From: Alphaproteobacteria bacterium
GTDB lineage: Bacteria > Pseudomonadota > Alphaproteobacteria > MPNO01 > UBA830
Direction: 5' to 3'
Assembly (NCBI GenBank): GCA_965243135.1
Contig: OZ251539.1
Span: forward strand, 4,992,001-5,056,000
Length of the DNA: 64,000 nucleotides
This document shows, one piece after another, positions 1-64,000 of this stretch; the stretch's first letter is position 1; every line of letters begins with the position of its first letter. The notes under the pieces were generated by a model. The model was given only the letters and a program-made list of their open reading frames with translations. It made no database searches and was not told the origin of the DNA. Both the position numbers and the translations under genes were made by a program.

Positions 1-3000
1 GCGCCCGTGCCCGCGCGCTCGAAGGCCACGTCCACCAGGATTTCCTCGCTGGCCCCGTAGGTATCACCCGAGAGCGGCGCGGAGGCGACGGCGACCCCGC
101 TCGCCACCGGACGATTGCCTGCGACCTTAATGGTGAAGGCAAGCGTTTCGGCGTCGCCGTTGGAATCGGTCGCCGTCAGCGCGTAACCGGTTCGCGGACT
201 CTCGACGCCGGGCGTGCCGGAGAGAACGCCGGTGGAGGCGTTCACGCCCAGCCCTGCAGGCAGCGCCGGCGAGACGGCGTAGCGCACCGGCGCATCGCCG
301 CCCGTCGCGGTGGGCAGCGGTTGGGTCGCCGCCGTTCCGACGGTCAGGTCGAGATCGGGGCCGGCCGCAGTGCCGAAGTCCGGCCAGAGGCCGGTCCTGC
401 TCCCGTCCACCTTGGCGTTGGCGAAGGCCGTCCGCGCGTGGCTCCCCAGGTCGAGCGCCGCGTTCTGGCCGTCGGCGTCGCGGATGGTCCCTCCGCCGAG
501 CGTCAGCGCCCCGGCTGCGACGCCGAGCCCGTCGCTGTCCGAATCCCCCGCCGCCACCGTATAGGAGAAACGGACATAGGCGTTGCCCGCGCTCGCCGCC
601 GTTCTGGCTTGGCGGATCCGGTCGCCGACGGCGAGCGCGAGCTGCGGAGCGCCCGTCACCGTCACAGTCTGATCGAAATCGACCTGGACGGTGACCGTCG
701 CGCCCCTGGTGTAGGCACCGGCCTGCTGCGGCGTGGTATGGACGCTTACGCCGGTGACGCGCGGCGGGCTGCCTACCTGGTGGCCGGCGTCGTCGTCGAT
801 GGCGTGGGACCCCAACCCGAGCGCCGCCCGGATCGAGTCGTCGGCCGCGTCGAAGATGCCGCCGCTGGCGGGGGGAGCGAGAGCGCCGGAGCCGACGCTC
901 ACGCCGTCGGCGTCGTAATCGGCCTGCTGCACGGCGTACGAGAACACCAGATAGCCGTTTCGCGCGGCGGCGTAGCCCGCCTTCCGCGTCGCGCCGCCGA
1001 TGTCGAGGGCGAGGGTCGGGGCGCCGGTCACGGTCACCCCCTTGTCGAACTTGATCCCGACCTCGATGACGCTGCCGGGCGCGTACATTCGGTGCGCGGC
1101 CGGAGCGGAGAGGAACTTGACCTCCGAGACCTTCGGCGCATCGGCCGCGGCAACGGTGAGGGGAAAAGCCAGCGCCGTCGAATCGCCGTCGCCGTCGGTC
1201 GCCGTCCAGGTATGGGACGAACGCGCCGCCGCCGCCGGGGGCGTACCGGACAGCACGCGCGTCGCGCTGTCGAACGCCATCCAGGACGGGCGCTCCGTCG
1301 GCGCGAGCGCGTGGGAGACGGAGCCGTCTCCGGTCGCCGCCGGCAGGGTGAGCGAGGCCGCGGTCCCGGCCACCCAGTGCTGCGGCTGGATCGCGGCCGT
1401 TCCGAAGGAGGGCGCGGTGTCGCGCACCCGGTGGTTCGGGTCGTCGGCGATGGCGTGAGTTCCGAGGCCGAGCAGGGCGGTTTCGCCCTCCCTGTCGCGC
1501 AAGGTCGCGCCGGGGGCCAGGGTCAGCGCGCCGGCGGCGACGGAGATGCCGTCGCCGTCGAAGTCGGAAGGCTGCAGGGTGTACTGGAACCCGAGCACCG
1601 AGGAGGCGTCCCTGCCGAAGGCCCGCGCCATCTGCCGGCTCACGTAGGCGTCGTAGGCCGCCTGCCGGATCCGGCCGCCGATGGCGAGCGCGAGGCTCGG
1701 CCGGCCGCTGCCGTCGAAGACGACCGCCTGGTCGAACGCCACCGCCGCGGTCACGACGGCGGGCGCGAAGCGGTTGGTCGCAGTCTGCCGCGGGTCCGCC
1801 CAGCCGGCCGGGCGCCGGTTCCAGCAGCACGCCTGGTCGCTCGCGCCGAGCTTCGCCTCCACGACGCGGGGCGGCGTCGACACCTTGTGGCCGGCGGCGC
1901 CGACGACGGCGTGGGCGCCAAGGCCGAGCCGCGCGTCCTCGCCCTTGGCATTGCGAATGGAGCCGCCGTTCAGGGCGAGCGCGTTGGCGGCGATGGAAAT
2001 GCCGTCGGCGTCCCGATCGCTCGTCGCCACGGTATAGCTGAACGTGATCTTGCTCTGTCCCGAAACGTGGCTCCCCGCCGCCTGCCGGACTTCGCCGCCG
2101 ATGGTGAGCGCGAGGTTCGGCGCGCCCGCCACCGCGATCGTCTGGTCGAAGGTCGCGTCCACCGTGATCGTCTCGCCGGCCTTGTAGGCGTCGCCGGAGG
2201 CCGGGCTGGACGTGATGGCGACGCCGCTCACCACCGGGTCGGTCACCACCGAGAGAGCGAAGGTCTGCGTCGCCGCGTCGCCGTCGCCATCGGTAGCGGT
2301 GAGAGTGTAGGAGGCTGCGGCCGCGGCCGCGGCGGGCGCGCCGGAGAGCGTGCGAGCGGAGGCGTTCCACGAGAGGCCGTCGGGGAGCGAAAGCGTCTCG
2401 GCCGAACCCGGCCCGGTGAGTTTGTAGGACAGCGTCCCGTCGCCGCCGGTCGCCGCCGGCAGCCGGTCGCTCGCCCGCAGGTTCACGAGGTAGCGCCGGG
2501 CCGCGATCGTCCCCAGACTCGGTTTCGCGTCCCGCACCGTGCGTCCGAGACTGCGGAGGGCGAGGCCGCCAAGGCCGAGCGACGCGGCGACCGAGGCGTC
2601 GGCGGCGTCGACGATGCTGCCGCCGTTCAGCGTCAGCGCTCCCGAGCCGATGTCCAGCCCGTCGCCGTCGAAGTCCGACGGCGTCACGGCGTATTGGAAC
2701 GTAAGGCTGTTCGGAGAGCTAAGGCCGCGCGCATAGGCCGCCTGGCGGACGGCGCCGCCGATGTCGAGCGCGAGCCGCGGCGCGCCGGTTACGACGACGT
2801 TTTTCTCGAACGAAACCGTTGCCCGGATGACCTCGCCCGCCGCGTAGTCGCCGTCGAATCCCGGCGTCTCGGTCAGTTCCAGCCTCGTCGGCGCCGGCGC
2901 GTTGGCCGCGGCCACCGTGATGTCGAACGAAAGCCGCGCCGCGTCGCCGTCGCCGTCGGTCGCCGCCCAGCTGTAGGAGGCCGCTGCCGCGGCAGCGCCG

Positions 3001-4319
3001 GGCTTGCCCGAGATCGTGCGCGTGTCGGCATTCCAGGAGAGGCCCTGGGGGAGGCTTAGCGTCGTCGCCGCGCCCGGACCGGTCAGCGCGTAGTTTACCG
3101 TGGCGTCGCCGCCGCCGGCCGCCGGCAGCTGGAAGCTGACGACCGTGCCGGCGATCCAGTGCTGGTTCTCCACCTTCGCCGTTCCGAAGGAGGGACGGGA
3201 ATCGTTCACCGAGTGATCGGCGCTGTTCGCGATCGCATGGCTGCCGAGGTCGATTGCGACGTTCGACGCCTTGATGCTGCCGCCGTTCAGCGTCAGCGCG
3301 TCCGCGGGGATGGAGATGCCGTCGCGGTCGACGTCCGCTGCGGTCACCTTGTAGCGGAAGGTCGCCGTCGATCCGCTGTGCGTCCGGTAGACCGCCTGCC
3401 GCGTGGCGTCGCCGATGCCGAGCGCGATCCGCGGCGCGCCCGTCACCGTCACCGGGTAGTTGAACGTGACCTCCACATCGATGTTCTCGCCCGGCGCGTA
3501 GCTGGAGCCGCTGGCCGGAGACGAGACGATGGAAACTCCGCTCACCGCCGGAACCGCCCCGGCGACCGCGACGGTGAACGGCAGCGCGTCCGAAAGCCCC
3601 GTGACCGTCCCGCCTTTGCCGCCGCCGTAGCCGACGTTGAGCGCGTAGGTCGTCTTCGCCATTCCCACCTTCGGCGCGCCGTGGAGGACACGGGTTGCCG
3701 GATCGAAGGAGAGGCCGCCGGGCAGCGCTGGCGTCGCCGCCAGCGCGTAGGACGCGAGAGCGGCGGACGCGCCCTCGCCGCCCGCCGCCGGCAGCGCGAA
3801 GCTGCCGCGCGCGCCGCGCGTGAAGGCGTAGGCAGGCTGCGCCACGCCGTCGAAGGTCGGCCCGCCGCCATCCACTCGATGGTTGGACTGGTCGCCCAGC
3901 GCGTGGCTGCCGAGGCCGAGGGCGGCGTTCACGCTCCCCGCCTTGATGGCGCCCCCGTTGAGCGTCAGCGCGTCCGCGGCGATGGAAACGCCGTCGGCGT
4001 CCCGGTCGCCCGCCAGGATCGCGTAACGGAAGTTAACGTCGGACCCCGACGCCGACCAGAAGGCCGCCTGGCGGGCGCGGGAGCCGACGGTCAGCGCCAG
4101 ACGCGGCTCGCCGGTGACCGTGACGGCTCGACTGAAGGTGACCGTCACGTCGACGTGATCGCCCTGAGCGTAGGGCCGGATCTCTTGCTTTCTCTCCACG
4201 CTCGGACGCGGCGCAATCGAGACGCCGGTCACCGAAGGCGCGCCGCTCTGCGCCGCGTCGGCCAGCGGCGCGCACAGCGTCGCCAGGAGCGGGGCCATAC
4301 GGGCGAGGCGGAAAATCAT
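1..4319 (-). CDS. Giant secreted/surface protein with alternating Ig-like/cadherin-like repeats (partial, runs off the left edge)
   Basis: ATG at 4319 gives MIFRLARMAPLLATLCAPLADAAQ (signal-peptide-like). The same frame reads sensibly at position 3. Two modules repeat: 'VTVTF..AV.VTG.P.LAL.IG...RQAAY...F.Y.V...D.D.DG.SIAA.AL.LNGG' and 'LP.ATGGDG...Y.L...P....FD..TR.LSG.P......Y.L.A.D.DGD...L.F.V.V'. It is absent from the ORF track because no stop lies in the window; 321..3059+ is its antisense shadow. Confidence 0.85.
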   Translation of the reverse strand, partial: MIFRLARMAPLLATLCAPLADAAQSGAPSVTGVSIAPRPSVERKQEIRPYAQGDHVDVTVTFSRAVTVTGEPRLALTVGSRARQAAFWSASGSDVNFRYAILAGDRDADGVSIAADALTLNGGAIKAGSVNAALGLGSHALGDQSNHRVDGGGPTFDGVAQPAYAFTRGARGSFALPAAGGEGASAALASYALAATPALPGGLSFDPATRVLHGAPKVGMAKTTYALNVGYGGGKGGTVTGLSDALPFTVAVAGAVPAVSGVSIVSSPASGSSYAPGENIDVEVTFNYPVTVTGAPRIALGIGDATRQAVYRTHSGSTATFRYKVTAADVDRDGISIPADALTLNGGSIKASNVAIDLGSHAIANSADHSVNDSRPSFGTAKVENQHWIAGTVVSFQLPAAGGGDATVNYALTGPGAATTLSLPQGLSWNADTRTISGKPGAAAAAASYSWAATDGDGDAARLSFDITVAAANAPAPTRLELTETPGFDGDYAAGEVIRATVSFEKNVVVTGAPRLALDIGGAVRQAAYARGLSSPNSLTFQYAVTPSDFDGDGLDIGSGALTLNGGSIVDAADASVAASLGLGGLALRSLGRTVRDAKPSLGTIAARRYLVNLRASDRLPAATGGDGTLSYKLTGPGSAETLSLPDGLSWNASARTLSGAPAAAAAAASYTLTATDGDGDAATQTFALSVVTDPVVSGVAITSSPASGDAYKAGETITVDATFDQTIAVAGAPNLALTIGGEVRQAAGSHVSGQSKITFSYTVATSDRDADGISIAANALALNGGSIRNAKGEDARLGLGAHAVVGAAGHKVSTPPRVVEAKLGASDQACCWNRRPAGWADPRQTATNRFAPAVVTAAVAFDQAVVFDGSGRPSLALAIGGRIRQAAYDAYVSRQMARAFGRDASSVLGFQYTLQPSDFDGDGISVAAGALTLAPGATLRDREGETALLGLGTHAIADDPNHRVRDTAPSFGTAAIQPQHWVAGTAASLTLPAATGDGSVSHALAPTERPSWMAFDSATRVLSGTPPAAAARSSHTWTATDGDGDSTALAFPLTVAAADAPKVSEVKFLSAPAAHRMYAPGSVIEVGIKFDKGVTVTGAPTLALDIGGATRKAGYAAARNGYLVFSYAVQQADYDADGVSVGSGALAPPASGGIFDAADDSIRAALGLGSHAIDDDAGHQVGSPPRVTGVSVHTTPQQAGAYTRGATVTVQVDFDQTVTVTGAPQLALAVGDRIRQARTAASAGNAYVRFSYTVAAGDSDSDGLGVAAGALTLGGGTIRDADGQNAALDLGSHARTAFANAKVDGSRTGLWPDFGTAAGPDLDLTVGTAATQPLPTATGGDAPVRYAVSPALPAGLGVNASTGVLSGTPGVESPRTGYALTATDSNGDAETLAFTIKVAGNRPVASGVAVASAPLSGDTYGASEEILVDVAFERAGTG

Positions 4320-5471
4320 GCCGCGCCGTGCCCGCCCGTCGCGCGCGACGCGATGGGCGGGGCTTGAAAACGACGAGAATTCCGCTCGCGCCCCCGGGCG
4401 GCAATTTCCTGATCCGTCGGAACCGATGCCATCGCCATCTCGCTGATTCCGCGCCTGCCGGACGTGCCGGCATCGTCAACCAATCATTTGTTTAAGCGAA
4501 TTTTTTTCGAGCGGTGGTCACATTTTCGTGACCGGGCCGGCGGAGTTCCGGGCGGTTCGCGGCCCCGCGTTTCGCGCGCCGGGCATGGCCCGCGGGGCCG
4601 GTTCCGCCCGACCGGGAAGGAAACCGGTTCGAACGAAAACGGAATCCGGATCTCACCCTGCGCCTCGCGCCGCCGCTTCGCCGACCGACGAGCGGAACGA
4701 TAGGCAAAAAGCGTTACGGAACGGCGAAGCCGGCGTTAAAGGTCGGTGACGCCTGCAAGCGTCGACGTCGAGGGAGAGGCGTCGTCCTCAAGGACAAAGC
4801 ACGCGCGTTCGCAACGTCTCGAGCGGCGCGTTCCGCCGTTGCCGCCCGGCCGCGGATACCCGGCGCGGGGTTGACGGGACGTCCCCGGCGCGCGACGCCC
4901 GGTCCGCTTGCGCCCGGGCCGGCGGCGAGGTCGCCCGAGGTCGTGCGCCGCCCTCCAATTCGGTGAGGATGACGATCTCGCCGCCCGCCGGCAGGCCGAC
5001 GTAAACGGCACGGCGCAACCGGCGACGGCCGGCCCCCGATTGTCTCGCGCGCCCTGCTCGTCTACGCTCGCGGGCGCCGCAGAAAGAGATTCATGGCCGC
5101 ACTTGGGATCCCCGCCGCCGGTTCGGAAGAACCGAAGCGCCGTCAACCGGTTCGAACGCGCGGCCGACCGTTGCGGCTTGACGGCTTCTTACGCACGAAC
5201 GCGCAAACGATTTCGGGCCCAGGATTCGTGCCGAAGGCGGCGAGAATGCCGCTTTACGCCCGCGCCGGAGAAGACCGCAACTTCTCCGGCGCGGCGCCGG
5301 GTTCGACGGGCGAACGGAAAGGCTTCCCGAGACCGGGCCGGACGTCCTCCCGCCCACGGAAACCTCCACCGGTTCGCCGCGGTCTCCGGGTAACCGGCGG
5401 CGATCCCGCGCGGGGCGGCTCCTGTCGAGACGACCGCGGTCCGATGACGAACGAATGACGGGAGCGCAATC

Positions 5472-6419
5472 ATGACCACGCTGATCACGGGTGCCGGGCT
5501 TGTCGGCACCGCCTATGCGATCGAGGCGGCGAAACGCGGCGAAAAGGTCGTTTTCCTCGATCCGATTCCTCGCGACGACTATCTCGCCATGCGCCTCGGC
5601 GACGCCGAATACGAGATCGTCGCGGACGACGTGCGCAGCCTGCCCGGACTGTTGAGCGCGATCGACGAATACGCCCCCGAAACCATCCTCCACACGGCGG
5701 GGCTGATCGGAAAGCGGGTCGCGAATCCCATTCACTTCGGCTACGACCTCAACGTTGGCGGCGCCATGACGGTGGCCGAGGCGATGCGCCTGACCGGCGT
5801 CAAGCGGCTTCTGCATCTGTCGACGTTCGGCGTCTACGACTGGCGGCGGAGCGACGGCGCGGACAGGATCGACGAAACCTTCGCCCTCGGCAGCGGCGCC
5901 GCGTATTCGAATTCCAAGGCGGCGCAGGAACTGATCCTCGAGGCCTACCAGATCCATTGCGGCTTCGAAATGGTCACCATGAGGCCGGGCAACGTGTTCG
6001 GCATGGGACATTTCTGGGGCGGATCCGGCGGCGGCGAGAAGGTGCACGCCCTGATCGAAGCCGGCGTTCGGGGCCGGCCCGCGGTCATCCCGGAAGAGCA
6101 GACCATGGCTTTCGAGTACGTCTACGCCAACGACATGGGCCGCGCGCTCGATCTGGCGGCGACGAAGGCGACTTTGCCGTCCCCCGCCGTCTACAATATC
6201 TCATGGGGAGAGGCGATCACCTTCGACCGCCTGGTCGAGGCGGCCAGAGTCTCGCTGCCGAATCTGGAAATCAGGATCGAACCCGGCACGCCGCCGGATT
6301 CCCGCATGACGCCGCTCGACATCGGCCGCGCGCGAGAAGAACTCGGATGGGAGCCCTCGTACGCGTTGGAGGAAGCGCTCGCCGACTACGCCGAGGAATT
6401 CCGTAAGCGAAACGCCTGA
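5472..6419 (+). CDS. NAD-dependent epimerase/dehydratase (extended SDR)
   Basis: N-terminal LITGAGLVG Rossmann motif, YxxxK motif (YSNSK), RPGNVFG; GGGAG ribosome-binding site (RBS). Confidence 0.9.
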   Translation: MTTLITGAGLVGTAYAIEAAKRGEKVVFLDPIPRDDYLAMRLGDAEYEIVADDVRSLPGLLSAIDEYAPETILHTAGLIGKRVANPIHFGYDLNVGGAMTVAEAMRLTGVKRLLHLSTFGVYDWRRSDGADRIDETFALGSGAAYSNSKAAQELILEAYQIHCGFEMVTMRPGNVFGMGHFWGGSGGGEKVHALIEAGVRGRPAVIPEEQTMAFEYVYANDMGRALDLAATKATLPSPAVYNISWGEAITFDRLVEAARVSLPNLEIRIEPGTPPDSRMTPLDIGRAREELGWEPSYALEEALADYAEEFRKRNA

Positions 6420-6477
6420 ACGAACGGGGTGCGCCGTCGCCGCTCGCGCAGGATTGTTCAAACCGGAGACTATCAAG

Positions 6478-6954
6478 ATGAAACGCTTCGCAACTGTTCT
6501 CTTGCTAACGCTGTCGCCCTTCGCTGCGTTGTCCGCCGAGAAGAGGGTCGCGCCCGAGGTCTTCGTTCCCGAAGACCGCAAGATCTACGACACGATAAAA
6601 TATTCGCCGGCGGTGCGCGTCGGCGACACGTTGTATCTTTCAGGCGTGACGGGAACGCAGGTGGCCAGGGATGCCGACGAAGAGACTCTGAGAGCGAATT
6701 TCGTAAGCATCTTCGAACGGATCGCGACCACTCTCGCGAAGGCCGGCGCCAGTTGGGACAACGTGGTGATGATGCGCTCCTACCATCTGGACTACGTGAA
6801 GAACTTCTTCATCTTCAACGAAGTGAAGAACCGGTACATGAAGGAACCCTACCCTGCGTGGTCCGCCTTGGGCGTAGCGGAACTGACGCCTGGCAGCGTG
6901 GCTGAGGTGGAAGTGATCGCCTGGCTGGGCGGCGTCCGCACGGAAGCCGAATAA
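6478..6954 (+). CDS. RidA/YjgF family protein with predicted signal peptide
   Basis: YSPAVRVGDTLYLSG and YPAWSALGVAEL...VEVIA motifs; N-terminus MKRFATVLLLTLSPFAALSA. Confidence 0.85.
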   Translation: MKRFATVLLLTLSPFAALSAEKRVAPEVFVPEDRKIYDTIKYSPAVRVGDTLYLSGVTGTQVARDADEETLRANFVSIFERIATTLAKAGASWDNVVMMRSYHLDYVKNFFIFNEVKNRYMKEPYPAWSALGVAELTPGSVAEVEVIAWLGGVRTEAE

Positions 6955-7020
6955 CCGCGAGGTTTCGCGCCGGCGATCGTCCCGGCAACCGCGCCCGTTC
7001 CGCCTCCCGCGGGGGGAAGG

Positions 7021-8022
7021 TCAGCGTGCGGAACAGCCGTTCTCGATACGAAAGAGTCTGGCGGCGTTGCCGCCAAGGATCGCCTTGGTGTCGATCTCCG
7101 CAAGTTTCGCTTCATGGACGATGCGGCAGGGCGTCATGTCGCCGATGGGAAAGGGATAATCCGAACCCAGCACTACCCGTTCGGCGCCGAAGAGCTCGCA
7201 CAGAAAACGCAATGTCCGCGCGTCGAACAGCACGGTATCGTACCAGAGCCTGCCCATCTGGGCGACGGGATCGGCGTATCCGTCGTCCCGGTGCATCTCG
7301 TAGTTGCGGTTCATGCGGCCGAGTATATAGGGCAGCGCCCCGCCGCCATGGGACAACACCATCTTCATGCCGCCGTATCTGGTGAAGTGCCCGGCAAAAA
7401 CCATGCGCGCCACTGCCGTCGTCGTGTCCACGCCGCGTCCGACCGCATTGATCATGTCGTAGTCGAGCAGCCGGTCGTCGCCGCAGCCGAACATCGGGTG
7501 CATGTAGATCGTCGCGCCGAGTTCGGACGCCGCCTCCCAGAAAGGGTCCAGGTCCGGATCGTCGAGATTGCCATGGCCGCCGCGGGGCTGGGTGCCGATC
7601 ATCGCGCCCGCAAAGCCGGCGGCTGTCGCCTCGCGCAGAACGTCGGCGGCGAGCCGTCCGTTCTGAAGCGGGACGGTCGCGAGCGGTTCCATCCAGGGCT
7701 TGTTCCGCATCGCTTCGAGAAGATGCTCGTTCATGAAGCGGCTCCACGCGGCGCCCTCGTCGGCCGGGATCTCGTAGGCGAAGCTGTCGAGCCATCCCCC
7801 GGAAACCTGCACGTCGATGCCGTTCTCCCCAAGCCAGCGCTCGCGCGTCTCGAGTTCGCGAAGCCGGGGCATGACGGGCCGCGTCGGCGCGCCGCCCATG
7901 AACGCTAGCCTGAACGCGTCGCCTTCTTTCAGCACCTCGACGCTGGCGAACTTCTCCTTGCCCGCGACAACGGCGTCGAGCATGGACTGGGGCACGAAAT
8001 GGGCATGGGTGTCTATGATCAT
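7021..8022 (-). CDS. Amidohydrolase family protein (ACMSD-like decarboxylase/hydratase)
   Basis: IIDTHAH, YMHP, SHGGG and LGSDYPF motifs. The start overlaps the upstream stop (ATGA). Confidence 0.9.
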   Translation of the reverse strand: MIIDTHAHFVPQSMLDAVVAGKEKFASVEVLKEGDAFRLAFMGGAPTRPVMPRLRELETRERWLGENGIDVQVSGGWLDSFAYEIPADEGAAWSRFMNEHLLEAMRNKPWMEPLATVPLQNGRLAADVLREATAAGFAGAMIGTQPRGGHGNLDDPDLDPFWEAASELGATIYMHPMFGCGDDRLLDYDMINAVGRGVDTTTAVARMVFAGHFTRYGGMKMVLSHGGGALPYILGRMNRNYEMHRDDGYADPVAQMGRLWYDTVLFDARTLRFLCELFGAERVVLGSDYPFPIGDMTPCRIVHEAKLAEIDTKAILGGNAARLFRIENGCSAR

Positions 8023-10430
8023 CGGTTCGCTTTCCCGGTTGTTGCGGCGTGGACGGCAGCCTCGATATCGCAAGGCCGGATCGGCAATTCGTCGATCCTG
8101 ACGCCGAGAGGCGCAAGCGCGTCGTTTACGGCCGACGCCACCGCGGCCGGCGCGCCGAGATAACCGCCCTCGCCCGAGCCCTTCTGGCCGAGCGAGGTCA
8201 TGGGCGACGGCGTGCAGTGCGCGATTTCGTCGACGGGCGGGATCTCGCGCGCGGAAGGCAGGAGGTAATCGACGAACGTCCCGGCCAGAAGCTGGCCGTT
8301 CCCGTCGTATTCGAATTTCTCGTAAAGCGCCGCCCCGATGCCGTGCGCGACTCCCCCGATCATCATTCCCCGCACGATGTCGGGGTTGATCGGCGTGCCG
8401 CAGTCGTGCGCGACGAAATAGGCGCGGAGCGTCACCTTGCCGGTGTCGGGGTCGATTTCGACCAGCGGCACGTGGGCCTGGAACGAGAAGCACGGATACA
8501 GCGCCACCTCGTTGTTCTCGTCGGGCAACCGGCCGCCGCCGGGAACCTGCTGCACCGCCATCGCCTGCAGACCGAGTTCCTGGCCGGGCGGCATCCGGTG
8601 GAACTGCTTGTGCGCGATATGCGCGACCTCTTCCCAGGAGAGGGACCTCGAGGGCTCGCCCCGCACCGAAAACGTTCCGTCCGCATACTCGATCCCGTTC
8701 TCTCCCGCGCCGAGATCGTGCGCCGCGATCGCGATCATCTTCTCCCGGATCTCGCGCGCCGCCGTCGAGGTGGCGGTGCCCAGCACGATCGCCATGCGGC
8801 TCGCGACCGGACTCCGGGTGGGCAGCGCTTCCAGAGAATTGCCGTGAACCACGCGAATCGCGTCGGGGTCGCGTTCCAGCTCCTCTCCGGCGATCGTGGA
8901 AACGAGGGTTTCGTGCCCCTGTCCCGACGTGGTGGTGCACATCGCGGCGGTAATCGCGCCTGTCGGTTCGACCTTGAGCAGCACGGATTCGACGAACGTC
9001 GTGATCCGGAGTTTCGGGTTGAACATGTACTCGAAGATGTTGTTGCCGCCGCCCGGCTCCAGACAGGTCGCGACGCCGACGCCCGCGAGCTTTCCGTCGG
9101 CGCGAAGCGCGTCGCGGCGCGCGACGAGCGCAGGCCAGTCCGCGATTCGAAGCGCCTCGTCGAGCACCTCGTGGTAATCTCCGGAATCGTAGATCGAACC
9201 GGTCGGCATCTTCCACGGAAATTCGTCCTTGCGAACGAGGTTGCGTCGCCGAACCTCCAGCCGGTCGATGCCGAGATGCGCCGCCACGTGCTCCATGCCG
9301 GTTTCGACGGCGAAATTGGTCGGCGACTGCCCGAAACCGCGCACCGGCACCTGGCCGGTCTTGTTGGAAACGACCGAAATCGCCTCGTACCCGATCGAGT
9401 TCATGCGGTACGGGCCGCACAGGGCGGTTATGGGCTTGCCGAGCTGCAACGGCGCGCGTCCGGGGTAGGCGCCGACGTCGTCCAGCGCCCGAATCTTCAT
9501 GGACTTCACGACGCCCTCGGCGTCGAAAGCCATGGTCACGTCGAAGATCCTGTCCGGTCCGTGAGCGTCGCCGCCCGACATGTTGTCAAGGCGATCCTCG
9601 ATGAAGCGCACGGGCGCGCCCAGCTTTCTCGCGAGATAGCCGGCGAGCACGGTATGCTTGATGCCGCGTTTGACGCCGTACGAGCCGCCCACGTCCACAT
9701 CGTTGTGAACGCGCACGCCGTTCATCGGGAGACGCAGGGCGGCGGCGATCTGGTCCTGGTACTGCGGCATCTGGATCGACGCCCAGACGTCGAGGATTTC
9801 CGAGACGTCGTCCCATTGCGCGACGACGCCGAACGTCTCGATCGGCACGGTCGACGAGCGTCCCCAGCGCGCCCGGTAGGACACCTTGTGGGGCGCCCCG
9901 GCAAAATCCTCCTCCACCGGCCCCCACGCGAAAGCGCCGCGAAACAGGACGTTGCTGCCGTGCTCGGGATGCACCAGCGGCTGGTCCGGCTCGACCATTT
10001 TTTCGGAGTCCGCGGCAGCCGGCAGCGCTTCGTACTCGACCGCGACCAGTTCCGCCGCATCCTCGGCCACGTGACGGGACTCGGCGACGACGGCCGCGAC
10101 CCACTCCCCGGCGTACCGGGTCATTCCGACCGCGAGCGGAAACCATTTGACGTTCGGTATATCGAGACCGTGATAAAGGGAAGCCGTGCCAGCGGCGATC
10201 TCGTCTCCGGTGAGCACGTAACGGACGCCCGGAACCGTCAAGGCCGCGGCGGCGTCGATATTCAGGATGTTCGCGCGAGGGTGGGGGCTCGGCAACATCG
10301 CGACATGAAGCATGCCCGGCAGATGGACATCGGCCACGAACTTGCCGCGCCCCGAGACGAACCGGCGGTCTTCCTTCGTGCGCCGCTTCCGCGAAACGTA
10401 ACGGTAGTTCGGAAGGCGCGTCTCAGCCAT
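8019..10430 (-). CDS. Xanthine dehydrogenase family molybdopterin-binding large subunit (CoxL-like)
   Basis: EDRRFVSGRGKFVAD, DVGGSYGVK, GQGHET, KGSGEGG. The active-site loop is PVRGFGQ, not the CO dehydrogenase (CODH) AYRCSFR. Confidence 0.92.
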   Translation of the reverse strand: MAETRLPNYRYVSRKRRTKEDRRFVSGRGKFVADVHLPGMLHVAMLPSPHPRANILNIDAAAALTVPGVRYVLTGDEIAAGTASLYHGLDIPNVKWFPLAVGMTRYAGEWVAAVVAESRHVAEDAAELVAVEYEALPAAADSEKMVEPDQPLVHPEHGSNVLFRGAFAWGPVEEDFAGAPHKVSYRARWGRSSTVPIETFGVVAQWDDVSEILDVWASIQMPQYQDQIAAALRLPMNGVRVHNDVDVGGSYGVKRGIKHTVLAGYLARKLGAPVRFIEDRLDNMSGGDAHGPDRIFDVTMAFDAEGVVKSMKIRALDDVGAYPGRAPLQLGKPITALCGPYRMNSIGYEAISVVSNKTGQVPVRGFGQSPTNFAVETGMEHVAAHLGIDRLEVRRRNLVRKDEFPWKMPTGSIYDSGDYHEVLDEALRIADWPALVARRDALRADGKLAGVGVATCLEPGGGNNIFEYMFNPKLRITTFVESVLLKVEPTGAITAAMCTTTSGQGHETLVSTIAGEELERDPDAIRVVHGNSLEALPTRSPVASRMAIVLGTATSTAAREIREKMIAIAAHDLGAGENGIEYADGTFSVRGEPSRSLSWEEVAHIAHKQFHRMPPGQELGLQAMAVQQVPGGGRLPDENNEVALYPCFSFQAHVPLVEIDPDTGKVTLRAYFVAHDCGTPINPDIVRGMMIGGVAHGIGAALYEKFEYDGNGQLLAGTFVDYLLPSAREIPPVDEIAHCTPSPMTSLGQKGSGEGGYLGAPAAVASAVNDALAPLGVRIDELPIRPCDIEAAVHAATTGKANR

Positions 10431-10911
10431 CGGCGCCGCCTTCGCGCCGACGGCGCGCGGCCAGCCGCACCGCCTCGACGATCTGCTGATAGCCGGTGCA
10501 ACGGCAAAGATTGCCGCCTATGGCGTCCCGAATGGCGTCGTCGTCCGGGTCCGGGTTTTCCTCGAGAAGGGCATGGCTCGCGATCAACATGCCCGGCGTA
10601 CAGTAGCCGCACTGCAAGGCGTGGCATTCCCAGAACGCATCCTGCAGATCGCCGAGCCCTCCGCCGTCGGCCGCCAGTCCCTCCACCGTCGTCACCTCGT
10701 GGCCCTCGGCCTGGACCGCGAACATCAGGCAGGAACGCACCGGTACGCCGTCGAGCAGAACCGAACAGGCCCCGCAGATTCCGTGCTCGCAGCCGACATG
10801 CGTGCCGGTCATCCGCAGGACGTCCCGGAGGCAGTCGACGAGCGTCATGCGCGGCGGCACGACCGCGGTGCGATCGCCGCCGTTGACGCGAAGCCGGATC
10901 GCGTCGGTCAC
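10423..10911 (-). CDS. (2Fe-2S)-binding small subunit (CoxS-like)
   Basis: GCEHGICGAC, QCGYCTPG and NLCRCTGY motifs. The GTG start at 10911 overlaps the upstream stop. Confidence 0.92.
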   Translation of the reverse strand: MTDAIRLRVNGGDRTAVVPPRMTLVDCLRDVLRMTGTHVGCEHGICGACSVLLDGVPVRSCLMFAVQAEGHEVTTVEGLAADGGGLGDLQDAFWECHALQCGYCTPGMLIASHALLEENPDPDDDAIRDAIGGNLCRCTGYQQIVEAVRLAARRRREGGADG

Positions 10912-11771
10912 GCTCGGGCCACCGCCGCGGCGATGGCCCGAGCCGCAAGGCGCCGAGCGACGCGGCGACGGTAATCGGCGGTGGCATGGACGTCGGTCTC
11001 GGGCGAGATCGCGTTCTCCAACCCGTTCAACGACGCTTCGACGGCGAGATCGTCCGGCGTCCGGCCGACAAGCGCAGATTCCGTTTCTCGCAGCCGCACC
11101 GGCGCCGGCGCGACTCCGCCGACGGCGACGGCGGCGCGTTCGACGGCGCCGTCTTCGTCCAGCGCGATCTGGGCGGCGGCGGCGACGATCGCGAAATCGC
11201 CCTCGCGGCTCGCCATTTCCCGGAAGGAGCTGCCGACGCGGCGGGTTCGCCAGACCGGGAAGCGGATTTCCGTGAGGATCTGATCCGCTTCGATGCCGGT
11301 GACCATGGCCGTCTCGAAGAAGCCGTCGATGGAAAGGTTCGCCTCGCCGTCCGCGTCGCGAACCGTCAGCTCCGCGTCCAGCGCGAGAGCGACGAGCGGA
11401 ATCTCCGCCGACGGATCGCCGTGGACGATGCTGCCGCCGACGGTGCCGCGGTTGCGGGTCTGCTGATGGCCGACATGCCGGATCGCCTCGGCGAGCAGCG
11501 GCAACTTTTGCGCAACCAGATCCGATCGCTCCACGTCGCGTTGCCGCGTGAGCGCGCCCACGGCGACCGTCTCTTCCCAATCGCGGATTCCGTTGAGTTC
11601 GTGCAGATCGTTGATGTCGACCAGCATGTCGGGACGCGCGAGGCGCATCGCCATCAGCGGCACCAGCGTTTGCCCCCCGGCAATGATCTTGCGCTCGCCG
11701 GAACCGGCCAGCAAGCGGCATGCCTCGTCCAGCGATCCCGCGCGGACGTACTCGAACGCAGCAGCCTTCAT
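10908..11771 (-). CDS. FAD-binding medium subunit (CoxM-like)
   Basis: MKAAAFEYVR, IAGGQTLVP, RNRGTVGGS and D.HATADYRR motifs. Confidence 0.92.
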   Translation of the reverse strand: MKAAAFEYVRAGSLDEACRLLAGSGERKIIAGGQTLVPLMAMRLARPDMLVDINDLHELNGIRDWEETVAVGALTRQRDVERSDLVAQKLPLLAEAIRHVGHQQTRNRGTVGGSIVHGDPSAEIPLVALALDAELTVRDADGEANLSIDGFFETAMVTGIEADQILTEIRFPVWRTRRVGSSFREMASREGDFAIVAAAAQIALDEDGAVERAAVAVGGVAPAPVRLRETESALVGRTPDDLAVEASLNGLENAISPETDVHATADYRRRVARRLAARAIAAAVARA

Positions 11772-11859
11772 GTCCGGTGGCCCCGGATCGTTTCACCGGG
11801 GCGGTGTATATCTCAATCGCCGAACCTGCGATAGCCGGGGCGCAGGCATCCAAAACGAC

Positions 11860-12000
11860 TGCGAGCCGGCCCCTCGCGACGGTCGGTCAGGATCTCGCTC
11901 CTGCGGCAGCCAGTCAGCGACAGCAGGCGGACGGTCGCGGCCCGCCAGAACCGCTCCGAGACAACGGATCTCCAACCGTCGAAAGCCCGCCTTGTTTCTC
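11860..12000 (-). pseudogene. Tyrosine recombinase/integrase remnant
   Basis: Minus-strand fragment VRLLSLTGCRRSEILT (integrase box I, LL.LTG.R.SEI), preceded in another frame by EIRCLGAVL. Boundaries are approximate. Confidence 0.55.
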
Positions 12001-13762
12001 GCCATGGAACGCTGGAGCACACTCACTGCCCCTTTCCGGCGTCGATCAATTCCCAAATTTTCCTCGGAGTGACCGGCATGCGGATGTCCCGGACGCCGAA
12101 AGGGCGCAACGCGTCCACGAAAGCGTTGACCAGCACCGCCAGCGCGGGAGTCGTTCCTCCCTCGCCCCCGGCCTTGACGCCGAGCGGATTGGTCGGCGAC
12201 GGCACCTCGTTTCGCGCCGTGACGAAAAACGGATACTCGTCGGCGCGCGGCATTTGATAATCAATGAACGACCCGGCAAGGGGCTGCCCCGAGTCCTCGT
12301 CCAACGCGCACAACTCGCCGAGCGCCTCGCCCGCGCCCTGAACGATTCCGCCATGGGTCTGCCCGTCCACGATCATCGGGTTGATAGCGCGACCGACATC
12401 GTCGACCGCCGTATAGCGCGCTACCCGGTAAGCGCCCGTTTCAGGATCGACTTCGACCTCGCAGACATGGCAGCCGTTGGGAAACACAGGCGTTTCCATG
12501 ACGTTGTCCTCGACGACCGAAAGGCCGCCGGCACGACGGGACCGGCTGTCGACGTCGCGCGCAAGTTCGAACAACCCGATATCGCGGTCCGTGCCCGCGA
12601 TCCGAAACCTGCCGCCGACGAACTCGACGTCGGCGTCCGCGGCCTCCATCGCGACCGCCGCCAGCCTCTTGCCCTTCCGGATCAGCGATTCCGAAGCCTT
12701 GACGATCACGGCGCCCGCCATGCGCATGGAACGGCCCGAATGGGAACCGCCGCCCACCTTCACGATGTCGGTGTCGCCCACGATTACGTTGACCTGGTCC
12801 ACCGCTACGCCCAGCCATTCGGCGGCCACCTGGGCGAAACTGGTTTCATGTCCCTGCCCGCTCGGTTGCGTGCCGATGACGAGATCGATCCGCCCCTCCG
12901 GGCGCACGCGGATTTCCGCCTGCTCCCGCGGCGTGCCGATCGAGGATTCGACGTAGTTGGCGATTCCCCGGCCGAGCAGCAGTCCACGCGCCTCGGCGGC
13001 GGCGCGGCGCGCCGGGAACCCCGGCCAGTCGGCGCGCCGCATCGCCATTTCCATGCTTTTCGCATAATCGCCGCTGTCGTAGGTCATGCCGACGGCGTTC
13101 GGATAGGGCATGCGTTCCCGCGGCACGAGGTTTCTGCGCCGCAGATCGATGGGATCGAAGCCCAGGTCGCGCGCCGCCGTTTCCACCAGCCTTTCGATCG
13201 CGAAGGTGACTTCGGGACGTCCCGAACTGCGATAGGCGTTGGTGGGAGGCGTATTGCTGAACGTCGCGCGGGCGCGCAGATGCGCCGCCGGAATGAGGTA
13301 GGAGCCCGTGATCAGGCCTGACCCCTTGCTGAGCGGCGACAGGGAAACCATGTGCGCACCGACGTTGCTGAGATTGTCGGCGCGCAGCGCGAGAAAGCGG
13401 CCCGTCCGGTCGAGCGCGAGGGCGACCCTTGTGACGAGGTCGCGGCCCTGGTAGTCGCTGACGAAGGAATCGCTTCTCCGGCAGATGAACTTGACCGGCC
13501 GTCCCAACTTGCGGGACGCCCAGGCGACGAGGGGGAACTCCACGTAAAGCCGGTTGCGCGTCCCGAAATTGCCGCCGACGTCCCTGGAGATCACGCGCAC
13601 GTCCTCGGGGGCGGCGCCAAGCACCGACGCTATTTCGCGTTTCTGGCGAACGGATCCGCCGGAGCCCGCATAAATCGTGTAGCGTCCCGTTTCCGGGTCG
13701 AAATCTCCGAGCGCCGCCCGCGGCTCCATGGGAACGCCGGTGACCCTGTCGACATGAAACTG

Positions 13763-15411
13763 CAGCAATTCCCGCTAAGGCTCGAAACCCTTGAAAAATA
13801 TGGGGCCGGAAAAAAGTCTTTCGTGGACTTTTCGAGGTGATTCGGGGCTATTTGCCTTCGAGCGGAGCATTTTTCTCTGGAAAGTGGTCCGAAGGCGAGG
13901 CGGGATTGTAACCAAAATGGCCAGAATGCCAGGCATGCGCAAGACGCTCAGCGCTCCGGGATTGCTGAAGGAAGTGCGAGCTTGTTTCGACCGTATCGAA
14001 GATCCGATCGCGAGCAGGGGGCTGAACCAGACGGACTGTCTGATGTCGGGTCTAGCGGTGTTCGGTATGAAGTATGCGTCGCTTCTGCAATTCGACGAGG
14101 CCGCGCACGCCGACGAAGTGGTTCGGCACAACCTCGCGACCTTATACGGCGTCAAGCGCGTGCCGTCGGACACTGCGATGCGCGAACGGCTTGACGAAGT
14201 CTGTCCGCGGCAATTGCGGCGTTGTTTCACGAAGATGTTCCAGGTTTTGCAACGAGGCAAGGGATTGGAAGAATACACTTGTCTGAACGGGCATTACGCT
14301 CTTTCGATCGATGGAACGGGATACTTCTCGTCGGACAAGGTGCACTGTAAAAATTGCTGCGAGAAACACCACCGCGACGGTACGATTACCTACTACCACC
14401 AGATGTTGGGAGCCGTTCTGGTGCATCCGGAACAAAAGGAGGTTTTTCCGTTTGCACCGGAACCGATCCTGAAGGAAGACGGCGCAAAAAAGAACGATTG
14501 CGAACGCAACGCAGCGAAACGGCTTCTGAAAGATGTGCGTCGCGAACACCCGCACCTGAAGCTGGTTGTGTTGGAAGATGGGCTGGCCTCGAACGGACCG
14601 CATGCCAATCTTCTCAAGGAGTTAGACATGCGTTTCATACTGGGGGCGAAGCCCGGCGACCACAAGTTCCTGTTCGAGTGGGTCAACAACGCGCCGTCCG
14701 TGGAGCGCCGGGAGTTCACGGACGGTGACAACATACGGCACGAATTCCGGTATCTTAACGGAGTGCCTCTGAACGATACGCACTTCGACCTCAAAGTGAA
14801 CTTTCTCGAATACTGGGAGAAGCTCCCAAACGGCAAGAAACAACGTTTCTCCTGGGTCACGGATCTGCCAATTGACGAAGGGAACCTGATGGAGTTGATG
14901 CGCACCGGGCGGGCGCGCTGGAAGATCGAGAACGAAACTTTCAACACCCTGAAGAACCAAGGCTACTGCTTTGAGCACAACTTCGGTCACGGTAACAAGA
15001 ATCTGTCGACGGTCTTTGCGTTCCTGATGATGCTGGCGTTCCTGATTGACCAGATTCAACAGCGATGTTGCAAACTGTTCCAACAGGCGCAAACGAAGGC
15101 CAAGCGGCCCATTTACTTCTGGGAAAAGGCGCGGGGATTGTTTCTCGAATACTTCTTGAAGGACTGGGAAACACTCTACCGAATGATCGCGTTTGGATAC
15201 CGGAAAGCAGAGGGAATTCCCTACGACACCTCCTGACCTGGCACCGTGACCGAATGTGCTAAAGCAAGTTTTTCAGGGGAAACAGGATGGTCAAGGCTAA
15301 GTCGGCACCAAGCCGAAGCGGGGAAGGTGCGTCGCGGCGGCTGGTCCCTCGGTAACGACGCTATCTCGACGCGCCTTTCGCAAAGGGCGGCCACCTTAGC
15401 GGGAATTTCTG
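13763..15411 (+). mobile_element. Insertion sequence, copy 1 (DDE transposase, IS4-like/ISNCY type), 1649 bp
   Basis: Terminal inverted repeats CAGCAATTCCCGCTAAGG / CCTTAGCGGGAATTTCTG (17/18). 9-bp target-site duplication (TSD) ATGAAACTG at 13754-13762 and 15412-15420. Confidence 0.95.
13917..15236 (+). CDS. DDE transposase
   Basis: SIDGTG, EDGL and RARWKIENETFNTLK motifs; 439 aa, intact. Confidence 0.93.
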   Translation: MARMPGMRKTLSAPGLLKEVRACFDRIEDPIASRGLNQTDCLMSGLAVFGMKYASLLQFDEAAHADEVVRHNLATLYGVKRVPSDTAMRERLDEVCPRQLRRCFTKMFQVLQRGKGLEEYTCLNGHYALSIDGTGYFSSDKVHCKNCCEKHHRDGTITYYHQMLGAVLVHPEQKEVFPFAPEPILKEDGAKKNDCERNAAKRLLKDVRREHPHLKLVVLEDGLASNGPHANLLKELDMRFILGAKPGDHKFLFEWVNNAPSVERREFTDGDNIRHEFRYLNGVPLNDTHFDLKVNFLEYWEKLPNGKKQRFSWVTDLPIDEGNLMELMRTGRARWKIENETFNTLKNQGYCFEHNFGHGNKNLSTVFAFLMMLAFLIDQIQQRCCKLFQQAQTKAKRPIYFWEKARGLFLEYFLKDWETLYRMIAFGYRKAEGIPYDTS

Positions 15412-16572
15412 ATGAAACTGCATCTCGACGACATGGTCCGCCGCGGCGAACGCCGCATTCGTGGCCTCGCGGTCGCCGAAGAAGGTTTCGACGCAGATAT
15501 TGCCCGGCGCAGCGTCCCACACTTCCGCCGCGCCGGGCGCGGCTGCAAGGTCCGTTCGCGACACGGGCGGCAGCGGCTCGTAGACGATGTTCACCGCCTC
15601 GACGGCGTCTTCGGCCTGCGCCAGGCTCTCGGCGACGACGATGGCCAGCGCTTCTCCTACGTAGCGGGCCTTGTCGGACGGCAGCGGCATGTGATCGCCG
15701 TAAAACACTTCGCCGCCGCCCGGTCCGTGAAGCTTCATGTCGTGTTTCGTCGACGGCGACGGGTTGTGGGGAATCGGCGAGAGGCCGTCGCAATCCGCGC
15801 CCGCGAAGACTCCCAGAACGCCGGGCAGCGCGTCGGCGTCCGACGTGTCGACGGATTTCAGAAGCGCATGCGCGTGGGGGGAACGGACAACCGCCATCCA
15901 GGCTTGCCCGGCGCGATTCCAGTCGTCGCTGAAGTGCCCCTTTCCGGTGAGAAGCCGTTCGTCCTCTAGTCTTCTGAAAGATTCACCGATCTTCTGATAG
16001 CCCATCGCCGCTTTTCGCATTATCCGACTTGATACGGCCGTGTTTCTGCACAACCGCGGAACGTTCCGCAAGCGAGAGCCCAGCCCCGCTACATATTGAT
16101 CGGAATGGATCTTGGTGAACTAAATGGCAGGACATGCACCGCACCGTTTCGCATTCTCGGCAAGGAATGCGCCACTGCTGAGACCACAGGAAACCCCCAT
16201 TTTCACAGCTGTCGCACGATCTGTCAGACTACCTTGCTTGACGAACGGGCCATATGGTTATTATGTTGGAACTATCACGAAGGAGACAACAGGCGATGAA
16301 AAGCATGGACAATAGCGCCGAGAGCCTTAGGATTCTGGTCTTCCAAGAGGAAGGTATCTGGGTCGGTCAATGCGTGGAGTATGATATTGGTGCGCAGGGT
16401 CGCTCGATTTCCGAAATGGCGAAACGCCTTGTCGCTGCCGTCGAAGCGGAAGAGCACTTCAGCAGAGAACGCCACGGCGAAGCGTTCCATGGAATTCCTG
16501 CCGCACCCGCCCATGTCGCCGATTTGTGGGCCAATGCAGATGGAAATTTGGAGGGAATCAGGCAAACTAGCG

Positions 16573-18939
16573 CTGCCTGTGCCCCATAAAGTTTTGCTGG
16601 ACTAACATCCGTGTTCATCCTCAAGTTCCCGGAAATGCGCCTTGGCGGCGAGTTGGGCGTAGCCGTTCCACATCACTTCCGCGCCTGGCGGATCACGCTT
16701 GCGCTTGAAGTACCCTCCGAGGCGGGCGACCAGGAAGACAGCGTCTCCGAGGCTTTTCGGCGGTGCCATGCGCCAAGATTTGGCGAGGAGCGCCAGCACC
16801 CGGAGTTCGACGTCCGAGAACAGGATCTCAGGCGGCAGATCGGGCAGTTCCCGTCCGAGACGGGTCATCAGGTGGATGCGCCAGGCGATGACGATGTTGA
16901 TGGCGGCGGCACGCTGAAGACGTTCGGCCGTCCGATTCTCAAGGTCCTCGGCAGCCGGACTTCAGGACCCTGAAATAATCTTCGATACGCCAGCGCAGGC
17001 CATACCAAGTCAGGATGCGTTCGGCGTCCTCGGCGCTCTCGACCGGCAGCGTCGTCAGCAGGAACCATTCCAGCCGTCCGGCGTCCGGCGGGGGAGCTTT
17101 CTCGCGGACATGCACAATCGTCGCCTCGACGGGATTCTTGCCCTTCGCCGGCAACTCGACCTTGAGGTAGCGCAGTTCGACCGTGGCCTGGCGCTCCGGC
17201 CGCACGGCCCTCGCGGCCTGCTTGCTTGCCTTTATGCGTGCGCTCAGACGTTTGACCTCGATGACGCGCTTGCCCTGCACCGGGCTTTTCCGCACCTTGT
17301 CGAACAGCTTGTCGGTGTCGTCCTTGCCGAGAACCCGGTTCGTCTTCGCCCGCACCAGAAGTTCCACTCCCGGCGCCCGCTCGCGCCGCTCAACGAACAG
17401 GTCGACGAAGTCCGCCTCCCGGTCCATGACGCCGACCACCTGCACGCCATCGAGTGCAGAAGCAGCCTCGGCGCTGTCCTGAAGGCCCTGAATCCAACGG
17501 TACGACTTCTTCTTCTCGCGGGGCTTGTCCCTCTCCGCGCTCGGCTGCGGCGCATCGAACGCCGCCCGCAGAACCCCCAGCGGCAGCCCCTCCGTGTTGA
17601 CCGTGGCGTGCAGGTTCAGGCCTCGGGTGCCGGCGCCGGTCTGGTTCCGACCGATGATTCCCAAACCCTCGGTCTTCCCCCGCTTCGCGAAGTTCAGCGT
17701 GCTGCCGTCCTGCACGCACAGCACCGTCTTCTCCCCCTGCATCCGCCGCAGCGTCTGCCGCCGATGCGGCTGCAGGATGTTCTCCACCGTCACCGCATCA
17801 CTGTCCGGCTTGTCGATCAAGCGATAGTAAGCCTTTATCAAGGCCCCCTCTCGCAGCGCACGTGAACGCCTGCGTCGGCGCTTCCGCCTGATATCGGGCA
17901 CAAGTCACCAGGCGCGCGCTCAGACGCACATCCCCCAGCGGCGCACCGCCGAACTCCTGTTCCGCCCAACTCTCCCGATCCAGACCGGATCCGACCTCCA
18001 ACGGTGCAAGCGGCGCACGCGGCTCCAGGATGCGCACCTGCCAGTCCGCATCCAATTCGTACACATATACAGCCTTCGGCGTCTCCGTTGCCGCATGTTC
18101 CCGATCCTGTCGCCCCCGGCCGGCTGTCTCGCCAATTCGGTGCCAGTTGGACGCCTGAAAGCTCGTTCCCGCATGCCGGTCTACGAAGGTCTCCAGCAAA
18201 TACGGGCGGTAGCCGTAGCGCGCCTCGAAATCGTCTCCCACCCTGCGGACCACGCCGCCCAAGACATGCGAGGCAAGATTACGGCACTCGACGCCGGGCC
18301 GGACCAGAAAACGCGACAGGCACACGACCCGGTGCAAACAAGCGCGCCTTCCTGCGTCGCTCCAGCCTATCCAACGGTCGCGGCATTCGAGCCTGTGCGC
18401 CGACGCCGCGAACCCGACAGCCCCCAGCCAGCCATGCGCCGACCCCACCAGATACCGTAACTGACAGCCCACCAGTGGACCGGCGCCGCGTGGATGCTCC
18501 TCCTCCAGCATCGTGTTCCATACCAGGCGATGATCGTCATCCGTCACCGGCACCAACTCCAGGCCCTCGACCGCACCGACTTCCTCCGGTACGCTCTTCG
18601 GCGGAGGAACCGGCTCCGCAAGACGTCGCGGGCGCCACGCGCCACCGCCGGAATGCGTCGGCGACGGCAGCGAAATCCGTCCCGCCGCCTCAAACTCCGC
18701 CAACGCCTTCAGACAGCCCGCTCGCTGCAGGCGGCCAAGCCCATCACGAAACCCGAATGCTTCGCACACGCGATCCGCGACCTCGCTGCGGCGAGTGAAA
18801 ACCCCGTTCGCCAGCACCCCTTGCAAGCGCGCAAAATCGTTCCGGAGGCTTTGCCGAACCTGATTCTGGAACTCCATGCCGGGCACCGTAGCGAATCGGC
18901 TGGCCAGAGTCCAGAAAAATCTTTATGGGGCACAGGCAG
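16573..18939 (-). mobile_element. IS4/IS50-like element carrying a DUF4338 (DruA-like)-transposase fusion
   Basis: 19-bp perfect inverted repeat CTGCCTGTGCCCCATAAAG, extendable imperfectly to ~31 bp. 8-bp TSD AACTAGCG at 16565-16572 and 18940-18947. Confidence 0.92.
16602..18877 (-). pseudogene. Frameshifted DUF4338-IS4 (Tn5-like) transposase
   Basis: Three out-of-frame pieces. First: DUF4338 (HPRGAGPLVGCQLRYLV...RDRWIGW...RFLVRP...NLASHVL...LLETFVD) plus WAEQEFGGAPLGDVRL. Second: the DDE core (VQDGS, VMDREAD, Y.LRWRIE.YFRVLKSGC). Third: the C-terminus (VARLGGY..RKRDPPG). Confidence 0.85.
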
Positions 18940-18997
18940 AACTAGCGGCGATGCAGACCGTTACAAATGGGCCATCGCAGCTTGAGGAATTTCCGAT

Positions 18998-19246
18998 ATG
19001 CCTTTCCCTTTCGGAGGCCATCCTACCTTAAGTGACTATATTAGGTATGCCGGGCAGCAAGGATGTACGATACAGTACGGCTACGATGGACAGTATGTGG
19101 TCGACATAATCGTCATAACCAATCCTGCGAACGACAAGCATGTGATTGTTTCCGGCGTTCAACAGAGTGAACACTTGGCTCCAAGCGAAGTTTCACGGCT
19201 TGATCGAAGGCTTGGCCTCAACTCTCCATTTGCAAAACAACCTTGA
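18998..19246 (+). CDS. Small hypothetical protein, possibly divergent HicA-fold partner
   Basis: 82 aa, GAGG RBS, 12 bp after the restored HicB-like stop. Pattern is helix-GC-beta strands-HLAPSEVSRLDRRLGL. Confidence 0.6.
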   Translation: MPFPFGGHPTLSDYIRYAGQQGCTIQYGYDGQYVVDIIVITNPANDKHVIVSGVQQSEHLAPSEVSRLDRRLGLNSPFAKQP

Positions 19247-19262
19247 CGGGATGGCGTGTCGG

Positions 19263-21314
19263 TTAACTGCTGGAGGCACGAGCGACGATGACGTTGCCGA
19301 AACGGTCGACGCGTCCGGCAAGCCTGGGATCGATGAAAGTCGTGGCGTCCCCCTGCTCGAGAATCGCAGGCCCGAAGATTTCCACGCCGACCGGCAACTG
19401 AAGGCGATCGAATACCCGCGCCGATCGCCATCCGCCATCGACGTACAGCTCGCGACCTTCCCGCTCGGCTTCCAGTAACGACACGCTTTCCCCGGGCGCG
19501 AGAATCGACAGGTCGACCTCCGACCTCGCGCCGATCGCCGATACGCGCAGGTTGACGACGCGCGCGGGAAGCTCGCCGAGCGTGCGGCCGTACTCCCGCC
19601 GGTAGCTCTCCGTGAAGGCCGATCGGATCGCGTCGACGCTCCTGACGGAGGACGGAACGGGCACGGAGACGGTGTGGGTCTGGCCTACATACAGCATGTC
19701 GAGTTCCACGACGGTCTCGATCCGCTTCAACGAAACGCCTGCCCCCTCGATTCGCCGCCGCCCCTCGTCCGCCAGACGAACGGCCTGCGCGAACAGGGCG
19801 TCCGTATCGAGCGCGTCGAGCGGTCGGTTGACCGTCTGCACGAAGTCGTGGCGCATGTCCGCGATGACGCAGCCCAGAGCGCTAGTCACGCCGGGGAAAC
19901 GCGGGACGATCGCGCCGCCGAGCCCGACTTCGCCGATCAGCGCGCCGGCATGAAGCGCGCCGCCGCCGCCGAACGGCATCGCATGGAACTTGCGGGGGTC
20001 GTGCCCGCGCTCGATGGAAACGAGGCGGATGGCGCCGGCCATCCGCGAATTCGCGACGCGGATAATCGCTTCGGCCGCCTCCATGTCTCCGAGACCCAGC
20101 GGCTTTCCGACATGCGCGCGGATCGCAGCCCGCGCCGCCTCGACGTCGAGAAGGCCGCCTCCGATGGGGCGCTCCGCGTTGATGCGCCCCGTCGCCACGT
20201 TGGCGTCGGTGACCGTGGGCCGGTCATTGCCGTTGCCGTAACAGGCCGGACCGGGGTCGGCGCCCGCGCTCTCGGGGCCGACCTGGAGGATGCCGGCGCG
20301 ATCGACCCGGGCGATCGAGCCGCCGCCCGCTCCGATCGTCGTGATCTGCACCATGGGCGTCCGCACCACCAGCCCGAAATCGATCGACGTCTGCGCGGCC
20401 AGCGCGCTTTCCCCGCCGGCGACCAGCGCCACGTCGAAACTGGTTCCGCCCATGTCGCAGGTCACGACATTGGGAAAGCCTGCCGCGGTGGCGACATGGG
20501 CGCCCGCTATGACTCCGGCCGCGGGGCCGGAAAGAGCGGTTCTGACCGGCATCTCGCGCGCAGCCTCCACGCCCATAACTCCGCCGTTCGACTGGACGAT
20601 CAGAACGTTCCCGCCGAAGCCCTCGTCGGCGAGCGCCGCGTGGAGACGGCCCAGATAGTCTCCCAGCACCGGTCGCAGGACGGCGTTGAGCGCGGTCGTC
20701 GACGCCCGCTCGAACTCCCGAAGTTCGGGCAAAATGCGGCTGGAGATCGTAACGTGGTCGTTTGGCCAGACGGCGTGCGCGGCCTCCAGCGCCGCTTCCT
20801 CGTTGGCGGCGTTGGCGTAGGAGTTCACGAACATGATCGCAAGCGATTCGGCGCCCGAGTTACGCAACGAAACGGCCGCCGCCCTGACGGCATCGGCATC
20901 CACTGGCGTACGGATCGTGCCGTCGGCGAGCGTTCGCTCCTCGACCTCCAGACGCAGGACGCGCGGTATGACCGGCGCGTAGGATCCGCGCAGACCCCAG
21001 ATCTCGGGCCGGTCGCGGCGGCGCATTTCGAGCACGTCGCGGAATCCCGCAGTCGTGATCAACCCGGTCCTGGCGCCCTTTCGCTGAAGCAGCGCGTTGG
21101 TGCCTACCGTGGTGCCATGAACGACGGTCGCAAGCGCCGCGACGCCTCCGTCCGCCGCGCCGGCGCGCACTCCCTCGATAAAGCCGCGCGACTGATCGTC
21201 AGGCGTGGAAGGAACCTTGGCGACGCGGCACGCGCCGCTCGCTTCGTCCATCCAGAAAACGTCGGTGAACGTGCCGCCCACATCCACGCCGATACGATAC
21301 CTTGCCTGGGTCAT
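19263..21314 (-). CDS. Hydantoinase/oxoprolinase subunit A (ATP-binding)
   Basis: GVDVGGTFTD, HGTTVGTNA, SGPAAG, DMGGTSFD, IGAGGGS and GPESAGADPGPACYG motifs. Confidence 0.93.
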   Translation of the reverse strand: MTQARYRIGVDVGGTFTDVFWMDEASGACRVAKVPSTPDDQSRGFIEGVRAGAADGGVAALATVVHGTTVGTNALLQRKGARTGLITTAGFRDVLEMRRRDRPEIWGLRGSYAPVIPRVLRLEVEERTLADGTIRTPVDADAVRAAAVSLRNSGAESLAIMFVNSYANAANEEAALEAAHAVWPNDHVTISSRILPELREFERASTTALNAVLRPVLGDYLGRLHAALADEGFGGNVLIVQSNGGVMGVEAAREMPVRTALSGPAAGVIAGAHVATAAGFPNVVTCDMGGTSFDVALVAGGESALAAQTSIDFGLVVRTPMVQITTIGAGGGSIARVDRAGILQVGPESAGADPGPACYGNGNDRPTVTDANVATGRINAERPIGGGLLDVEAARAAIRAHVGKPLGLGDMEAAEAIIRVANSRMAGAIRLVSIERGHDPRKFHAMPFGGGGALHAGALIGEVGLGGAIVPRFPGVTSALGCVIADMRHDFVQTVNRPLDALDTDALFAQAVRLADEGRRRIEGAGVSLKRIETVVELDMLYVGQTHTVSVPVPSSVRSVDAIRSAFTESYRREYGRTLGELPARVVNLRVSAIGARSEVDLSILAPGESVSLLEAEREGRELYVDGGWRSARVFDRLQLPVGVEIFGPAILEQGDATTFIDPRLAGRVDRFGNVIVARASSS

Positions 21315-21579
21315 GAGTTTCCCTCATGAAATTCAAGGCGGAGGCGCCCTGCCGGACTCCCGGCCGCCGCACCGGGTTATTCCGCCGCGAACGTTCCGGT
21401 CAGGAGAAGCCGCCCGGCTCCGGTAAACCGCGCGCGGCCATCCGTCGTTCGGAACTCTTCCGTAGCCTGCGGGCCAGAGCGTCGGAAAATTATCGGAACG
21501 GCCATAAAGCTTGGCCGCAGCCAACATAGCGATCCTCCATGGACGGTTCAACGCGGCGAACCGCTGTCGCGGAAGATGC

Positions 21580-21950
21580 GGCGCGCTACCAGAGGCGACG
21601 AACGCCGTATCGAGGGGCTCGTTCGAAACAAGAACGAGACCGCGCCTTGTCGCCTGCGCGATCAACATTCTGTCGAAAGGATCCCGGTGAGGTCCGGGAA
21701 GCCCCCCGGCGCGAAGGCCGTCCTCGACGGTAACTTCCAGACCTTCGAACCCTTGATCGGCTGCCAGAAAAATCGAGCGCCAGCGCCGCCGCTTCGGGCA
21801 ATCTCCCCAGACGATGCTTGGTGGCGATCTCCCAAGCCGTAGCCGCGCTGATTCCGTTCCGATCGTCCGCAACTGCGCGACGGGCGGAATCCGAGAGCTT
21901 TCGCTAATTGCCAGCCACCGGAGAAGCGCATGCGTGTCGATGCACGCCGA
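21580..21950 (-). pseudogene. VapC/PIN toxin remnant
   Basis: IDTHALLRW...SAATAWEIATKHRLGRLP, then a frameshift to GLPGPHRDPFDRMLIAQA...LVSNE. Confidence 0.8.
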
Positions 21951-21953
21951 GCT

Positions 21954-22231
<278 letters not shown>

Positions 22232-22321
22232 TCAAGTTGCCGGGCCCGAACGGATAGCCGAAGCATCGGCGCGGTCGGGGAAAGGCGCAGCGCGACGAAA
22301 CCCGGCTCTCCGGAAAACCTG

Positions 22322-24058
22322 CTATGCCGCCGCCGTCATCTCCTCGCGTCGTCTCTCGGTGGCGGAACCGTTCACCGAACCGTCCGCGTCAACGACGACG
22401 CCGTACAGGCGTTCCGCGTTATCCGCGCTCACGAAGCCTTGGCGCACGTCTTCCGCGACTTTCTCCGCATCGCGCTCCCACGGCGCTCCGAAACCGCCGC
22501 CGCCCGGCGATTCGATCCGGATGCGCTGCCCCGCCTTGAGGCGAATGCCGACCGCCTTCGACGTCATGGCCGGCGCGTGTACGCCGTCGTCCTGCGTGTA
22601 GGTGATCACGTCCATCGCGCCGTCGCCGCCGCCCGCGATTCCGCGGGGCGGAAACCGGCCGCGCTCGCCGAACACGAACCCGGTCGCGCGGTCGGCGAGC
22701 AATTCCATCTCGTAGACCGCGCCCAAACCGCCGCGGTGCTTCCCGGGTCCCGCGGAGTCGGGACGGACGGCCCATTCGGTGAACATGACGGGCAGGACCG
22801 CTTCGAGAATCTCGGCCGGCGGGATCGTCGCCATGGAGATCGACCCGTTGCCGTGCGTTAGCCCGTCGCCGTCCGAATGCGCGCCGAGTCCGCCGCCGAA
22901 GAAGGAAAAGAACACCCAGGGCCGCGTCTCGCCGGGCCGTCGGCCGTTGATGGACACGGCATTGATGGTCCCGTAGCCGTTGGCCGGCGCGATTCCGGGA
23001 TCGGCCTGGGCGAAGGCGGCGAACACGACGTCGATCAGGCGCAGGATGGTTTCGGTGTAGCCTCCTACCGGCCGCGGCGACGTGGCCGAGAGCAGCTTGC
23101 CCTCTGGAATGACGAACGCGATGGGGTCGAGAACGCCGCCGTTGGCGGGCACCTCCCGAAACACGTGCTTCAACGCGACATAGGTCGCGGCGACCGTCGT
23201 CGTCTCCGAGATGTTGACCGGCCCCGCGCACGCTTCGGCGGAACGCGAAAAATCGAAGGTCAGGGCGTCGCCTTCGATAACAAGATCCAGCGCGACCCGA
23301 AGCGGACGATCCTCGATGCCGTCATTGTCGAGAAAGTCCTCGGCCGAATACGTCCCGTCCGGCAATTCGCCGACGAGGCTGCGCATCTGGCGGGCCGACC
23401 TTTCCCGCAGCTCGGCGAACACGGCGCGGACGGTTTCCTTTCCGTACTCGTCGAGGAGATCGTTCAGCCGCCGGGCGCCGAGGTCGAGGGAATTGAGCTG
23501 GCCCATCAGGTCGCCGTAGGAACTGCCGGGAAGACGGCTGTTCGCGGTCAGGATGGAGACGACGTCCTCGCGCAGCGCGCCCTCGTCCATCAGCTTGACC
23601 GGCGGCAGCACGAAGCCTTCCTGGAAGCAATCGGTCGCCGAAGGATTGTAGTTGCCGGGCACGCCGCCGCCGACATCGTGCCAGTGGCCGACCGAAGCGA
23701 GCCAGCAGAACAGTTCGCTGTCCCTGAAATAAGGCCGCACGATCTTGAAGTCGGACAAATGAGTGCCGCCGGCATAAGGATCGTTGAAGATCCAGAGATC
23801 GCCGTCCCGCGCGTCGTCTCCGGCCTTGGCGATCGCCGCTTTGACGGCGAAAGACATGACGCCGACGAATATGGGGAGTCCCTCCTTCCCCTGAATGAGG
23901 GTATCGCCGGTGACGGCCTCGTAAATTCCGTGCGACGCGTCGCGCGCCTCCGCGATCACCGGGCTGAAGGCGGCGCGGAACAACGCCGCATCCATCTCGT
24001 CCGAGATCTGCTCGAGCCTGCCCTTGACGACCGACAACGTGACCGGATCGACGCTCAT
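22322..24058 (-). CDS. Hydantoinase B/oxoprolinase subunit B
   Basis: MSVDPVTLSVV, NDPYAGGTHLSD, HWHDVGG, DSAGPGKHRGGLG and PGGGGFG motifs. Confidence 0.93.
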   Translation of the reverse strand: MSVDPVTLSVVKGRLEQISDEMDAALFRAAFSPVIAEARDASHGIYEAVTGDTLIQGKEGLPIFVGVMSFAVKAAIAKAGDDARDGDLWIFNDPYAGGTHLSDFKIVRPYFRDSELFCWLASVGHWHDVGGGVPGNYNPSATDCFQEGFVLPPVKLMDEGALREDVVSILTANSRLPGSSYGDLMGQLNSLDLGARRLNDLLDEYGKETVRAVFAELRERSARQMRSLVGELPDGTYSAEDFLDNDGIEDRPLRVALDLVIEGDALTFDFSRSAEACAGPVNISETTTVAATYVALKHVFREVPANGGVLDPIAFVIPEGKLLSATSPRPVGGYTETILRLIDVVFAAFAQADPGIAPANGYGTINAVSINGRRPGETRPWVFFSFFGGGLGAHSDGDGLTHGNGSISMATIPPAEILEAVLPVMFTEWAVRPDSAGPGKHRGGLGAVYEMELLADRATGFVFGERGRFPPRGIAGGGDGAMDVITYTQDDGVHAPAMTSKAVGIRLKAGQRIRIESPGGGGFGAPWERDAEKVAEDVRQGFVSADNAERLYGVVVDADGSVNGSATERRREEMTAAA

Positions 24059-24564
24059 TCTCCGCTCCTGAACCGTTTCTCGAGATGCGGCACCAAACCG
24101 CCGTCCGCCAGCATGGCGAGCATATGCTCCGGCATCGGCGCGCAGGGATAGTCGGCCGCGGCGTCGAGATCGCGAACGGCGCCCGCGGCGGCGTCGAGGG
24201 AAACGCGATGACCGGCGGGAATTCGGAAAGCTTCCCCGCACACGAGCGCCGGCAGCCCATGGTTGATGGCGTTGCGATAGAAGATGGTGCCGAAGGACGA
24301 CGCGAGCACTGCGGCAACGCCGAGGAACACCAGAACCTGGACGGCCTGCTCGCGCGACGACCCGGCGCCGAATCCGGCTCCTGCGCAGATCACGTCCCCA
24401 GCCCGCACGCTTTCGGCGAAGCCGGGATCGACGGATTCGAGACAGTGCCGGGCCAGTTCATCAAGCGGATCCTTCATATGGATCCCGGGGGCCAGAGCGT
24501 CCGTATCGACGTAGTCGCCGAACGTCCAGACGCGCGCCTCGGCGACAAAGCCCGGTCGGCTCAC
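24055..24564 (-). CDS. 3-isopropylmalate dehydratase-like small subunit (LeuD/DmdB/HacB family)
   Basis: FGDYVDTD, FGAGSSREQA and IFYRNAINHGLP motifs; GTG start overlaps the upstream stop. Confidence 0.9.
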   Translation of the reverse strand: MSRPGFVAEARVWTFGDYVDTDALAPGIHMKDPLDELARHCLESVDPGFAESVRAGDVICAGAGFGAGSSREQAVQVLVFLGVAAVLASSFGTIFYRNAINHGLPALVCGEAFRIPAGHRVSLDAAAGAVRDLDAAADYPCAPMPEHMLAMLADGGLVPHLEKRFRSGE

Positions 24565-25826
24565 GGCGCCGTCCCGGCGAGGAACTCGCGAGGGTCGCGA
24601 ATCTCGCCGGCGACTGCGGCGGCTGCGACGGTATACGGGCTGCCGAGATACACGCTGGACTCCCGCGATCCCATGCGGCCCCTGAAGTTCCGGGCCGTCG
24701 ATGCGATGCAGACCTCGCCGTCCGCAAGTACGCCTGCGCCGTATCCCGCGCACGCGCCGCAACCCGACGGCATCATCAGCGCTCCCGCCGAAGCGAGAAC
24801 GGCGAGCGTGCCGTCCACGGCGGCCGCCGCGGTATCCCGCTGCGAAGCCGGCGCCACAAGCAGCCGCGTGGCGACCTTGCGCCCTCGAAGCACGCGAGCG
24901 GCCATTTGCAGGTCGGCGAGTTTGGCGCCGGTACAGGCGCCGATGTAAGCCTGATCGACGCGCGTGCCGCAGGTTTCCGCGACGGGAGCCGCGTTGGCCG
25001 GGCTGTGAGGCGCGGCGACCTGCGGGCCCAGCGCCGCCACGTCGACGACATGGGTCTCGCGAACCTCCGCGCCCTCGTCGGCGCGCCAGCGATCCCCGGG
25101 CGCCCCGCCGGCGTTGCGGACGAATTCGTCGGTGACGTCGTCGCCTGCAATTATCGCGGTGAGCGCTCCGAGTTCGGCCGCCATGTTGCACAGCGTCATG
25201 CGCTCCGGCATCGGCAACGCGGTCACCGCGTCGCCGACATACTCGATCGCCTGTCCGCCGCCGCCGCCCATGCCAAGGCGCGCGCAGAGCGCCAGCATGA
25301 CGTCCTTGGCGCAGACCCCGTCGCGCAGTCCGCCCGTCAATTCGATGCGGATGGTCTCCGGCACGACCGTCCAGGTCTCGCCGGTGGCCAGCACGCCCGC
25401 CATGTCGGTCGCGCCCACCCCGAACATGAAGCAGCCGAAGGCGCCGCCGGTCGGCGAATGGCTGTCGCCGCCGACTACGAACATGCCGGGCCTGAGGTGT
25501 CCGCGCTCCGGCAGAACGACATGGCAGATGCCCTGCATGTCGTAGAAGTGGCGCAGGCCGTGCCTGGCCGCGAACCGGCGGGTGAGATCCAGGATTCGCG
25601 CGCTTTCCGTGTCGACCGCAGGAACGTAATGATCGGAAATCAGCACGACCTTGTCCGGGTCCCACACGCCGCAGCCAAGGCGTTCCAGAATCGGAACGAC
25701 GCGGCGCGGACCGCCGGAATCGTGAATCATCGCGAGATCGACCGCGCAGGTCACGATCTCCCCGGGCGCCACGGCGTCTCGGCCGGCCGCGCGCGCGATG
25801 ATCTTCTGCGAAATCGTTTGCGCCAT
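24561..25826 (-). CDS. 3-isopropylmalate dehydratase-like large subunit (LeuC/DmdA/HacA aconitase family)
   Basis: GICH, GGDSHS, IGACT, CGACAG and RNFRGRMG motifs. Confidence 0.92.
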   Translation of the reverse strand: MAQTISQKIIARAAGRDAVAPGEIVTCAVDLAMIHDSGGPRRVVPILERLGCGVWDPDKVVLISDHYVPAVDTESARILDLTRRFAARHGLRHFYDMQGICHVVLPERGHLRPGMFVVGGDSHSPTGGAFGCFMFGVGATDMAGVLATGETWTVVPETIRIELTGGLRDGVCAKDVMLALCARLGMGGGGGQAIEYVGDAVTALPMPERMTLCNMAAELGALTAIIAGDDVTDEFVRNAGGAPGDRWRADEGAEVRETHVVDVAALGPQVAAPHSPANAAPVAETCGTRVDQAYIGACTGAKLADLQMAARVLRGRKVATRLLVAPASQRDTAAAAVDGTLAVLASAGALMMPSGCGACAGYGAGVLADGEVCIASTARNFRGRMGSRESSVYLGSPYTVAAAAVAGEIRDPREFLAGTAP

Positions 25827-25888
25827 GCCGCCTGTCTATCCCGGAACGCCGTTCCTGTCACGGCGCCTGAGCGGCGCCGCGCCGTCCG

Positions 25889-27580
25889 TCAACCCGCAGC
25901 CGCCGCGCGCGCCGCCGCATGCATCGCGATCCGGTAGCCGAACACCACCGCGGGCCCCAGCGTGATGCCCGGTCCGGGATAGGTTCCGGCCATGACGGAC
26001 GCCATGTCGTTTCCGCAGGCGTAGAGTCCGTCGATGGCCGCGCCGTCGGCGTCCAGCACTTCGCCGTCCGCCGTCGTCGCGAGCCCGACGCTGCAGCCGA
26101 TCTCCGCGGGCCAGACGGCGACGGCGACGAAAGGCGGGGTTTCGATGGGCGCGAGGCACGGGTTGGGCTCGTTGCGCGGATCGCCGTTGAAGCGGTTGAA
26201 GGCATCGTCCCCCTTTCCGAAATCAGGATCGGAACCCTCCGCCGCGAAACGGTTGTGACGCGCCACGGTATCCGCGAGCCCCGCGCGGTCCACCCCGATC
26301 AGGCGGGCGAGTTCCTCGACCGTTCCGGCGGCGGTGACGTAATCCGCGAAGCGCCGCAGACGCCGCGTGCCCGGATGGATGGCGCCGAGTCCGTACTTGC
26401 GGACGAACGCGCCGTCGCAGACCAGCCAAGCGGGCATCGTGTTCGTCACTTCATGGGACCGATACATGCCCTCCACGAAATCGTGGTAGGACGCGGCTTC
26501 GTTGACGAAGCGCCGGCCCGCCGAGTTGACCGCGATCAATCCGGGTTTGGCGCGATCGAGCGAAAGATGCGGGAACAACCCTTCGCCGCCGTCGCGCCGC
26601 CTCGTGACCGAAACCGGCGACCAAAAGGCGCTCGAGCGGTAGCCTCGCTTCCTGATGTCCGCCCCCGCCCGCGTCGCCATTTCCAGCCCGTCTCCGGCGT
26701 TGGCGGCCGCGGCCATCGAGCGGGGCGGCGCGGACGCGGGCATGAACTCGGCCCGGAACGCGGGGTTATGAGCGAATCCGCCGGTCGCGAGCACTACCCC
26801 CCGTCGCGCCCGGATACGGCGCCCGTCCTCGCCGACAGCCGCGCCGACGACGCGGCCGCCGTCGCGAATCAACTCGACGACCGGCGCGCCGAACAAGACA
26901 GGGACGCCGCGCTTGCGAAGACCGTAAAACAGGCGCGCGACCAGAGCGTTTCCCATCGTCAGCCGCGTGCCGCGACGGTAGCGCAACCTGTCGGCCGCGT
27001 AACGCAGCACGAGACGCGCCGCATGAACCAGATTGCGCGGCGAAGCGTAGCGCCCGATCAGCGGACCGATATCTTCCTTCGACACCATCATGCCGCCGAA
27101 CAGCATGAATTCGTCTATCGGCGGACGAACGCGGTCGAAATCCTCTCCGAGGAGGCGGCCGTCGAAAATCTCGGGCACGATGGCGCGGCCGCCGATGGCC
27201 GCGCCGGGCTGGTTGTTGCGATAATCGGGATGCTCGCCGCAGGGCACGAACCGCAGACCGGCGCGGGAAACGAGATAATCGATGGCGTCCGGTCCGTCGC
27301 TCAGAAACACGGCGCGAAGTTCCGCGCCGTCCGCGGCGCCGACGAGTCCGTCGAGATACCGCGCCGCGTCGTCGGGCGAATCCGCATAGCCGGTGTCGCG
27401 GCTTTGCCGGTTGCCGGGTATCCAGAGCGTTCCCGCCGACGTCGCCCCGGTGCCGCCGACCTGCTCCGTTTTCTCGCAGACGACGACCTCCAGACCCTCC
27501 GTCGCCGCCACAAGGGCGGCCGCCATCCCGGCCGGTCCGGCGCCCGCCACGAGCAAATCGGTCTCCCGATCCCATGCCAT
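25889..27580 (-). CDS. FAD-dependent oxidoreductase (3-ketosteroid dehydrogenase/fumarate reductase flavoprotein family)
   Basis: GAGPAG, GGTGATSAG, VLATGGF, GRRFVNEA and GLYACGND...YPGPGITLGP motifs; GAGG RBS before ATG 27580. Confidence 0.88.
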   Translation of the reverse strand: MAWDRETDLLVAGAGPAGMAAALVAATEGLEVVVCEKTEQVGGTGATSAGTLWIPGNRQSRDTGYADSPDDAARYLDGLVGAADGAELRAVFLSDGPDAIDYLVSRAGLRFVPCGEHPDYRNNQPGAAIGGRAIVPEIFDGRLLGEDFDRVRPPIDEFMLFGGMMVSKEDIGPLIGRYASPRNLVHAARLVLRYAADRLRYRRGTRLTMGNALVARLFYGLRKRGVPVLFGAPVVELIRDGGRVVGAAVGEDGRRIRARRGVVLATGGFAHNPAFRAEFMPASAPPRSMAAAANAGDGLEMATRAGADIRKRGYRSSAFWSPVSVTRRRDGGEGLFPHLSLDRAKPGLIAVNSAGRRFVNEAASYHDFVEGMYRSHEVTNTMPAWLVCDGAFVRKYGLGAIHPGTRRLRRFADYVTAAGTVEELARLIGVDRAGLADTVARHNRFAAEGSDPDFGKGDDAFNRFNGDPRNEPNPCLAPIETPPFVAVAVWPAEIGCSVGLATTADGEVLDADGAAIDGLYACGNDMASVMAGTYPGPGITLGPAVVFGYRIAMHAAARAAAAG

Positions 27581-27803
27581 AATCGTCCTCTCCCGCACCG
27601 CCAAAGCCAACAGACAATAAGGGATTCCTGCGAAACGAGACATGGCGTTTTTCCCTGCGGCGCCTTTCGCCTTGCCGCAGCCCGGCAGGCGCGACGTCCG
27701 CCGCGCGCGCCGACGCCGCGCTCTTCCGAAATCGCCGAGGGGACCGCGCGCGCCGGTTCCGCTGCATGGGCAGAACTCCTCCGCCTCCATGGCCGGGCCG
27801 TTT

Positions 27804-29604
27804 CAGTCAAGCAACGGTCAAACAAACTATCGGTTTATTTTCAGCGCGTTGCGGCGGAAACGCGCGTCGCGGACCATTGCCAGTCCAACAACCGTCAGGC
27901 ATAGGCGAAGGGGTTTTCTCTCTCGGCATCCCCGGGGCCGCCGCACGACGGAACTTCCAAGGGGCTGCCCGGCACCTGCGCCCTGCTTCGCGTGGAGTTA
28001 GAACAGATCGATGTCCGAGGCGACGAGCGCTTCCGAAGCACGGTTCCAGTCAAGCAACGGTCAAGCAAATATTCGGTTCATTTTCAGCGCGTTGCGGCGA
28101 AAACCCGCGTCGCGGATCATTGCCAGTCAAACAACCGTCAGGCAAAGGCGAGAGCCTTTAGCCCCCGACATCGCCCGGACCCGCCCGCGAGCAGGCTTAC
28201 GGACAGCTGTCAGGCGGTCACGCCCTGGCCCGCATGGAGCCAGTACGGATCGACGCCCAAGGCCACGAGCGTTTTCAGCGGACAGTTCCAGTCAAGCAAC
28301 GGTCAAGCAAACTATCGGTTTATTTTCAGCACGTTGCGGCGGAAACGCGCGTCGCGGACCATTGCCAGTCAAACAACCGTCAGGCAAAGGCGAAGGAATT
28401 TTCTTTCTCGGCATCCCCGGGATCGCCGCACGACGGAACTTCCAAAGGGCTGCCCGGCACCTGCACTCCGTTCCGCGTGGAGTTAGAACAGATCGACGTC
28501 CAAGGCGACGGACGTTTCCGGCGGCCAGTCTCAGTCAAGCAACGGTCAAGCAAATATTCGGTTCATTTTCAGCGCGTTGCGGCGGAAACCCGCGTCGCGG
28601 ATCATTGCCAGTCAAACAACCGTCAGGCAAAGGCGAAGGGATTTTCTCTCTCGGCATCCCCGGGATTGCCCACAAGCGAGGCTTGGCCGCCCGGCGACCG
28701 TGTCCTGCCTCGCGTGGGGCCAGAATAGATCCTCTTGGCGTCCGAGGCGACGAACGCTTCCGGCGGACAGTTCCAGTCAAGCAGCAGTCAAGCAAACTAT
28801 CGGTTTATTTTCAGCGCGTTGCGGCGAAAACCCGCGTCGCGGACCATTGCCAGTCAAACAACCGTCAGGCAAGGACGAAGGAATTTTCTTTCTCGGCATC
28901 CCCGGGATCGCCGCACGACGGAACTTCCAAAGGGCTGCCCGGCACCTGCGCTCCGTTCCGCGTGGAGTTAGAACAGATCGACGTCCAAGGCGACGAACGT
29001 TTCCGGCGACCAGTCCCAGTCAAGCAACGGTCAAGCAAATATTCGGTTCATTTTCAGCGCGTTGCGGCGAAAACCCGCGTCGCGGATCATTGCCGGTCAA
29101 ACAACCGTCAGGCAAAGGCGAGAGCCTTTAGCCCCCGACATCGTCCGGACCCGCCCGCGAGCAGGCTTACGGACAGCTGTCAGGCGGTTACGCTGGCCCG
29201 CATGGAGCCAGTACGGATCGACGCCCAAGGCCACGAGCGTTTTCAGCGGACAGTTCCAGTCAAGCAACGGTCAAGCAAACTATCGGTTTATTTTCAGCGT
29301 GTTGCGGCGAAAACGCGCGTCGCGGACCATTGCCAGTCAAACAACCGTCAGGCAAAGGCGAAGGGATTTTCTCTCTCGGCATCCCCGGGATTGCCCACAA
29401 GCGAGGCTTGGCCGCCCGGCGACCGTGTTCTGCCTCGCGTGGGGCCAGAATAGATCCTCTTGGCGTCCGAGGCGACGAACGCTTCCGGCGGACAGTTCCA
29501 GTCAAGCAGCAGTCAAGCAAACTATCGGTTTATTTTCAGTGCGTTGCGGCGGAAACCCGCGCCGCGGATCATTGCCGGTCAAACAACCGCTAGGCAAAAG
29601 CGAA
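27804..29604. repeat. Higher-order tandem repeat: 8 conserved ~105-bp cores at a 240-243 bp period with three linker variants
   Basis: Cores start with CAGTCAAGCA at 27804, 28047, 28289, 28532, 28774, 29017, 29257 and 29499. Linker order is A,B,A,C,A,B,C. Confidence 0.95.
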
Positions 29605-29979
29605 GACGCTTCTTTCGATATACGCGATCAAGCAGGGCTGGACGTAGATGCCTGCGAATTCGGTCGGAAGCCGATGTTCCGTGCACATTAGCGAAAACGC
29701 CATGCGTGCCTCTCTCGGCAGCGGCTGCCTCACGATGTTTCCAGACCGACCTCGAGAGCCAACGGTTACGGCGCAAAAGCCATCCGTTAGCATAACCGGA
29801 GATCCGGTTTGTCAATGACCTCCGAAGCTTGGGAGGCTCAAGGGCCCTGCCCTCACAGACACATGGACAGGAGCACCTTGGGTCTACGCCTCAAGAGACC
29901 GAATATCGTATAATCACTGACGTGCCGAAAGGTACCAAGTCCTGCTACATTACTTTCGTAAACTCGCTCGGCTGGCCCT

Positions 29980-31656
29980 ATGACCTACATCAAACCCCAA
30001 GAGGTAAGGAGTCCCAAGAAACGCTGGCGCCTGATTCGCGTATTGCATGATGGCGGCATTGGCGAATGGTCTGTAGCGGAGGGGCAATGGTCCCGGGGTG
30101 GTCGGTGGCGCGATGTCCTAGCTATCCGCTGGAACGGCGATAGTTCCCGTAGGGGAATAGGCAGCCCGCAGGCACACGGCCGACCGACCTGGTTCATCGT
30201 TCCCGACGAAATGGAAGCGGCGATGCGCTCGGTCATTGCATCTGTCGCTGAACCAATGGCGTGCACTTTCTCCTTCTTCGTCTCCGCTAATTGGAGCAAG
30301 AAGGAAAGGGAGCGTTCCGTCCATGTTGCCGATCTGCACGGTCGGCGCATTCGCCACGAGGGGACCTGCTGGACACTGAAGACCCTGCTCGATCTGGCGC
30401 GGGATCAAGACGGGGCGGTATTGGTAGGGGTGGATGCTGCGTTGGGAGTGCCGGACAGCTTTTGGCGAAAAGTGCCGAAGACCGGTGGCCGCCCCGTCTC
30501 GTTCATCGATTGGCTACGCGGACTCGATCCAGACTCCGATTTCTTCGCGAAAACCGTGCGCAACGCTGCAGAATGGCGAGTTTATCATCCTTTCTTCCAC
30601 ATTACGGGCGGCGATGGGTCGATGACGGCATTCAACGACTTGTTGCCGGGCGGCTTCCTCCGCAAGATCGACCGTCGCACCCACGCCAAGCCGATATTTG
30701 CCGCGAGCGGCATTTCGGGGATTGCGGGATCCGGGACCCGCGCTCTGTGGCGGGAACTGGTGCCGCTTCTTCGCGAGGACCGCGATTTCGCGGTCTGGCC
30801 CTTCGAGGGGGATTTGTCGGATCTTGCCTCCCGCAAGAAGATCGTTCTCGCCGAAATCCATCCCGGGATTGCCCATGGGACAACGCTTGCCAACCCGACT
30901 GGCCCCGTCAAGGTGACCAGGAACAAGCTCGAAAAAAGAAACGAGGCGTGCGATCTCCTGGAGAATGTCGAGTGGGCTCGCGATGTTGATTTGGGCGATC
31001 TGCGTTTCGCCCGTGAAGACAAGAACGCGTTCGATTCGCTTTTCATGGCAGCAGCTGTACTGCGTTGCACCATTGAGGGGAAAGCTCTTTTTTCCTCGCC
31101 CTGGATTGACCGGCAGGTAGAAGGAGGAACGCTGCTTGTCGGCCCTCCGGTGACGGGGCAGGCGGGAAAATATCAATCCGAGGGGCTTCCGGGGGCGTCG
31201 AACGACGCCGCCGATTTCCCTCCCCCGCAGGGAGGCATGGCTGTCCCTTTGGAGGCGCCCGCTGACCGGCGCGAGCGGTTTGAGGTGCCGGAAAAACTCG
31301 CGGCGTTTATCCGGTCGAAAGATCTAGACACGATAGGGGCTTCCGAAGCCGCCGAGCGTCTGAAGGTTTCGCGTACGACGGTTTATCACTGGGCGACGAG
31401 GAAAAGACTTCTTGCCTGGACCTCGGACAAGCGTGGCGTGACAATTCCTGCGGAGCAGATTCTCGGTCCGGGCTGTGTCGTACCGGGCCTCCCCAAGGTC
31501 TTGGACGTTATCGACGACCCAGAATTGGCATGGGCGTTCTTAACTCAGAACTGGCCGTTCTCCGACGTGGTAGCCCGTCCTCTCGACAAACTTGCATGCG
31601 GTCAGATCGATGAAGTCGTCGACGCAGCTCCCGGCTTCGGTACGATCTTCACATGA
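29980..31656 (+). CDS. Multi-domain fusion: small 'RWNG' domain + DUF429-like RNase H-fold domain + HTH/MbcA-Xre-like antitoxin domain
   Basis: N-terminus LAIRWNG...G.PQAHGRPTWF. Middle SANWSK, GVDAALGVP, VWPF, AEIHPG, NAFDS. C-terminal HTH (ASEAAERLKVSRTTVYHW) and DPELAWAFL...RPLDKL..G. Confidence 0.7.
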   Translation: MTYIKPQEVRSPKKRWRLIRVLHDGGIGEWSVAEGQWSRGGRWRDVLAIRWNGDSSRRGIGSPQAHGRPTWFIVPDEMEAAMRSVIASVAEPMACTFSFFVSANWSKKERERSVHVADLHGRRIRHEGTCWTLKTLLDLARDQDGAVLVGVDAALGVPDSFWRKVPKTGGRPVSFIDWLRGLDPDSDFFAKTVRNAAEWRVYHPFFHITGGDGSMTAFNDLLPGGFLRKIDRRTHAKPIFAASGISGIAGSGTRALWRELVPLLREDRDFAVWPFEGDLSDLASRKKIVLAEIHPGIAHGTTLANPTGPVKVTRNKLEKRNEACDLLENVEWARDVDLGDLRFAREDKNAFDSLFMAAAVLRCTIEGKALFSSPWIDRQVEGGTLLVGPPVTGQAGKYQSEGLPGASNDAADFPPPQGGMAVPLEAPADRRERFEVPEKLAAFIRSKDLDTIGASEAAERLKVSRTTVYHWATRKRLLAWTSDKRGVTIPAEQILGPGCVVPGLPKVLDVIDDPELAWAFLTQNWPFSDVVARPLDKLACGQIDEVVDAAPGFGTIFT

Positions 31657-31790
31657 ACGAATCCGCTTATCCGCGGATCATGGCCATTCTCTCTCAAGTC
31701 GAACTTCCGGCCAAGACCCTATCGTATTTTGATCGAGTTCTCCAAATATTTCCATCGATTATCGTGTCCGTGCACAAAAGCAAGGGTGGC
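31653..31790 (+). pseudogene. Truncated downstream partner, possibly the N-terminus of a RES toxin
   Basis: ATGA overlap with the antitoxin-like C-terminus of the upstream gene. The frame soon runs into the convergent gene. The RES assignment rests on context only. Confidence 0.3.
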
Positions 31791-32938
31791 AACCTTCAAG
31801 AAACTTCATCAAGATTGGCCCAAAAGGGAAAATAGTGTCGGTCCCTCGTACCTGCTTCCGGATTTGCAACAACAATGAGACCAGCTTTTACTGCATCGCC
31901 GAATATCCGAGAAACCATCGACGCGTTTTTTCTGGAGATTCCGAAGCGGTTACGTAGAGAATAATTAGTCATTCTCCGACGATTTACATATTGCAAACAG
32001 GCATGCAAATAGCATGCACGAACTCCGTCATTTTGATCCATACCCGCCAAAGATTTTTGCGCAAACAGGGTGATGCGCGTAAAGTCACCTGGAGTTTCAA
32101 ACAATGGCGCGGGCATCTGATGAATTTCGGTTTGAGAAATGACCTTGTCGATACCGCTTCCTCGTTCTTCACATATCCCGAAACGTCGCATGAGCGACGC
32201 AAGCGTTTCGTTTCGGGAATTCGGCGGACTGTCAAGAAATCTTTGAGTATCGATCAGCGGCTTTCCAGGATTGGTAACCTCAATGCGGTTCTTGAATATT
32301 TCAACCATAGGCCCTGCGCCTGTTACTGAAAAATCTTGATGAATCAGGGCATTGACAACCAATTCACGCACCGCTAGTTCCGGGAATTCCGGCACCGACC
32401 GACGAATCGCCTGTTCGACGATTTCGCGAATAGGTAGCTGCGCGTTGATGAGGTTGACAAATTCCTCGAATCCAGAGGCATAGCCTTTTGTTCCTTGTTT
32501 TTCTCCGAACGCGTCAAGACGATCATCTCCCTGATATCTGACAATGCGCAGAGATTTCCGGATCAATCCCGGGAAATCTCCAATTTCCTTCGCGAATAGA
32601 ATTGCGCCCAAATTCGTAATATCGAAACCGCCTGCGGCATTGGACTTAATCAATCTATCTCGTGCAAGCGCGTCAAGTATTGAAGCTCGGCTGTCAGGTA
32701 GTGGCCTATCGAGAAGATTGAAATATTGTGGATAATCGAGCTTGCAAAGAATGTCTTCATCATTCAACCGCTCGGAAGCGATTCCGTCTTCAAATCTGAC
32801 TTGATCGAATATGCGCCATAGAGCCCTTTCTTTTTCGGGATAATCCTTCAGTTTTCTTGTGGAAGCGCCGACTCGCATATACTCGACGCCATCGAACGAG
32901 ACAGGACGCTGTGCAGTCCGGTCGATTTCCAGAAGCAC

Positions 32939-34586
32939 CAGAAATTCCCGCTAAGGTGGCCGCCCTTTGCGAAAGGCGCGTCGAGATAGCGTCGTTACCG
33001 AGGGATCAGCCGCCGCGACGCACCTTCCCCGCTTCGGCTTGGTGCCGACTTAGCCTTGACCATCCTGTTTCCCCTGAAAAACTTGCTTTAGCACATTCGG
33101 TCACGGTGCCAGGTCAGGAGGTGTCGTAGGGAATTCCCTCTGCTTTCCGGTATCCAAACGCGATCATTCGGTAGAGTGTTTCCCAGTCCTTCAAGAAGTA
33201 TTCGAGAAACAATCCCCGCGCCTTTTCCCAGAAGTAAATGGGCCGCTTGGCCTTCGTTTGTGCCTGTTGGAACAGTTTGCAACATCGCTGTTGAATCTGG
33301 TCAATCAGGAACGCCAGCATCATCAGGAACGCAAAGACCGTCGACAGATTCTTGTTACCGTGACCGAAGTTGTGCTCAAAGCAGTAGCCTTGGTTCTTCA
33401 GGGTGTTGAAAGTTTCGTTCTCGATCTTCCAGCGCGCCCGCCCGGTGCGCATCAACTCCATCAGGTTCCCTTCGTCAATTGGCAGATCCGTGACCCAGGA
33501 GAAACGTTGTTTCTTACCGTTTGGGAGCTTCTCCCAGTATTCGAGAAAGTTCACTTTGAGGTCGAAGTGCGTATCGTTCAGAGGCACTCCGTTGAGATAC
33601 CGGAATTCGTGCCGTATGTTGTCACCGTCCGTGAACTCCCGGCGCTCCACGGACGGCGCGTTGTTGACCCACTCGAACAGGAATTTGTGGTCGCCGGGCT
33701 TCGCCCCCAGTATGAAACGCATGTCTAACTCCTTGAGAAGATTGACATGTGGTCCGTTCGAGGCCAGCCCATCTTCCAACACAACCAGCTTCAGGTGCGG
33801 GTGTTCACGACGCACATCTTCCAGAAGCCGTTTCGCTGCGTTGCGTTCGCAATCGTTCTTTTTTGCGCCGTCTTCCTTCAGGATCGGTTCCGGTGCAAAC
33901 GGAAAAACCTCCTTTTGTTCCGGATGCACCAGAACGGCCCCCAACATCTGGTGGTAGTAGGTAATCGTACCGTCGCGGTGGTGTTTCTCGCAGCAATTTT
34001 TACAGTGCACCTTGTTCGACGAGAAGTATCCCGTTCCATCGATCGAAAGAGCGTAATGCCCGTTCAGACAAGTGTATTGTTCCAACCCCTTGCCTCGTTG
34101 CAAAACCTGGAACATCTTCGTGAAACAACGCCGCAATTGCCGCGGACAGACTTCGTCAAGCCGTTCGCGCATCGCAGTGTCCGACGGCACGCGCTTGACG
34201 CCGTATAAGGTCGCGAGGTTGTGCCGAACCGCTTCGTCGGCGTGCGCGGCTTCGTCGAATTGCAGAAGCGACGCATACTTCATACCGAACACCGCTAGAC
34301 CCGACATCAGACAGTCCGTCTGGTTCAGCCCCCGGCTCGCGATCGGATCTTCAATACGGTCGAAACAAGCTCGCACTTCCTTCAGCAATCCCGGAGCGCT
34401 GAGCGTCTTGCGCATGCCTGGCATTCTGGCCATTTTGGTACAATCCCGCCTCGCCTTCGGACCACTTTCCAGAGAAAAATGCTCCGCTCGAAGGCAAATA
34501 GCCCCGAATCACCTCGAAAAGTCCACGAAAGACTTTTTTCCGGCCCCATATTTTTCAAGGGTTTCGAGCCTTAGCGGGAATTGCTG
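32939..34586 (-). mobile_element. Insertion sequence, copy 2 of the 13763-15411 element, 1648 bp
   Basis: Same terminal inverted repeats. 9-bp TSD CAGAAGCAC at 32930-32938 and 34587-34595. Confidence 0.95.
33114..34433 (-). CDS. DDE transposase
   Basis: 439 aa; differs from copy 1 at about 5 residues. Confidence 0.93.
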   Translation of the reverse strand: MARMPGMRKTLSAPGLLKEVRACFDRIEDPIASRGLNQTDCLMSGLAVFGMKYASLLQFDEAAHADEAVRHNLATLYGVKRVPSDTAMRERLDEVCPRQLRRCFTKMFQVLQRGKGLEQYTCLNGHYALSIDGTGYFSSNKVHCKNCCEKHHRDGTITYYHQMLGAVLVHPEQKEVFPFAPEPILKEDGAKKNDCERNAAKRLLEDVRREHPHLKLVVLEDGLASNGPHVNLLKELDMRFILGAKPGDHKFLFEWVNNAPSVERREFTDGDNIRHEFRYLNGVPLNDTHFDLKVNFLEYWEKLPNGKKQRFSWVTDLPIDEGNLMELMRTGRARWKIENETFNTLKNQGYCFEHNFGHGNKNLSTVFAFLMMLAFLIDQIQQRCCKLFQQAQTKAKRPIYFWEKARGLFLEYFLKDWETLYRMIAFGYRKAEGIPYDTS

Positions 34587-35114
34587 CAGAAGCACTACTC
34601 TTTTCTCGTCGATGATGCATTCGTCAAAACGGAAATCGATCCGAGGATTCAACAGCCGCAACAGCCACGTTTCCAGAGGTTCGTTGCCCTTTTTGGAATC
34701 CGGAGGCGAAAAGACTGTCCCGACGACTTCATGCGTTTTATCCTCTATCCCCCAGAGCATATAGGCATGGGGCCTGCCCTGCAGCGCCGCAGCATTTGCC
34801 AACGCCGATATATACTCTCCGATCACATGCGGTTCACGTTGGCCGACCTTGAATTCAACCCACTCCGTCTCGTGCGGCAAGCTGCGCAATTCGTGAACCC
34901 AGTCACGGATGTAGTCCTGATTCCGATCACCGTTCATGGCGCGTGACGACCAAGCGGAGAGCCTGCAGGATGCGGTCGTCGTAGTTGATTGAACAAATAC
35001 GCCTATCCTCTGAAGCTAGTGATTCGAGCGCAAACAAACTTATCAAGGTTATCCAGCTGTGGGCATATGGTCAAGTGTCCAGAACGACGGTGCCACGCCT
35101 ACGCTGTCGACGTG

Positions 35115-35272
35115 TCGCTTCCCCGGCCTGCCAACCTGCAAGCGCCAACCAGCGGCCCCGCCATGCCGAGCCGGCGAAACGCTTGAACTCCAGGTAGCGG
35201 TTCTATCGAACGAATGCGACCCGCTTGACCCGCTCGTCCGGTCGAGCGAAGCGGATTTTCGCCTCCTCGAGG
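35115..35272 (-). pseudogene. DUF4338 (DruA-like) remnant
   Basis: Minus-strand translation LEEAKIRFARPDERVKRVAFVR*NRYLEFKRFAGSAWRGRWLALAGWQAG matches the DUF4338 N-terminal pattern. It has an internal stop. Confidence 0.5.
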
Positions 35273-35658
35273 GGAATCCTTAAGGCAAGGGTCTCGTTCG
35301 AAGCCGCAGCTCGTGGATGACCGAATCGACTTGCGAAAACCGGAGGAAATTCATTTCAACGGCAAAAATTGCGGAAATTCAACGTAAAATCAGCACGGGA
35401 TCGCCCTGACTTCGCCCAACCTATCGTTGCATGTCTACGCTGCCCGGCGGGGTGTTGCTGGTTCTTCATCGAAAACGAAGTGAAGATCCAAACTGCCGTG
35501 CAACCTGTCGGCAGCCCCTGAATCTACCGGCGGTAGGGCGCTCTTTCGGCGTCATGGCAAACCGCAGCGAAGTGCGTCCGTTCCGGGAACTCCGTGCTTC
35601 GCCGCTTCTCGTCGGTTTCCGACAGTCCGTTGAAAAAACCGCAAACCGGAAGATTCGC

Positions 35659-36606
35659 TTACACCCCCGCCGAAGCGGCGGCGAGCGTATCCGTTTCCAT
35701 GTCCTCGTCTCGAACGGCTCCGATCAGATCCGAAACGCGTTCGATCCCGCGGTCGTCGCACCAGGCTTCGAGATCGTCGATGATCATGGTGAGCGCGGTC
35801 GGATTTCTGAACCCGGCATATCCGATTCCCACCGCCGACGCGCCTGCCAGCATGTACTCGACGACGTCCTCGGCCTTGGTGACGCCGCCGATGCCGATGA
35901 TCGGGACGGAAACCTCCTTCGCCACCTGATAGACCATGCGAAGCACGATCGGCTTCAACGCGGGCGACACGAGCCCGCCGAACTTGTTGCCCAGCGCCGG
36001 ACGAAAATTGTCGGTGCGTATCTTGAGGGACAGGAAAGTATTGGCGATGACCAGCGCGTCCGCGCCCGCCTCTTCCGCAGCCAACGCGATGGAAACGATG
36101 TCGCCCGCATTGGGCGAGAGCTTGGCCCAGACGGGCTTTTCGGTCGCCGCCCGGATCGCTCCCATCACCTTCTTCGTGTGATCTTCTTGCAGCGCGAAGT
36201 TGCCCCCGGTCGTGTTCCGCGTCGGACAGGAGATGTTGCATTCGATCACGTCCACGTCGGGCACGCTCAACTCGGCGGCCAATGCGGCGAAATCCTCGAT
36301 CGACTCCGACGAAACGCTGACCACCAGCGGCGGCGCGAACTTCGCGTACTCGGGAACGATGCGATCCAGGAAATAGTCGATGCCCTTGCCTGGAAGTCCG
36401 ATGGACTGAATGATCCCGGCCTCGGTCTCCGCCATTCGCGGCGTCGGATTGCCCACCCGCGGCTCGCGGCAGATGGTCTTCGCCACAAGCGCGCCTAGAC
36501 GGTTAAGGTCGATCACGTCGGCGTATTCCCAGGAAAACGCCCCCGACGCGGGCTGGATCGGATTGGCTAACGTCAGATCGCCGATCCTGACGGAAAGATC
36601 TACCAT
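35659..36606 (-). CDS. pyrD: Dihydroorotate dehydrogenase family 1B catalytic subunit
   Basis: NPIQPASG, GNPTPRMAET, NISCP, KLSPN, ANT and IIGIGGV motifs. Confidence 0.85.
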   Translation of the reverse strand: MVDLSVRIGDLTLANPIQPASGAFSWEYADVIDLNRLGALVAKTICREPRVGNPTPRMAETEAGIIQSIGLPGKGIDYFLDRIVPEYAKFAPPLVVSVSSESIEDFAALAAELSVPDVDVIECNISCPTRNTTGGNFALQEDHTKKVMGAIRAATEKPVWAKLSPNAGDIVSIALAAEEAGADALVIANTFLSLKIRTDNFRPALGNKFGGLVSPALKPIVLRMVYQVAKEVSVPIIGIGGVTKAEDVVEYMLAGASAVGIGYAGFRNPTALTMIIDDLEAWCDDRGIERVSDLIGAVRDEDMETDTLAAASAGV

Positions 36607-37472
36607 CCCACGGCCTCCTGAAGATCGAATACCGGACCCTCGCGGCAAACCCGCCGGAGAACGCGCTGGCCGCCGACCTCGAAAGTACGGACGCAGACGT
36701 AGCATGCGCCGAAGCCGCAGACCATGATTTGCTCCATCGCCACCTGACCGGGCACGCCGTGTTTTCTGCCGAGGCGTTGCATCAGCTTGAGCAGGCGGTT
36801 GGACCCGCAGGTAAAGAATGCGTCGGCCTTCCCGTTCGCTACCAGCTCCTCAAGAATCCGCTCCACGTTGGCGACATCGCTGCTGCCGTCCGTGTCGACC
36901 ACCGTCACGACTTCGGCGCCCAACTCTGCGAACAGTTCCTTGGACATGACGACCTCGGAATTGCGCGCGCTGAGGATTGCGGTCACGCCGAGGTCGTGCT
37001 CCGCCGCCAGTTGCGACAGAGGAGCCAATGTCGCAAGGCCGACGCCGCGCCCGAGAACCACGAGGTTCCGCCAGCCGGGTTCGAGCCGGAAGCCGACCCC
37101 CAGCGGCCCGGTGATGTTGAATTCGTCGCCGGGTTCCAGCAAGCCCATGCCGCGCGTGCCGCGTCCCTCGCATTTGTAAAGGAATTCGAGCCTGCGATCG
37201 TCGCGGTCGACGCGATAGACGCTCATGGGACGGCGCATCCATACCTCGGCGCCGTCGGGCGTCGGGCACAGAAGGTGGAAGAACTGGCCCGCCCGCGCGT
37301 TCATCGCCCGCTCGTGCACGTCGACGACGATATGCCTGTACTCTTCGTTGACCTGATCGTTGGAGACGACCACCGACACGAATTCGGCCACCGGCCGAGC
37401 GGGATGAGGGTCGGCAGCTCCGATGCGGAGCGCGGCGTCCGTATAGTTGAGGTTGGGATCGGGGATCGTCAT
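36600..37472 (-). CDS. pyrK: Dihydroorotate dehydrogenase electron-transfer subunit
   Basis: RRPMS, GPLGVGF, GRGVGLA and EQIMVCGFGACYVC...VCREGPVF motifs. Confidence 0.85.
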   Translation of the reverse strand: MTIPDPNLNYTDAALRIGAADPHPARPVAEFVSVVVSNDQVNEEYRHIVVDVHERAMNARAGQFFHLLCPTPDGAEVWMRRPMSVYRVDRDDRRLEFLYKCEGRGTRGMGLLEPGDEFNITGPLGVGFRLEPGWRNLVVLGRGVGLATLAPLSQLAAEHDLGVTAILSARNSEVVMSKELFAELGAEVVTVVDTDGSSDVANVERILEELVANGKADAFFTCGSNRLLKLMQRLGRKHGVPGQVAMEQIMVCGFGACYVCVRTFEVGGQRVLRRVCREGPVFDLQEAVGW

Positions 37473-37529
37473 CGCCCGCAGCCGTATACTGAAGTTCATG
37501 TGAATACTACAGGCGTTCCGCTGCAAACT

Positions 37530-38777
37530 CTACATTCCGCCGAATAGCATGGTGACGTTGATCCGAAGGTTCTCGTATCCGACCGCGAACTCCGGCGCGT
37601 CCGAACCGTGACGCAGGCGGGATCTGAACAACGCCGCCCGGTTCTGACGGTACGGAACGACGATCCCGTTCTCCGTCTCGCATCCGCTTTCTTGCCCGTG
37701 GATCACCATGCCGCCGCGTCCGGGGTTGCGGTTGGCCGCGTCCGGCGTCAACCAGAAATTCAGACTCACCTCCGCGTCGTCGGCATGAAGCTCGATCGGG
37801 AGATCCGGCGCGAGTCCCTTGAAGGCCCAGGCCTGCGAAAGCGGATGGTCTCCGACGATGCCCGGAAACGCCTCGCGAATCTCGTCCGCGATCTGAAGGA
37901 GAAGGGGGCTGGCGAGGCCGTCTTCCAGATAGGCGGCCAAGAATCCGTCTATATGCGCAAAATCGAACCAGATCGCGCTTTCCAGCAGATGCTTCCGCAG
38001 GCGCGCCAACGCCGATGGCGTCAGCAGGCCGTCGAACCACGCCGCGCCGCGCCGCGCGAAGGCCGCCGTAACGCTCCCCTTGTCGATGCCGGGATCGACG
38101 GCCGGTCCGGACGTTTCGGGCGCGTCGACCATATGGTGAGGCGTATTGTAGGTTCCCGACAGCGCTTCAAGTTGCCCGGCGTCGAGCTCGACCACCCCGT
38201 CGCCCAACGTTTCCGCGACCGCGTCGTAGGCGCGGGCCAAACGTTCGAACGGCCGGCGCGAATTCTCGGCGATATAGCGCAACTGCGCCGCGTCGTGCGC
38301 GAGCTTGCCGCGCGTCGCGCGCCTCAAGGATCGAGCCGCAATGCCGGCCCGGTCTTCTCCCCGGCGCAGTTCAAGGGTGCGCGCGAAATGATCGAGCGCG
38401 CGGCCGCGGCGCCCGGCGGCCTGCCAGAGGAATCCGAGCCTGCGGTGCGCTTCGTACGAATCGGGTTCAAGGGCCACGACCCGCATATAGGCGTCGCGCG
38501 CCTCGTCCGTCCGCCGAAGCGCGAAAAGCGCGTTCGCGCGATTGAAGTGGGCCGTCGCATAGCCGGGTTCGCGGGCGAGCACGCGGTCGAAGCAGGCGAT
38601 CGCGTCCGAAGGATCGCCCGCCTCGGCGCGAAGAACGCCAAGGTTGTGCCATATGCGCGGGTCGTCCGGCCTGGAGCGGAGGATCGACCGGTAGGCGGTT
38701 TCCGCCTCGTCGAGGCGGCCTTCCCTGTGCAAGGCGACCGCGGCGCGGATCATTTCGCCAGGATCTTCGAAGCCCAT
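37530..38777 (-). CDS. TPR-repeat protein with C-terminal 2OG-Fe(II) oxygenase-like domain
   Basis: About 4 TPRs, then WAFK...HAD...NFWLTPD...PYRQNRA.LF.S.L.H...RINVT. Confidence 0.8.
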   Translation of the reverse strand: MGFEDPGEMIRAAVALHREGRLDEAETAYRSILRSRPDDPRIWHNLGVLRAEAGDPSDAIACFDRVLAREPGYATAHFNRANALFALRRTDEARDAYMRVVALEPDSYEAHRRLGFLWQAAGRRGRALDHFARTLELRRGEDRAGIAARSLRRATRGKLAHDAAQLRYIAENSRRPFERLARAYDAVAETLGDGVVELDAGQLEALSGTYNTPHHMVDAPETSGPAVDPGIDKGSVTAAFARRGAAWFDGLLTPSALARLRKHLLESAIWFDFAHIDGFLAAYLEDGLASPLLLQIADEIREAFPGIVGDHPLSQAWAFKGLAPDLPIELHADDAEVSLNFWLTPDAANRNPGRGGMVIHGQESGCETENGIVVPYRQNRAALFRSRLRHGSDAPEFAVGYENLRINVTMLFGGM

Positions 38778-39093
38778 CGCCGCCGTCCGCTTGCAGACGC
38801 TGCCACTCCGACCGACGGGCCGGGTTGCGCGATACCCGTCGTCCGTTCCGGCCGGTCTTCGGGAGCCGCGCCCATGCGGCCCGATCGCCGCGCTGCCGTT
38901 CGCGGCCTCCCCAAGCCGTAACCGGGCGACCGTACGAGGAAAGAAACGCGGAACGCGCCCGCCTGCACTCCATGAGCGTCGCGCCCGCGTCGTTTCCGCG
39001 CCAACTTCCAAACCGAGCGTTCGACGCCCGGGATCTTCCGGAGGGTCGAATTCTCATGCATTCCGGGCGCGCCGGACTTGAAACATCGAGCTG

Positions 39094-39465
39094 TCATCGT
39101 CCGCGAACTGACCTCTTCATGACGTGACGGCGCAACCTCGATATCGCCCTTACGAGAGGAGGCTCCGGCGACAAAGCGCGACGAAGGATAAATCGTTGCC
39201 TTGAATTCGGTTCTGCATTCGCTTCTTTTGAAAGATAACATCCCATAAAAGCCGTCAAGACCGCGACGGTATAAATGGAGATCCAATCACCCAATCCGTC
39301 GGACCCGGCCCAGCTAAGGGAAATTATCAGGAAAGGAAAATGGGCGCGCTCCAGCGCATCGAGCTTGGGACGGGAAGAATCGATAAACGGATACAGAAAA
39401 TAGAACGCGAGAGCTATTATAGAGACGACGACGGAAGTCTCGATCTGCATGATTCCCTCTCTCAA
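39094..39465 (-). CDS. Hypothetical membrane protein (possibly degraded)
   Basis: Three hydrophobic stretches in a lower-GC patch; no recognisable family. Confidence 0.3.
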   Translation of the reverse strand: MREGIMQIETSVVVSIIALAFYFLYPFIDSSRPKLDALERAHFPFLIISLSWAGSDGLGDWISIYTVAVLTAFMGCYLSKEANAEPNSRQRFILRRALSPEPPLVRAISRLRRHVMKRSVRGR

Positions 39466-39733
39466 CGCCTCGTACGGGAACGCGCTGACATCGTCGAATC
39501 AACCATCGCTACGGAAAACCACGCGATCGACAACGCTACCGCCGATAATATGACCAAGATTATAGTGCGTGAAACTCACGAATCCTCCACAGACAGGTTC
39601 AGATTAAGTTGAAAATTCCGAGTTGGCCATTCATATGCCTGCGTACGAATGACGGTTGAACTCTTCGTCCATGAGCACCTCACCGGCATTCGCGGTCTCG
39701 TAATTCAGGGCGCCTCTCAAGTTCCACGGGCCA

Positions 39734-40057
39734 TCAACTCGTAGGTAATTCACAGCCGCCGATATCCTCGAAGTAGACCAGTGCCGGCAGGTTGCGGCGT
39801 TGATGGACGAGTCGCAGGATCACCGGCTCGCTAGCGGCGGCGGTTATCCGCGCAAAGAATATGACGTGCCGTTTGTAGTTCACCGAGCGCAGACCCGCCG
39901 CGAATAAGCTTCGATCACGTCCGCCGATCGGCCGCGATTCCCTCGAAAGCTCGCACCAAACCCCAGTCAACCACTGATCACCGCCCCAAGTCTCGACAGT
40001 ATAGCGCCGGATTTCGTCCAGGTCCCGACGCGCCAGACGGGAGAGTCCGAGCGTCAC
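39734..40057 (-). pseudogene. ParE/RelE toxin, probably degenerate
   Basis: LSRLARRDLDEIRRYTVETWG and GLRSV...RHVIFF...ILRLVHQRR are ParE-like; the middle region looks scrambled. Confidence 0.65.
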
Positions 40058-40070
40058 GGCGGAGACCGGA

Positions 40071-40313
40071 TTACCGCAGGCCCGCGTCCGGCTCATAGTC
40101 GCCGGGATCGAATTTGGCGAAGCGCCCGGCCTCCGCCTCGCGCACCGCCTCTTCCAGATCCGCTTTCAGCCTGCAGAACTGACGCGCCCCGTCCCGCTCC
40201 ATCAGCAACCGGATCCCCGCACGCACCACTTCGCTCAAATTGGCGTAGGCGCCGGATTCGATCCGGCCTTGAACATAAGATTCCATCGATTCGGTCAGGC
40301 GTACGTTCGGCAT
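40071..40313 (-). CDS. ParD-type (CC2985 family) RHH antitoxin
   Basis: MPNVRLT...YVQGRIESGAYANLSEVVRAGIRLL. Confidence 0.85.
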   Translation of the reverse strand: MPNVRLTESMESYVQGRIESGAYANLSEVVRAGIRLLMERDGARQFCRLKADLEEAVREAEAGRFAKFDPGDYEPDAGLR

Positions 40314-40699
40314 CCGAGCTACCCCCATATCCTCAATGGCGTCAGATACTGACCGGCGACGCCATATCGGTCAATTCTCGAACTTTTGCGGACTGCCCTT
40401 CGCCGGATTGCTTTCGTCCGGCGGTTCATCGGCAAGGCGACATCGAGGCGGCCACAGCAAGAGCGGCTTGCGATTCCGTAACTTTCCGGGCGAAGCCTTG
40501 CGAGCGCCGCAACGGCAAGGCCGTGCAGATCCTCAAGGTCCGCCTTGCGGAAGTCGGGCGTCTTCGGAAAGCACTGGCGGCCCGGCCCGTTCGCGTGCTC
40601 GTTTAGCCCGCGTTGTCGGCGCGGTCGAGCGAAGAAAAACGACGCCTTCAGAGCTTCCGCGGGCCGCGAACTCCTTGACCGGACGCCGGCATGCGCCCG

Positions 40700-40925
40700 T
40701 TTCCTCGGCCGGCCTTCAGGCACGGCCAGCAACGTAAACTTGGAGGCGGGGTTCGCCAGCGACAGCACGGCGCGCCCGTGTCGCCGTCCCAGTTCCCGAT
40801 CCGGGACTTCTCGGCCTTCGGACGCATGTCCACCCGACGCGGTCGCGGCGCTTCCCGCCGCTTCGCCAGGAGCGCCGCCGACTTCCTGTCGTCCCGTGTG
40901 TGCCTGTAGATCCGTTAACCGTGAA
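40700..40925 (-). pseudogene. IS30 family transposase remnant
   Basis: Fragments RIYRHTRDDRK, RPKAEKSRIGNWDGDT and VLSLANPASKFTLL in shifting frames. Confidence 0.6.
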
Positions 40926-40989
40926 CCCGCCGCGCAGGCGTCCCGGCTCCGGCCTCCACCGCTGCGCCAGCTTGCCGGCCGCTTCGTCC

Positions 40990-41115
40990 CACCGGGTCAC
41001 CTTCCGCGAAACGCTGCGCTTCGCAGGAACCTGCTACCGGGCAGCCATCAAGGTCGGCGCGACCCAGGGCCACGGCAGCGCCCGGCGCGAACGCGCTCTC
41101 CCGGTCAAGGATGCT
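40990..41115 (+). pseudogene. DUF4338 C-terminal remnant
   Basis: VTFRETLRFAGTCYRAAIKVGATQGHG...ALPVKD resembles DUF4338 ETFVE..RF.GTCYRAANW..VG.T.GRG...PVK. Confidence 0.6.
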
Positions 41116-41226
41116 GAAATTCCTGCGGCGGGACTGGAAGCGGAAAAATAGACAGTCACTTAACGAGCGAACGCTTGCCGCAATCTTGCAGGATCGTCGA
41201 CAAAAGAATCGGAGGTCGTAACCCTG

Positions 41227-41679
41227 TCAGCCGTTCTTCGTCATTTCGTTCCGACTACGCAACATCGCGCAAAACGCACCTTCATTTCCATAGTTCCACG
41301 GTGCCGCTCGGTGTTGGTACACGCGGTGATTCTGGTTCAACCATACCGGCACCTTCCGGCGCAGAATACCGGTGCCCTTTTGGGGCGACCCTTTGCCTGT
41401 GATGATCAATACGCAGCGGCGGGAATCTGAAGATTGCGATTTCGCAAGAAAGTCGTTTACCGCCGGTTCCGCTTCGTCCACGGTTTTCCCGTGGAGGTCC
41501 ATGCTCCCTTGCGGTGAGTTACAGCATGGGATCGATGGATCGCCGGGCTGGACGGTAAGTTCATCGTGGCTTTTGGAAGGCCCAACCGGTACGCGGTCGC
41601 TTTCTGGTATTGGTTGGATTCCCTTATCCTCCGCATATTCGAAAAACTCCCGTTCTTCGGCATTAGTGACTTTATTCAT
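41227..41679 (-). CDS. Stand-alone Smr/MutS2 domain protein
   Basis: MDLHG.T..EA...V..FL, VLIITGKG...GILR..VP.WL and A....G.EGA motifs. Confidence 0.8.
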   Translation of the reverse strand: MNKVTNAEEREFFEYAEDKGIQPIPESDRVPVGPSKSHDELTVQPGDPSIPCCNSPQGSMDLHGKTVDEAEPAVNDFLAKSQSSDSRRCVLIITGKGSPQKGTGILRRKVPVWLNQNHRVYQHRAAPWNYGNEGAFCAMLRSRNEMTKNG

Positions 41680-41799
41680 CCGCCGTTCTCCCATCGTCCA
41701 GCGGATGGATAGCAAATCTCCACCGCTAGCGCACCGCGGAAAAATATGATTGTGAACTCATTAGCGAGCTGTTTGCGCAGCGCCATTTTTTGTCGGCCG

Positions 41800-42260
41800 C
41801 CGCCCGGCCGGCACCCCGCGGACCGCTCCGCCCGCCCGCCGGCAGGGCCGCACGGACATTCAATCCGCAGGTGTCCGAGCGCCCCGCCGTCACAAGGCCG
41901 AGCCGCAGGCGCCCGCAGGCCGCGGACATAGTGCTTCTCCATGCGGTAACGTTGTCGACCCGGCTGTAGATTTGCTCCATGGCGGAGCGGCGGTCCGCGC
42001 TTCCAGGAGTGGCCGCCCCAGGGGATCGGCGTGAAGCCTGTCATGCTTTTCCAGCGCGGACGATGCGGCTGTACTTGCCAGCCTGGGCTCGGCAGCATTC
42101 CTTGCGACCTGCGCAGCCGAAGGCCGCCGCCGGGCAACGGTACTTGAGGGTACCGCACGCCCCGGGGTTCGCCTCGAAGTCCGGGAACGCCATGCGCCGA
42201 TGGACAGGAGATCCTGGACCTCCGCGGGACGGAAGAGGCGCGAGGATCCAGGACGCGCAG
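41800..42260 (-). pseudogene. DDE transposase remnant
   Basis: Fragments GTLKYRCPAAAFGCAGRKEC, FTPIPWG..SWKRG, EQIYSRVDN and YRMEKHYVRGL in shifting frames. Confidence 0.6.
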
Positions 42261-42399
42261 GGCGCCCCGGGGGATGAATCGCCCGAACCGGCAGCCGGCT
42301 CGGACGAACCTTCCTGCGACGGCCCGAGCCGGAATCCACCTTCGCGAACGGATCGGATATAAGACCTTCATCCTGACTCGGACGAGATTGCGACTTCCG

Positions 42400-43812
42400 T
42401 TGACCACCAACCAGCCCTATACGCCGGATCTGCGCGGCTTCATCGAGTTCCTCGAAACCGAGCACCCTGGCCAGGTTCTCCGCATCTCCAGGGAGGTCGA
42501 CCCGGATTTCGGCGTGTCCGGCATCCTGCACCGCCTGGAAAAGGACGGGCATTTCAAGCTGGTCGTCTTCGAAAACGTGAAGGGATCCGGCATCCCGCTG
42601 GTGTCCAACATGCACGCCAGCTTCGCCCGCCTGCGCCTCGCGCTCGGCATGGAGGACGGCGACGAAAGGGCCTTTCTCGCGGAATACGCGGCGCGGGAGG
42701 AAAACCCGGTCGCGCCCGTGTTCGTCGACGACGCGCCCGTGCAGGAGGTCGTTCGCGCCGGCGAGGACGTCGATCTCGGCCGCTTTCCGATCTGCACCTA
42801 TCACGAACTCGACGCCGGCAAATACGTCACGGCGGGGCTCGGCCTGATGCGCGACCCGGAAACCGGGATCGACAACGTCGGGATCTACCGGCACATGGTG
42901 CACGGGCGCAACGAACTCGGCATCCAGCTCTCGGAAACCGCTCACGGCAACGTCATCTGGAAGAAATACGAGGCGCGGGGCGAACCCTGCCCCATCGCCG
43001 TCGTCGTCGGCCATCACCCGGCGTTCTTCCTGGGGGCCCTGAGCTTCGCGCCGATGGACGCGAACGAGCTGCACGTCGCCGGCGGCGTCCTCCAGCGCCC
43101 GGTCCGGCTCGTCCCTTGCAAGACCATACCGCTGGACGTTCCGGCCGACGCCGAGATCGTTTTCGAGTGCATGATCCGGCCCGGGGAGCGCAGGGCCGAG
43201 GCGCCGTTCGGCGAATATCCCGGAACCTACGGCCCCCGGCGCATGAATCCGGTGCTTGAAGTCCGGGCGATCACCCACCGCCGGGACCCGCTCTACCAGG
43301 ACGCTTTCGTCGGCCATGCGGAACACCTGCTGCTCACGGGCATCGTCCGCGCCTCGTCCATCGAGAAGACGGTGAGGATCGCCTGCGGCACGGTGACCCG
43401 GGTTCGGGTTTCGCGCGCGGGATCCTACCGCTTCGTCTGCTACGTCGCGATCGACCGCAAGATCGAGGGCGAAGCGAAGCAGGCGGCCATGGCCGCCTTC
43501 GTCGCGGATCCGTTCCTCAAGTTCGTGGTCGTCGTCGACAAGGACGTCGACGTCTCGAGCGACACCGAGGTCATGCACGCCATAGGGACGCGGGTGCGCG
43601 GCGACCGCGACATCTTCATGGTCCCTTACGCCAAGGGATCGCCGCTCGATCCGGCCTCGTTCGACCCGGAGGGCGGCTCGCATCTGGTCACCAAGGTCGG
43701 CATCGACGCCACGCGCAAGGACGACTATCCGGCCGAGATCTCCGTGCCCGGGGCCGACGGCATAGACCTCTCCGAGTTCATAGACGGCTACGAGCCGGGA
43801 GGCGCCGCATGA
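42400..43812 (+). CDS. UbiD family (prFMN-dependent) decarboxylase
   Basis: DLRGFIEFLE, NVGIYR, EAPFGEYPG, VVVVDKDVDV, LDP and KVGIDAT motifs. The TTG start is approximate. Confidence 0.9.
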   Translation: MTTNQPYTPDLRGFIEFLETEHPGQVLRISREVDPDFGVSGILHRLEKDGHFKLVVFENVKGSGIPLVSNMHASFARLRLALGMEDGDERAFLAEYAAREENPVAPVFVDDAPVQEVVRAGEDVDLGRFPICTYHELDAGKYVTAGLGLMRDPETGIDNVGIYRHMVHGRNELGIQLSETAHGNVIWKKYEARGEPCPIAVVVGHHPAFFLGALSFAPMDANELHVAGGVLQRPVRLVPCKTIPLDVPADAEIVFECMIRPGERRAEAPFGEYPGTYGPRRMNPVLEVRAITHRRDPLYQDAFVGHAEHLLLTGIVRASSIEKTVRIACGTVTRVRVSRAGSYRFVCYVAIDRKIEGEAKQAAMAAFVADPFLKFVVVVDKDVDVSSDTEVMHAIGTRVRGDRDIFMVPYAKGSPLDPASFDPEGGSHLVTKVGIDATRKDDYPAEISVPGADGIDLSEFIDGYEPGGAA

Positions 43813-44759
43813 CGCACCGCATCGACGTCCATCATCACATCCTGCCCCCGGACTACGTCGACATCGTCGGCGACGCGCGCATCGGCCCGCTCATCCTGGC
43901 CGGCAAGACGCCCGAATGGACGCCGCAGATGTCGGTCGAGGCGATGGACCGCAACGGCATCGGCACGGCGGTCACTTCGATTTCCGCGCCCGGCCTGTGG
44001 TTCGGAGACACGCGGGAGACGGTCGACCTCTGCCGGACGTGCAACGAATACGCGGCGCGCATCCGCAGCGATCATCCCGGCCGTTTCGGCGTCTTCGCCA
44101 GCCTGCCGCTGCCGGACGTCGACGCCAGCCTCGCGGAAATCGCCTTCGCCATGGACGAGCTCGGCGCCGACGGAATTGGCTTGCTGACGAGCTACGGCGA
44201 CCGATACCCCGGAGATCCGGCCTTCGCGCCGGTATTCGACGAACTGAACCGGCGCCGGGCCGTGGCGTACTTCCACCCGACCAACGCCCCCTGCAGCCAG
44301 TGCCTGCCGGAAATCCCGGCCGCGACCCTCGATTTTCCCTTCGACACGACCCGCGCGGTGGTCAGCCTGCTGTTCGGCGGCACCTTCGCGCGCTGCCGCG
44401 ACATCCGCTTCATCTTTTCCCATGCGGGCGGAACGATCCCGTTCCTCGCGGAACGAATCGGCCGCCTCGCGGGAAGGCCGGGTTTCCGGGAAAGCGTTCC
44501 CGACGGCGTGGTTCCGGAGCTCGAAAGGCTTTATTACGACACCGCGCTTTCGACCAACCGCTTCGCGTTCGCCAGCCTGCTGGAGCTGGTCGATCCCCGA
44601 CGCGTGCTGTTCGGCAGCGACTATCCCTTCGCGCCGGAGGCGACGATGACCGGATCCGTGAAGGCGCTCGCGGAGATGGATCTCGCGCCCGGCGTGCTGC
44701 AGGGAATCGAGCGGGACAACGCGCTGGCGATCCTTCCGAATCTGGAGACGGTCCGATAG
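43809..44759 (+). CDS. Amidohydrolase family metal-dependent decarboxylase (6-methylsalicylate decarboxylase-like)
   Basis: IDVHHH, FHPT, FPFDTTRA, SHAGG and FGSDYPF motifs. Confidence 0.9.
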   Translation: MTHRIDVHHHILPPDYVDIVGDARIGPLILAGKTPEWTPQMSVEAMDRNGIGTAVTSISAPGLWFGDTRETVDLCRTCNEYAARIRSDHPGRFGVFASLPLPDVDASLAEIAFAMDELGADGIGLLTSYGDRYPGDPAFAPVFDELNRRRAVAYFHPTNAPCSQCLPEIPAATLDFPFDTTRAVVSLLFGGTFARCRDIRFIFSHAGGTIPFLAERIGRLAGRPGFRESVPDGVVPELERLYYDTALSTNRFAFASLLELVDPRRVLFGSDYPFAPEATMTGSVKALAEMDLAPGVLQGIERDNALAILPNLETVR

Positions 44760-45229
44760 AAGAACTGACGCTGCGGATCAACGGCGAGACCCGGACGGTC
44801 GCTTGCGACCCGTCGACGCCGCTGATCTTCGTCCTGCGCAACGGGCTCGGCCTTACCGGCGCGAGATTCGGTTGCGGCCTCGAACAGTGCGGCGCGTGCG
44901 CCGTGCTGGTGGACGGAAAGAGCACGCTGAGCTGCGCCAGACCTGCGGCGGAATTCGCCGGACGGGAAATCGAGACGGCGGAAGCGCTCGAACGCGACCC
45001 GACGGGCGCTCGCGTCCAGAGGGCGTTCGTCGCCGAAGGCGCCGCGCAGTGCGGTTACTGCACGACCGGCATGGTGGTTGCCGCGACCGCGCTGCTCCGG
45101 GAGGATCCCGCGCCCGGCGACGCCGCGGTGCGCGAGGCGCTGCACGGCCACCTCTGCCGCTGCGGCTCGCAGGCGCGCGTCCTCGCGGCCGTCGAACGCG
45201 CTTGCCGCGAGGCCCCCGGTGCCGTCTAG
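44756..45229 (+). CDS. (2Fe-2S)-binding subunit (IorA/NicA-like), apparent ATA start
   Basis: GCGLEQCGAC, QCGYC and HLCRCG motifs; GGAG lies 8 nt before ATA at 44756. Confidence 0.85.
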   Translation: MEELTLRINGETRTVACDPSTPLIFVLRNGLGLTGARFGCGLEQCGACAVLVDGKSTLSCARPAAEFAGREIETAEALERDPTGARVQRAFVAEGAAQCGYCTTGMVVAATALLREDPAPGDAAVREALHGHLCRCGSQARVLAAVERACREAPGAV

Positions 45230-47357
45230 CAGCCTCGCCCGCCATCCCCGTCTGGACGAATGGCTGGAGATCGGAACGGACGGGCGCGTCCTCGTCCGCA
45301 CCGGAAAGGTCGACATCGGCCAGCGCATCTCGACCGCGCTGGCGATGATCGCGGCCGAAGAGCTCGACGTTCATCCCGACCGGATCGACGTGTCGCGAAC
45401 CGCGACCGGCGTCGATCCCGACGAGGGCGTCACGGCGGGCAGCGCCTCGATGGAACAGTCGGGCAACGCGATCCGCGCCGCGGCGGCCACGGCGCGGCGC
45501 CGCATGCTGGCGCAGGCAGCCGAAACGCTGGGCGTCGACGCCAAGAGCCTGGAGGTCGAGGACGGACTCGTCCATTCGCGCCGGACCAACCGCAGCGTCA
45601 CCTACGCCGAACTGCAGGGGGGAAAGCCGTTCGGCATCGCGGTCGACCCCGACGCTCCGACGGCGACGCTGCGGCGAATCGTCGGAAGCGCGGCGACGCC
45701 GCGCTTCATGGACGACATCGTCTCGGGTCGATATCGCTTCGTTCACGACCTCGCTCTGCCGGGCATGCTGCACGCCCGCGTCGTGCGGCCGCCGCATTAC
45801 GACGCGGCGCTGGTCGAACTCGACGACGAAGCGGTCGCGGGTCTCGGCGAAACCCGTCTGGTTCGCGACGGCAGTTTTCTCGCCGTGGCGGACGCGGACG
45901 AATACAGGGCCATACGCGCCGCCGAGCGGATCGCAGGCGCATCGGTCTGGAAGCCCGAACGCGGGATCGAGCCGCAGGACGTCTACGAGCGGCTGACAGA
46001 GAACGAACGCGCGAGCCTGCCGGTGATCGACGGCTCCCCGGTCGACGCGCCGCCGCCGGATCTCGGAGATCCGCCGGCGGAGGCGGCCGCGACGCTGGAG
46101 GCGCGCTACGAAAAGCCCTACCTGATGCACGGTTCCATCGGCCCGTCGGCGGCCATGGCGCTGTTCCGGGACGGCCGGCTGGAAATCCGGTCGCACAGCC
46201 AGAGCGTCTACTTCCTGCGCGACAGCATCTCCGAGGCGCTGGAACTGAGGCCCGAAAACGTGCAGGTGATCCACATGCCGGGGGCAGGATGCTACGGCCA
46301 CAACGGCGCGGACGACGCCGCCCTCGACGCCGCGTTGATCGCCTGCGCCTTGCCCGGCGTCCCCGTCCTCCTCAAGTGGACCCGGGAACAGGAACACGCC
46401 TGGGAGCCTTACGGCACCTGCATGGCGATGAAGCTGCGGGCGAGCCTCGACGACCGCGGAACCGTGATCGCCTGGTCCCACGAAAGCTACGGCGACACCT
46501 TCAACATGCGCCCGCGCGCGGGCCCCGGAGGAGCGGGACCTGCGCGCCTGCTGGCGAGCCGGCACCGGGCGCAACCCGCGCCGCGCTTCGTTCCCCGGCC
46601 GGCGATGGACCGCCACATGGGCATCCACCGCAATCTCGATCCGATATACGAATTCGCGGATCGGCGCCTGATCAAGAACCTCGTGCGCGGCCTGCCGCTG
46701 CGCACCTCGGCGCTGCGGACGCTCGGCGCCTTCGCCAACGTATTCGCGATCGAATGCTTCATGGACGAACTCGCGGAAGCGGCGAACGCCGATCCCGTGC
46801 AGTTTCGGCTCCGTCACCTGCGGGATCCGCGAGCGCGCGAGACGTTGAAGGCGGCCGCCGATCTCCTCGCCTCCCGGCCGATGCCGCCGGACAGAGGGCG
46901 CGGCCTCGGTTTCGCGCGTTACAAGAACGCGCAGGCGTATGCGGCCGTGGGAGTCGAGGTCGAAGTCACCGACGCGGCCGAGATCGCGCTGCACAGAATG
47001 GCGATCGCTGCGGACGCCGGCGAGGTCGTGGATCGCGCGGGGCTCGTCGCGCAGATGGAAGGCGGCGCCCTGCAGGCAGCGAGCTGGACGCTGTACGAGG
47101 AGGTGACCTTCGACAGCGGCGGGGTGACCAGCCGGGATTGGGAAACCTATCCCATTCTCCGTTTCGACAACGTGCCCGAGATCGAAACCGTCCTTCTGGA
47201 TCGGCCGGGCGCGCCGTTTCTCGGCGCGGGCGAAGCCTCTTCCGGTCCGGCCGGCGCCGCGATCGGAAACGCGGTCCGCGACGCCGCCGGCCTGCGCCTG
47301 CGGCGCATGCCGTTCACGCCCGACGCGATCCGGGCGGCCGCCATGGCGGACGACTGA
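45219..47357 (+). CDS. Molybdopterin-binding subunit (IorB/NicB-like)
   Basis: TGKVDIGQ, HGSIGPS, GCYGHNGADD, LRTLGA.AN, Q.EGG and GAGE motifs. Confidence 0.9.
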   Translation: MPSSSLARHPRLDEWLEIGTDGRVLVRTGKVDIGQRISTALAMIAAEELDVHPDRIDVSRTATGVDPDEGVTAGSASMEQSGNAIRAAAATARRRMLAQAAETLGVDAKSLEVEDGLVHSRRTNRSVTYAELQGGKPFGIAVDPDAPTATLRRIVGSAATPRFMDDIVSGRYRFVHDLALPGMLHARVVRPPHYDAALVELDDEAVAGLGETRLVRDGSFLAVADADEYRAIRAAERIAGASVWKPERGIEPQDVYERLTENERASLPVIDGSPVDAPPPDLGDPPAEAAATLEARYEKPYLMHGSIGPSAAMALFRDGRLEIRSHSQSVYFLRDSISEALELRPENVQVIHMPGAGCYGHNGADDAALDAALIACALPGVPVLLKWTREQEHAWEPYGTCMAMKLRASLDDRGTVIAWSHESYGDTFNMRPRAGPGGAGPARLLASRHRAQPAPRFVPRPAMDRHMGIHRNLDPIYEFADRRLIKNLVRGLPLRTSALRTLGAFANVFAIECFMDELAEAANADPVQFRLRHLRDPRARETLKAAADLLASRPMPPDRGRGLGFARYKNAQAYAAVGVEVEVTDAAEIALHRMAIAADAGEVVDRAGLVAQMEGGALQAASWTLYEEVTFDSGGVTSRDWETYPILRFDNVPEIETVLLDRPGAPFLGAGEASSGPAGAAIGNAVRDAAGLRLRRMPFTPDAIRAAAMADD

Positions 47358-47388
47358 CGGATCCCGAAATTTGCGCTACGCTCGCGCA

Positions 47389-48207
47389 ATGCTGGACGTC
47401 AAACCGCTTTCGACCGCGCTCGGCGCCGAGGTCTTCGGCCTGGATCTCGCGGCTCCTCTCGACTCCGCGACGGTCGCCGCGTTGCGCGCGGCGTGGCTGG
47501 ACAACCTTGTCCTGGTCTTCAGAGGCCAGACGATGGAAGAAGGGGATCAGGTCCGTTTCGCGTCGCGCTTCGGAAAGCCGGTCGGCTCCAGATCGGCGCC
47601 GCGGCGCGACGACGGCGACCCCCGCGCAATGCTCATCGGCAACGTGCGCGAGAACGGCGAACCGATCGGCGCGTTGCCGGACGGCGAACTGATGTTCCAC
47701 GCGGATTCGACGTTCCTCGAACGGCCGCTGAAGGGAGCTACGCTCTACGGATGTGAGATCCCGTCCACCGGCGGCGACACGCTGTTCGCCAATATGTACC
47801 TCGCCTACGAGTCCCTGCCGGACGACGTCCGGACCCGGATCGAGCCGCTTCGCGCCCTCCATTGCTACGATTACTCCACGCAGGTCCGAACCGGCGCTTT
47901 CGACCGGAAGACCATGCCCCACGCGACGCACCCCGCCGTCCGCGCGCATCCCGAAACCGGTCGCCGTGCGCTGTACGTCAACCGCCTGATGACGGAAGAG
48001 TTGGTCGGCCTGCCTCCCCAGGAAAGCGCCGCGCTGCTCGATGTCTGCTTCGCCCACGCCGAACGGCCGGAAGGCGTATACCGGCATGTCTGGCGCGAGG
48101 GCGATCTCGTTTTGTGGGACAATCGCTGCACGCAGCATGCGCGCACCGATTTTCCGGCGCGCGAGCGTCGGCTTCTGCGCCGCGTCGGGATCGACTGTCC
48201 GGTCTGA
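47389..48207 (+). CDS. TauD/TfdA family 2OG-dependent dioxygenase
   Basis: FHAD, GGDTLFA, HPAVRAHPETGR and WDNRCTQH.R motifs. Confidence 0.92.
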   Translation: MLDVKPLSTALGAEVFGLDLAAPLDSATVAALRAAWLDNLVLVFRGQTMEEGDQVRFASRFGKPVGSRSAPRRDDGDPRAMLIGNVRENGEPIGALPDGELMFHADSTFLERPLKGATLYGCEIPSTGGDTLFANMYLAYESLPDDVRTRIEPLRALHCYDYSTQVRTGAFDRKTMPHATHPAVRAHPETGRRALYVNRLMTEELVGLPPQESAALLDVCFAHAERPEGVYRHVWREGDLVLWDNRCTQHARTDFPARERRLLRRVGIDCPV

Positions 48208-48463
48208 AACGCCGCTGGTCCGTGCACAGCGAATCGCCCGGGATCCGTCCCGAAGTCTCGTACGAAAGGACACGAGTCGGCCGTTTCGGGCCTTGCGGGC
48301 CGCTCCGCGACGCGAGCCGACGGCGCCTGACGGCCGCTTCGCGGCCGAACCGGCCCTGCCCCGGGCGACGAAATTCTTGCGGAACGCAGTCCTCATCGCG
48401 CATAGTCCGGCCTGTCAGACCGCCTTCCATCTTTCCGGATCCGATGCCGCGCGCAACAGACCG

Positions 48464-50284
48464 ATGAACGGCAACCAGCCCGCACCCGCCAAGAAGCCCG
48501 GTCGCCGCGCCGGGATTTCGCTGACTCTCGCGATGACCGCCAGCGTCGGACTGCTGCTGGCCTTGACCGTGGCCGCCGTTACGGCGTTCGGTCTGTGGAA
48601 CGCCCGGCAGTCGACCGTCGTCCTTCTGAGGGAGCAGGCCCGGCTCGCCGTTTCGACCTCGGTGGCGCGGATCGAACAGCACCTCCGGCCCGCGACCGAT
48701 CAGGTCGCCTTCATCGGCGATCTTCTGGAGTCCGGCGCGCTCGACCCCGCGGATGAAGCGCGGTTCTCCGCCATTCTCACGGGGGCGCTCGCGACCGCGC
48801 CGCAGATAACGACGCTGGTCTTCATCGACCCCGCTCACCGCCTGTTCCGCGTTCAGCGCGTCGAAAGCGCGTTCCGGACATATAAGGCGGACGGGAACAG
48901 GGTTACGCGGCGAGCGATCGCCGCCGTCCAGCGGCCGGGACCGGCCGTCTGGGGGCCGCCGGTCTGGCGCGAAGCGCAGCGGACGACGCTTCTCAACCTG
49001 CGCCGTCCCATCCACCGCGGCGAACGGCTGGTCGGCCTTCTCGTCGCAACGATATCGATCGGAGAACTGTCGGAATATCTGGCGGATCTCGACGGCGAAC
49101 TCGGCGACAACGCCTTCATCCTCTACGACCGGAGGCACGTGCTGGCGCACGCGCTGCTGGCGGACCGGTTCCCGGGCCTTTCGGAAACGAAGCCGCTGCC
49201 GGACGTCGCGAACTTCAGCGATCCCGTGCTGGCGGAAATCTGGCGCGCGCCCCGCGCGCTCGTACAGGGCGACCTGCCCGAAGGAATCGAGAGCTTCTCG
49301 ATCGACGCGTTCAACGATCGGTACATGTTTCTTTATCGGAACGTGACCGGTTTCGGCGACCGGCCATGGCAGGTCGGCGCGTACTTCCGGACCGAGGACC
49401 TGGACGAGTATTTCGACAGGATCAGATGGACTGCGATGGCCGGCGGCAGCGCCTTGATCGTCGCTCTCGCCGCCGCCCTGGTTCTGTCGCGCAGCATCGC
49501 CCGGCCGATCGTCCGGCTCGCGAGAGCGGCGAACAGGGTCGGCCGGCTCGAACTTGCCGACCTGTCCGAGTTGCCGCCGAGCCGGTTCCGCGAACTCAAC
49601 GATCAGGCGAGCGCGTTCAACGCCATGCTGAGCGGGCTGCGCTGGTTCGAAGTCTACGTTCCGAAAGCCCTGGTTCGGCGCTTGATGGAACGCGACGGCG
49701 ACCGGCAACTGGCATCGGCGGAACGCGAGGTCACGGTGATGTTCACCGATATCGCCGGTTTCACGAGCATCGCGGAAGGGACGGACGCCGAAACGCTCGC
49801 CGGATTTCTCAACGATCATTTCGCGGTGATCGCCGGCGCCGTCGAGGCTGCGGGCGGGACGGTCGACAAGTTCATCGGCGACGCCGTCATGGCGTTCTGG
49901 GGAGCGCCCGAAGACCAGCCCGACCACGCCGAGCGGGCGTGCCGCGCCGCGCTGGCGATCCGGAACGCTATCGAAACCGACAACGAACGGCGGTGGACAG
50001 GCGGCGAGACGCGGGTGCGCATGCGCATCGGTTTACATACCGGCCGCGCGGTGGTCGGCAACATCGGTGCACCCGGCCGGATGAACTACACGATCGTGGG
50101 CGATACGGTGAACGTCGCCCAGCGGCTCGAACAACTCGCAAAGGGTACGTCGGACGGCGACGTCGGCATTCTCGTCAGCCAGGCGACCGCCGACAGGCTG
50201 GGCGAGGCTTTCTCCCTCGAGCCGGCGGGCGAACATCAGGTTCCCGGGCGCAACCGGCCGATCGCGGCGTTCCGGCTGGCCTGA
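48464..50284 (+). CDS. Membrane adenylate/guanylate cyclase (TM-Cache-TM-HAMP-cyclase)
   Basis: Two TM segments and a HAMP region, then MFTDIAGFT, DKFIGDAVMA, RIGLHTG and GDTVNVAQRLE. Confidence 0.92.
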   Translation: MNGNQPAPAKKPGRRAGISLTLAMTASVGLLLALTVAAVTAFGLWNARQSTVVLLREQARLAVSTSVARIEQHLRPATDQVAFIGDLLESGALDPADEARFSAILTGALATAPQITTLVFIDPAHRLFRVQRVESAFRTYKADGNRVTRRAIAAVQRPGPAVWGPPVWREAQRTTLLNLRRPIHRGERLVGLLVATISIGELSEYLADLDGELGDNAFILYDRRHVLAHALLADRFPGLSETKPLPDVANFSDPVLAEIWRAPRALVQGDLPEGIESFSIDAFNDRYMFLYRNVTGFGDRPWQVGAYFRTEDLDEYFDRIRWTAMAGGSALIVALAAALVLSRSIARPIVRLARAANRVGRLELADLSELPPSRFRELNDQASAFNAMLSGLRWFEVYVPKALVRRLMERDGDRQLASAEREVTVMFTDIAGFTSIAEGTDAETLAGFLNDHFAVIAGAVEAAGGTVDKFIGDAVMAFWGAPEDQPDHAERACRAALAIRNAIETDNERRWTGGETRVRMRIGLHTGRAVVGNIGAPGRMNYTIVGDTVNVAQRLEQLAKGTSDGDVGILVSQATADRLGEAFSLEPAGEHQVPGRNRPIAAFRLA

Positions 50285-50511
50285 CCTCCGCCCGGCGTTG
50301 TTGCCGCGAAGACGCCGGGCCGCGCCCGCGGGGGAGACCGCCGCTGCGTCGCCGGAGGCAGGCATGACGCGGCAACCGCCGGGCGGCTCCGTCGGCGACG
50401 AGCGCATTCGTGCGGAGGAAGGCGGCGCGTTGTATATTCCGCCCTCATGGAAAATCCTGGCGCGGACGCGATTGCCGGAATCGCCGCCGCACGCGGACGA
50501 AACGACCGGAC

Positions 50512-51225
50512 ATGATTTGCTCGCGCATCCGCCGCCGCATCGACGACAGGCTTGCCGAAATCGAGCGCGACGAGTCCGTGCGGCTTCCGCGCGCAGTGGA
50601 GTCGGGCAGCCGCGCTTGGGGATTCCCGTCGCCCGACAGCGACTACGACGTGCGCTTTCTTTATGTGCGGCCGCGCGACTGGCATCTTGCGCTCGACAAG
50701 CGTCGCGACGTACATCCGGTCGAGGATCCGCTCGACATCAACGGCATGGCTCTGCGATTGCTTCTCAGGGCCACCTCTCGGAATGGCTGGCGTCGCCTTA
50801 TCGGGAGGACGAGACCTGCGCGCGAAGGCTGCTCGCCGCCCGCACCCGGTTCCGCCGTTCGGCGCGCTACCATTACCTGCCGACGCTCGTCCTACCGGAA
50901 GGAATTGGCCGGACGCGAAACCATTCGTCCGAAGAAATACTTCTACCCGCTCCGTCCGGCATTGGCGTTGCGGTGGCTGCGCAACCGCGCGGCCATGCCG
51001 CCGATGGATCTGCCGACCTTGATGGCCGGACTCGGCCGCGAACTTCGCGAAGCCATCGACGAATTGATCGCCCGCAAGGCGAAACGGAGCGAAACGGGCG
51101 CTCGCGTCGGCGTGCGGTTCGAAGAACTCGCCGCAGCCGAGCGCGGCGGGGAGCCTGCCGGCGTCGGCGATCCCGCGCCGCTGAACGACGCCAACGCTGC
51201 GTTTCGCGACATCGTCGGCCTCTAG
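50512..51225 (+). pseudogene. Pol-beta superfamily nucleotidyltransferase (YcgL-like), internally frameshifted
   Basis: VESGSRAWGFPSPDSDYDVRF and KKYFY.LRP.LA are in frame. The conserved middle (EWLASP.YRE, YHYL) lies in another frame. Confidence 0.75.
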
Positions 51226-51334
51226 ATATGCCGCGCCGCCGCCCGGACGGGTCGCCATTCAGGCGCCGGAGCGAACCTGACCGCAGACGGCCGGCGGACC
51301 GCGCGGCCTTCCGGCGCGCCGAAACCGCGAAGCC

Positions 51335-53575
51335 GTGAAGGGCGTTGCCGGTCCCGTCGTCAAGGATCTCGTCCTGATCGGCGGCGGCCACAGCCATGTC
51401 GCCGTGCTTCGGAGTTTCGGCATGTCTTCCCTGCCCGGCGTGCGTCTGACGCTCATCTGCCGCGACGCGCATACGCCTTATTCAGGGATGCTGCCGGGCT
51501 ACGTCGCCGGTCATTACGACTACGACGAAGCGCATATCGATCTCGGCGCGTTGTCGCGCTTCGCCGGCGCCCGTTTCTTTCGCGCCGCGGCGACGGGGAT
51601 CGATCTTGGACGGAAGCGGGTGATCTGCGACGGCCGGCCGCCGGTGCCGTTCGATATCCTTTCCATCAACACGGGATCTTCGCCGGGCGCGGTTCCGGGC
51701 GCCGCGGGAGCGGCGATACCGATCAAGCCCATCGATACCTTCCTCGACGGTTGGCAGGCGCTCCGCGAGCGGGCGGCGAGCGGGCCGCTTCGCATCGCCG
51801 TAGTGGGCGCGGGGGCGGGCGGCGTCGAAATCCTCCTCGCTGTCCGGCACCGCCTGGCCGAAACGCGCGCGGCCGCGGGACGCTCGGCCGACGACATCGC
51901 GTTCCGGCTGTTCGGCGATTCCGACGAGCTCCTGCCCACCCACAGCGCATCGATGCGCCGGACCTTTCGCAACTTCCTGCGCCGATGCGGCGTCGCGGCC
52001 CATCTTGGCCATCCGGTCGTCGAAGTTTCGCCCGGCAAGTTGCGCGACGCGACCGGCGCGGCGTTCGAAGCCGACGAGATCATTTGGGCGACCGGCGCCA
52101 GCGCGCCGGAATGGCCGGCGAAGTCGGGGCTTGCGGTCGACGGGCGAGGCTTCGTCAGGGTCAAGGATACGCTGCAGTCGGTTTCTCATCCGGACGTATT
52201 CGCAGCGGGCGACATAGCGTCCATGGACGATCACCCGCGCCCCAAGTCCGGAGTGTTCGCGGTGCGCCAGGGGAAACCGCTCGCCCACAACCTGCGGCAC
52301 CGGCTGCTCGGCAGGCGCCTGCGGCGGTACCGGCCGCAGTCGAATTTCCTGAGCCTGATTTCCGTCGGCGAAAAACGCGCGATCGCGTCCTACGGACCGT
52401 TGTCGTTCGGAGGGGCGGCCGTATGGAAGTGGAAAGACTGGATCGACCGGCGTTTCATGGTCAAATACAACGATCCGCCTTTCGAGGAAGAGGCCGGCTT
52501 CCCGCCGGAAATCGACGGACCCGACGCTCTCGACGCGGTCTCCGACGACGCCATGCGTTGCGGCGGTTGCGGCGGAAAGATCGGCGCGACCATTCTCGAA
52601 CGCGCTCTCGGCAACCTTTCGACCGTGCAGCGCGAGGAGGTCGTGGTCGGCCTGCGCGAGCCGGACGACGCGGCGGTCGTGGCGCCGCCGGCCGGCAAGG
52701 TCATGGTCCACACCGTGGATTCCTTTCGCGCCATGGTCGACGATCCCTACGCGTTCGGGAAAATCGCCGCGAACCACAGTCTGGGCGACATCTACGCCAT
52801 GGGCGCGACGCCGCAGACCGCGCTGGCGATCGCCAATCTGCCTTACGGCGCCGCATCCAAGGTCGAGGACACGCTGACCCAGATGATGTCGGGCGCCGTC
52901 GAGATCCTGAACGACGCCGGCTGCGTCCTCGTGGGCGGACACACCGCCGAGGGCGCGGAGCTGTCGCTCGGCTTCGCGATCAACGGCACGGTCGACAGGG
53001 AAAGAGTCATGCGCAAGGGCGGCCTTCGTCCGGGCGACGCGCTACTGATCACCAAGCCGGTCGGCACGGGCACGCTCTTCGCCGCGGACATGAGGTGCCG
53101 GGCCAAGGGACGATGGATCGCCGCCGCGCTCTCTCACATGGCGCAATCGAACCGGGAAGCGGCCGAGTGCCTGTTCGAACACGGCGCCACCGCGGTCACG
53201 GACGTCACCGGGTTCGGGCTGATCGGCCATCTGATGGAAATGCTGCGGTCGTCGGGCCTGGAGGCGACGATCAGCCTCGGCTCCGTCCCCGTAATGGACG
53301 GCGCCGAAGAAACGGTCGCGGCGGGAATGCTTTCGTCGCTGCAACCGCAGAATGCGCGGCTGCGGGACGCGGTCCGCGGGACGGCGGTCGCCCACCCCCG
53401 ATTCCCGCTCCTGTTCGACCCGCAGACGGCGGGCGGACTGCTGGCCGGCGTGCCGCCGGACCGGACCGCGGACTGCGTCGCGGCGCTGCGGGACCGCGGC
53501 TACGCGCGCGCTTCGATCATCGGCGACGTCGGAAAACCGTCGGGCCGTCCGGAGCCGATCGCCGTCGAACCGTGA
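51335..53575 (+). CDS. selD: Selenide, water dikinase fused to an N-terminal FAD-dependent oxidoreductase domain
   Basis: GGGHSH, YSGMLPG, PKSGVFAVRQG; then MRCGGCGGK, DDAA, NHSLGDIYAMG, TDVTGFGLIGHL and DPQTAGGLL. Confidence 0.92.
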   Translation: MKGVAGPVVKDLVLIGGGHSHVAVLRSFGMSSLPGVRLTLICRDAHTPYSGMLPGYVAGHYDYDEAHIDLGALSRFAGARFFRAAATGIDLGRKRVICDGRPPVPFDILSINTGSSPGAVPGAAGAAIPIKPIDTFLDGWQALRERAASGPLRIAVVGAGAGGVEILLAVRHRLAETRAAAGRSADDIAFRLFGDSDELLPTHSASMRRTFRNFLRRCGVAAHLGHPVVEVSPGKLRDATGAAFEADEIIWATGASAPEWPAKSGLAVDGRGFVRVKDTLQSVSHPDVFAAGDIASMDDHPRPKSGVFAVRQGKPLAHNLRHRLLGRRLRRYRPQSNFLSLISVGEKRAIASYGPLSFGGAAVWKWKDWIDRRFMVKYNDPPFEEEAGFPPEIDGPDALDAVSDDAMRCGGCGGKIGATILERALGNLSTVQREEVVVGLREPDDAAVVAPPAGKVMVHTVDSFRAMVDDPYAFGKIAANHSLGDIYAMGATPQTALAIANLPYGAASKVEDTLTQMMSGAVEILNDAGCVLVGGHTAEGAELSLGFAINGTVDRERVMRKGGLRPGDALLITKPVGTGTLFAADMRCRAKGRWIAAALSHMAQSNREAAECLFEHGATAVTDVTGFGLIGHLMEMLRSSGLEATISLGSVPVMDGAEETVAAGMLSSLQPQNARLRDAVRGTAVAHPRFPLLFDPQTAGGLLAGVPPDRTADCVAALRDRGYARASIIGDVGKPSGRPEPIAVEP

Positions 53576-53645
53576 AGCTCCATGCCTTGACGGCGACGCG
53601 GAGCGTGGGGCAGGTTCCGGGCGCTGCAGCAAGGAGCGAACCGTC

Positions 53646-54947
53646 ATGCGCGGATGGGTGCAGGAAGATTACGGACAACTGGTCGAACCCGGCCGGGTTC
53701 ACCGCCGGGTCTACACGGATCCCGACATCTTCGAGATGGAGATGGAGCGCATCTTCGGTCGCGCATGGATCTTCGTCGGCCACGACAGCATGATCCCCGA
53801 ACCGGGCGACTACGTAACCGCGGAAATCGGTCGGCAGCCGGTTATCCTGGTCCGCAACAAGGACGGCATGCCGCGGGTGCTGCTGAACCGCTGCGCCCAT
53901 CGAGGCGCCAAGGTCTGCAACGAGCTCCGGGGCAACGCGCGGCAATTCACCTGCCTGTATCACGGCTGGAGCTACGACACCGACGGCAGGCTCGTCGGCG
54001 TGACCATGCCGGAAGGAAGCGCGGGGGATTTCAAGCCCAACCGGTTCGGCCTCGCCCAGGCTCCGGGAGTCGGCCATTATCGCGGCTTCATCTTCGCCAG
54101 CCTCGCGCCCAAAGGATCCGGGTTCGACGAGTTTCTCGGATTGATGAAAGCCAATATCGACGATCTCGTCGACCGGGCGCCCGACGGCGAAATCCTGCTC
54201 GACGCAGGAAGGCATCGTTACAGCTATCGCGGCAACTGGAAGCTGCAGATCGAGAACGTTCTCGACTCCTATCACGTGCCTTTCAGCCACGCATCGACCG
54301 TCAACAGCAAAGGCGAGCAGTTCTCCCGGCGCGAGGGCGACGCGAAGGGCGCCGCCGTGATCGACCGGACGAAGGACAAGACCGCGGATTCCTGGAAGGG
54401 ACGGCGCTCCTACGCCGTCAGCTTCGGACACGGCTGGACCAGCAAGACCGACCTCGACGACAAGGGCCGGTCGAGCCCCGCCTACGACGCCTACAAGGCG
54501 GCGCTCGCCGCCAAGGCCGGGCAAGAACGGATGGAGGAGATCCTCACGCCGCGGTTCCACAACTCGCTGATCTATCCGAGCTGCTCGGTGATGGGCCTCA
54601 ACATCCACGTGCGCGTCGTCAGGCCGGTGGCGGTCGACCGCACCGAGGTGATCGTCTATCCGATCCGCCTCAAGGGCGCGCCGGACGAGATGAATACCCG
54701 AAACGTCCGGCTGCTCAACGTCACGCATTCCGCCGCCTCCTTCGTGCAGACCGACGATCTCGAGTCCTTTCGCCGAACGCAGGAAGGGCTGCGCAGCCTG
54801 CAGTCCGACTGGGTGGACATCTCGCGCGGCCTCGGTGAGGAAAAACAGGATCCGCGATGCAACGCGACCACTGAGTCGGCGATGCACGAAATGACGGTCC
54901 GCGCCCAGTACGCAGCCTGGCGATATTACATGTCGGGCGGCGCTTGA
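53646..54947 (+). CDS. Rieske aromatic ring-hydroxylating dioxygenase alpha subunit
   Basis: NRCAHRG...CLYHGW, NWK...EN..D.YH...H and DD.E motifs. Confidence 0.93.
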   Translation: MRGWVQEDYGQLVEPGRVHRRVYTDPDIFEMEMERIFGRAWIFVGHDSMIPEPGDYVTAEIGRQPVILVRNKDGMPRVLLNRCAHRGAKVCNELRGNARQFTCLYHGWSYDTDGRLVGVTMPEGSAGDFKPNRFGLAQAPGVGHYRGFIFASLAPKGSGFDEFLGLMKANIDDLVDRAPDGEILLDAGRHRYSYRGNWKLQIENVLDSYHVPFSHASTVNSKGEQFSRREGDAKGAAVIDRTKDKTADSWKGRRSYAVSFGHGWTSKTDLDDKGRSSPAYDAYKAALAAKAGQERMEEILTPRFHNSLIYPSCSVMGLNIHVRVVRPVAVDRTEVIVYPIRLKGAPDEMNTRNVRLLNVTHSAASFVQTDDLESFRRTQEGLRSLQSDWVDISRGLGEEKQDPRCNATTESAMHEMTVRAQYAAWRYYMSGGA

Positions 54948-55459
54948 TGGACGTTTTCGCTCTCTCCGACGGTTCGGGGAGCGTTCCGGGCGTCGATCGG
55001 GAGCCGTTCGAGCTGTTTCTGATTCACGAGGCGCGGCTTCTGGACGACCGGCGGTTCGAAGACTGGATGGCGCTGTTTACCGAGGACGGGCTGTATTGGG
55101 TGCCGGCCTCGCCCGACCAGGCGGATCCGCATGGCAGCGCCTCGCTGTTCTTCGACGACCGGGAATTGATGAAGACGCGCATCGAACGCCTCCGGCATCC
55201 TCTGATCCACGTCCAGACTCCGCCGTCCCGCACCAATCACATGTTGGGCAATATCGTGGTCGAAGAGGCGACACCGGACGGGTATCTGGTCAGTTCTTCC
55301 GTATGGGTGGCCGAATACAGGCTGGATGCGCAACGCGTCTTTGCCGGGCGCCAGTTCCACCGCCTGCGGGAGGACGGGGAAGGTTTCAGGATCGCTCTCA
55401 AGCGCGTCCACCTCGTGAACTGCGATTCGGCCTTCGAGGCGCTGGCCGTTCCGATATAG
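54947..55459 (+). CDS. Ring-hydroxylating dioxygenase beta subunit
   Basis: EARLLDDRRF..W..LF, YWVP, Q.PPSRT.H and K.V.LVNCD motifs. Confidence 0.92.
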   Translation: MDVFALSDGSGSVPGVDREPFELFLIHEARLLDDRRFEDWMALFTEDGLYWVPASPDQADPHGSASLFFDDRELMKTRIERLRHPLIHVQTPPSRTNHMLGNIVVEEATPDGYLVSSSVWVAEYRLDAQRVFAGRQFHRLREDGEGFRIALKRVHLVNCDSAFEALAVPI

Positions 55460-55727
55460 CTTGCTGCGGGCAGCTATCGTGCGCGCGGCGCGGTGCGGAA
55501 ATCGGCGGTCACACTGGACTTATGCAAGAGCATCCAGGCCACGCGACCGGGCTGGCGCTTCTTTCCGTCACCAGTCAGCGCGGCTCGGTCAAGCTTGTGA
55601 TCGCTCGGATAGCGTGCGCATCCTGGATCGCACGCCAGGCTTTCGCCGACGACGTGCCGTTTCCGCAAGGGCTTCGTCGCTACGAACGATTCCAGCGGCG
55701 TCGGTCCAAGCAGGGGTGGTTTCCCGT

Positions 55728-56213
55728 TCATTGGCTCAATGTCTTCCGCAAGTCCTTCATGAGCAAGAACAGGTGATGGGGAACCGTGGGACTCGGCTCG
55801 AATTCCAAGGCTTCGTACCATGCCCGCGCCTCTTCGTCCTTGGCATGGACGAGGAGCGACGCCGACGATGTCGGCGGCCGTGGCGGTTCTGAGCAGAGCA
55901 TCCTCGACGAGCGCCTTGCCCAAGCCGCGCCCTTGACAGGTTCGGTCGATCGCGAGACGAGCGAGGGGCAACACCGGAACCGCATGCTTGGCCAACCCTT
56001 TGCCGATAGGCGCAGAGGCATGCTCCACCGCTCCCGTCGCGAGGCTGTAGTAACCAAGCACTGCGGATTCCCGGCAGACGACATAAGTCCGGGCGCTTTC
56101 GGCCTTCCGACTCGCCAGCGCGAACCGCTTCAGAAAACGGTTGAGCGGTTCCTTCCCGCAATCATCTCGCGTTGCCTCGAGTTTCTCGACCGATCCCCAT
56201 GCTCCGATATCAC
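55728..56213 (-). pseudogene. GNAT acetyltransferase toxin (TacT/AtaT-like), frameshifted
   Basis: Pieces DCGKEPLNRFLKRFA, GYYSLA, LARLAIDR..QGRGLGKAL and LVHAKDEEARAWYE in different frames. Confidence 0.8.
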
Positions 56214-56485
56214 TCCAGTACGCTCTTCTCAGCGAGCAATCGGGCCAAGCGCGGCTTGCCGACGACCGGGCGGTCGAGAATATCCCGGAAGGTTCGCCAC
56301 CGCCGTTCGTCGAGGCGGAACATCCGACGGTCGATCAGGGCGTCCTCGGCAGCGTTGATTCCTGCCTCGAGCAGAAACTCCGCAACGCTCTTGCGCGACG
56401 ATGCCGCAGCTTGCTGCAGCAACGCCTTTGTGCCCGGGGTGGCCCGAACCTCTATGTGCTCCGACTTGTTTTCGGCGATGGCCAC
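56210..56485 (-). CDS. DUF1778 (TacA-like) antitoxin
   Basis: KSEHIEVR.T...K.LLQQAA.....V.EFLL...F.LD...W..F...LD.P; GGAGG RBS before the GTG. Confidence 0.85.
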   Translation of the reverse strand: MAIAENKSEHIEVRATPGTKALLQQAAASSRKSVAEFLLEAGINAAEDALIDRRMFRLDERRWRTFRDILDRPVVGKPRLARLLAEKSVLE

Positions 56486-56636
56486 GAACGTTCCTCCAAT
56501 CGGCTCGGTCGGCATTCTACAATACGGATACTGTACGGACAATAGCTCGTCGACTCGATTTCGATTCACCTTCCTCCTTCCTCTAACCGTTCAGTGTTCG
56601 AATCTGAAACTGACGGCTCGGTACAAAATAATGACT

Positions 56637-57701
56637 TTATTGATCAGTAAGATGTTCTAGATGCAAAACTCTCTCCCTAATTTCAATATTCTCTTGGCGC
56701 AACTTTTCATTTTCTCGTACAAGCTCGTTAATTTTATCATACATTACCTTCGAGGTTGCGTCCATTTTTTCTGTGTTGGTGATTGTTTTTTCTGTAACTA
56801 ACTCTATTTTCTTCCTAATCTCTGGAACTAGGGAATTGTATATTCCAGTTACGTTGCTATAAAATCCTCGAAAAAGAACAAAAACAGCGACTAAAAATGC
56901 CGCTATAGCAACTATACTATATCCTTGAATCTTCTTGACAGTTTTCGCAAATTTCTCCGCCTTTTCCTCAGATTTTCTTGCGCTTTTTTCGGCACTACTT
57001 GCCACTAATGGAATAGAGCTTCGAATTGGGACTTCAGCCTTATTTTCGTCAAACTGTCTGGCGGCCTTATTTATATAGTCACGAATATCGTCCCAAAATT
57101 TCTTGTCTTCTTTATAAAGAGCTTTTTGGCCGAGTTTCCCGGAGCTAGACGTCTTTGTCAATTCTACCCAAATGAGGCCTTCGTTTCTCGGTATAGCGTA
57201 GTCTTCATCCGTTAAATTGTGGAGGGGAATGCATAATTTCCCCCAAAATCCCGGGTCAACTAATGGTCCAGTCCCCAATAAAATACCTCGGTGCACATGC
57301 CGGATTTGAAGATTGAACCTCATCGCAATGAAGTTAGGAAGACGAAAATCTAGATCACATTCTACAAAGACTATAGAATTAGCTTTGACTATGAGATCCT
57401 TATCTCCTAATACTCTTTCTAACTTACCTTTGTCATTATATTTGTAGGCGTGACGGCCGATACGCCCTTCGTAAGATGCCTTCTTTAATCGCGATTTTTC
57501 CCTACCACCACAATAGAATGGTGAAATTGCTCCCGTTTTGTCTACATACTTCATTATTTCATCAGCAGAAAGAAGTGCAGGTTCGACATCCGGAAAAGGA
57601 TCTACTTGACCAGAATTTATAAAATCATTCGCCCGTCGTTCTCCGTCACTCCTGTCCAGTATTTTTTGATCCCTACTATTCTTGGTATTCATATCAGACA
57701 T
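56637..57701 (-). CDS. dCTP deaminase/dUTPase-fold protein with degenerate active site, C-terminal TM helix and coiled coil
   Basis: LLS..EI...G.ISPF, ASYEGRIG, RLP and VDPGF.G.L...HN match the Dcd fold. The RSS motif is replaced by QIR and the catalytic Glu by Pro. TM helix YSIVAIAAFLVAVFVLF. The gene is AT-rich. Confidence 0.75.
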   Translation of the reverse strand: MSDMNTKNSRDQKILDRSDGERRANDFINSGQVDPFPDVEPALLSADEIMKYVDKTGAISPFYCGGREKSRLKKASYEGRIGRHAYKYNDKGKLERVLGDKDLIVKANSIVFVECDLDFRLPNFIAMRFNLQIRHVHRGILLGTGPLVDPGFWGKLCIPLHNLTDEDYAIPRNEGLIWVELTKTSSSGKLGQKALYKEDKKFWDDIRDYINKAARQFDENKAEVPIRSSIPLVASSAEKSARKSEEKAEKFAKTVKKIQGYSIVAIAAFLVAVFVLFRGFYSNVTGIYNSLVPEIRKKIELVTEKTITNTEKMDATSKVMYDKINELVRENEKLRQENIEIRERVLHLEHLTDQ

Positions 57702-58732
57702 ATCTCCGATTCGATGATTCTAGATCCAGAAAATCCGCACCAATCAACTTTTTTACCAATATCTAATTCAATTCGATCAATGAATTTTCTAAGACCGCTG
57801 TTCGGATTCTTAATGTCTTGCTCCACGCCAACATAATCGAGATGATTCAAAACCAGTCGATTCGGCGTGTTGACATCAAGAGCGCGTTTTACGATTTCGG
57901 AATTAAAATAGCCAACCCTGCGCAATTTTCCGGTAACGGTCGTATATTCGCGCAAATCACTTTGGCATTCGATTTTACTGGCGATTTCTTCCCATGTCGT
58001 TTCCTCGGGAAGAGGACCGGAATCCCCGGCAACCCGGATCGGATAAGAGCGAATGACCATTGTGATATCATCGACATCCATGGGGCTCAATCCGGCTTCC
58101 GACAGAGCGCCGGCGGCTGTAGTAGATCGAGAAGTTGCTTTAGGCCAGTAACCGCCTTCGAGCAAAGAAAGCCCGAAACCCTGCGTGCCTTCTATGACGA
58201 CGCGGTTCCCGCTCTCGATTCGCTCGCGAAGATAACTCGATGTATCTTTGACATAACTCTCCAATCGAGCGTGATCTTCTGCAAACGCCGAGCGCAAAGG
58301 GAAATTCGCCGCTTCGCGAGCGACGGAAGCCATGACCGCGGCGCCCACGCCCGATCCGGTGGAGCCGATCGTTTCCGTCAATCCTGCTGCCTTCTCCCAT
58401 TCCCGATGTTCCGCCCTGATGATATGGGCGTAAGCGCTGACATGAATGCGATCCCGCGGATAATCGAGCTTTTCGATCTCGGTCAGCAGCACATCGACAT
58501 CGATATAAGATCCCGCCGGCAGCACCACATCAACATTCCCGTCGACGCAAGCGGCCGGAAGCTGGCGCAAAACGTGCTTCGTTCCCGATCTATCGTAAGC
58601 CGTATGCCCGGAATTAGGCCCCCCGACGCGCACCGCGACAGCCGGGGCTCTTGAGCGCCTCACTATTTCCAAGGCTACCTTTCCCTTGCCCTCCGAGCCG
58701 AACTGACCCCCGATCACGATCGAAACAGGCAT
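57689..58732 (-). CDS. Adenylosuccinate synthetase-like protein, PurZ/PurZ0-type
   Basis: GGQFGSEGKGK, GGPNSGHT, IGSTGSGVG, IEGTQG, PIRVAGDSGP, EYTTVTGKLRRVG and LNHLDY motifs; short, 347 aa. Confidence 0.85.
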   Translation of the reverse strand: MPVSIVIGGQFGSEGKGKVALEIVRRSRAPAVAVRVGGPNSGHTAYDRSGTKHVLRQLPAACVDGNVDVVLPAGSYIDVDVLLTEIEKLDYPRDRIHVSAYAHIIRAEHREWEKAAGLTETIGSTGSGVGAAVMASVAREAANFPLRSAFAEDHARLESYVKDTSSYLRERIESGNRVVIEGTQGFGLSLLEGGYWPKATSRSTTAAGALSEAGLSPMDVDDITMVIRSYPIRVAGDSGPLPEETTWEEIASKIECQSDLREYTTVTGKLRRVGYFNSEIVKRALDVNTPNRLVLNHLDYVGVEQDIKNPNSGLRKFIDRIELDIGKKVDWCGFSGSRIIESEICLI

Positions 58733-60636
58733 GGTTCCGTTCCCTTGTCCTGAATGCGCCCAGCATATCGTTCGATATCCGACATGTCGCCATCATTGAC
58801 GAAAATATCATGCGCAGATGACATCAGCTCGCCGACCCTTCTTTCGACTTCCGCGTTCGATGTCTTGTCGAAGCCGACATCGCCGTCGCGCAGGTCGAAT
58901 CTCATGCGCCGCGTCTTTTCCGGCGCGTCAATGTACACATGAAAAAAGCGAACCCCGAACCGCTCGACCATAAAAGCGTTGTCGTCCGGAAACCGCAAGC
59001 CGTCGACAACGATCTTCTCGGCGGCGCCTGCCAGCTTGATCGTCTGTTCGTTCAACCAACGCTGACGCCCGGAGGCATTGATTTCCTCGCCGAGCGTCTG
59101 CCGATTGGATCGGGTAAGCGGACGATTTTCTGCCTTCAGCATGTCGTCCAGAACCAGACTGAACCGCGTATATGAGAATCCCTTGCGCTCCAGTATGCGT
59201 GCAAGGGTGGTTTTGCCGGCGGCGATAGGTCCGCTGACGCCGACCACTACAGCCGTTGGTTCCCTTTCGAGCCGCGGAATGATGAGGGGCGGTTCTTCTT
59301 CGGTTCCAAGCGCCTCCGACATGCCGGCCATATGAAACGTGCCGACGAGAGCCGACGTGATCGCGTCGAGTTCGTCATGGGTTACCTTCTGTGTTTCGAA
59401 AGCGCCGGTTATTCCGAATTCCCGCAACCCCGCTTTCAGCCACTCCTCTCCGGCGCCTTTGCGCGGAATGCGCATGATGTCCTGGGCAGCGCCGGGATAG
59501 CTTTCGATCACCGGTATGCCGCGTTCGCGGAACGTCCGCGCGAGCCGCATGCCCCTCGCCGTCAACTTCTGCATGCTTTGAATGAGACAGGGATAGACGT
59601 TCACCCCGCGTCGCTTGAGCACGCGTTCGGATTGGCGCATGATTCCAAATTCCGCCCGCCCCGGATCGTCGTCCTCCACCGAAATGCGTCCCGCGGGAAG
59701 ACACAGGGGAGAATCGATCGAGACGATGTGCGGAAGGGCGCGACTCGTCTTTTCGATCAGGTCTTCGTCCGAGGACACCAAGGCCACGCAGGCCTCGCGT
59801 CCGTGAAGCAGACACCAGCCGCTGGGTCGTTCCTCTGCGCCTGTAAGATCGATGCCGACGACCCGCAGATCCGCGAATGCGTCATCGAACAGATCTTTGA
59901 AGTGCGAACGCTTCGCGGTGAACGCGGCGGGCGGCGGCGACGCCTTTGGCAAATTTCTCCAGCCCGAAGGGGCCGACCAATCGACAAAGCATGTATTTTC
60001 AACGAACATATCCGATTGTCCGCCTATGCGGGACACGGCCTCGTCGAAAATCGCCCCCATTGCCGCGATGTCGATTCGATTGTAGTGAATCAGTTTATGT
60101 AATGCGTTCCGATCTCCACGAACGTATTTGTGCCACAACAAAACCGCTTCAGCCCCGTCCATTTCCGGCAGTTCGTCCCGCAAATCGACGCCGATCTCCT
60201 TTTCGATAGCTTTCTGGCCTCCTGTCAGACCAACTCGCCTGCAAAGATACATGAGATCGACATGCGTTTCCGGAAATACGACTTCTGGGTATTCCTTCTT
60301 GATGAATTTTGCGTCGAAGCGGATCCCGTTAAAGGTCACCAGCGCCTTTGCGCGGCTCGCATCTTCATGTAACGGGGTAGGATCTTGTCCTTTGATGATC
60401 GTCTTGGCGGTTCCTTCAAAAGACCATCCGATGACGGTAATTTCGTCGTAGTAATGGCTGAGGCCTGTCGTCTCTATATCCAAGAATAGAACGAGTTCTG
60501 GGAATGAAGCGCAAACGCCGAGCTGACGACGCAACTTCCGTGGGATCGTCTTCTTCCCTTTTCCGGTTTTGCGCTCCGTTATCGGGCTGCGTGAATCTCG
60601 GGGGTCTGCAATTGCGGTGCCGCTCATCCTCTTCAT
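58714..60636 (-). CDS. Fusion of YprB-like (RNase_H_2) DEDD exonuclease, DUF429 RNase H-fold nuclease and P-loop nucleotide kinase
   Basis: Exonuclease: FLDIETTG, TFNG..FD, YNRID. DUF429: GIDL, IDSPL, ESYPG, DELDA. Kinase: GPIAAGKTT, VVDGLR. Confidence 0.85.
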   Translation of the reverse strand: MKRMSGTAIADPRDSRSPITERKTGKGKKTIPRKLRRQLGVCASFPELVLFLDIETTGLSHYYDEITVIGWSFEGTAKTIIKGQDPTPLHEDASRAKALVTFNGIRFDAKFIKKEYPEVVFPETHVDLMYLCRRVGLTGGQKAIEKEIGVDLRDELPEMDGAEAVLLWHKYVRGDRNALHKLIHYNRIDIAAMGAIFDEAVSRIGGQSDMFVENTCFVDWSAPSGWRNLPKASPPPAAFTAKRSHFKDLFDDAFADLRVVGIDLTGAEERPSGWCLLHGREACVALVSSDEDLIEKTSRALPHIVSIDSPLCLPAGRISVEDDDPGRAEFGIMRQSERVLKRRGVNVYPCLIQSMQKLTARGMRLARTFRERGIPVIESYPGAAQDIMRIPRKGAGEEWLKAGLREFGITGAFETQKVTHDELDAITSALVGTFHMAGMSEALGTEEEPPLIIPRLEREPTAVVVGVSGPIAAGKTTLARILERKGFSYTRFSLVLDDMLKAENRPLTRSNRQTLGEEINASGRQRWLNEQTIKLAGAAEKIVVDGLRFPDDNAFMVERFGVRFFHVYIDAPEKTRRMRFDLRDGDVGFDKTSNAEVERRVGELMSSAHDIFVNDGDMSDIERYAGRIQDKGTEPCLFRS

Positions 60637-60989
60637 GCCGTCACCTTCCGAGCGATCCGTGCGCCTGACGGCTTCCGTTCACCGATTTCCTCATTCGCAT
60701 GCCAAGTCTGCTGACAAATCCAGACTCGCCGGAAGATTCCGCCTTGTGCCGACGAACGTCATCAGGCCGCCGACTCGATGCTCCGCCTCGCCCCGGTTGT
60801 CCAGCATGTCATTATTAGCCTTCGCCGTTCCGATGCAAACCGTTTCCGGCCGTTTCCCCTCGGTATCTTGATCCGGGGAACGCCTCGGTCGCCCAGCCTC
60901 TTGCTTCCAGTCTACCAACTGTCGAGAATGACGGGTATGCTTGAACTTGTAAAACGGTATCCACAGCCAGCTTTGAGGAACGACCTACA

Positions 60990-63900
60990 TTGACGCAGCT
61001 TGCTCAGACATGGACGCAAGGAACATCTCCCCTGCCGACGTCGGGGAACCGGGACGCGCTGGAAGTTCACAGGGAACGTTGGCTGGAAGCGGGCCAGCGC
61101 CGCGACGATGCGTTCGCTCAGGACGCTTTGGAGGCGGCGGGCGAGCTGCTCGACGCTGTATTCGGCAACAGCCCGTATCTCAGCCATAGCCTGATCACCG
61201 ATCTTCCGTTCGCTCGGCTGTTGATCGAGAGCGGCCCGGACGCCGCCTATGAGGCGGCCCTTGGCGCGGTGCGCGACGGTGGCGATCCGGGAAACGAATC
61301 CGGGCGGGACTTGATGAAGCGCCTCCGGGTCGCCAAGCGTCAAGCCGCTCTTGCGATCGGTATGGCCGACATCGCTTCGGTCTGGCCGCTGGAACGGGTG
61401 ACCGGAGCGTTGGCGGACTTCGCGTCTGCGGCCCTGAGCGCGAGTTGCCGCCATCTGCTGCGCGAATTGCATAGAAGAGGCCGCTTCGCCCTGCCCGATC
61501 CCGACGACCCGGAAAAGGAGTCCGGCCTGATCGTCCTCGGCATGGGCAAGTTGGGCGCGCGCGAACTCAACTATTCCAGCGATATCGACCTGATCCTGCT
61601 CTTCGACCCGGAGACGACCCCGTATACGGGAGACGGCGATCTGCAGCAGACGTTCACGCGGCTTGCCCGCAACCTGGTGTCCCTGATGGACGAACGCACG
61701 GCGGACGGATACGTGTTCCGCACCGACCTCCGGCTCCGGCCCGATCCGGGGTCGACTGCGCCCGCGATCTCGACCCATGCGGCCGAAATGTATTACGAGA
61801 GCGCCGGGCAGAACTGGGAGCGCGCCGCCATGATCAAGGCGCGCCCGGTCGCCGGCGACGTCCCGCGGGGCGAGGCGTTTCTCGAAGTGCTTCAGCCGTT
61901 CATGTGGCGACGGCATCTCGATTTCGCCGCCATTCAGGACATCCAGTCGATCAAGCGGCAGATCAACGCGCACCGGGGCGGCGGCCAGATCGCCATCGAA
62001 GGACACAACGTCAAGCTGGGACGAGGCGGCATCCGCGAAATCGAGTTTTTCGCGCAGACGCAGCAACTGATCTGGGGCGGCCGCGACAGAGCGCTGCGAA
62101 CGAGAGGAACTCTGGAGGCGATCGACAAGCTCGTCGCCGCCGGGCACGTGGCGCGGTCGACCGCGAACGAGCTGGCGGCGGCCTACGACTTCCACCGCAG
62201 GCTCGAGCACAGGCTGCAGATGATCGACGACCGCCAGACCCACAGCCTGCCGGAGGACGAAACCGAACTGGCGGGCGTCGCGGCGTTTTCGGGGTTCGAC
62301 TCTACACAGGCCTTTCGCGACGCGGTTCTCGAACAGCTCAGGACCGTTGAGCGGCACTACGCGGCATTGTTCGAAGACGAGCCGGATCTGTCAGGGCCGG
62401 GCAATCTGGTTTTCACCGGCGGCGAGCACGATCCGGATACACTGACGACCCTCTCGGAAATGGGCTACGCCGAACCCGAACGGGTTTCGACGATGATACG
62501 AGCCTGGCATACCGGCCGGTATCGCGCCATGCAAAACACCCGTGCGCGGGAAATGCTGACCGAGCTCACTCCGGCGATCCTGGAGGCGTTCTCCGACTCG
62601 CCCGATCCCGATTCGGCGCTGCTGCGGCTCGACCGGCTCCTCTTGCGCTTGCCCGCCGGAATCCAGCTTTTTTCGCTTTTCACGGCCCATCCGGGGCTGT
62701 TCGAACTCGTCGCGGAGATCATGGGATCCGCTCCCCGTCTGGCCAACACTCTGAGCCGCCATCCGGCATTGCTCGACAGCGTATTGAGCCGCAATTTCAC
62801 CGACCTGCAAATTCCCGATGCCGAAGAACTGGGAGAAGAACTCGCGGACGCCGCTCGCCGAGGACTGATTCGGCTGTTTTACTCTCGGGAATACGGCATC
62901 GAGGAGATGAAGGCCGAGCTTTCGAACGCAGCCCGCGACGCCCGGGACTTCCAGGACTTCCTCGAAATCGAAAGGCGCTGGGCGAGCGACAGAATATTCC
63001 AGATCGGCGTGCACATGCTCAGGGGCCTCTTCTCGCCGACGGAAGCGGGGCGCCCGCTCTCGGATATCGCCGACGTCTGCCTCGGCGCTCTTCTGCCCGT
63101 CATCGAAAACGAGTTCGCGGCGACCTACGGACGCGTGCTAGGCGGCAAGGTCGCGCTCGTCGCCTTCGGCAAGCTGGGCAGCCGTGAAATGACGGTGAGT
63201 TCCGACCTGGACCTCATGTTCGTATACGATCACGATGCCGAAGCCACTGGCTCGGACGGAAAAAAATCCCTTTCTCCCGGCCAATATTACGCGCAGCTGT
63301 GCCGTCGCTTCATCGGCGCGGTTACCGCGCAGACGGCGGACGGCAAGCTGTACGAGGTGGACATGCGTCTCCGCCCGACCGGCAATGCCGGCCCCATCGC
63401 CACGTCGTTCGAAGCCTTCGAGAAATACCAGCGTTCGGAAGCATGGACCTGGGAACATCAGGCCCTGACCCGGGCGCGCGTGGTCTACGCCGAGAGCGAC
63501 CTCGAAGAGCGGATCGACGCCATGACCAGATCCGTTCTGGCGCTCCCCCGAAACCGCGAAGAGCTTGCGGGCGAGGTCGCCGGAATGCGCGAACGCATCC
63601 AGCGGGAACATGGCACCGACGACATCTGGTCGACCAAGCACGTTCGAGGCGGGCTTGTGGACGCCGAGTTCATCGCCCAATTCCTGCAGCTGACGCATGC
63701 GGCGGAGATTCCCGAAATTCTCGCAGGCGATCCCATCTCCGTGTTCGAAATCGCGCGGAAGCGCGAACTGATGGATGCCGAAACGGCGCGCAAGCTTACG
63801 GACGCCGTAACCCTCTGGCGCAATCTCCAGGGCATCCTGCGCCTGACGGTGGAAGGCGACTTCGTCGAAGAGAAGGCGCCGCATGGCCTGAAGAGGGTCG

Positions 63901-64000
63901 TCATGCGGTCTTGCGGCGTCAAGGAATTCGATCAGCTGAAACAGATGGCCCAACAGGCGGCAAAGGACACCGCTGCGCAGTTCGAGGCGCTGATCGGAAC
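60990..64000 (+). CDS. glnE: Bifunctional glutamine synthetase adenylyltransferase/adenylyl-removing enzyme (partial, runs off the right edge)
   Basis: TTG start after GAGG. Motifs GNSPYL, GMGKLGARELNYSSDIDL, RTDLRLRPDP, NVKLGRGGIREIEF, a second GKLGSREM..SDLDL, EVDMRLRP and WTWEHQAL. Confidence 0.95.
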   Translation, partial: MTQLAQTWTQGTSPLPTSGNRDALEVHRERWLEAGQRRDDAFAQDALEAAGELLDAVFGNSPYLSHSLITDLPFARLLIESGPDAAYEAALGAVRDGGDPGNESGRDLMKRLRVAKRQAALAIGMADIASVWPLERVTGALADFASAALSASCRHLLRELHRRGRFALPDPDDPEKESGLIVLGMGKLGARELNYSSDIDLILLFDPETTPYTGDGDLQQTFTRLARNLVSLMDERTADGYVFRTDLRLRPDPGSTAPAISTHAAEMYYESAGQNWERAAMIKARPVAGDVPRGEAFLEVLQPFMWRRHLDFAAIQDIQSIKRQINAHRGGGQIAIEGHNVKLGRGGIREIEFFAQTQQLIWGGRDRALRTRGTLEAIDKLVAAGHVARSTANELAAAYDFHRRLEHRLQMIDDRQTHSLPEDETELAGVAAFSGFDSTQAFRDAVLEQLRTVERHYAALFEDEPDLSGPGNLVFTGGEHDPDTLTTLSEMGYAEPERVSTMIRAWHTGRYRAMQNTRAREMLTELTPAILEAFSDSPDPDSALLRLDRLLLRLPAGIQLFSLFTAHPGLFELVAEIMGSAPRLANTLSRHPALLDSVLSRNFTDLQIPDAEELGEELADAARRGLIRLFYSREYGIEEMKAELSNAARDARDFQDFLEIERRWASDRIFQIGVHMLRGLFSPTEAGRPLSDIADVCLGALLPVIENEFAATYGRVLGGKVALVAFGKLGSREMTVSSDLDLMFVYDHDAEATGSDGKKSLSPGQYYAQLCRRFIGAVTAQTADGKLYEVDMRLRPTGNAGPIATSFEAFEKYQRSEAWTWEHQALTRARVVYAESDLEERIDAMTRSVLALPRNREELAGEVAGMRERIQREHGTDDIWSTKHVRGGLVDAEFIAQFLQLTHAAEIPEILAGDPISVFEIARKRELMDAETARKLTDAVTLWRNLQGILRLTVEGDFVEEKAPHGLKRVVMRSCGVKEFDQLKQMAQQAAKDTAAQFEALIG

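Follow-up and report, generated by a model that had tools for sequence, protein, structure and literature searches.

We describe a three-gene operon that is almost certainly a mobile accessory cassette with a PurZ-type enzyme and that probably, judging from its sequence and setting, serves in defence or conflict. It was found in a window of 64,000 nucleotides, the whole stretch of DNA analysed here (Alphaproteobacteria bacterium, GCA_965243135.1 OZ251539.1:4992001-5056000). Because it recurs by restriction and other immunity genes in many bacterial phyla, the cassette has the look of a nucleotide-based anti-phage system not yet described. A signal-to-membrane-effector mechanism, in which P2 would make a noncanonical deoxypurine nucleotide and P3 would act at the membrane, seems to us possible but short of probable. 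The locus is laid out as follows (coordinates within the window).

54944-55459, plus strand: ring-hydroxylating dioxygenase beta subunit, a neighbour
55460..60990, no strand: inserted island of 5.5 kb (broken TacT, TacA and the cassette), delimited by comparison with the same-genus genome G003
56210-56569, minus strand: TacA-like antitoxin (PF08681, E 2.9e-20), a neighbour outside the cassette
56637-57701, minus strand: P3 gene, ORF of 354 aa; Dcd/dUTPase-fold protein with C-terminal transmembrane (TM) helix and coiled coil
57689-58732, minus strand: P2 gene, ORF of 347 aa; short adenylosuccinate-synthetase homologue of PurZ0 type
57936..58086, no strand: GC and identity breakpoint in the 3' third of P2 (150-bp GC bins and P2 identity)
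58714-60636, minus strand: P1 gene, ORF of 640 aa; exonuclease, DUF429-like RNase-H-fold and P-loop kinase domains
60811..60839, minus strand: sigma-70-like promoter match 5' of P1 (consensus scan, 9/12 matches; a pattern match only)
From 60990, plus strand: GlnE, a neighbour

The genes overlap by 19 bp (P1/P2, 58714-58732) and 13 bp (P2/P3, 57689-57701). GC content falls from 0.567 in P1 through 0.529 in P2 to 0.392 in P3, against 0.640 for the window, and GC3 from 0.65 through 0.54 to 0.35, against 0.785 in glnE (GC 0.64). An earlier sequence-only reading had claimed three overlapping minus-strand genes, increasingly AT-rich, between catabolic genes and glnE, and all of this is borne out; of the GNAT toxin-antitoxin pair that it placed beside them, TacA holds, while the GNAT toxin is present but split by a frameshift and gave no Pfam match at E ≤ 0.001. 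In G003, the end of the dioxygenase beta gene lies about 45 bp from glnE, where the window holds the 5.5-kb insert; DNA similarity between the two genomes ends at 55460 and returns inside glnE. The cassette, searched for by P3, was found in 0 of 40 relatives. It is a horizontally acquired, mobile and patchily distributed operon. Across the breakpoint region within P2, GC drops from 0.57 to 0.51, 0.44 and 0.36 in successive 150-bp bins, and the last 47 residues of P2 are 34-46% identical to the four closest locus relatives, versus 60-88% before. These data point to recombination inside P2, and the 3' end of P2 and the whole of P3 appear to have been transferred together.

We compared the cassette with 80 loci fetched from other genomes in at least 10 phyla, many of them kin (e.g., L039/L040 and L036/L037). 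All pieces are collinear and in the same gene order in 66 of these loci, and because the same three genes recur in this way, the cassette is not a chance assembly. P2 adjoins P3 in 77/80 loci, at least one P1 piece occurs in 73/80, and all three in 69/80; the synteny proposed as a check on the earlier reading is thus found. The P2-P3 pair occurs without P1 in loci L030, L045 and L060 and on three Sinorhizobium medicae conjugative plasmids (3 of 72,556 plasmid records), and it is the minimal core of the cassette. Close P2 relatives are 87-91% identical, versus 53-68% for P3 relatives, on contigs paired only by equal length, which suggests that P3 is exchanged faster than P2; by sequence comparison, the cassette passes between phyla. 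The most conserved piece is the DUF429-like domain of P1, with a median identity of 69% (73 loci) versus 47-58% elsewhere. Accessory genes encode a deoxynucleoside kinase (dNK; 14/80 loci), an upstream RlmJ-like N6-adenine methyltransferase (PF04378, E 3.4e-61; 15/80) and a 250-aa protein of an unknown family, c3 (26/80, among them 11 of the 15 loci with the methyltransferase). The sequence-only reading did not include the P2-P3 core, these three accessory families, the P2 breakpoint or the parallel with phage PurZ0-DutZ.

P2 is publicly annotated as "adenylosuccinate synthetase" and matches PF00709 (E 2.3e-50). It passes no PurA model cut-off, scoring 244.8 against the 368 set for archaeal PurA, and also falls under that of NCBIfam PurZ (243.4 against 300). 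Among solved structures, PurZ0 7vf6 is its best match (E 4.9e-51); in phages, the PurZ-type enzyme opens the synthesis of 2-aminoadenine, the Z base. In 72 of 76 family members, Ser13 stands where PurA has Asp13, K269 occupies the PurA R303 position, and all 76 members carry an IRVAGxSGP insertion and Asp299 of an NHxD motif; GSE(G/A)KG, EGTQG and IRVAGNSGP are common to P2 and PurZ0. When these residues are read against PMC8342488 and PMC12884076, P2 is PurZ/PurZ0-like by sequence, in agreement with the earlier reading, and by three residue features alone its substrate is most likely dGMP. P2 forms its own clade (SH-aLRT 85) in a tree that was built without archaeal PurA and does not separate the order of P2, PurZ0 and PurZ.

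The public annotation of P2, together with that of P3 in some sources ("deoxycytidine triphosphate deaminase"), would suit ordinary purine salvage or nucleotide-pool housekeeping, with a second PurA and a dUTPase kept for stress. We find this explanation hardly credible: the host encodes its own canonical GDEGKG PurA with Asp13 elsewhere in the genome, P2 lacks that essential residue and stays below every PurA cut-off, none of the 40 relatives searched yielded the cassette, and the insert is of foreign composition and spread between phyla.

P3 belongs to a family with 1584 matches at E ≤ 0.001 and reaches only 26.1 bits against TIGR02274 dCTP_deam (cut-off 92.8). It has three predicted parts.

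57102..57584, minus strand: Dcd/dUTPase-fold domain (aa ~40-200; Foldseek and profile versus PDB)
56859..56927, minus strand: predicted TM helix (aa ~259-281), within AF2 helix 229-306
56643..56765, minus strand: C-terminal helix or coiled coil (aa ~313-353), variable; AF2 helix 313-353

Foldseek places the AF2 model (pLDDT 86) closest to 4xjc (Dcd-Dut) and to 8y1w, a T. pacificus dUTPase (TM 0.71-0.80), and a profile search against PDB also returned 8y1w (E 2.3e-7). The stretch RFNLQIRHVHRGLLLGTGPLVDPGxWGKLCIPLHNLT is almost invariant, and D149, P159, H161, N162 and E180 show no variation in 62 sequences. The deaminase Glu position is Pro in all 62, the RSS phosphate motif (dUTPase motif II) is replaced by QIR/HVHRG, and the motif I Asp is Glu; the dUTPase motif III Asp is retained as D149. 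Of 86 family ORFs, three had no exact DPG anchor and were left unscored; in 82 of the remaining 83, a hydrophobic window of 19 residues with a Kyte-Doolittle mean of ≥1.65 lies downstream of the DPG motif, as a rule some 100 residues past it, the sole exception being the contig-truncated L073. The C-terminal region is poorly conserved in alignments, the tail after the TM helix spans 34-133 aa in complete members, and no longer fused forms of P3 were found. The earlier reading had called P3 a dead, membrane-anchored dCTP deaminase; the Dcd fold, the TM helix and the change of Glu to Pro hold, but "dead" is too strong. P3 may be an enzyme, because archaeal dUTPases likewise lack the deaminase Glu, as do the true dUTPases that are its closest solved relatives, and because conservation within the protein is highest at the pocket, which is nearly invariant across phyla. 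With D149, E180, H161 and N162 all invariant, such a pocket would suit an enzyme no less than a sensor.

The P2-P3 pairing could be purely metabolic, because a Dut-like dNTP pyrophosphatase making dAMP and dGMP accompanies PurZ0 in 98/98 phage genomes (PMC12884076). The cassette would then be a bacterial "Z-cluster" that remodels or poisons the dNTP pool, an explanation we consider conceivable but rather unlikely. P3 would be an active dNTP pyrophosphatase, a functional analogue of DutZ/DatZ/MazZ that converts dGTP and/or dATP to monophosphates; P2 would divert dGMP to dSMP, which host PurB, the P1 kinase and Ndk would carry on to dZTP. Loss of dGTP and dATP, and/or buildup of dZTP or the succino-nucleotide, would stall or corrupt phage DNA replication, and the host's too, as abortive infection. 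The PurZ0 motifs of P2, the invariant D149 and the true dUTPases without Glu among the closest solved relatives of P3 are consistent with this scheme, and the P1 kinase and accessory dNK are as compatible with a pathway as with a signal. The phage pathway is completed by host PurB and GMP kinase (bioRxiv 2025.10.22.683976); the phage Z-cluster is toxic to E. coli, with Z replacing 3.9% of chromosomal A, and most polymerases make no distinction between the two bases (PMC8342488). Against it stand the replaced motif II and altered motif I of P3 and its conserved TM helix plus coiled coil, features that an enzyme acting on the pool would not obviously require. Moreover, P3 gave zero tblastn matches among 50,697 phage records and so is not a DutZ relative by sequence, and the cassette has no PurB or dATPase gene.

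P1 proved to be a nuclease-kinase fusion, as the sequence-only reading had it, with an AF2 model of pLDDT 88 and pTM 0.85.

60022..60504, minus strand: exonuclease domain, DEDD type (aa ~45-205; PF13482 RNase_H_2, E 2.5e-30, aa 50-199)
59302..59874, minus strand: DUF429-like RNase-H-fold domain (aa ~255-445; weak PF04250, E 0.0097, aa 261-440)
58741..59259, minus strand: P-loop nucleoside-monophosphate-kinase-like domain (aa ~460-632; AAA_18, E 2.4e-8, aa 465-584)

The exonuclease domain matches the MrfB exonuclease by profile (8un9, E 1.7e-6); in 44 sequences, E55, D108, Y185 and D189 never vary, D53 is at least 90% conserved, and we take these five to be the DEDD catalytic positions. The kinase domain matches the Sulfolobus AdkA-like protein 3lw7, solved with AMP bound, by profile (E 2.5e-9) and by Foldseek (TM 0.80); G469, K475 and T476 of its Walker A motif are likewise without variation, and it shows weak similarity to the kinase portion of PADLOC's dCTPase model (E 3.6e-6). 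The DUF429-like domain matches PADLOC PDC-S44 (E 1.8e-5), and its invariant acidic residues include D263, D308, D386, D421, E422 and D424; PMC3985635 places DUF429 in a RuvC/YqgF-side clade of RNase-H-like nucleases. No phage match was found for the nucleases or kinase of P1.

The conserved acidic residues of two nuclease domains would also suit a self/non-self modification module, in which a modified purine marks host nucleic acid, P1 serves as the restriction arm, and the RlmJ-like methyltransferase and the 250-aa protein of some versions are partners. The upstream methyltransferase of 15 loci, 11 of them with c3, accords with this, and a preprint (10.64898/2026.01.15.699771) ties adenylosuccinate-synthetase operons to N6-adenine methylases and "synthesis of modified bases." Even so, we judge it improbable: the window cassette and 65/80 loci lack the methyltransferase, the conserved core has no polymerase, glycosylase or transferase able to install a base in DNA, and P2-P3 is also found without any nuclease.

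The cassette sits in defence and mobile-element neighbourhoods, for which we give raw counts that include kin loci and have no background rate beside them. Type I restriction-modification (R-M) genes lie within 7 kb in 14/80 loci. Among the 141 nearest neighbours, Pfam identified YgjP (7), integrase (4), resolvase (3), N6_Mtase (3), HipA (2), ABC-3C CTD7 (2), Fic (2) and TrwC (1), and PADLOC identified mad2 (4), Type I MTase (3), capP (3) and pAgo (2). Toxin-antitoxin genes are also found among the neighbours, and the plasmid copy has AbiEii and PHD. These settings, the host PurA elsewhere and the lack of any named system for P1, P2 or P3 in PADLOC v2, NCBIfam and Pfam agree with the earlier reading, whose interpretation is partly supported overall. 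We found no published description of the cassette; one 2026 preprint has adenylosuccinate-synthetase operons in conflict systems.

Conjugative plasmids that carry the pair near other toxin-antitoxin genes, and TacAT near it in the window, bring to mind an addiction module, in which P3 would be a membrane toxin that P2, with P1, restrains through a metabolite or by binding. P2-P3 is a tightly coupled two-gene unit with its 13-bp overlap, and the 3' end of P2 seemingly moved with the entire P3. There is nevertheless little to recommend this explanation: P2 and P3 are both large, enzyme-like proteins whose active-site regions are strongly conserved, the pair turns up in only 3 of 72,556 plasmid records, and most loci are chromosomal and adjoin R-M genes.

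The cassette is best explained as an anti-phage or anti-mobile-element system of defence-island type that would work by nucleotide conversion, with P2 and P3 as its core. Its DUF429-like nuclease and DEDD exonuclease would degrade DNA and supply 5'-dNMPs. P2 would use GTP and aspartate to turn deoxyguanylate (dGMP) into N6-succino-2-amino-2'-deoxyadenylate, which host PurB could convert to dZMP; the P1 kinase would phosphorylate a monophosphate, and some versions would add the deoxynucleoside kinase. The remodelled dNTP pocket of membrane-anchored P3 would bind, sense or process the resulting noncanonical deoxypurine nucleotide, and P3 would then carry out a membrane response, abortive infection. 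What the analysis shows is the gene structure, the domain identities, the PurZ-type residues, the conserved and mobile operon and its neighbourhoods; its part in defence, the P2 substrate, the sequence of steps and a sensor-effector role for P3 are inferred.

The cassette resembles several known systems. PUA-Cal-HAD and related PUA-linked systems use dNMP-type danger signals and dNTP-directed effectors, according to the main text of bioRxiv 10.64898/2026.01.15.699771; the cassette would share this nucleotide logic, and 15/80 loci have an RlmJ-like N6-A methyltransferase. In that text, by which alone the two were compared, Dcd, RNase-H-like and kinase partners are unmentioned, and no PUA, Calcineurin-CE, HAD or DrHyd domain occurs among the Pfam matches of P1-P3 or the 25 commonest neighbour families. 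The phage Z-genome PurZ0 cluster (PurZ0 and DutZ, often with DmtZ and DUF5664; e.g., Gordonia phage Archimedes and Arthrobacter phage Wawa) is close in P2, which is 37-40% identical to listed Arthrobacter and Curtobacterium phage PurZ0 proteins (≤36% for Microbacterium phages) and shares the Ser at PurA Asp13, EGTQG, the IRVAGNSGP insertion and the guanine-type Asp, and close in having a partner from the dUTPase/Dcd superfamily. The cassette, however, is bacterial and chromosomal and carries no phage genes, nor DpoZ or DmtZ; its P3 is of Dcd type and bears a TM helix, neither P3 nor P1 has a phage sequence match, and P2 is below the NCBIfam PurZ cut-off in its own clade.

Tal et al. reportedly described, as nucleotide-depletion defence genes, a dCTP deaminase with a kinase-like domain and a dGTPase. 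The cassette likewise combines a kinase-like P-loop and a Dcd-fold domain in a defence-island context, but its Dcd-fold protein is separate and membrane-anchored, with the deaminase Glu an invariant Pro, and its constant partner is an adenylosuccinate-synthetase-family enzyme. Kongming, a dITP-signalling immune system with which the earlier reading had compared the cassette and which is missing from the 2023 PADLOC library used, pairs deoxynucleotide conversion with a kinase step to yield a noncanonical purine dNTP as immune signal, as the cassette would; the cassette differs in its predicted chemistry, aspartate ligation, and in its effector, and Pfam detected no adenosine deaminase, HAM1 or SIR2 domain in P1-P3.

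CBASS, Pycsar, Thoeris and type III CRISPR Cam1-like systems combine a signal with a TM effector. To our knowledge, neither a PurA-family ligase nor a Dcd/dUTPase sensor occurs in any of them, whereas the cassette would use the one as synthetase and the other as sensor fold, and Pfam and PADLOC found no CD-NTase, cyclase, TIR, SAVED, CARF or cNMP-binding domain in P1-P3. What the proposed mechanism shares with these systems is a nucleotide-making enzyme with a nucleotide-binding fold joined to a TM helix, arranged as a minimal two-gene core with optional accessories.

Three genes on the minus strand at positions 56637-60636 form a head-to-tail cassette in which successive ORFs overlap by 19 bp and 13 bp. 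Their predicted products are a nuclease-nuclease-kinase fusion (P1), a short PurZ0-type adenylosuccinate synthetase homolog (P2), and a Dcd/dUTPase-fold protein with a predicted transmembrane (TM) helix (P3). The features of the locus are as follows.

54944-55459: ring-hydroxylating dioxygenase beta subunit, beyond TacA on the downstream side of the cassette
55728-56213, minus strand: TacT-like GNAT toxin, split, adjoining TacA
56210-56569, minus strand: TacA antitoxin, downstream of the cassette (PF08681, E = 2.9e-20)
56637-57701, minus strand: P3, ORF of 354 aa
57689-58732, minus strand: P2, ORF of 347 aa
58714-60636, minus strand: P1, ORF of 640 aa
From 60990: glnE, upstream of the cassette and divergent from it

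The sequence-only reading had described three overlapping minus-strand genes that become increasingly AT-rich and lie between a catabolic cluster and glnE, and each of these points holds. GC content falls from 0.567 in P1 to 0.529 in P2 and 0.392 in P3 (GC3 of 0.65, 0.54, and 0.35), against 0.640 for the window and 0.64 for glnE (GC3 of 0.785). A GNAT toxin-antitoxin pair had also been noted beside the cassette; antitoxin and toxin are both present, but the reading frame of the toxin is broken near position 55870, with the N-terminal two thirds and their QGRGLGKAL acetyl-CoA motif in one frame and the C-terminal part (LLVHAKDEEARAWYE...) in another. The split reflects either pseudogenization or an error in sequencing. 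A scan of positions 55400-61100 with Rfam for a riboswitch or other RNA element returned a single chance-level match (E = 0.47). The stretch is present identically in three public runs of one study; none of the 11 public runs listed is an RNA run that holds it.

A P3 profile search of a collection in which each species is represented by a single genome gave 138 confirmed places; conservation of the operon was assessed in the best 80 of these 138, which were fetched and scored by tblastn with the proteins of the window. P2 adjoins P3 in 77 of these 80 loci, the misses being two loci cut at contig ends (L071 and L073) and L072. P1 is represented by at least one piece in 73 loci and by all three in 69, and in 66/80 the five cassette pieces all run collinearly on a single strand, bearing out the expectation that the three genes recur together. 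P1-P2 and P3 lie on opposite strands in L029, L042, and L053. Three other loci (L030, L045, and L060) carry P2-P3 without P1 on a contig that continues, and three Sinorhizobium medicae conjugative plasmids carry a P2-P3 pair with AbiEii toxin and PHD antitoxin genes alongside; because such pairs exist without P1, P2 and P3 together constitute the core of the cassette. That the cassette is itself an addiction module is an explanation to which we give little credence.

The loci are distributed across Pseudomonadota (alpha, beta, gamma, and zeta) and across Acidobacteriota, Cyanobacteriota, Nitrospirota, Methylomirabilota, Verrucomicrobiota, Bacteroidota, Thermodesulfobacteriota, Myxococcota, Binatota, and Chloroflexota; Bacillota contribute one locus, with P3 only. 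Identical P2 sequences occur in metagenome-assembled genomes (MAGs) of different taxa (L076 and L077, Binatia versus Dehalococcoidia; L036 and L037, Roseibium versus Paracoccaceae), which reflects either very recent transfer or misbinning. In a Peptococcaceae MAG (L072:6109-9848), a P3 homolog without P2 is flanked by two radical-SAM genes and an Ogt-like gene (6-O-methylguanine methyltransferase DNA-binding domain). An AlkD-like DNA_alkylation protein follows P3 in L030.

Clustering of all flanking ORFs in the 80 loci identified several accessory genes. The c3 family, of approximately 250 amino acids, is tightly linked to P3 and encoded beside it in 26/80 loci (within L005-L062; e.g., L006:8067-8786 and L019:5077-5832 on the minus strand). 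Its members carry the motifs MQNRYxGDxGDYxK, DGRH, DPDNG, and YHH, and Q2, R4, Y5, D8, G10, D11, K14, DGxH, DPDNG, YxH, and SxR are invariant; this family has no match in Pfam, NCBIfam, or PADLOC and no meaningful match in the PDB, and its Atlas clusters are named only "hypothetical protein." A deoxynucleoside kinase (PF01712, E = 3.2e-26) directly follows P3 in 14 loci (e.g., L061:4578-5201), a 97-amino-acid accessory protein is found in 8, and a second P3 paralog lies in tandem or nearby in L008 (5687-6751 and 7007-8164), L011, L029, L041, L043, and L062. An RlmJ-like N6-adenine methyltransferase (PF04378, E = 3.4e-61) is encoded upstream in 15 loci (e.g., L059:2899-3744, minus strand), 11 of which also carry c3. 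Both this methyltransferase and the deoxynucleoside kinase are confined to subclades of the cassette. With this methyltransferase the cassette could act as a modification-restriction module, a reading that we consider improbable. The window contains none of these accessory genes; by tblastn, c3, the RlmJ-like methyltransferase, the deoxynucleoside kinase, and the accessory gene c8 are absent from it.

P2 has the adenylosuccinate synthetase fold (PF00709, E = 2.3e-50). Its score against the PurZ model NF038379 is 243.4 bits, below the curated NCBIfam cutoff of 300 bits, and it also falls below the PurA cutoffs (archaeal-type PRK04293, 244.8 versus 368; TIGR00184, 197.8 versus 395.55; PRK01117, 161.9 versus 402). 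The best solved relative is 7vf6 (E = 4.9e-51), identified as PurZ0 of Gordonia phage Archimedes (PMC12884076), followed by Pyrococcus horikoshii PurA (E = 6.5e-46), phiVC8 PurZ (E = 5e-32), and bacterial PurA (E of approximately 1e-28 to 1e-30). Against phage records P2 gives matches in 213 genomes; among the matches listed, identity to PurZ0 is 37 to 40% for Arthrobacter and Curtobacterium phages and at most 36% for Microbacterium phages, and identity to the phage proteins of phiVC8 and S-2L is 32% and 31%.

Several residue features of P2 recall the phage enzymes. It carries GSEGKG, with Ser at the position of PurA Asp13, and this Ser is found in 72/76 P2 family members (two others have Gly and two an alignment gap); section 24 of the PurZ0-phage study gives Asp13 as 99% conserved in PurA and Ser as present in 100% of 147 phage PurZ/PurZ0 sequences (PMC12884076). 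P2 has K269 at the position of E. coli PurA R303, as does phiVC8 (K267), and a two-residue insertion after the IRV loop (IRVAGDSGP) that is common to PurZ0. R303 contacts the ribose O2', and its region and that of the V-loop insertion have been singled out as the basis of PurZ deoxyribonucleotide selectivity (PMC8342488); K269 and the insertion would be expected to affect the specificity of P2. Finally, P2 retains the Asp of the NKxD-like motif (NHLD, 76/76), as do PurA and PurZ0; this Asp is lost in ATP-using PurZ. Because of these residue features we read P2 as probably a PurZ0-type, GTP-dependent enzyme, likely acting on dGMP; with 7vf6 as best solved relative, Ser13, K269, and the IRV insertion, the description of P2 as a PurZ0-like synthetase stands.

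Ser13, in place of the general base Asp13, and scores below every PurA cutoff set P2 apart from canonical PurA. The host genome (G000) encodes its ordinary PurA, with GDEGKG, elsewhere (G000:C1:4593339-4594607). Housekeeping salvage as the function of the cassette is contradicted by Ser13, by this separate host PurA, by the patchy distribution, and by the foreign composition, and we regard it as highly improbable.

In a quick maximum-likelihood tree of 81 rows rooted on host PurA (three P2 rows dropped for aberrant length, archaeal PurA not included), the bacterial P2 family forms one clade (SH-aLRT of 85), as do PurZ0 (99) and PurZ (100), and the three form a trichotomy. The tree is at odds with taxonomy, and the locus closest to the P2 of the window is in a Bryobacterales MAG (72%). 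The GenBank record of Vibrio phage phiVC8 (JF712866.1, L088) carries a depositors' note on PurZ, "similar to Solibacter usitatus [YP_827486]," an early pointer to the bacterial (Bryobacterales) relatives presented here.

P3 scores 26.1 bits against the dCTP deaminase model TIGR02274 (cutoff, 92.8), and no Pfam domain was found in it; the family comprises 1584 proteins at E ≤ 0.001. An AF2 model built from a 62-sequence alignment has a pLDDT of 86, and its residues ~40-200 match Dcd, Dcd-dUTPase, and archaeal dUTPase structures by Foldseek (E of 4.7e-11 to 1e-7, TM scores of 0.62 to 0.81; matches include 4xjc, 8y1w, 9ln0, and 2qlp). In a profile alignment with Thermococcus dUTPase 8y1w, VDPG(F/Y)WG is kept and the motif III Asp is the invariant D149. 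The position of the deaminase Glu (E138 in E. coli, by the numbering in PDB titles) is Pro159 in 62/62 sequences. The Arg-Ser-Ser phosphate motif of motif II is replaced by Q132-I133-R134 followed by HVHRG, motif I has Glu in place of Asp (YEGRIG), and an invariant Glu180 stands where motif IV has Gln. From R128 to T164 the sequence hardly varies between phyla, and this stretch opens on a conserved Arg/His cluster (R128, R134, H135, H137, and R138); a C-terminal arm holds a conserved IRSSI (226-230).

Beyond this domain the model predicts helices at 229-306, with a hydrophobic segment at ~259-281, and at 313-353. The fetched loci contain 86 ORFs of the family, of which 3 without an exact DPG anchor were left out of TM scoring. 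A hydrophobic 19-residue window of TM quality is present in 82/83 scored ORFs, the sole exception being L073, cut by a contig end; in complete members the tails beyond the TM helix are 34 to 133 aa. Among proteins of 621 to 2000 aa we found no fused or longer forms of P3, which is weak evidence.

P3 had been called a membrane-anchored, dead dCTP deaminase. The TM-grade window in 82/83 ORFs agrees with a membrane anchor, and a dCTP deaminase function is ruled out by an invariant Pro at the catalytic Glu, the replaced motifs, and the low model score; the label "dead" is not established, because true dUTPases also lack that Glu. Outside the window, the other Dcd-family gene of the host (G000:C1:4184305-4184724, L094) likewise lacks the deaminase Glu (…IDPGFRGRLIIGLTNLT…) but retains an R-S phosphate motif and probably encodes a Dcd-type dUTPase. 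A complex prediction for P2 with P3(1-235) scored 0.00 and 0.00 and speaks neither for nor against binding.

P1 comprises an RNase_H_2 domain at amino acids 50-199 (PF13482, E = 2.5e-30), a region with a weak DUF429 match at 261-440 (E = 0.0097), and a segment matching P-loop kinase families at 465-586 (AAA_18, E = 2.4e-8), in keeping with the nuclease-kinase fusion that had been recognized. In an alignment of 44 family members (A4), the exonuclease positions E55, D108, Y185, and D189 do not vary, nor do G469, K475, and T476 of the Walker A motif, and D53 is at least 90% conserved. The DUF429-like part has a dense invariant set in the same alignment (D263, S306-L311, D322, D324, R327, Y380-D386, and H420-A425) and is the best-conserved piece of the cassette, with a median identity of 69% versus 47 to 58% for the others. 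DUF429 has been assigned to the RuvC/YqgF-side clade of RNase-H-like nucleases, with occasional fusions to NUDIX or RelA/SpoT domains (Majorek et al., PMC3985635). The AF2 model of P1 is confident (pLDDT of 88, pTM of 0.85). The kinase resembles 3lw7, an AdkA-like protein of Sulfolobus whose structure was determined with AMP (TM score of 0.80, profile E = 2.5e-9), and the exonuclease resembles MrfB (profile E = 1.7e-6). PADLOC-DB v2.0.0 gave only weak partial matches to P1 (dCTPase kinase part, 3.6e-6; PDC-S44, 1.8e-5; DEDDh, 3.8e-5; VakA, 1e-4).

Type I restriction-modification genes (HsdR, HsdS, HsdM, and a YgjP-like peptidase) occur within the 7-kb flanks of 14/80 loci. The nearest noncassette ORF on each side of 78 loci (two duplicates dropped) yielded 141 proteins; their most frequent Pfam families include YgjP-like (7), phage integrase, HTH_31, and HTH_3 (4 each), N6_Mtase, resolvase, Peptidase_M78, HD, and Eco57I (3 each), HsdR, HipA, ABC-3C CTD7, and Fic (2 each), and TrwC relaxase (1), and PADLOC families include mad2 (4), Type I MTase (3), capP (3), and pAgo (2). 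These are raw counts that carry no background rate, and several loci are close kin.

Among 41 genomes searched, only that of the window carries the cassette (0/40 relatives, 4 of them of the same genus). In the same-genus relative G003 (L100), glnE lies only ~45 bp past the dioxygenase alpha and beta genes (79% and 76% identical); against this arrangement the window has a 5.5-kb insert at 55460-60990, comprising the toxin-antitoxin pair and the cassette, between the dioxygenase beta gene and glnE. We found no direct repeats or att sites bracketing the insert, only two-copy matches of 14 to 26 nt inside the region.

Composition changes within P2 itself: GC falls in its last third (~58086-57936), and identity to its four closest locus relatives, 60 to 88% at first, is only 34 to 46% over the final 47 residues. 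Three P2 relatives in the protein database, with identities of 91%, 87%, and 87%, lie on contigs of 10289, 7620, and 730752 bases, and P3 relatives on contigs of equal size, paired by size alone, are at 53%, 68%, and 56%. There is a recombination breakpoint inside P2, at ~57936-58086, affecting the last ~50 to 100 codons and all of P3; because of the GC drop, the identity drop, and the contrast between P2 and P3 identities, we conclude that a low-GC donor supplied a single replacement spanning the 3' end of P2 and the whole of P3, and that P3 is the module of the cassette that is swapped fast. A metagenome contig in public run X6 carries a variant of the stretch (~95 to 97%; ~89 to 97% for the cassette) in which position 55455 is joined to 57071 via 484 other letters; these replace 55456-57070, and the variant lacks TacAT and differs in the C-terminal tail of P3.

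Together, these results describe a mobile, conserved operon in which a PurZ-type ligase is constantly paired with a predicted membrane-anchored Dcd/dUTPase-fold protein. The operon is usually led by a nuclease-nuclease-kinase fusion and is situated in immunity and mobile-element neighborhoods. On the basis of these features the cassette likely functions in defense. As a first choice, held tentatively, we propose that it makes a nucleotide signal that P3 reads at the membrane. dNMPs would arise as DNA is degraded, by P1 or by the phage itself, and P2 would ligate aspartate to dGMP; the P1 kinase domain, the accessory deoxynucleoside kinase, and host Ndk would raise the phosphorylation state. 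The pocket of P3, which lacks the deaminase Glu and the RSS motif and has the conserved Arg/His cluster, would read the product, and the conserved TM helix would deliver the outcome at the membrane. Degradation by the phage would account for P2-P3 working alone under this proposal.

P3 may instead be a working dNTP pyrophosphatase that feeds P2, so that the cassette drains dGTP/dATP, makes dZTP, or both, which we hold to be possible but rather unlikely. DutZ accompanies PurZ0 in 98/98 phages (PMC12884076), and in E. coli the Z-cluster of phages has a toxic effect, with a product accepted by most polymerases (PMC8342488). The near-invariant P3 pocket and the kinases fit both explanations; the TM helix favors P3 as a membrane reader of a signal, and the DutZ-PurZ0 parallel favors P3 as a pyrophosphatase.

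2-Aminoadenine biosynthesis has so far been seen as a phage invention to escape host restriction, and archaeal PurA as the source of PurZ. The operon described here, mobile and conserved across at least 10 bacterial phyla, includes a PurZ-type enzyme that shares the catalytic substitution, and it adjoins restriction-modification, pAgo, and toxin-antitoxin genes. Bacteria may own a large, unremarked clade of PurZ-type (Ser13) enzymes used in immunity: upon infection, deoxyguanylate freed from DNA would be converted to succino-2-amino-deoxyadenylate or 2-aminoadenine nucleotides, which would be a new class of immune signal or a replication poison, and the Dcd/dUTPase fold would have been repurposed as a membrane-bound reader or processor of the product. 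Instead of or besides archaeal PurA, this defense clade could be the reservoir of Z-phage purZ, or the reverse. That a host-side 2-aminoadenine or succino-purine pathway acts in immunity and that bacteria are also the reservoir for phage purZ is, taken jointly, doubtful though worth entertaining. If the cassette does serve defense, it would bring a new immunity chemistry, in which aspartate is ligated to a deoxypurine nucleotide, and a new sensor/effector fold, in which a TM helix carries a Dcd/dUTPase domain; it would also bring a possible case of host and phage turning the same unusual nucleotide pathway on each other, and a testable answer to the origin of purZ. Thousands of database entries named "adenylosuccinate synthetase" or "dCTP deaminase" would need reannotation.

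The cassette is real, not an artifact, and is undescribed in anything we searched, in agreement with the view that it is not a named system. P2 and P3 match no family, and the cassette no system, in PADLOC-DB v2.0.0 (2023); NCBIfam (June 2026) and Pfam hold no specific model for its proteins, whose public names are "adenylosuccinate synthetase," "hypothetical protein," and "deoxycytidine triphosphate deaminase." A full-text literature search found no description of it, and three 2026 reviews of defense systems do not mention adenylosuccinate, PurA, PurZ, dUTPase, or aminoadenine. The 2026 PurZ0-phage study included at most two prokaryotic PurA homologs per phylum, and the archaeal Ser/Gly sequences that it reports near PurZ number only four (PMC12884076). 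The closest earlier hint comes from a single sentence in section 5 of bioRxiv 10.64898/2026.01.15.699771, a preprint mentioning adenylosuccinate synthetase operons in conflict systems; its Figure S1/Table S1 may contain a related operon. A phage origin of P1 and P3 was considered and rejected, as tblastn against 50,697 phage records gave no match.

We class the cassette with the nucleotide-centered operons of defense islands. CD-NTase, pyrimidine cyclase, TIR, SAVED, cNMP, and SLOG-type families were not found in P1-P3 by Pfam or PADLOC, and in this the cassette differs from CBASS, Pycsar, and Thoeris, of which they are the signal generators and sensors. It differs also from the phage Z-genome cluster (DpoZ, DatZ, and DutZ): that cluster has a phage setting, whereas the cassette, with P1 and P3 unmatched in phages, has a bacterial one.

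Follow-up and report, generated by a model that had tools for sequence, protein, structure and literature searches.

A low-GC three-gene operon around a PurZ-like synthetase looks like an undescribed nucleotide-converting anti-phage system

The window that we have analyzed, a stretch of 64,000 nucleotides from contig OZ251539.1 of an Alphaproteobacteria bacterium, contains on its minus strand a low-GC operon of three genes, the middle one of which codes for a short, PurZ-like paralogue of adenylosuccinate synthetase (PurA). The reading frames overlap, by 19 nt between the stop of the first gene (a nuclease-kinase fusion) and the start of the PurZ-like gene, and by 13 nt between the stop of the latter and the start of the third gene (a dUTPase-fold protein). 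The three genes, referred to below as the cassette, and their surroundings are as follows:

58714..60636, minus strand: 640-aa fusion of a DEDD exonuclease, a DUF429 nuclease and an NMP-kinase (domain search)
57689..58732, minus strand: PurZ-like short adenylosuccinate-synthetase paralogue, 347 aa, ATG start, PF00709 at E 2.3e-50
56637..57701, minus strand: 354-aa membrane-anchored protein of dUTPase/dCTP-deaminase fold, TIGR02274 at E 6e-6
60811..60839, minus strand: promoter-like site TTTGCA-17-AATAAT, about 175 nt upstream of the nuclease-kinase fusion gene that opens the operon
56210-56569, minus strand: TacA-type antitoxin, TacA1 at E 2.9e-20
55474-56061, minus strand: GNAT (TacT-like) ORF, weak GNAT matches
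53352-55459, flank: Rieske dioxygenase genes Ring_hydroxyl_A/B

The promoter-like site is a consensus match, and eight such sites occur in the region against 3.3 expected. The ORF from 60990, read by eye from its sequence, is presumably GlnE. The TacA/GNAT pair and the cassette together occupy the inserted stretch that separates the Rieske dioxygenase genes from glnE, the pair being a part of the island and not necessarily of the system. No phage genes were found in the flanks of the cassette within the window, where the flanking genes other than the TacAT-type pair are metabolic.

The motifs that an earlier sequence-only reading had picked out in the middle ORF (GGQFGSEGKGK with its Ser, IGSTG, PIRVAGxSGP, TTVTGKxRR and NHLD) are all present in it, along with the catalytic His motif:

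58679-58711, minus strand: P-loop GGQFGSEGKGK, aa 8-18
58694-58696, minus strand: codon of Ser13
58601-58621, minus strand: catalytic His motif GPNSGHT
aa 122-126, minus strand: IGSTG
aa 231-240, minus strand: PIRVAGDSGP, with the RVAGDSGP loop at 58013-58042
57917-57943, minus strand: TTVTGKLRR, aa 264-272
57836-57847, minus strand: NHLD, aa 296-299

We aligned the protein with the PurA of its own genome, a haloarchaeal PurA and the phage enzymes PurZ and PurZ0. Lys269 falls, as had been claimed, on the Arg of PurA TVTGRPRR, i.e., Arg303, which in PurA binds aspartate. Members of the family have K, Q, N or H at this position, which, not being conserved, leaves room for a different amino-acid substrate. 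Asp299 falls on the guanine-specifying Asp of PurA TKLD, a residue that is Asn in PurZ and Asp in PurZ0, so that the earlier statement that it is kept also held. Ser13 is aligned on the catalytic Asp of PurA GDEGKG, an Asp13 that is 99% conserved in PurA according to PMC12884076. In an alignment with 65 relatives from other genomes, residues G8 to K18 (S13 included), H43, R271, R272, N296, H297 and D299 were invariant in 66 of 66 sequences, and a regular expression recovered the Ser motif in 119 of the 120 closest database clusters. Given this invariance of P-loop and active-site residues and the near ubiquity of the motif, the Ser signature is, to judge from the sequences compared, not due to chance, and the gene itself reads as intact and under selective maintenance. 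The family is large, 652 representatives (50% identity) matching the protein at E<1e-30. Among the best 150 of them the motif position was occupied by Ser in 112, Gly in 3, Leu in 1 and Asp in 1, the pattern being unmatched in the remaining 33. One representative, P0261, was tried as an archaeal PurA outgroup and discarded, as the proteins related to it (from Emcibacter, Lacibacter and Thalassolituus) belong to the cassette family, which makes it a lone Asp variant inside that family.

The database name of the PurZ-like protein is adenylosuccinate synthetase, and its shortness is indeed that of archaeal PurA, as had been noticed: its 347 aa compare with a match of at least 415 aa in the canonical PurA of the genome, and the alignment with Pyrococcus PurA, of 339 aa, runs over the full length (2d7u, E 6.5e-46). 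The short archaeal enzymes (Pyrococcus horikoshii, 2D7U/5K7X; NF003295) belong to the same length class and have the same deletions but carry Asp, whereas the window protein carries Ser and is an accessory copy beside a canonical purA. This separate purA, whose presence the sequence-only reading had left to be checked, lies at 4593351-4594595 (561.9 bits), so the PurZ-like gene is not the only purA of the genome; had it been the only one, that reading would by its own terms have been refuted. A canonical purA was also found in 20 of 20 other carrier genomes, in 19 above the cut-off and in one cut by a contig end, and purB was found in the genome of the window.

The protein falls short of the cut-off of every profile of the family that was compared: TIGR00184 (197.8 bits, cut-off 395.55), NF002223 (161.9, cut-off 402), the archaeal PurA model NF003295 (244.8, cut-off 368) and the PurZ model NF038379 (243.4, cut-off 300). 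Four cassette relatives score 230.9-253.3 bits on this last model, with phage PurZ (397.2 and 420.8) and PurZ0 (317.9-374.2) above its cut-off. The closest solved structure is that of PurZ0 (7vf6, E 4.9e-51), followed by Pyrococcus PurA. We built a tree by a quick search over 100 rows, including 22 of the 80 loci and every second of 126 full-length representatives, rooted on the PurA of the genome and that of Natronorubrum. In this tree all Ser-type sequences form a single clade (SH-aLRT 99), within which the window protein sits in a cassette group of 40 rows (SH-aLRT 91) and outside the PurZ0 clade (13 rows, SH-aLRT 100). The sequence-only reading had called the enzyme PurZ0-like; membership of PurZ0 itself is contradicted by both the tree and the PurZ profile. 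Its sequence places the window protein instead in a large bacterial Ser-type clade, related to PurZ and PurZ0 but separate from them.

Several features are nevertheless shared with PurZ0 (7VF6 from Gordonia phage Archimedes, with the enzymes of Gordonia phage Sapo and Arthrobacter phage Cholula also used here): both have the short PurA fold, Ser for Asp in a GSE(G/A)KG P-loop, the guanine-recognition Asp and a short G(D/N)SG loop insertion after RV. Among the differences, the identity is about 35-39%. PurZ0 reportedly uses GTP, in work attributed to Tong and colleagues in 2023. PurZ0 belongs to actinobacteriophages, whereas the window family lives in bacterial chromosomes and plasmids, without DpoZ or DmtZ. 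Like PurZ0, which is accompanied by DutZ, the window operon pairs its synthetase with a dUTPase-fold protein, but this partner is membrane-anchored and of the Dcd type, its profile alignment to phage DutZ is weak (hhalign probability 36%), and the operon adds a nuclease-kinase fusion. According to PMC12884076, 98 of 98 PurZ0 phage genomes carry the Dut-like DutZ, which makes dGMP and dAMP. PurZ proper (Vibrio phage phiVC8, cyanophage S-2L, Acinetobacter phages) shares with the window protein the Ser at the catalytic position and the replaced Arg303 equivalent, but differs in having GSTGKG instead of GSEGKGK and a longer loop insertion, is only about 30-32% identical and falls in a different clade. 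It has also lost the guanine-specifying Asp that the window protein keeps in its NHLD; Asn or Gln takes its place and the donor is ATP or dATP (PMC8342488). That source describes the Z-cluster PurZ-MazZ-DatZ, which the cassette would resemble in that an NTP pyrophosphatase feeds a PurA-like synthetase.

The two partners of the PurZ-like gene have the following domains:

about 60040-60489, minus strand: DEDD 3'-5' exonuclease PF13482 of the fusion protein, aa 50-199
about 59302-59874, minus strand: DUF429 RNase H-like nuclease of the fusion protein, aa about 255-445
about 58741-59259, minus strand: P-loop NMP-kinase-like domain of the fusion protein, aa about 460-632
about 57102-57584, minus strand: beta-barrel of the dUTPase-fold protein, aa about 40-200
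57216-57260, minus strand: motif VDPGFWGKLCIPLHN, within this beta-barrel
56859-56921, minus strand: hydrophobic helix of the dUTPase-fold protein, aa 261-281

Members of the fusion-protein family contain RNase_H_2 and AAA_18 in 53 of 53 cases and DUF429 in 28 of 53. Invariant residues were found in the exonuclease (D53, E55, N103, D108, Y185, D189), in the DUF429 domain (D263, D308, H420, D421, E422, D424) and in the kinase (G469, K475, T476, R509, R576, R579, with D545 and R548 in at least 90%), which keeps the catalytic hallmarks of NMP kinases, i.e., Walker A, DGxR and the lid arginines. The AF2 model of the fusion (pLDDT 88.9) has as its top fold match the adenylate-kinase-related 3lw7 (TMt 0.81). 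The model of the third protein (pLDDT 89.2) matches dUTPase and Dcd structures with TMt up to 0.82. Its hydrophobic helix is bordered on both sides by coiled coils, the second of them C-terminal, and a hydrophobic segment occurs at the matching place in the aligned members shown. Among its invariant residues (R128, N130, D149, P150, P159, N162, K183), D149 aligns, in a weak profile alignment, with the motif-3 Asp of phage DutZ, and Pro159 (CIPLHN) stands, as mapped by eye, where dCTP deaminase has its catalytic Glu, which we take to be E138 (E. coli numbering) in the xLE motif after IDPG. As modelled, the third gene product has the dUTPase-superfamily fold with the motif-3 Asp present. The sequence-only reading had found no datZ, mazZ, dpoZ or phage genes nearby. 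For those names this stands, as the operon and the flanks contain neither HD nor MazG genes, but two co-transcribed nucleotide-enzyme genes had been overlooked and, as one of them has the fold of DutZ, the absence of helper genes is only nominal.

Across genomes, all three genes were present in 65 of the 74 loci with both flanks available, and adjacent in 55 of the 74. These loci belong to Alpha- and Gammaproteobacteria, Acidobacteriota, Bacteroidota, Ignavibacteriota, Nitrospirota, NC10, Binatia, Desulfovibrionaceae, Actinomycetota and Dormibacterota. The GC content is 0.36-0.61 in the cassette versus 0.63-0.69 in the flanks, the PurZ-like gene was found in none of 60 related genomes, and a two-gene form of the cassette resides on a conjugative Sinorhizobium plasmid, adjoining AbiEii and Phd genes. 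An HD-like ORF beside this plasmid form was considered as a DatZ and dropped, its match to phiVC8 DatZ covering 27 residues (E 0.001 in a single comparison). By these sequence criteria the cassette has been horizontally acquired and moves horizontally, and the PurZ-like gene is no isolated chromosomal paralogue but the middle gene of an acquired operon.

The association with the kinase takes other forms as well. Seven proteins are fusions of a P-loop kinase to a PurZ-like enzyme, the fused kinase being homologous to the kinase domain of the operon (32% identity over 130 aa, E 1e-11), and one representative (P0125) is a PurZ-like protein fused to a DCD domain. The kinase-PurZ-like fusions with a DUF7002 neighbour, as on a Burkholderia thailandensis plasmid, are like the window protein of the Ser type, involve the same kinase family and lie on mobile DNA, but they form a clade of their own (SH-aLRT 98) apart from the window group. 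In them the kinase is joined to the synthetase instead of to nucleases, and DUF7002 replaces the dUTPase-fold partner.

Relatives of the PurZ-like protein at 41-47% identity also occur in phage-like contigs without the cassette partners, so the enzyme clade is not exclusive to the cassette; four annotated viral contigs are phage-like in carrying HNH, RtcB, Acb1 and dCMP deaminase. The idea that the cassette is a phage module was abandoned, since in 80 of the 148 viral-contig relatives the dUTPase-fold partner was found in 0/80 and the upstream kinase in 1/80. The same figures bear on the proposal that the gene codes for a second adenylosuccinate synthetase of the ordinary kind and of archaeal length, converting IMP to adenylosuccinate, or the decaying remnant of a phage Z-cluster. 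We regard this as very improbable: the database name and a score on the archaeal PurA model as high as that on the PurZ model are in its favour, but an essential Asp has become an invariant Ser, all PurA cut-offs are missed, every carrier examined has its canonical purA, the flanks are free of phage genes, and an intact gene has been conserved from phylum to phylum within the same operon.

We have compared the neighbourhood of 36 cassette loci with that of 19 purA-centred control windows from the same genomes. With the raw criterion (any PADLOC match at E<=1e-10) 21/36 loci and 10/19 controls were positive (p = 0.78), and this criterion was dropped since both sets behaved alike, their counts inflated by generic ATPase and other housekeeping matches. 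Under a stricter criterion that was set after the control had been seen (E<=1e-30 over at least 60% of the profile), 14/36 cassette loci were positive versus 2/19 controls (Fisher two-sided p = 0.03, with related loci that lack independence); a housekeeping AAA protease probably accounts for one of the two positive controls. The strict matches of cassette loci were type I RM, SIR2, RmrAT, Lamassu, AbiEi, DrmD and PDC candidates, with type I RM parts beside 8/36 loci versus 0/19 controls. In the window the sole defence-like neighbour is the TacAT-type pair. The mad3 matches of loci L004 and L005 were of the generic kind also seen in controls. As for the cassette itself, neither the PurZ-like nor the dUTPase-fold protein is recognized by any model of PADLOC-DB 2.0.0, and the fusion gives only weak domain-level matches, its kinase domain resembling the kinase part of the dCTPase model (E 3.6e-6).

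The equality of the raw counts would suit a pathway outside defence, such as the salvage of DNA-derived deoxynucleotides or the synthesis of a purine nucleoside analogue or secondary metabolite, like the PurA paralogues of 7-deazapurine clusters. Every domain of the cassette acts on nucleotides or nucleic acids, and PurA paralogues do serve specialised pathways to purine analogues; on a Rhizobium plasmid, a PurA-like gene is accompanied by folE, purB, queE, an IMPDH-like gene, nitrile hydratase and queC. The paralogue of that cluster is, however, of the Asp type (445.5 bits, above the archaeal-PurA cut-off) and lies outside the Ser clade, genes for tailoring, export or regulation are missing from the cassette, and its mobility and flanking defence genes better suit a conflict system. 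We consider such a pathway distinctly unlikely.

The reading that we prefer, at about even chances, is that the cassette is a module converting guanine deoxynucleotides into 2-aminoadenine deoxynucleotides or their succino forms, with a likely anti-phage role. The PurZ-like enzyme would, like PurZ and PurZ0, join aspartate to a guanine nucleotide, most likely dGMP, yielding N6-succino-2-amino-(deoxy)adenylate. Its motifs suggest GTP as the probable phosphate donor, a sensible prediction because the guanine-specifying Asp is retained. The dUTPase-fold partner is probably, like DutZ or MazZ in Z-phages, a (d)NTP pyrophosphatase that provides the synthetase with (d)GMP; the kinase domain would catalyze the step directly before or after the synthetase, and the PurB of the host could convert its product to dZMP. 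The two nuclease domains might supply dNMPs from DNA or act as effectors. Upon infection, the guanine deoxynucleotide pool would be diverted into succino- or 2-aminoadenine nucleotides, leading to depletion, to poisoning of viral DNA synthesis, or to both. Such an action on the dNTP pool would parallel that of anti-phage dCTP deaminase, a cytidine-deaminase-type fusion, and dGTPase, but these use other enzymes, while the cassette is predicted to rely on a PurA-family ligase acting on guanine nucleotides. A preprint that bears on nucleotide-pool defence is 10.1101/2021.04.26.441389. No published account of a cassette of this kind was found in the papers searched on PurZ, PurA-like enzymes, DUF429 and phage defence.

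What the two nuclease domains and the membrane anchor are for is not explained if the cassette is no more than a pathway. These parts would have jobs if the PurZ-like enzyme made a succinylated purine second messenger from a metabolite of infection (e.g., dGMP of phage-degraded host DNA), the messenger binding the dUTPase-fold domain, the kinase-like domain or both, so that membrane and nuclease effectors abort the infection. The architecture is that of a synthase plus effectors, with a small-molecule enzyme, a two-nuclease protein and a nucleotide-binding fold with transmembrane helix and coiled coils, and the deaminase Glu is gone from the dUTPase-fold domain (invariant Pro159). We think signalling of this sort unlikely, for no catalytic hallmark of NMP kinases is missing from the kinase, Asp149, the catalytic residue of dUTPases, does not vary, and the direct fusion of the kinase to PurZ-like enzymes elsewhere suggests consecutive metabolic steps and not sensing. 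A bolder version of the preferred conversion reading, which we put forward only tentatively, combines both ideas: a mobile three-gene immune module would turn dG nucleotides into succino-2-aminoadenine or Z nucleotides during infection, poisoning or starving the phage or firing an immune signal, and in the signal variant a purine-derived signal would fire the fused nucleases and the membrane-anchored dUTPase-fold protein.

The combination of PurZ-like chemistry with nucleases, and the type I RM genes adjoining 8/36 loci, could also be read as marking of self DNA, in which dZTP from the cassette would turn some adenines of the host or mobile element into 2-aminoadenine and the nucleases would discriminate unmarked DNA. 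According to PMC8342488, the S-2L Z-cluster by itself can enrich the DNA of E. coli in Z, and dZTP is accepted by most polymerases. Yet the operon lacks any enzyme that removes dATP, any Z-selective polymerase and any base-exchange enzyme, the cassette occurs only sporadically, as an accessory (0/60 relatives), and base-composition sensing by the nucleases has no support, which makes marking scarcely probable. The earlier opinion that the gene is unlikely to build a Z-genome was upheld.

PurZ chemistry has so far been treated as a phage speciality for Z-DNA and, to our knowledge, Z-type nucleotide chemistry is known in nature only from phage genomes. A large and diverse Ser-type family, much of it in bacterial chromosomes and plasmids, and found in operons of constant make-up alongside nucleases, nucleotide kinases and proteins of NTP-pyrophosphatase fold, alters this picture. 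If the immune module is real, Z-type nucleotide chemistry would be a cellular weapon too, and the clade of Ser-type PurA homologues would belong chiefly to bacterial mobile elements, the phage enzymes being side branches of it. As a defence system, the operon would represent a new principle of immunity, by ligase-driven conversion of the dG pool or by a succinyl-purine signal, would open the question of how the phage Z pathway arose to testing and would provide new enzymes for Z or succino nucleotides. If it is not defence, it would still be a widely transferred, uncharacterised deoxynucleotide pathway that databases mislabel as adenylosuccinate synthetase. On its sequence features, the operon resembles an undescribed nucleotide-converting anti-phage system.

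The gene content of the loci varies somewhat beyond the three genes. A fourth gene, G4a, which codes for about 240 aa, was detected by tblastn in 29/80 loci but not in the window; it belongs to no Pfam or NCBIfam family and has only unnamed Atlas neighbours. Some loci add genes for further nucleotide enzymes, either dNK/dTMP-kinase-like or with a weak match to HD 5'-deoxynucleotidase.

The PurZ-like gene was found to be real and intact, and the motifs quoted for it in a sequence-only reading are all present in its translation, on which their positions were checked:

57689-58732, minus strand: PurZ-like ORF, intact, 347 aa
PurZ-like protein, aa 8-18: GGQFGSEGKGK
PurZ-like protein, aa 122-126: IGSTG
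PurZ-like protein, aa 231-240: PIRVAGDSGP
PurZ-like protein, aa 264-272: TTVTGKLRR
PurZ-like protein, aa 296-299: NHLD

Membership of the adenylosuccinate-synthetase superfamily is clear (Pfam PF00709, E 2.3e-50), despite which the protein reaches no curated NCBIfam cut-off: it scored 244.8 against 368 for archaeal-type PurA (NF003295), 243.4 against 300 for PurZ (NF038379) and 197.8 against 395.55 for TIGR00184. Its best solved relative was 7vf6 (E 4.9e-51), which the methods of PMC12884076 give as the PurZ0 of Gordonia phage Archimedes. Next came the PurA of Pyrococcus horikoshii (2d7u and 5k7x, E about 6.5e-46), ahead of the PurZ of phiVC8 (6fm1, E 5e-32). The gene is an extra copy. The same genome, a single 6.10-Mb contig of which the window covers 4992001-5056000, has a canonical purA at 4593351-4594595 (561.9 bits), which settles the doubt left by the sequence-only reading as to whether the PurZ-like gene was the only purA, and also a purB (507.5 bits). 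All 20 other carrier genomes examined contained a canonical purA, which scored over the cut-off in 19 and was truncated by a contig end in one.

The window protein was aligned with two PurA sequences, one from its own genome and one haloarchaeal, and with seven phage proteins (four of PurZ type, three of PurZ0 type) and five cassette relatives. Ser13 occupies the position of the catalytic Asp and His43 that of the catalytic His, Lys269 is aligned with the Arg of TVTGRPRR and Asp299 with the Asp of TKLD. PurZ differs in its P-loop (GSTGKG), in a longer loop after RVG and in having Asn where the window protein keeps Asp299, whereas GSE(G/A)KG, a short G(D/N)SG insertion and the retained Asp are common to PurZ0 and the window protein. 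Across this protein and 65 relatives from other genomes, G8-K18 (including Ser13), H43, R271, R272, N296, H297 and D299 were invariant, and the position equivalent to Arg303 was variable. A HMMER search of 1.84 billion representatives gave 6157 proteins at E<=0.001, of which 652 reached E<=1e-30. Among the best 150 matches the motif pattern identified 112 with Ser, 3 with Gly and one each with Leu and Asp, the remaining 33, many of them fragments, falling outside the pattern; a regular expression found the Ser motif in 119 of the 120 closest 90%-identity clusters. Judged from these sequences, the Ser signature is a family trait. The lone cassette-family member with Asp (GGQFGDEGKG), all others having Ser, was P0261, a representative protein encoded on a 1,982-nt metagenome contig, where the Asp could be a reversion or a sequencing error.

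A tree of 100 rows (IQ-TREE quick search, SH-aLRT support only) was built with the window protein, 22 of the best 80 genome loci, every second of 126 full-length representatives, nine phage proteins, three plasmid proteins and two PurA outgroups. All Ser-type sequences fell in one clade (support 99), apart from the long PurAs and from the Asp-type PurA paralogue of a Rhizobium 7-deazapurine cluster. Within the Ser clade, PurZ (99), PurZ0 (100) and the kinase-PurZ fusions (98) formed distinct groups, and the window protein was placed with other cassette proteins in a group of 40 rows (91) nested in a clade of 61 (94); the backbone linking the PurZ, PurZ0, kinase-fusion and cassette groups was not resolved. 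The earlier description of the protein as a GTP-dependent PurZ0-like enzyme thus holds for the residues it shares with PurZ0, GSE(G/A)KG, G(D/N)SG and the Asp, but not for descent, since it lies outside the PurZ0 clade (support 100). The NCBIfam PurZ model (NF038379) agreed with the tree on the grouping: two phage PurZ (397 and 421) and three PurZ0 (318, 365 and 374) passed, and four cassette relatives (231-253) and a kinase fusion (195) failed. The nearest neighbour of the window protein was a protein of Bryobacterales (Acidobacteriota), with 73% identity, amid close relatives that are mostly alphaproteobacterial, a position that points to horizontal transfer of the gene. The Rhizobium paralogue comes from L094, a locus on the Rhizobium leguminosarum plasmid NZ_CP030762.1 (116688-127614) with folE, the short Asp-type PurA paralogue, purB, queE, an IMP-dehydrogenase-like gene, a nitrile hydratase subunit and queC. 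This paralogue, outside the Ser clade, is over the archaeal PurA cut-off (445.5 bits), and the cluster looks like a 7-deazapurine nucleoside pathway of the toyocamycin/sangivamycin type.

On both sides the PurZ-like gene is overlapped, by 19 and 13 nt, by ORFs of the same strand:

58714-60636, minus strand: upstream fusion ORF, 640 aa, with a DEDD exonuclease (PF13482, E 2.5e-30), a weak DUF429 match and a P-loop kinase (AAA_18/AAA_33)
56637-57701, minus strand: downstream dUTPase-fold ORF, 354 aa, with a weak dCTP-deaminase match (TIGR02274, E 6e-6)

RNase_H_2 and AAA_18 were found in all 53 members of the fusion family and DUF429, which PMC3985635 places among the RuvC-like members of the RNase H-like superfamily and predicts to be a nuclease, in 28 of them. 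The presumed catalytic residues are invariant or nearly so in all three domains. The AF2 model of the fusion protein (pLDDT 88.9) had as top fold match an AMP-bound adenylate-kinase-related protein (TMt 0.81), and also matched dephospho-CoA kinases, UMP-CMP kinases, PolB exonuclease regions and DEDD nucleases. The model of the downstream protein was also confident (pLDDT 89.2), its N-terminal domain superposing on dUTPases and dCTP deaminases (TMt up to 0.82), and R128, N130, D149, P150, P159, N162 and K183 were invariant in 52 members. D149 was aligned, through a weak profile match, with the motif-3 Asp of phage DutZ, and Pro159 presumably stands in place of the deaminase Glu, by our by-eye mapping on the Dcd motif. 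The C-terminal half of the downstream protein forms a variable coiled coil that includes a single hydrophobic helix (aa 261-281 in the window protein), whose position agrees among the members shown.

When 185,579 species genomes were scanned, 286 stretches proved to encode a PurZ-like relative, of which the best 80, with 43-73% identity over the best-aligned segment, were kept; their hosts are spread over many phyla. All three genes were present in 65 of the 74 loci with enough sequence on both sides, and adjacent and co-oriented in 55 of the 74. The fusion gene was lacking in seven loci with upstream sequence (two-gene form), and two PurZ-like genes were truncated. A fourth gene of about 240 aa (240-257) followed the dUTPase-fold gene in 29 of the 80 loci (e.g., L014:8179-8898, L041:8320-9093, L075:8146-8916); it matched no Pfam or NCBIfam family, its Atlas neighbours were all unnamed, and it is absent from the window. 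About 12 of the 80 had a dNK/dTMP-kinase-like gene of about 190 aa (e.g., L066:8263-8862, L073:8164-8724, L082:8208-8801), such small deoxynucleoside- or dTMP-kinase-like genes coming after the operon in more distant cassettes (Bacteroidota, Desulfovibrionaceae and others). Besides, the PurZ-like domain is fused to a Pfam DCD domain in P0125 (644 aa) and to a P-loop kinase in seven proteins (the representatives P0208, P0226, P0233, P0242, P0258 and P0263, and a B. thailandensis plasmid protein), the latter kinase being homologous to that of the operon (32% over 130 aa, E 1e-11). These fusions indicate that the synthetase, the kinase family and the dUTPase-fold domain repeatedly act together.

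In the window the cassette is inserted, together with a TacA/GNAT pair, between Rieske dioxygenase genes and an ORF read as glnE, with no integrase present. The GC content is lowest in the third gene (0.36-0.42), intermediate in the other two (0.50-0.62) and highest in the flanks (0.63-0.69), and at E<=1e-40 the PurZ-like gene was found in none of 60 related genomes (4 congeneric, 21 from the same family, 35 from the same order). A conjugative plasmid of Sinorhizobium medicae carries a two-gene form close to AbiEii and Phd genes. In the window, immediately downstream of the cassette and within the same insertion, is what by sequence is a TacAT-like toxin-antitoxin pair:

55474-56569, minus strand: TacA-type antitoxin (PF08681, E 2.9e-20), then a GNAT ORF (weak acetyltransferase matches)

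Of the metabolic surroundings a few kb away (48041-51225, plus strand), one gene encodes a 747-aa protein whose C-terminal domain is an adenylate/guanylate cyclase and another encodes RlaP, an RNA-repair-pathway nucleotidyltransferase. Upstream of the cassette, at a distance of about 500 nt, six genomes from different Hyphomicrobiales genera have a gene for an RlmJ-type rRNA methyltransferase, which may reflect a conserved insertion hotspot or a fourth component:

L008, L017, L023, L026, L035 and L081 (cassette loci), about 2750-3680 in each, same strand as the cassette: RlmJ-type gene (PF04378); the other flank varies

The surroundings of 36 loci were scanned with PADLOC on greedily picked flank ORFs, with purA-centred 13-kb windows from 19 of the same genomes as control. 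Under the raw criterion (any match at E<=1e-10) 21/36 cassette loci and 10/19 controls were positive (p = 0.78), with mostly generic matches (partial MzaA, ABC-ATPase-like mad3/AriA, probable FtsH, ThiF-like), and since controls scored alike this count was dropped as a defence signal. With a stricter criterion, picked after the control was seen (E<=1e-30 with a profile coverage of 60% or more), 14/36 cassette loci passed versus 2/19 controls (Fisher two-sided p = 0.03, post hoc and over related loci that are not independent). Type I restriction or methylase subunits accounted for seven of the passing loci, the others involving SIR2, RmrAT, Lamassu LmuABC, AbiEi, DrmD and two kinds of PDC candidates; the two control passes were one real Thoeris and one probable FtsH. 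Parts of type I RM systems were beside 8/36 cassette loci versus 0/19 controls. We rate these counts as moderate support for a defence-island setting. The Thoeris control, L192 from carrier genome G076, has the complete ThsA and ThsB pair within 4 kb of canonical purA, indicating that control windows can themselves carry defence genes.

Established in sequence are the conserved catalytic machinery, the operon with its fusions, the horizontal spread and the housekeeping purA and purB. According to PMC8342488, Ser for Asp13 accompanies a 2-amino purine substrate (dGMP in PurZ) and the retained Asp accompanies GTP as donor; by analogy, we infer a 2-amino purine nucleotide as substrate of the PurZ-like enzyme and GTP as its donor. 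The short loop insertion common to the window protein and PurZ0 hints at a deoxy substrate. On the donors, a passage of PMC12884076 gives the donors preferred by PurZ0 and PurZ as "ATP and GTP, respectively"; the order is the reverse in PMC8342488, where PurZ uses ATP/dATP, and the introduction of bioRxiv 10.1101/2025.10.22.683976 is likewise opposite to PMC12884076, and our assignment follows these two sources. PMC12884076 also reports a Dut-like enzyme making dGMP and dAMP from triphosphates in all 98 PurZ0 phage genomes, a precedent for a dUTPase-fold enzyme paired with the synthetase. The cassette is therefore read as a module that would turn guanine deoxynucleotides into succino-2-aminoadenine, which PurB would carry on to Z nucleotides, the kinase step adjoining that of the synthetase on either side. 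An anti-phage purpose is the most likely, through diversion or poisoning of the nucleotide pool, because the context of the cassette is accessory, mobile and partly defence-linked. A signalling model is kept alive, because such a conversion module leaves the nucleases and the membrane anchor unexplained. PADLOC-DB 2.0.0 has no model for the PurZ-like or the dUTPase-fold protein, and our literature search found no description of the cassette, nor of a PurA-family enzyme in a bacterial defence system. No more than two PurA homologues were taken from each prokaryotic phylum in the NAR 2026 survey (PMC12884076), its PurZ group consisting of phage sequences and four archaeal ones only.

PurZ-like genes were also found without the cassette. 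On the Burkholderia thailandensis plasmid NZ_CP141811.1 (126172-137197) the 571-aa kinase-PurZ-like fusion is followed by a DUF7002 protein, with a transposase, a PDDEXK nuclease and an integrase in the flanks, and this locus represents a second type of mobile module with a Ser-type PurZ. On large phage-like IMG/VR contigs (L098-L104), one of 312 kb, PurZ-like genes with 41-47% identity to the window protein lack cassette partners, no MazG-, HD (DatZ)- or dUTPase-type family being seen among the ORFs scanned. Genes for HNH endonucleases, RtcB, Acb1, dCMP deaminase and a 5'-3' exonuclease are among those nearby, and the PurZ-like genes of these contigs may represent undescribed phage uses of this enzyme clade.
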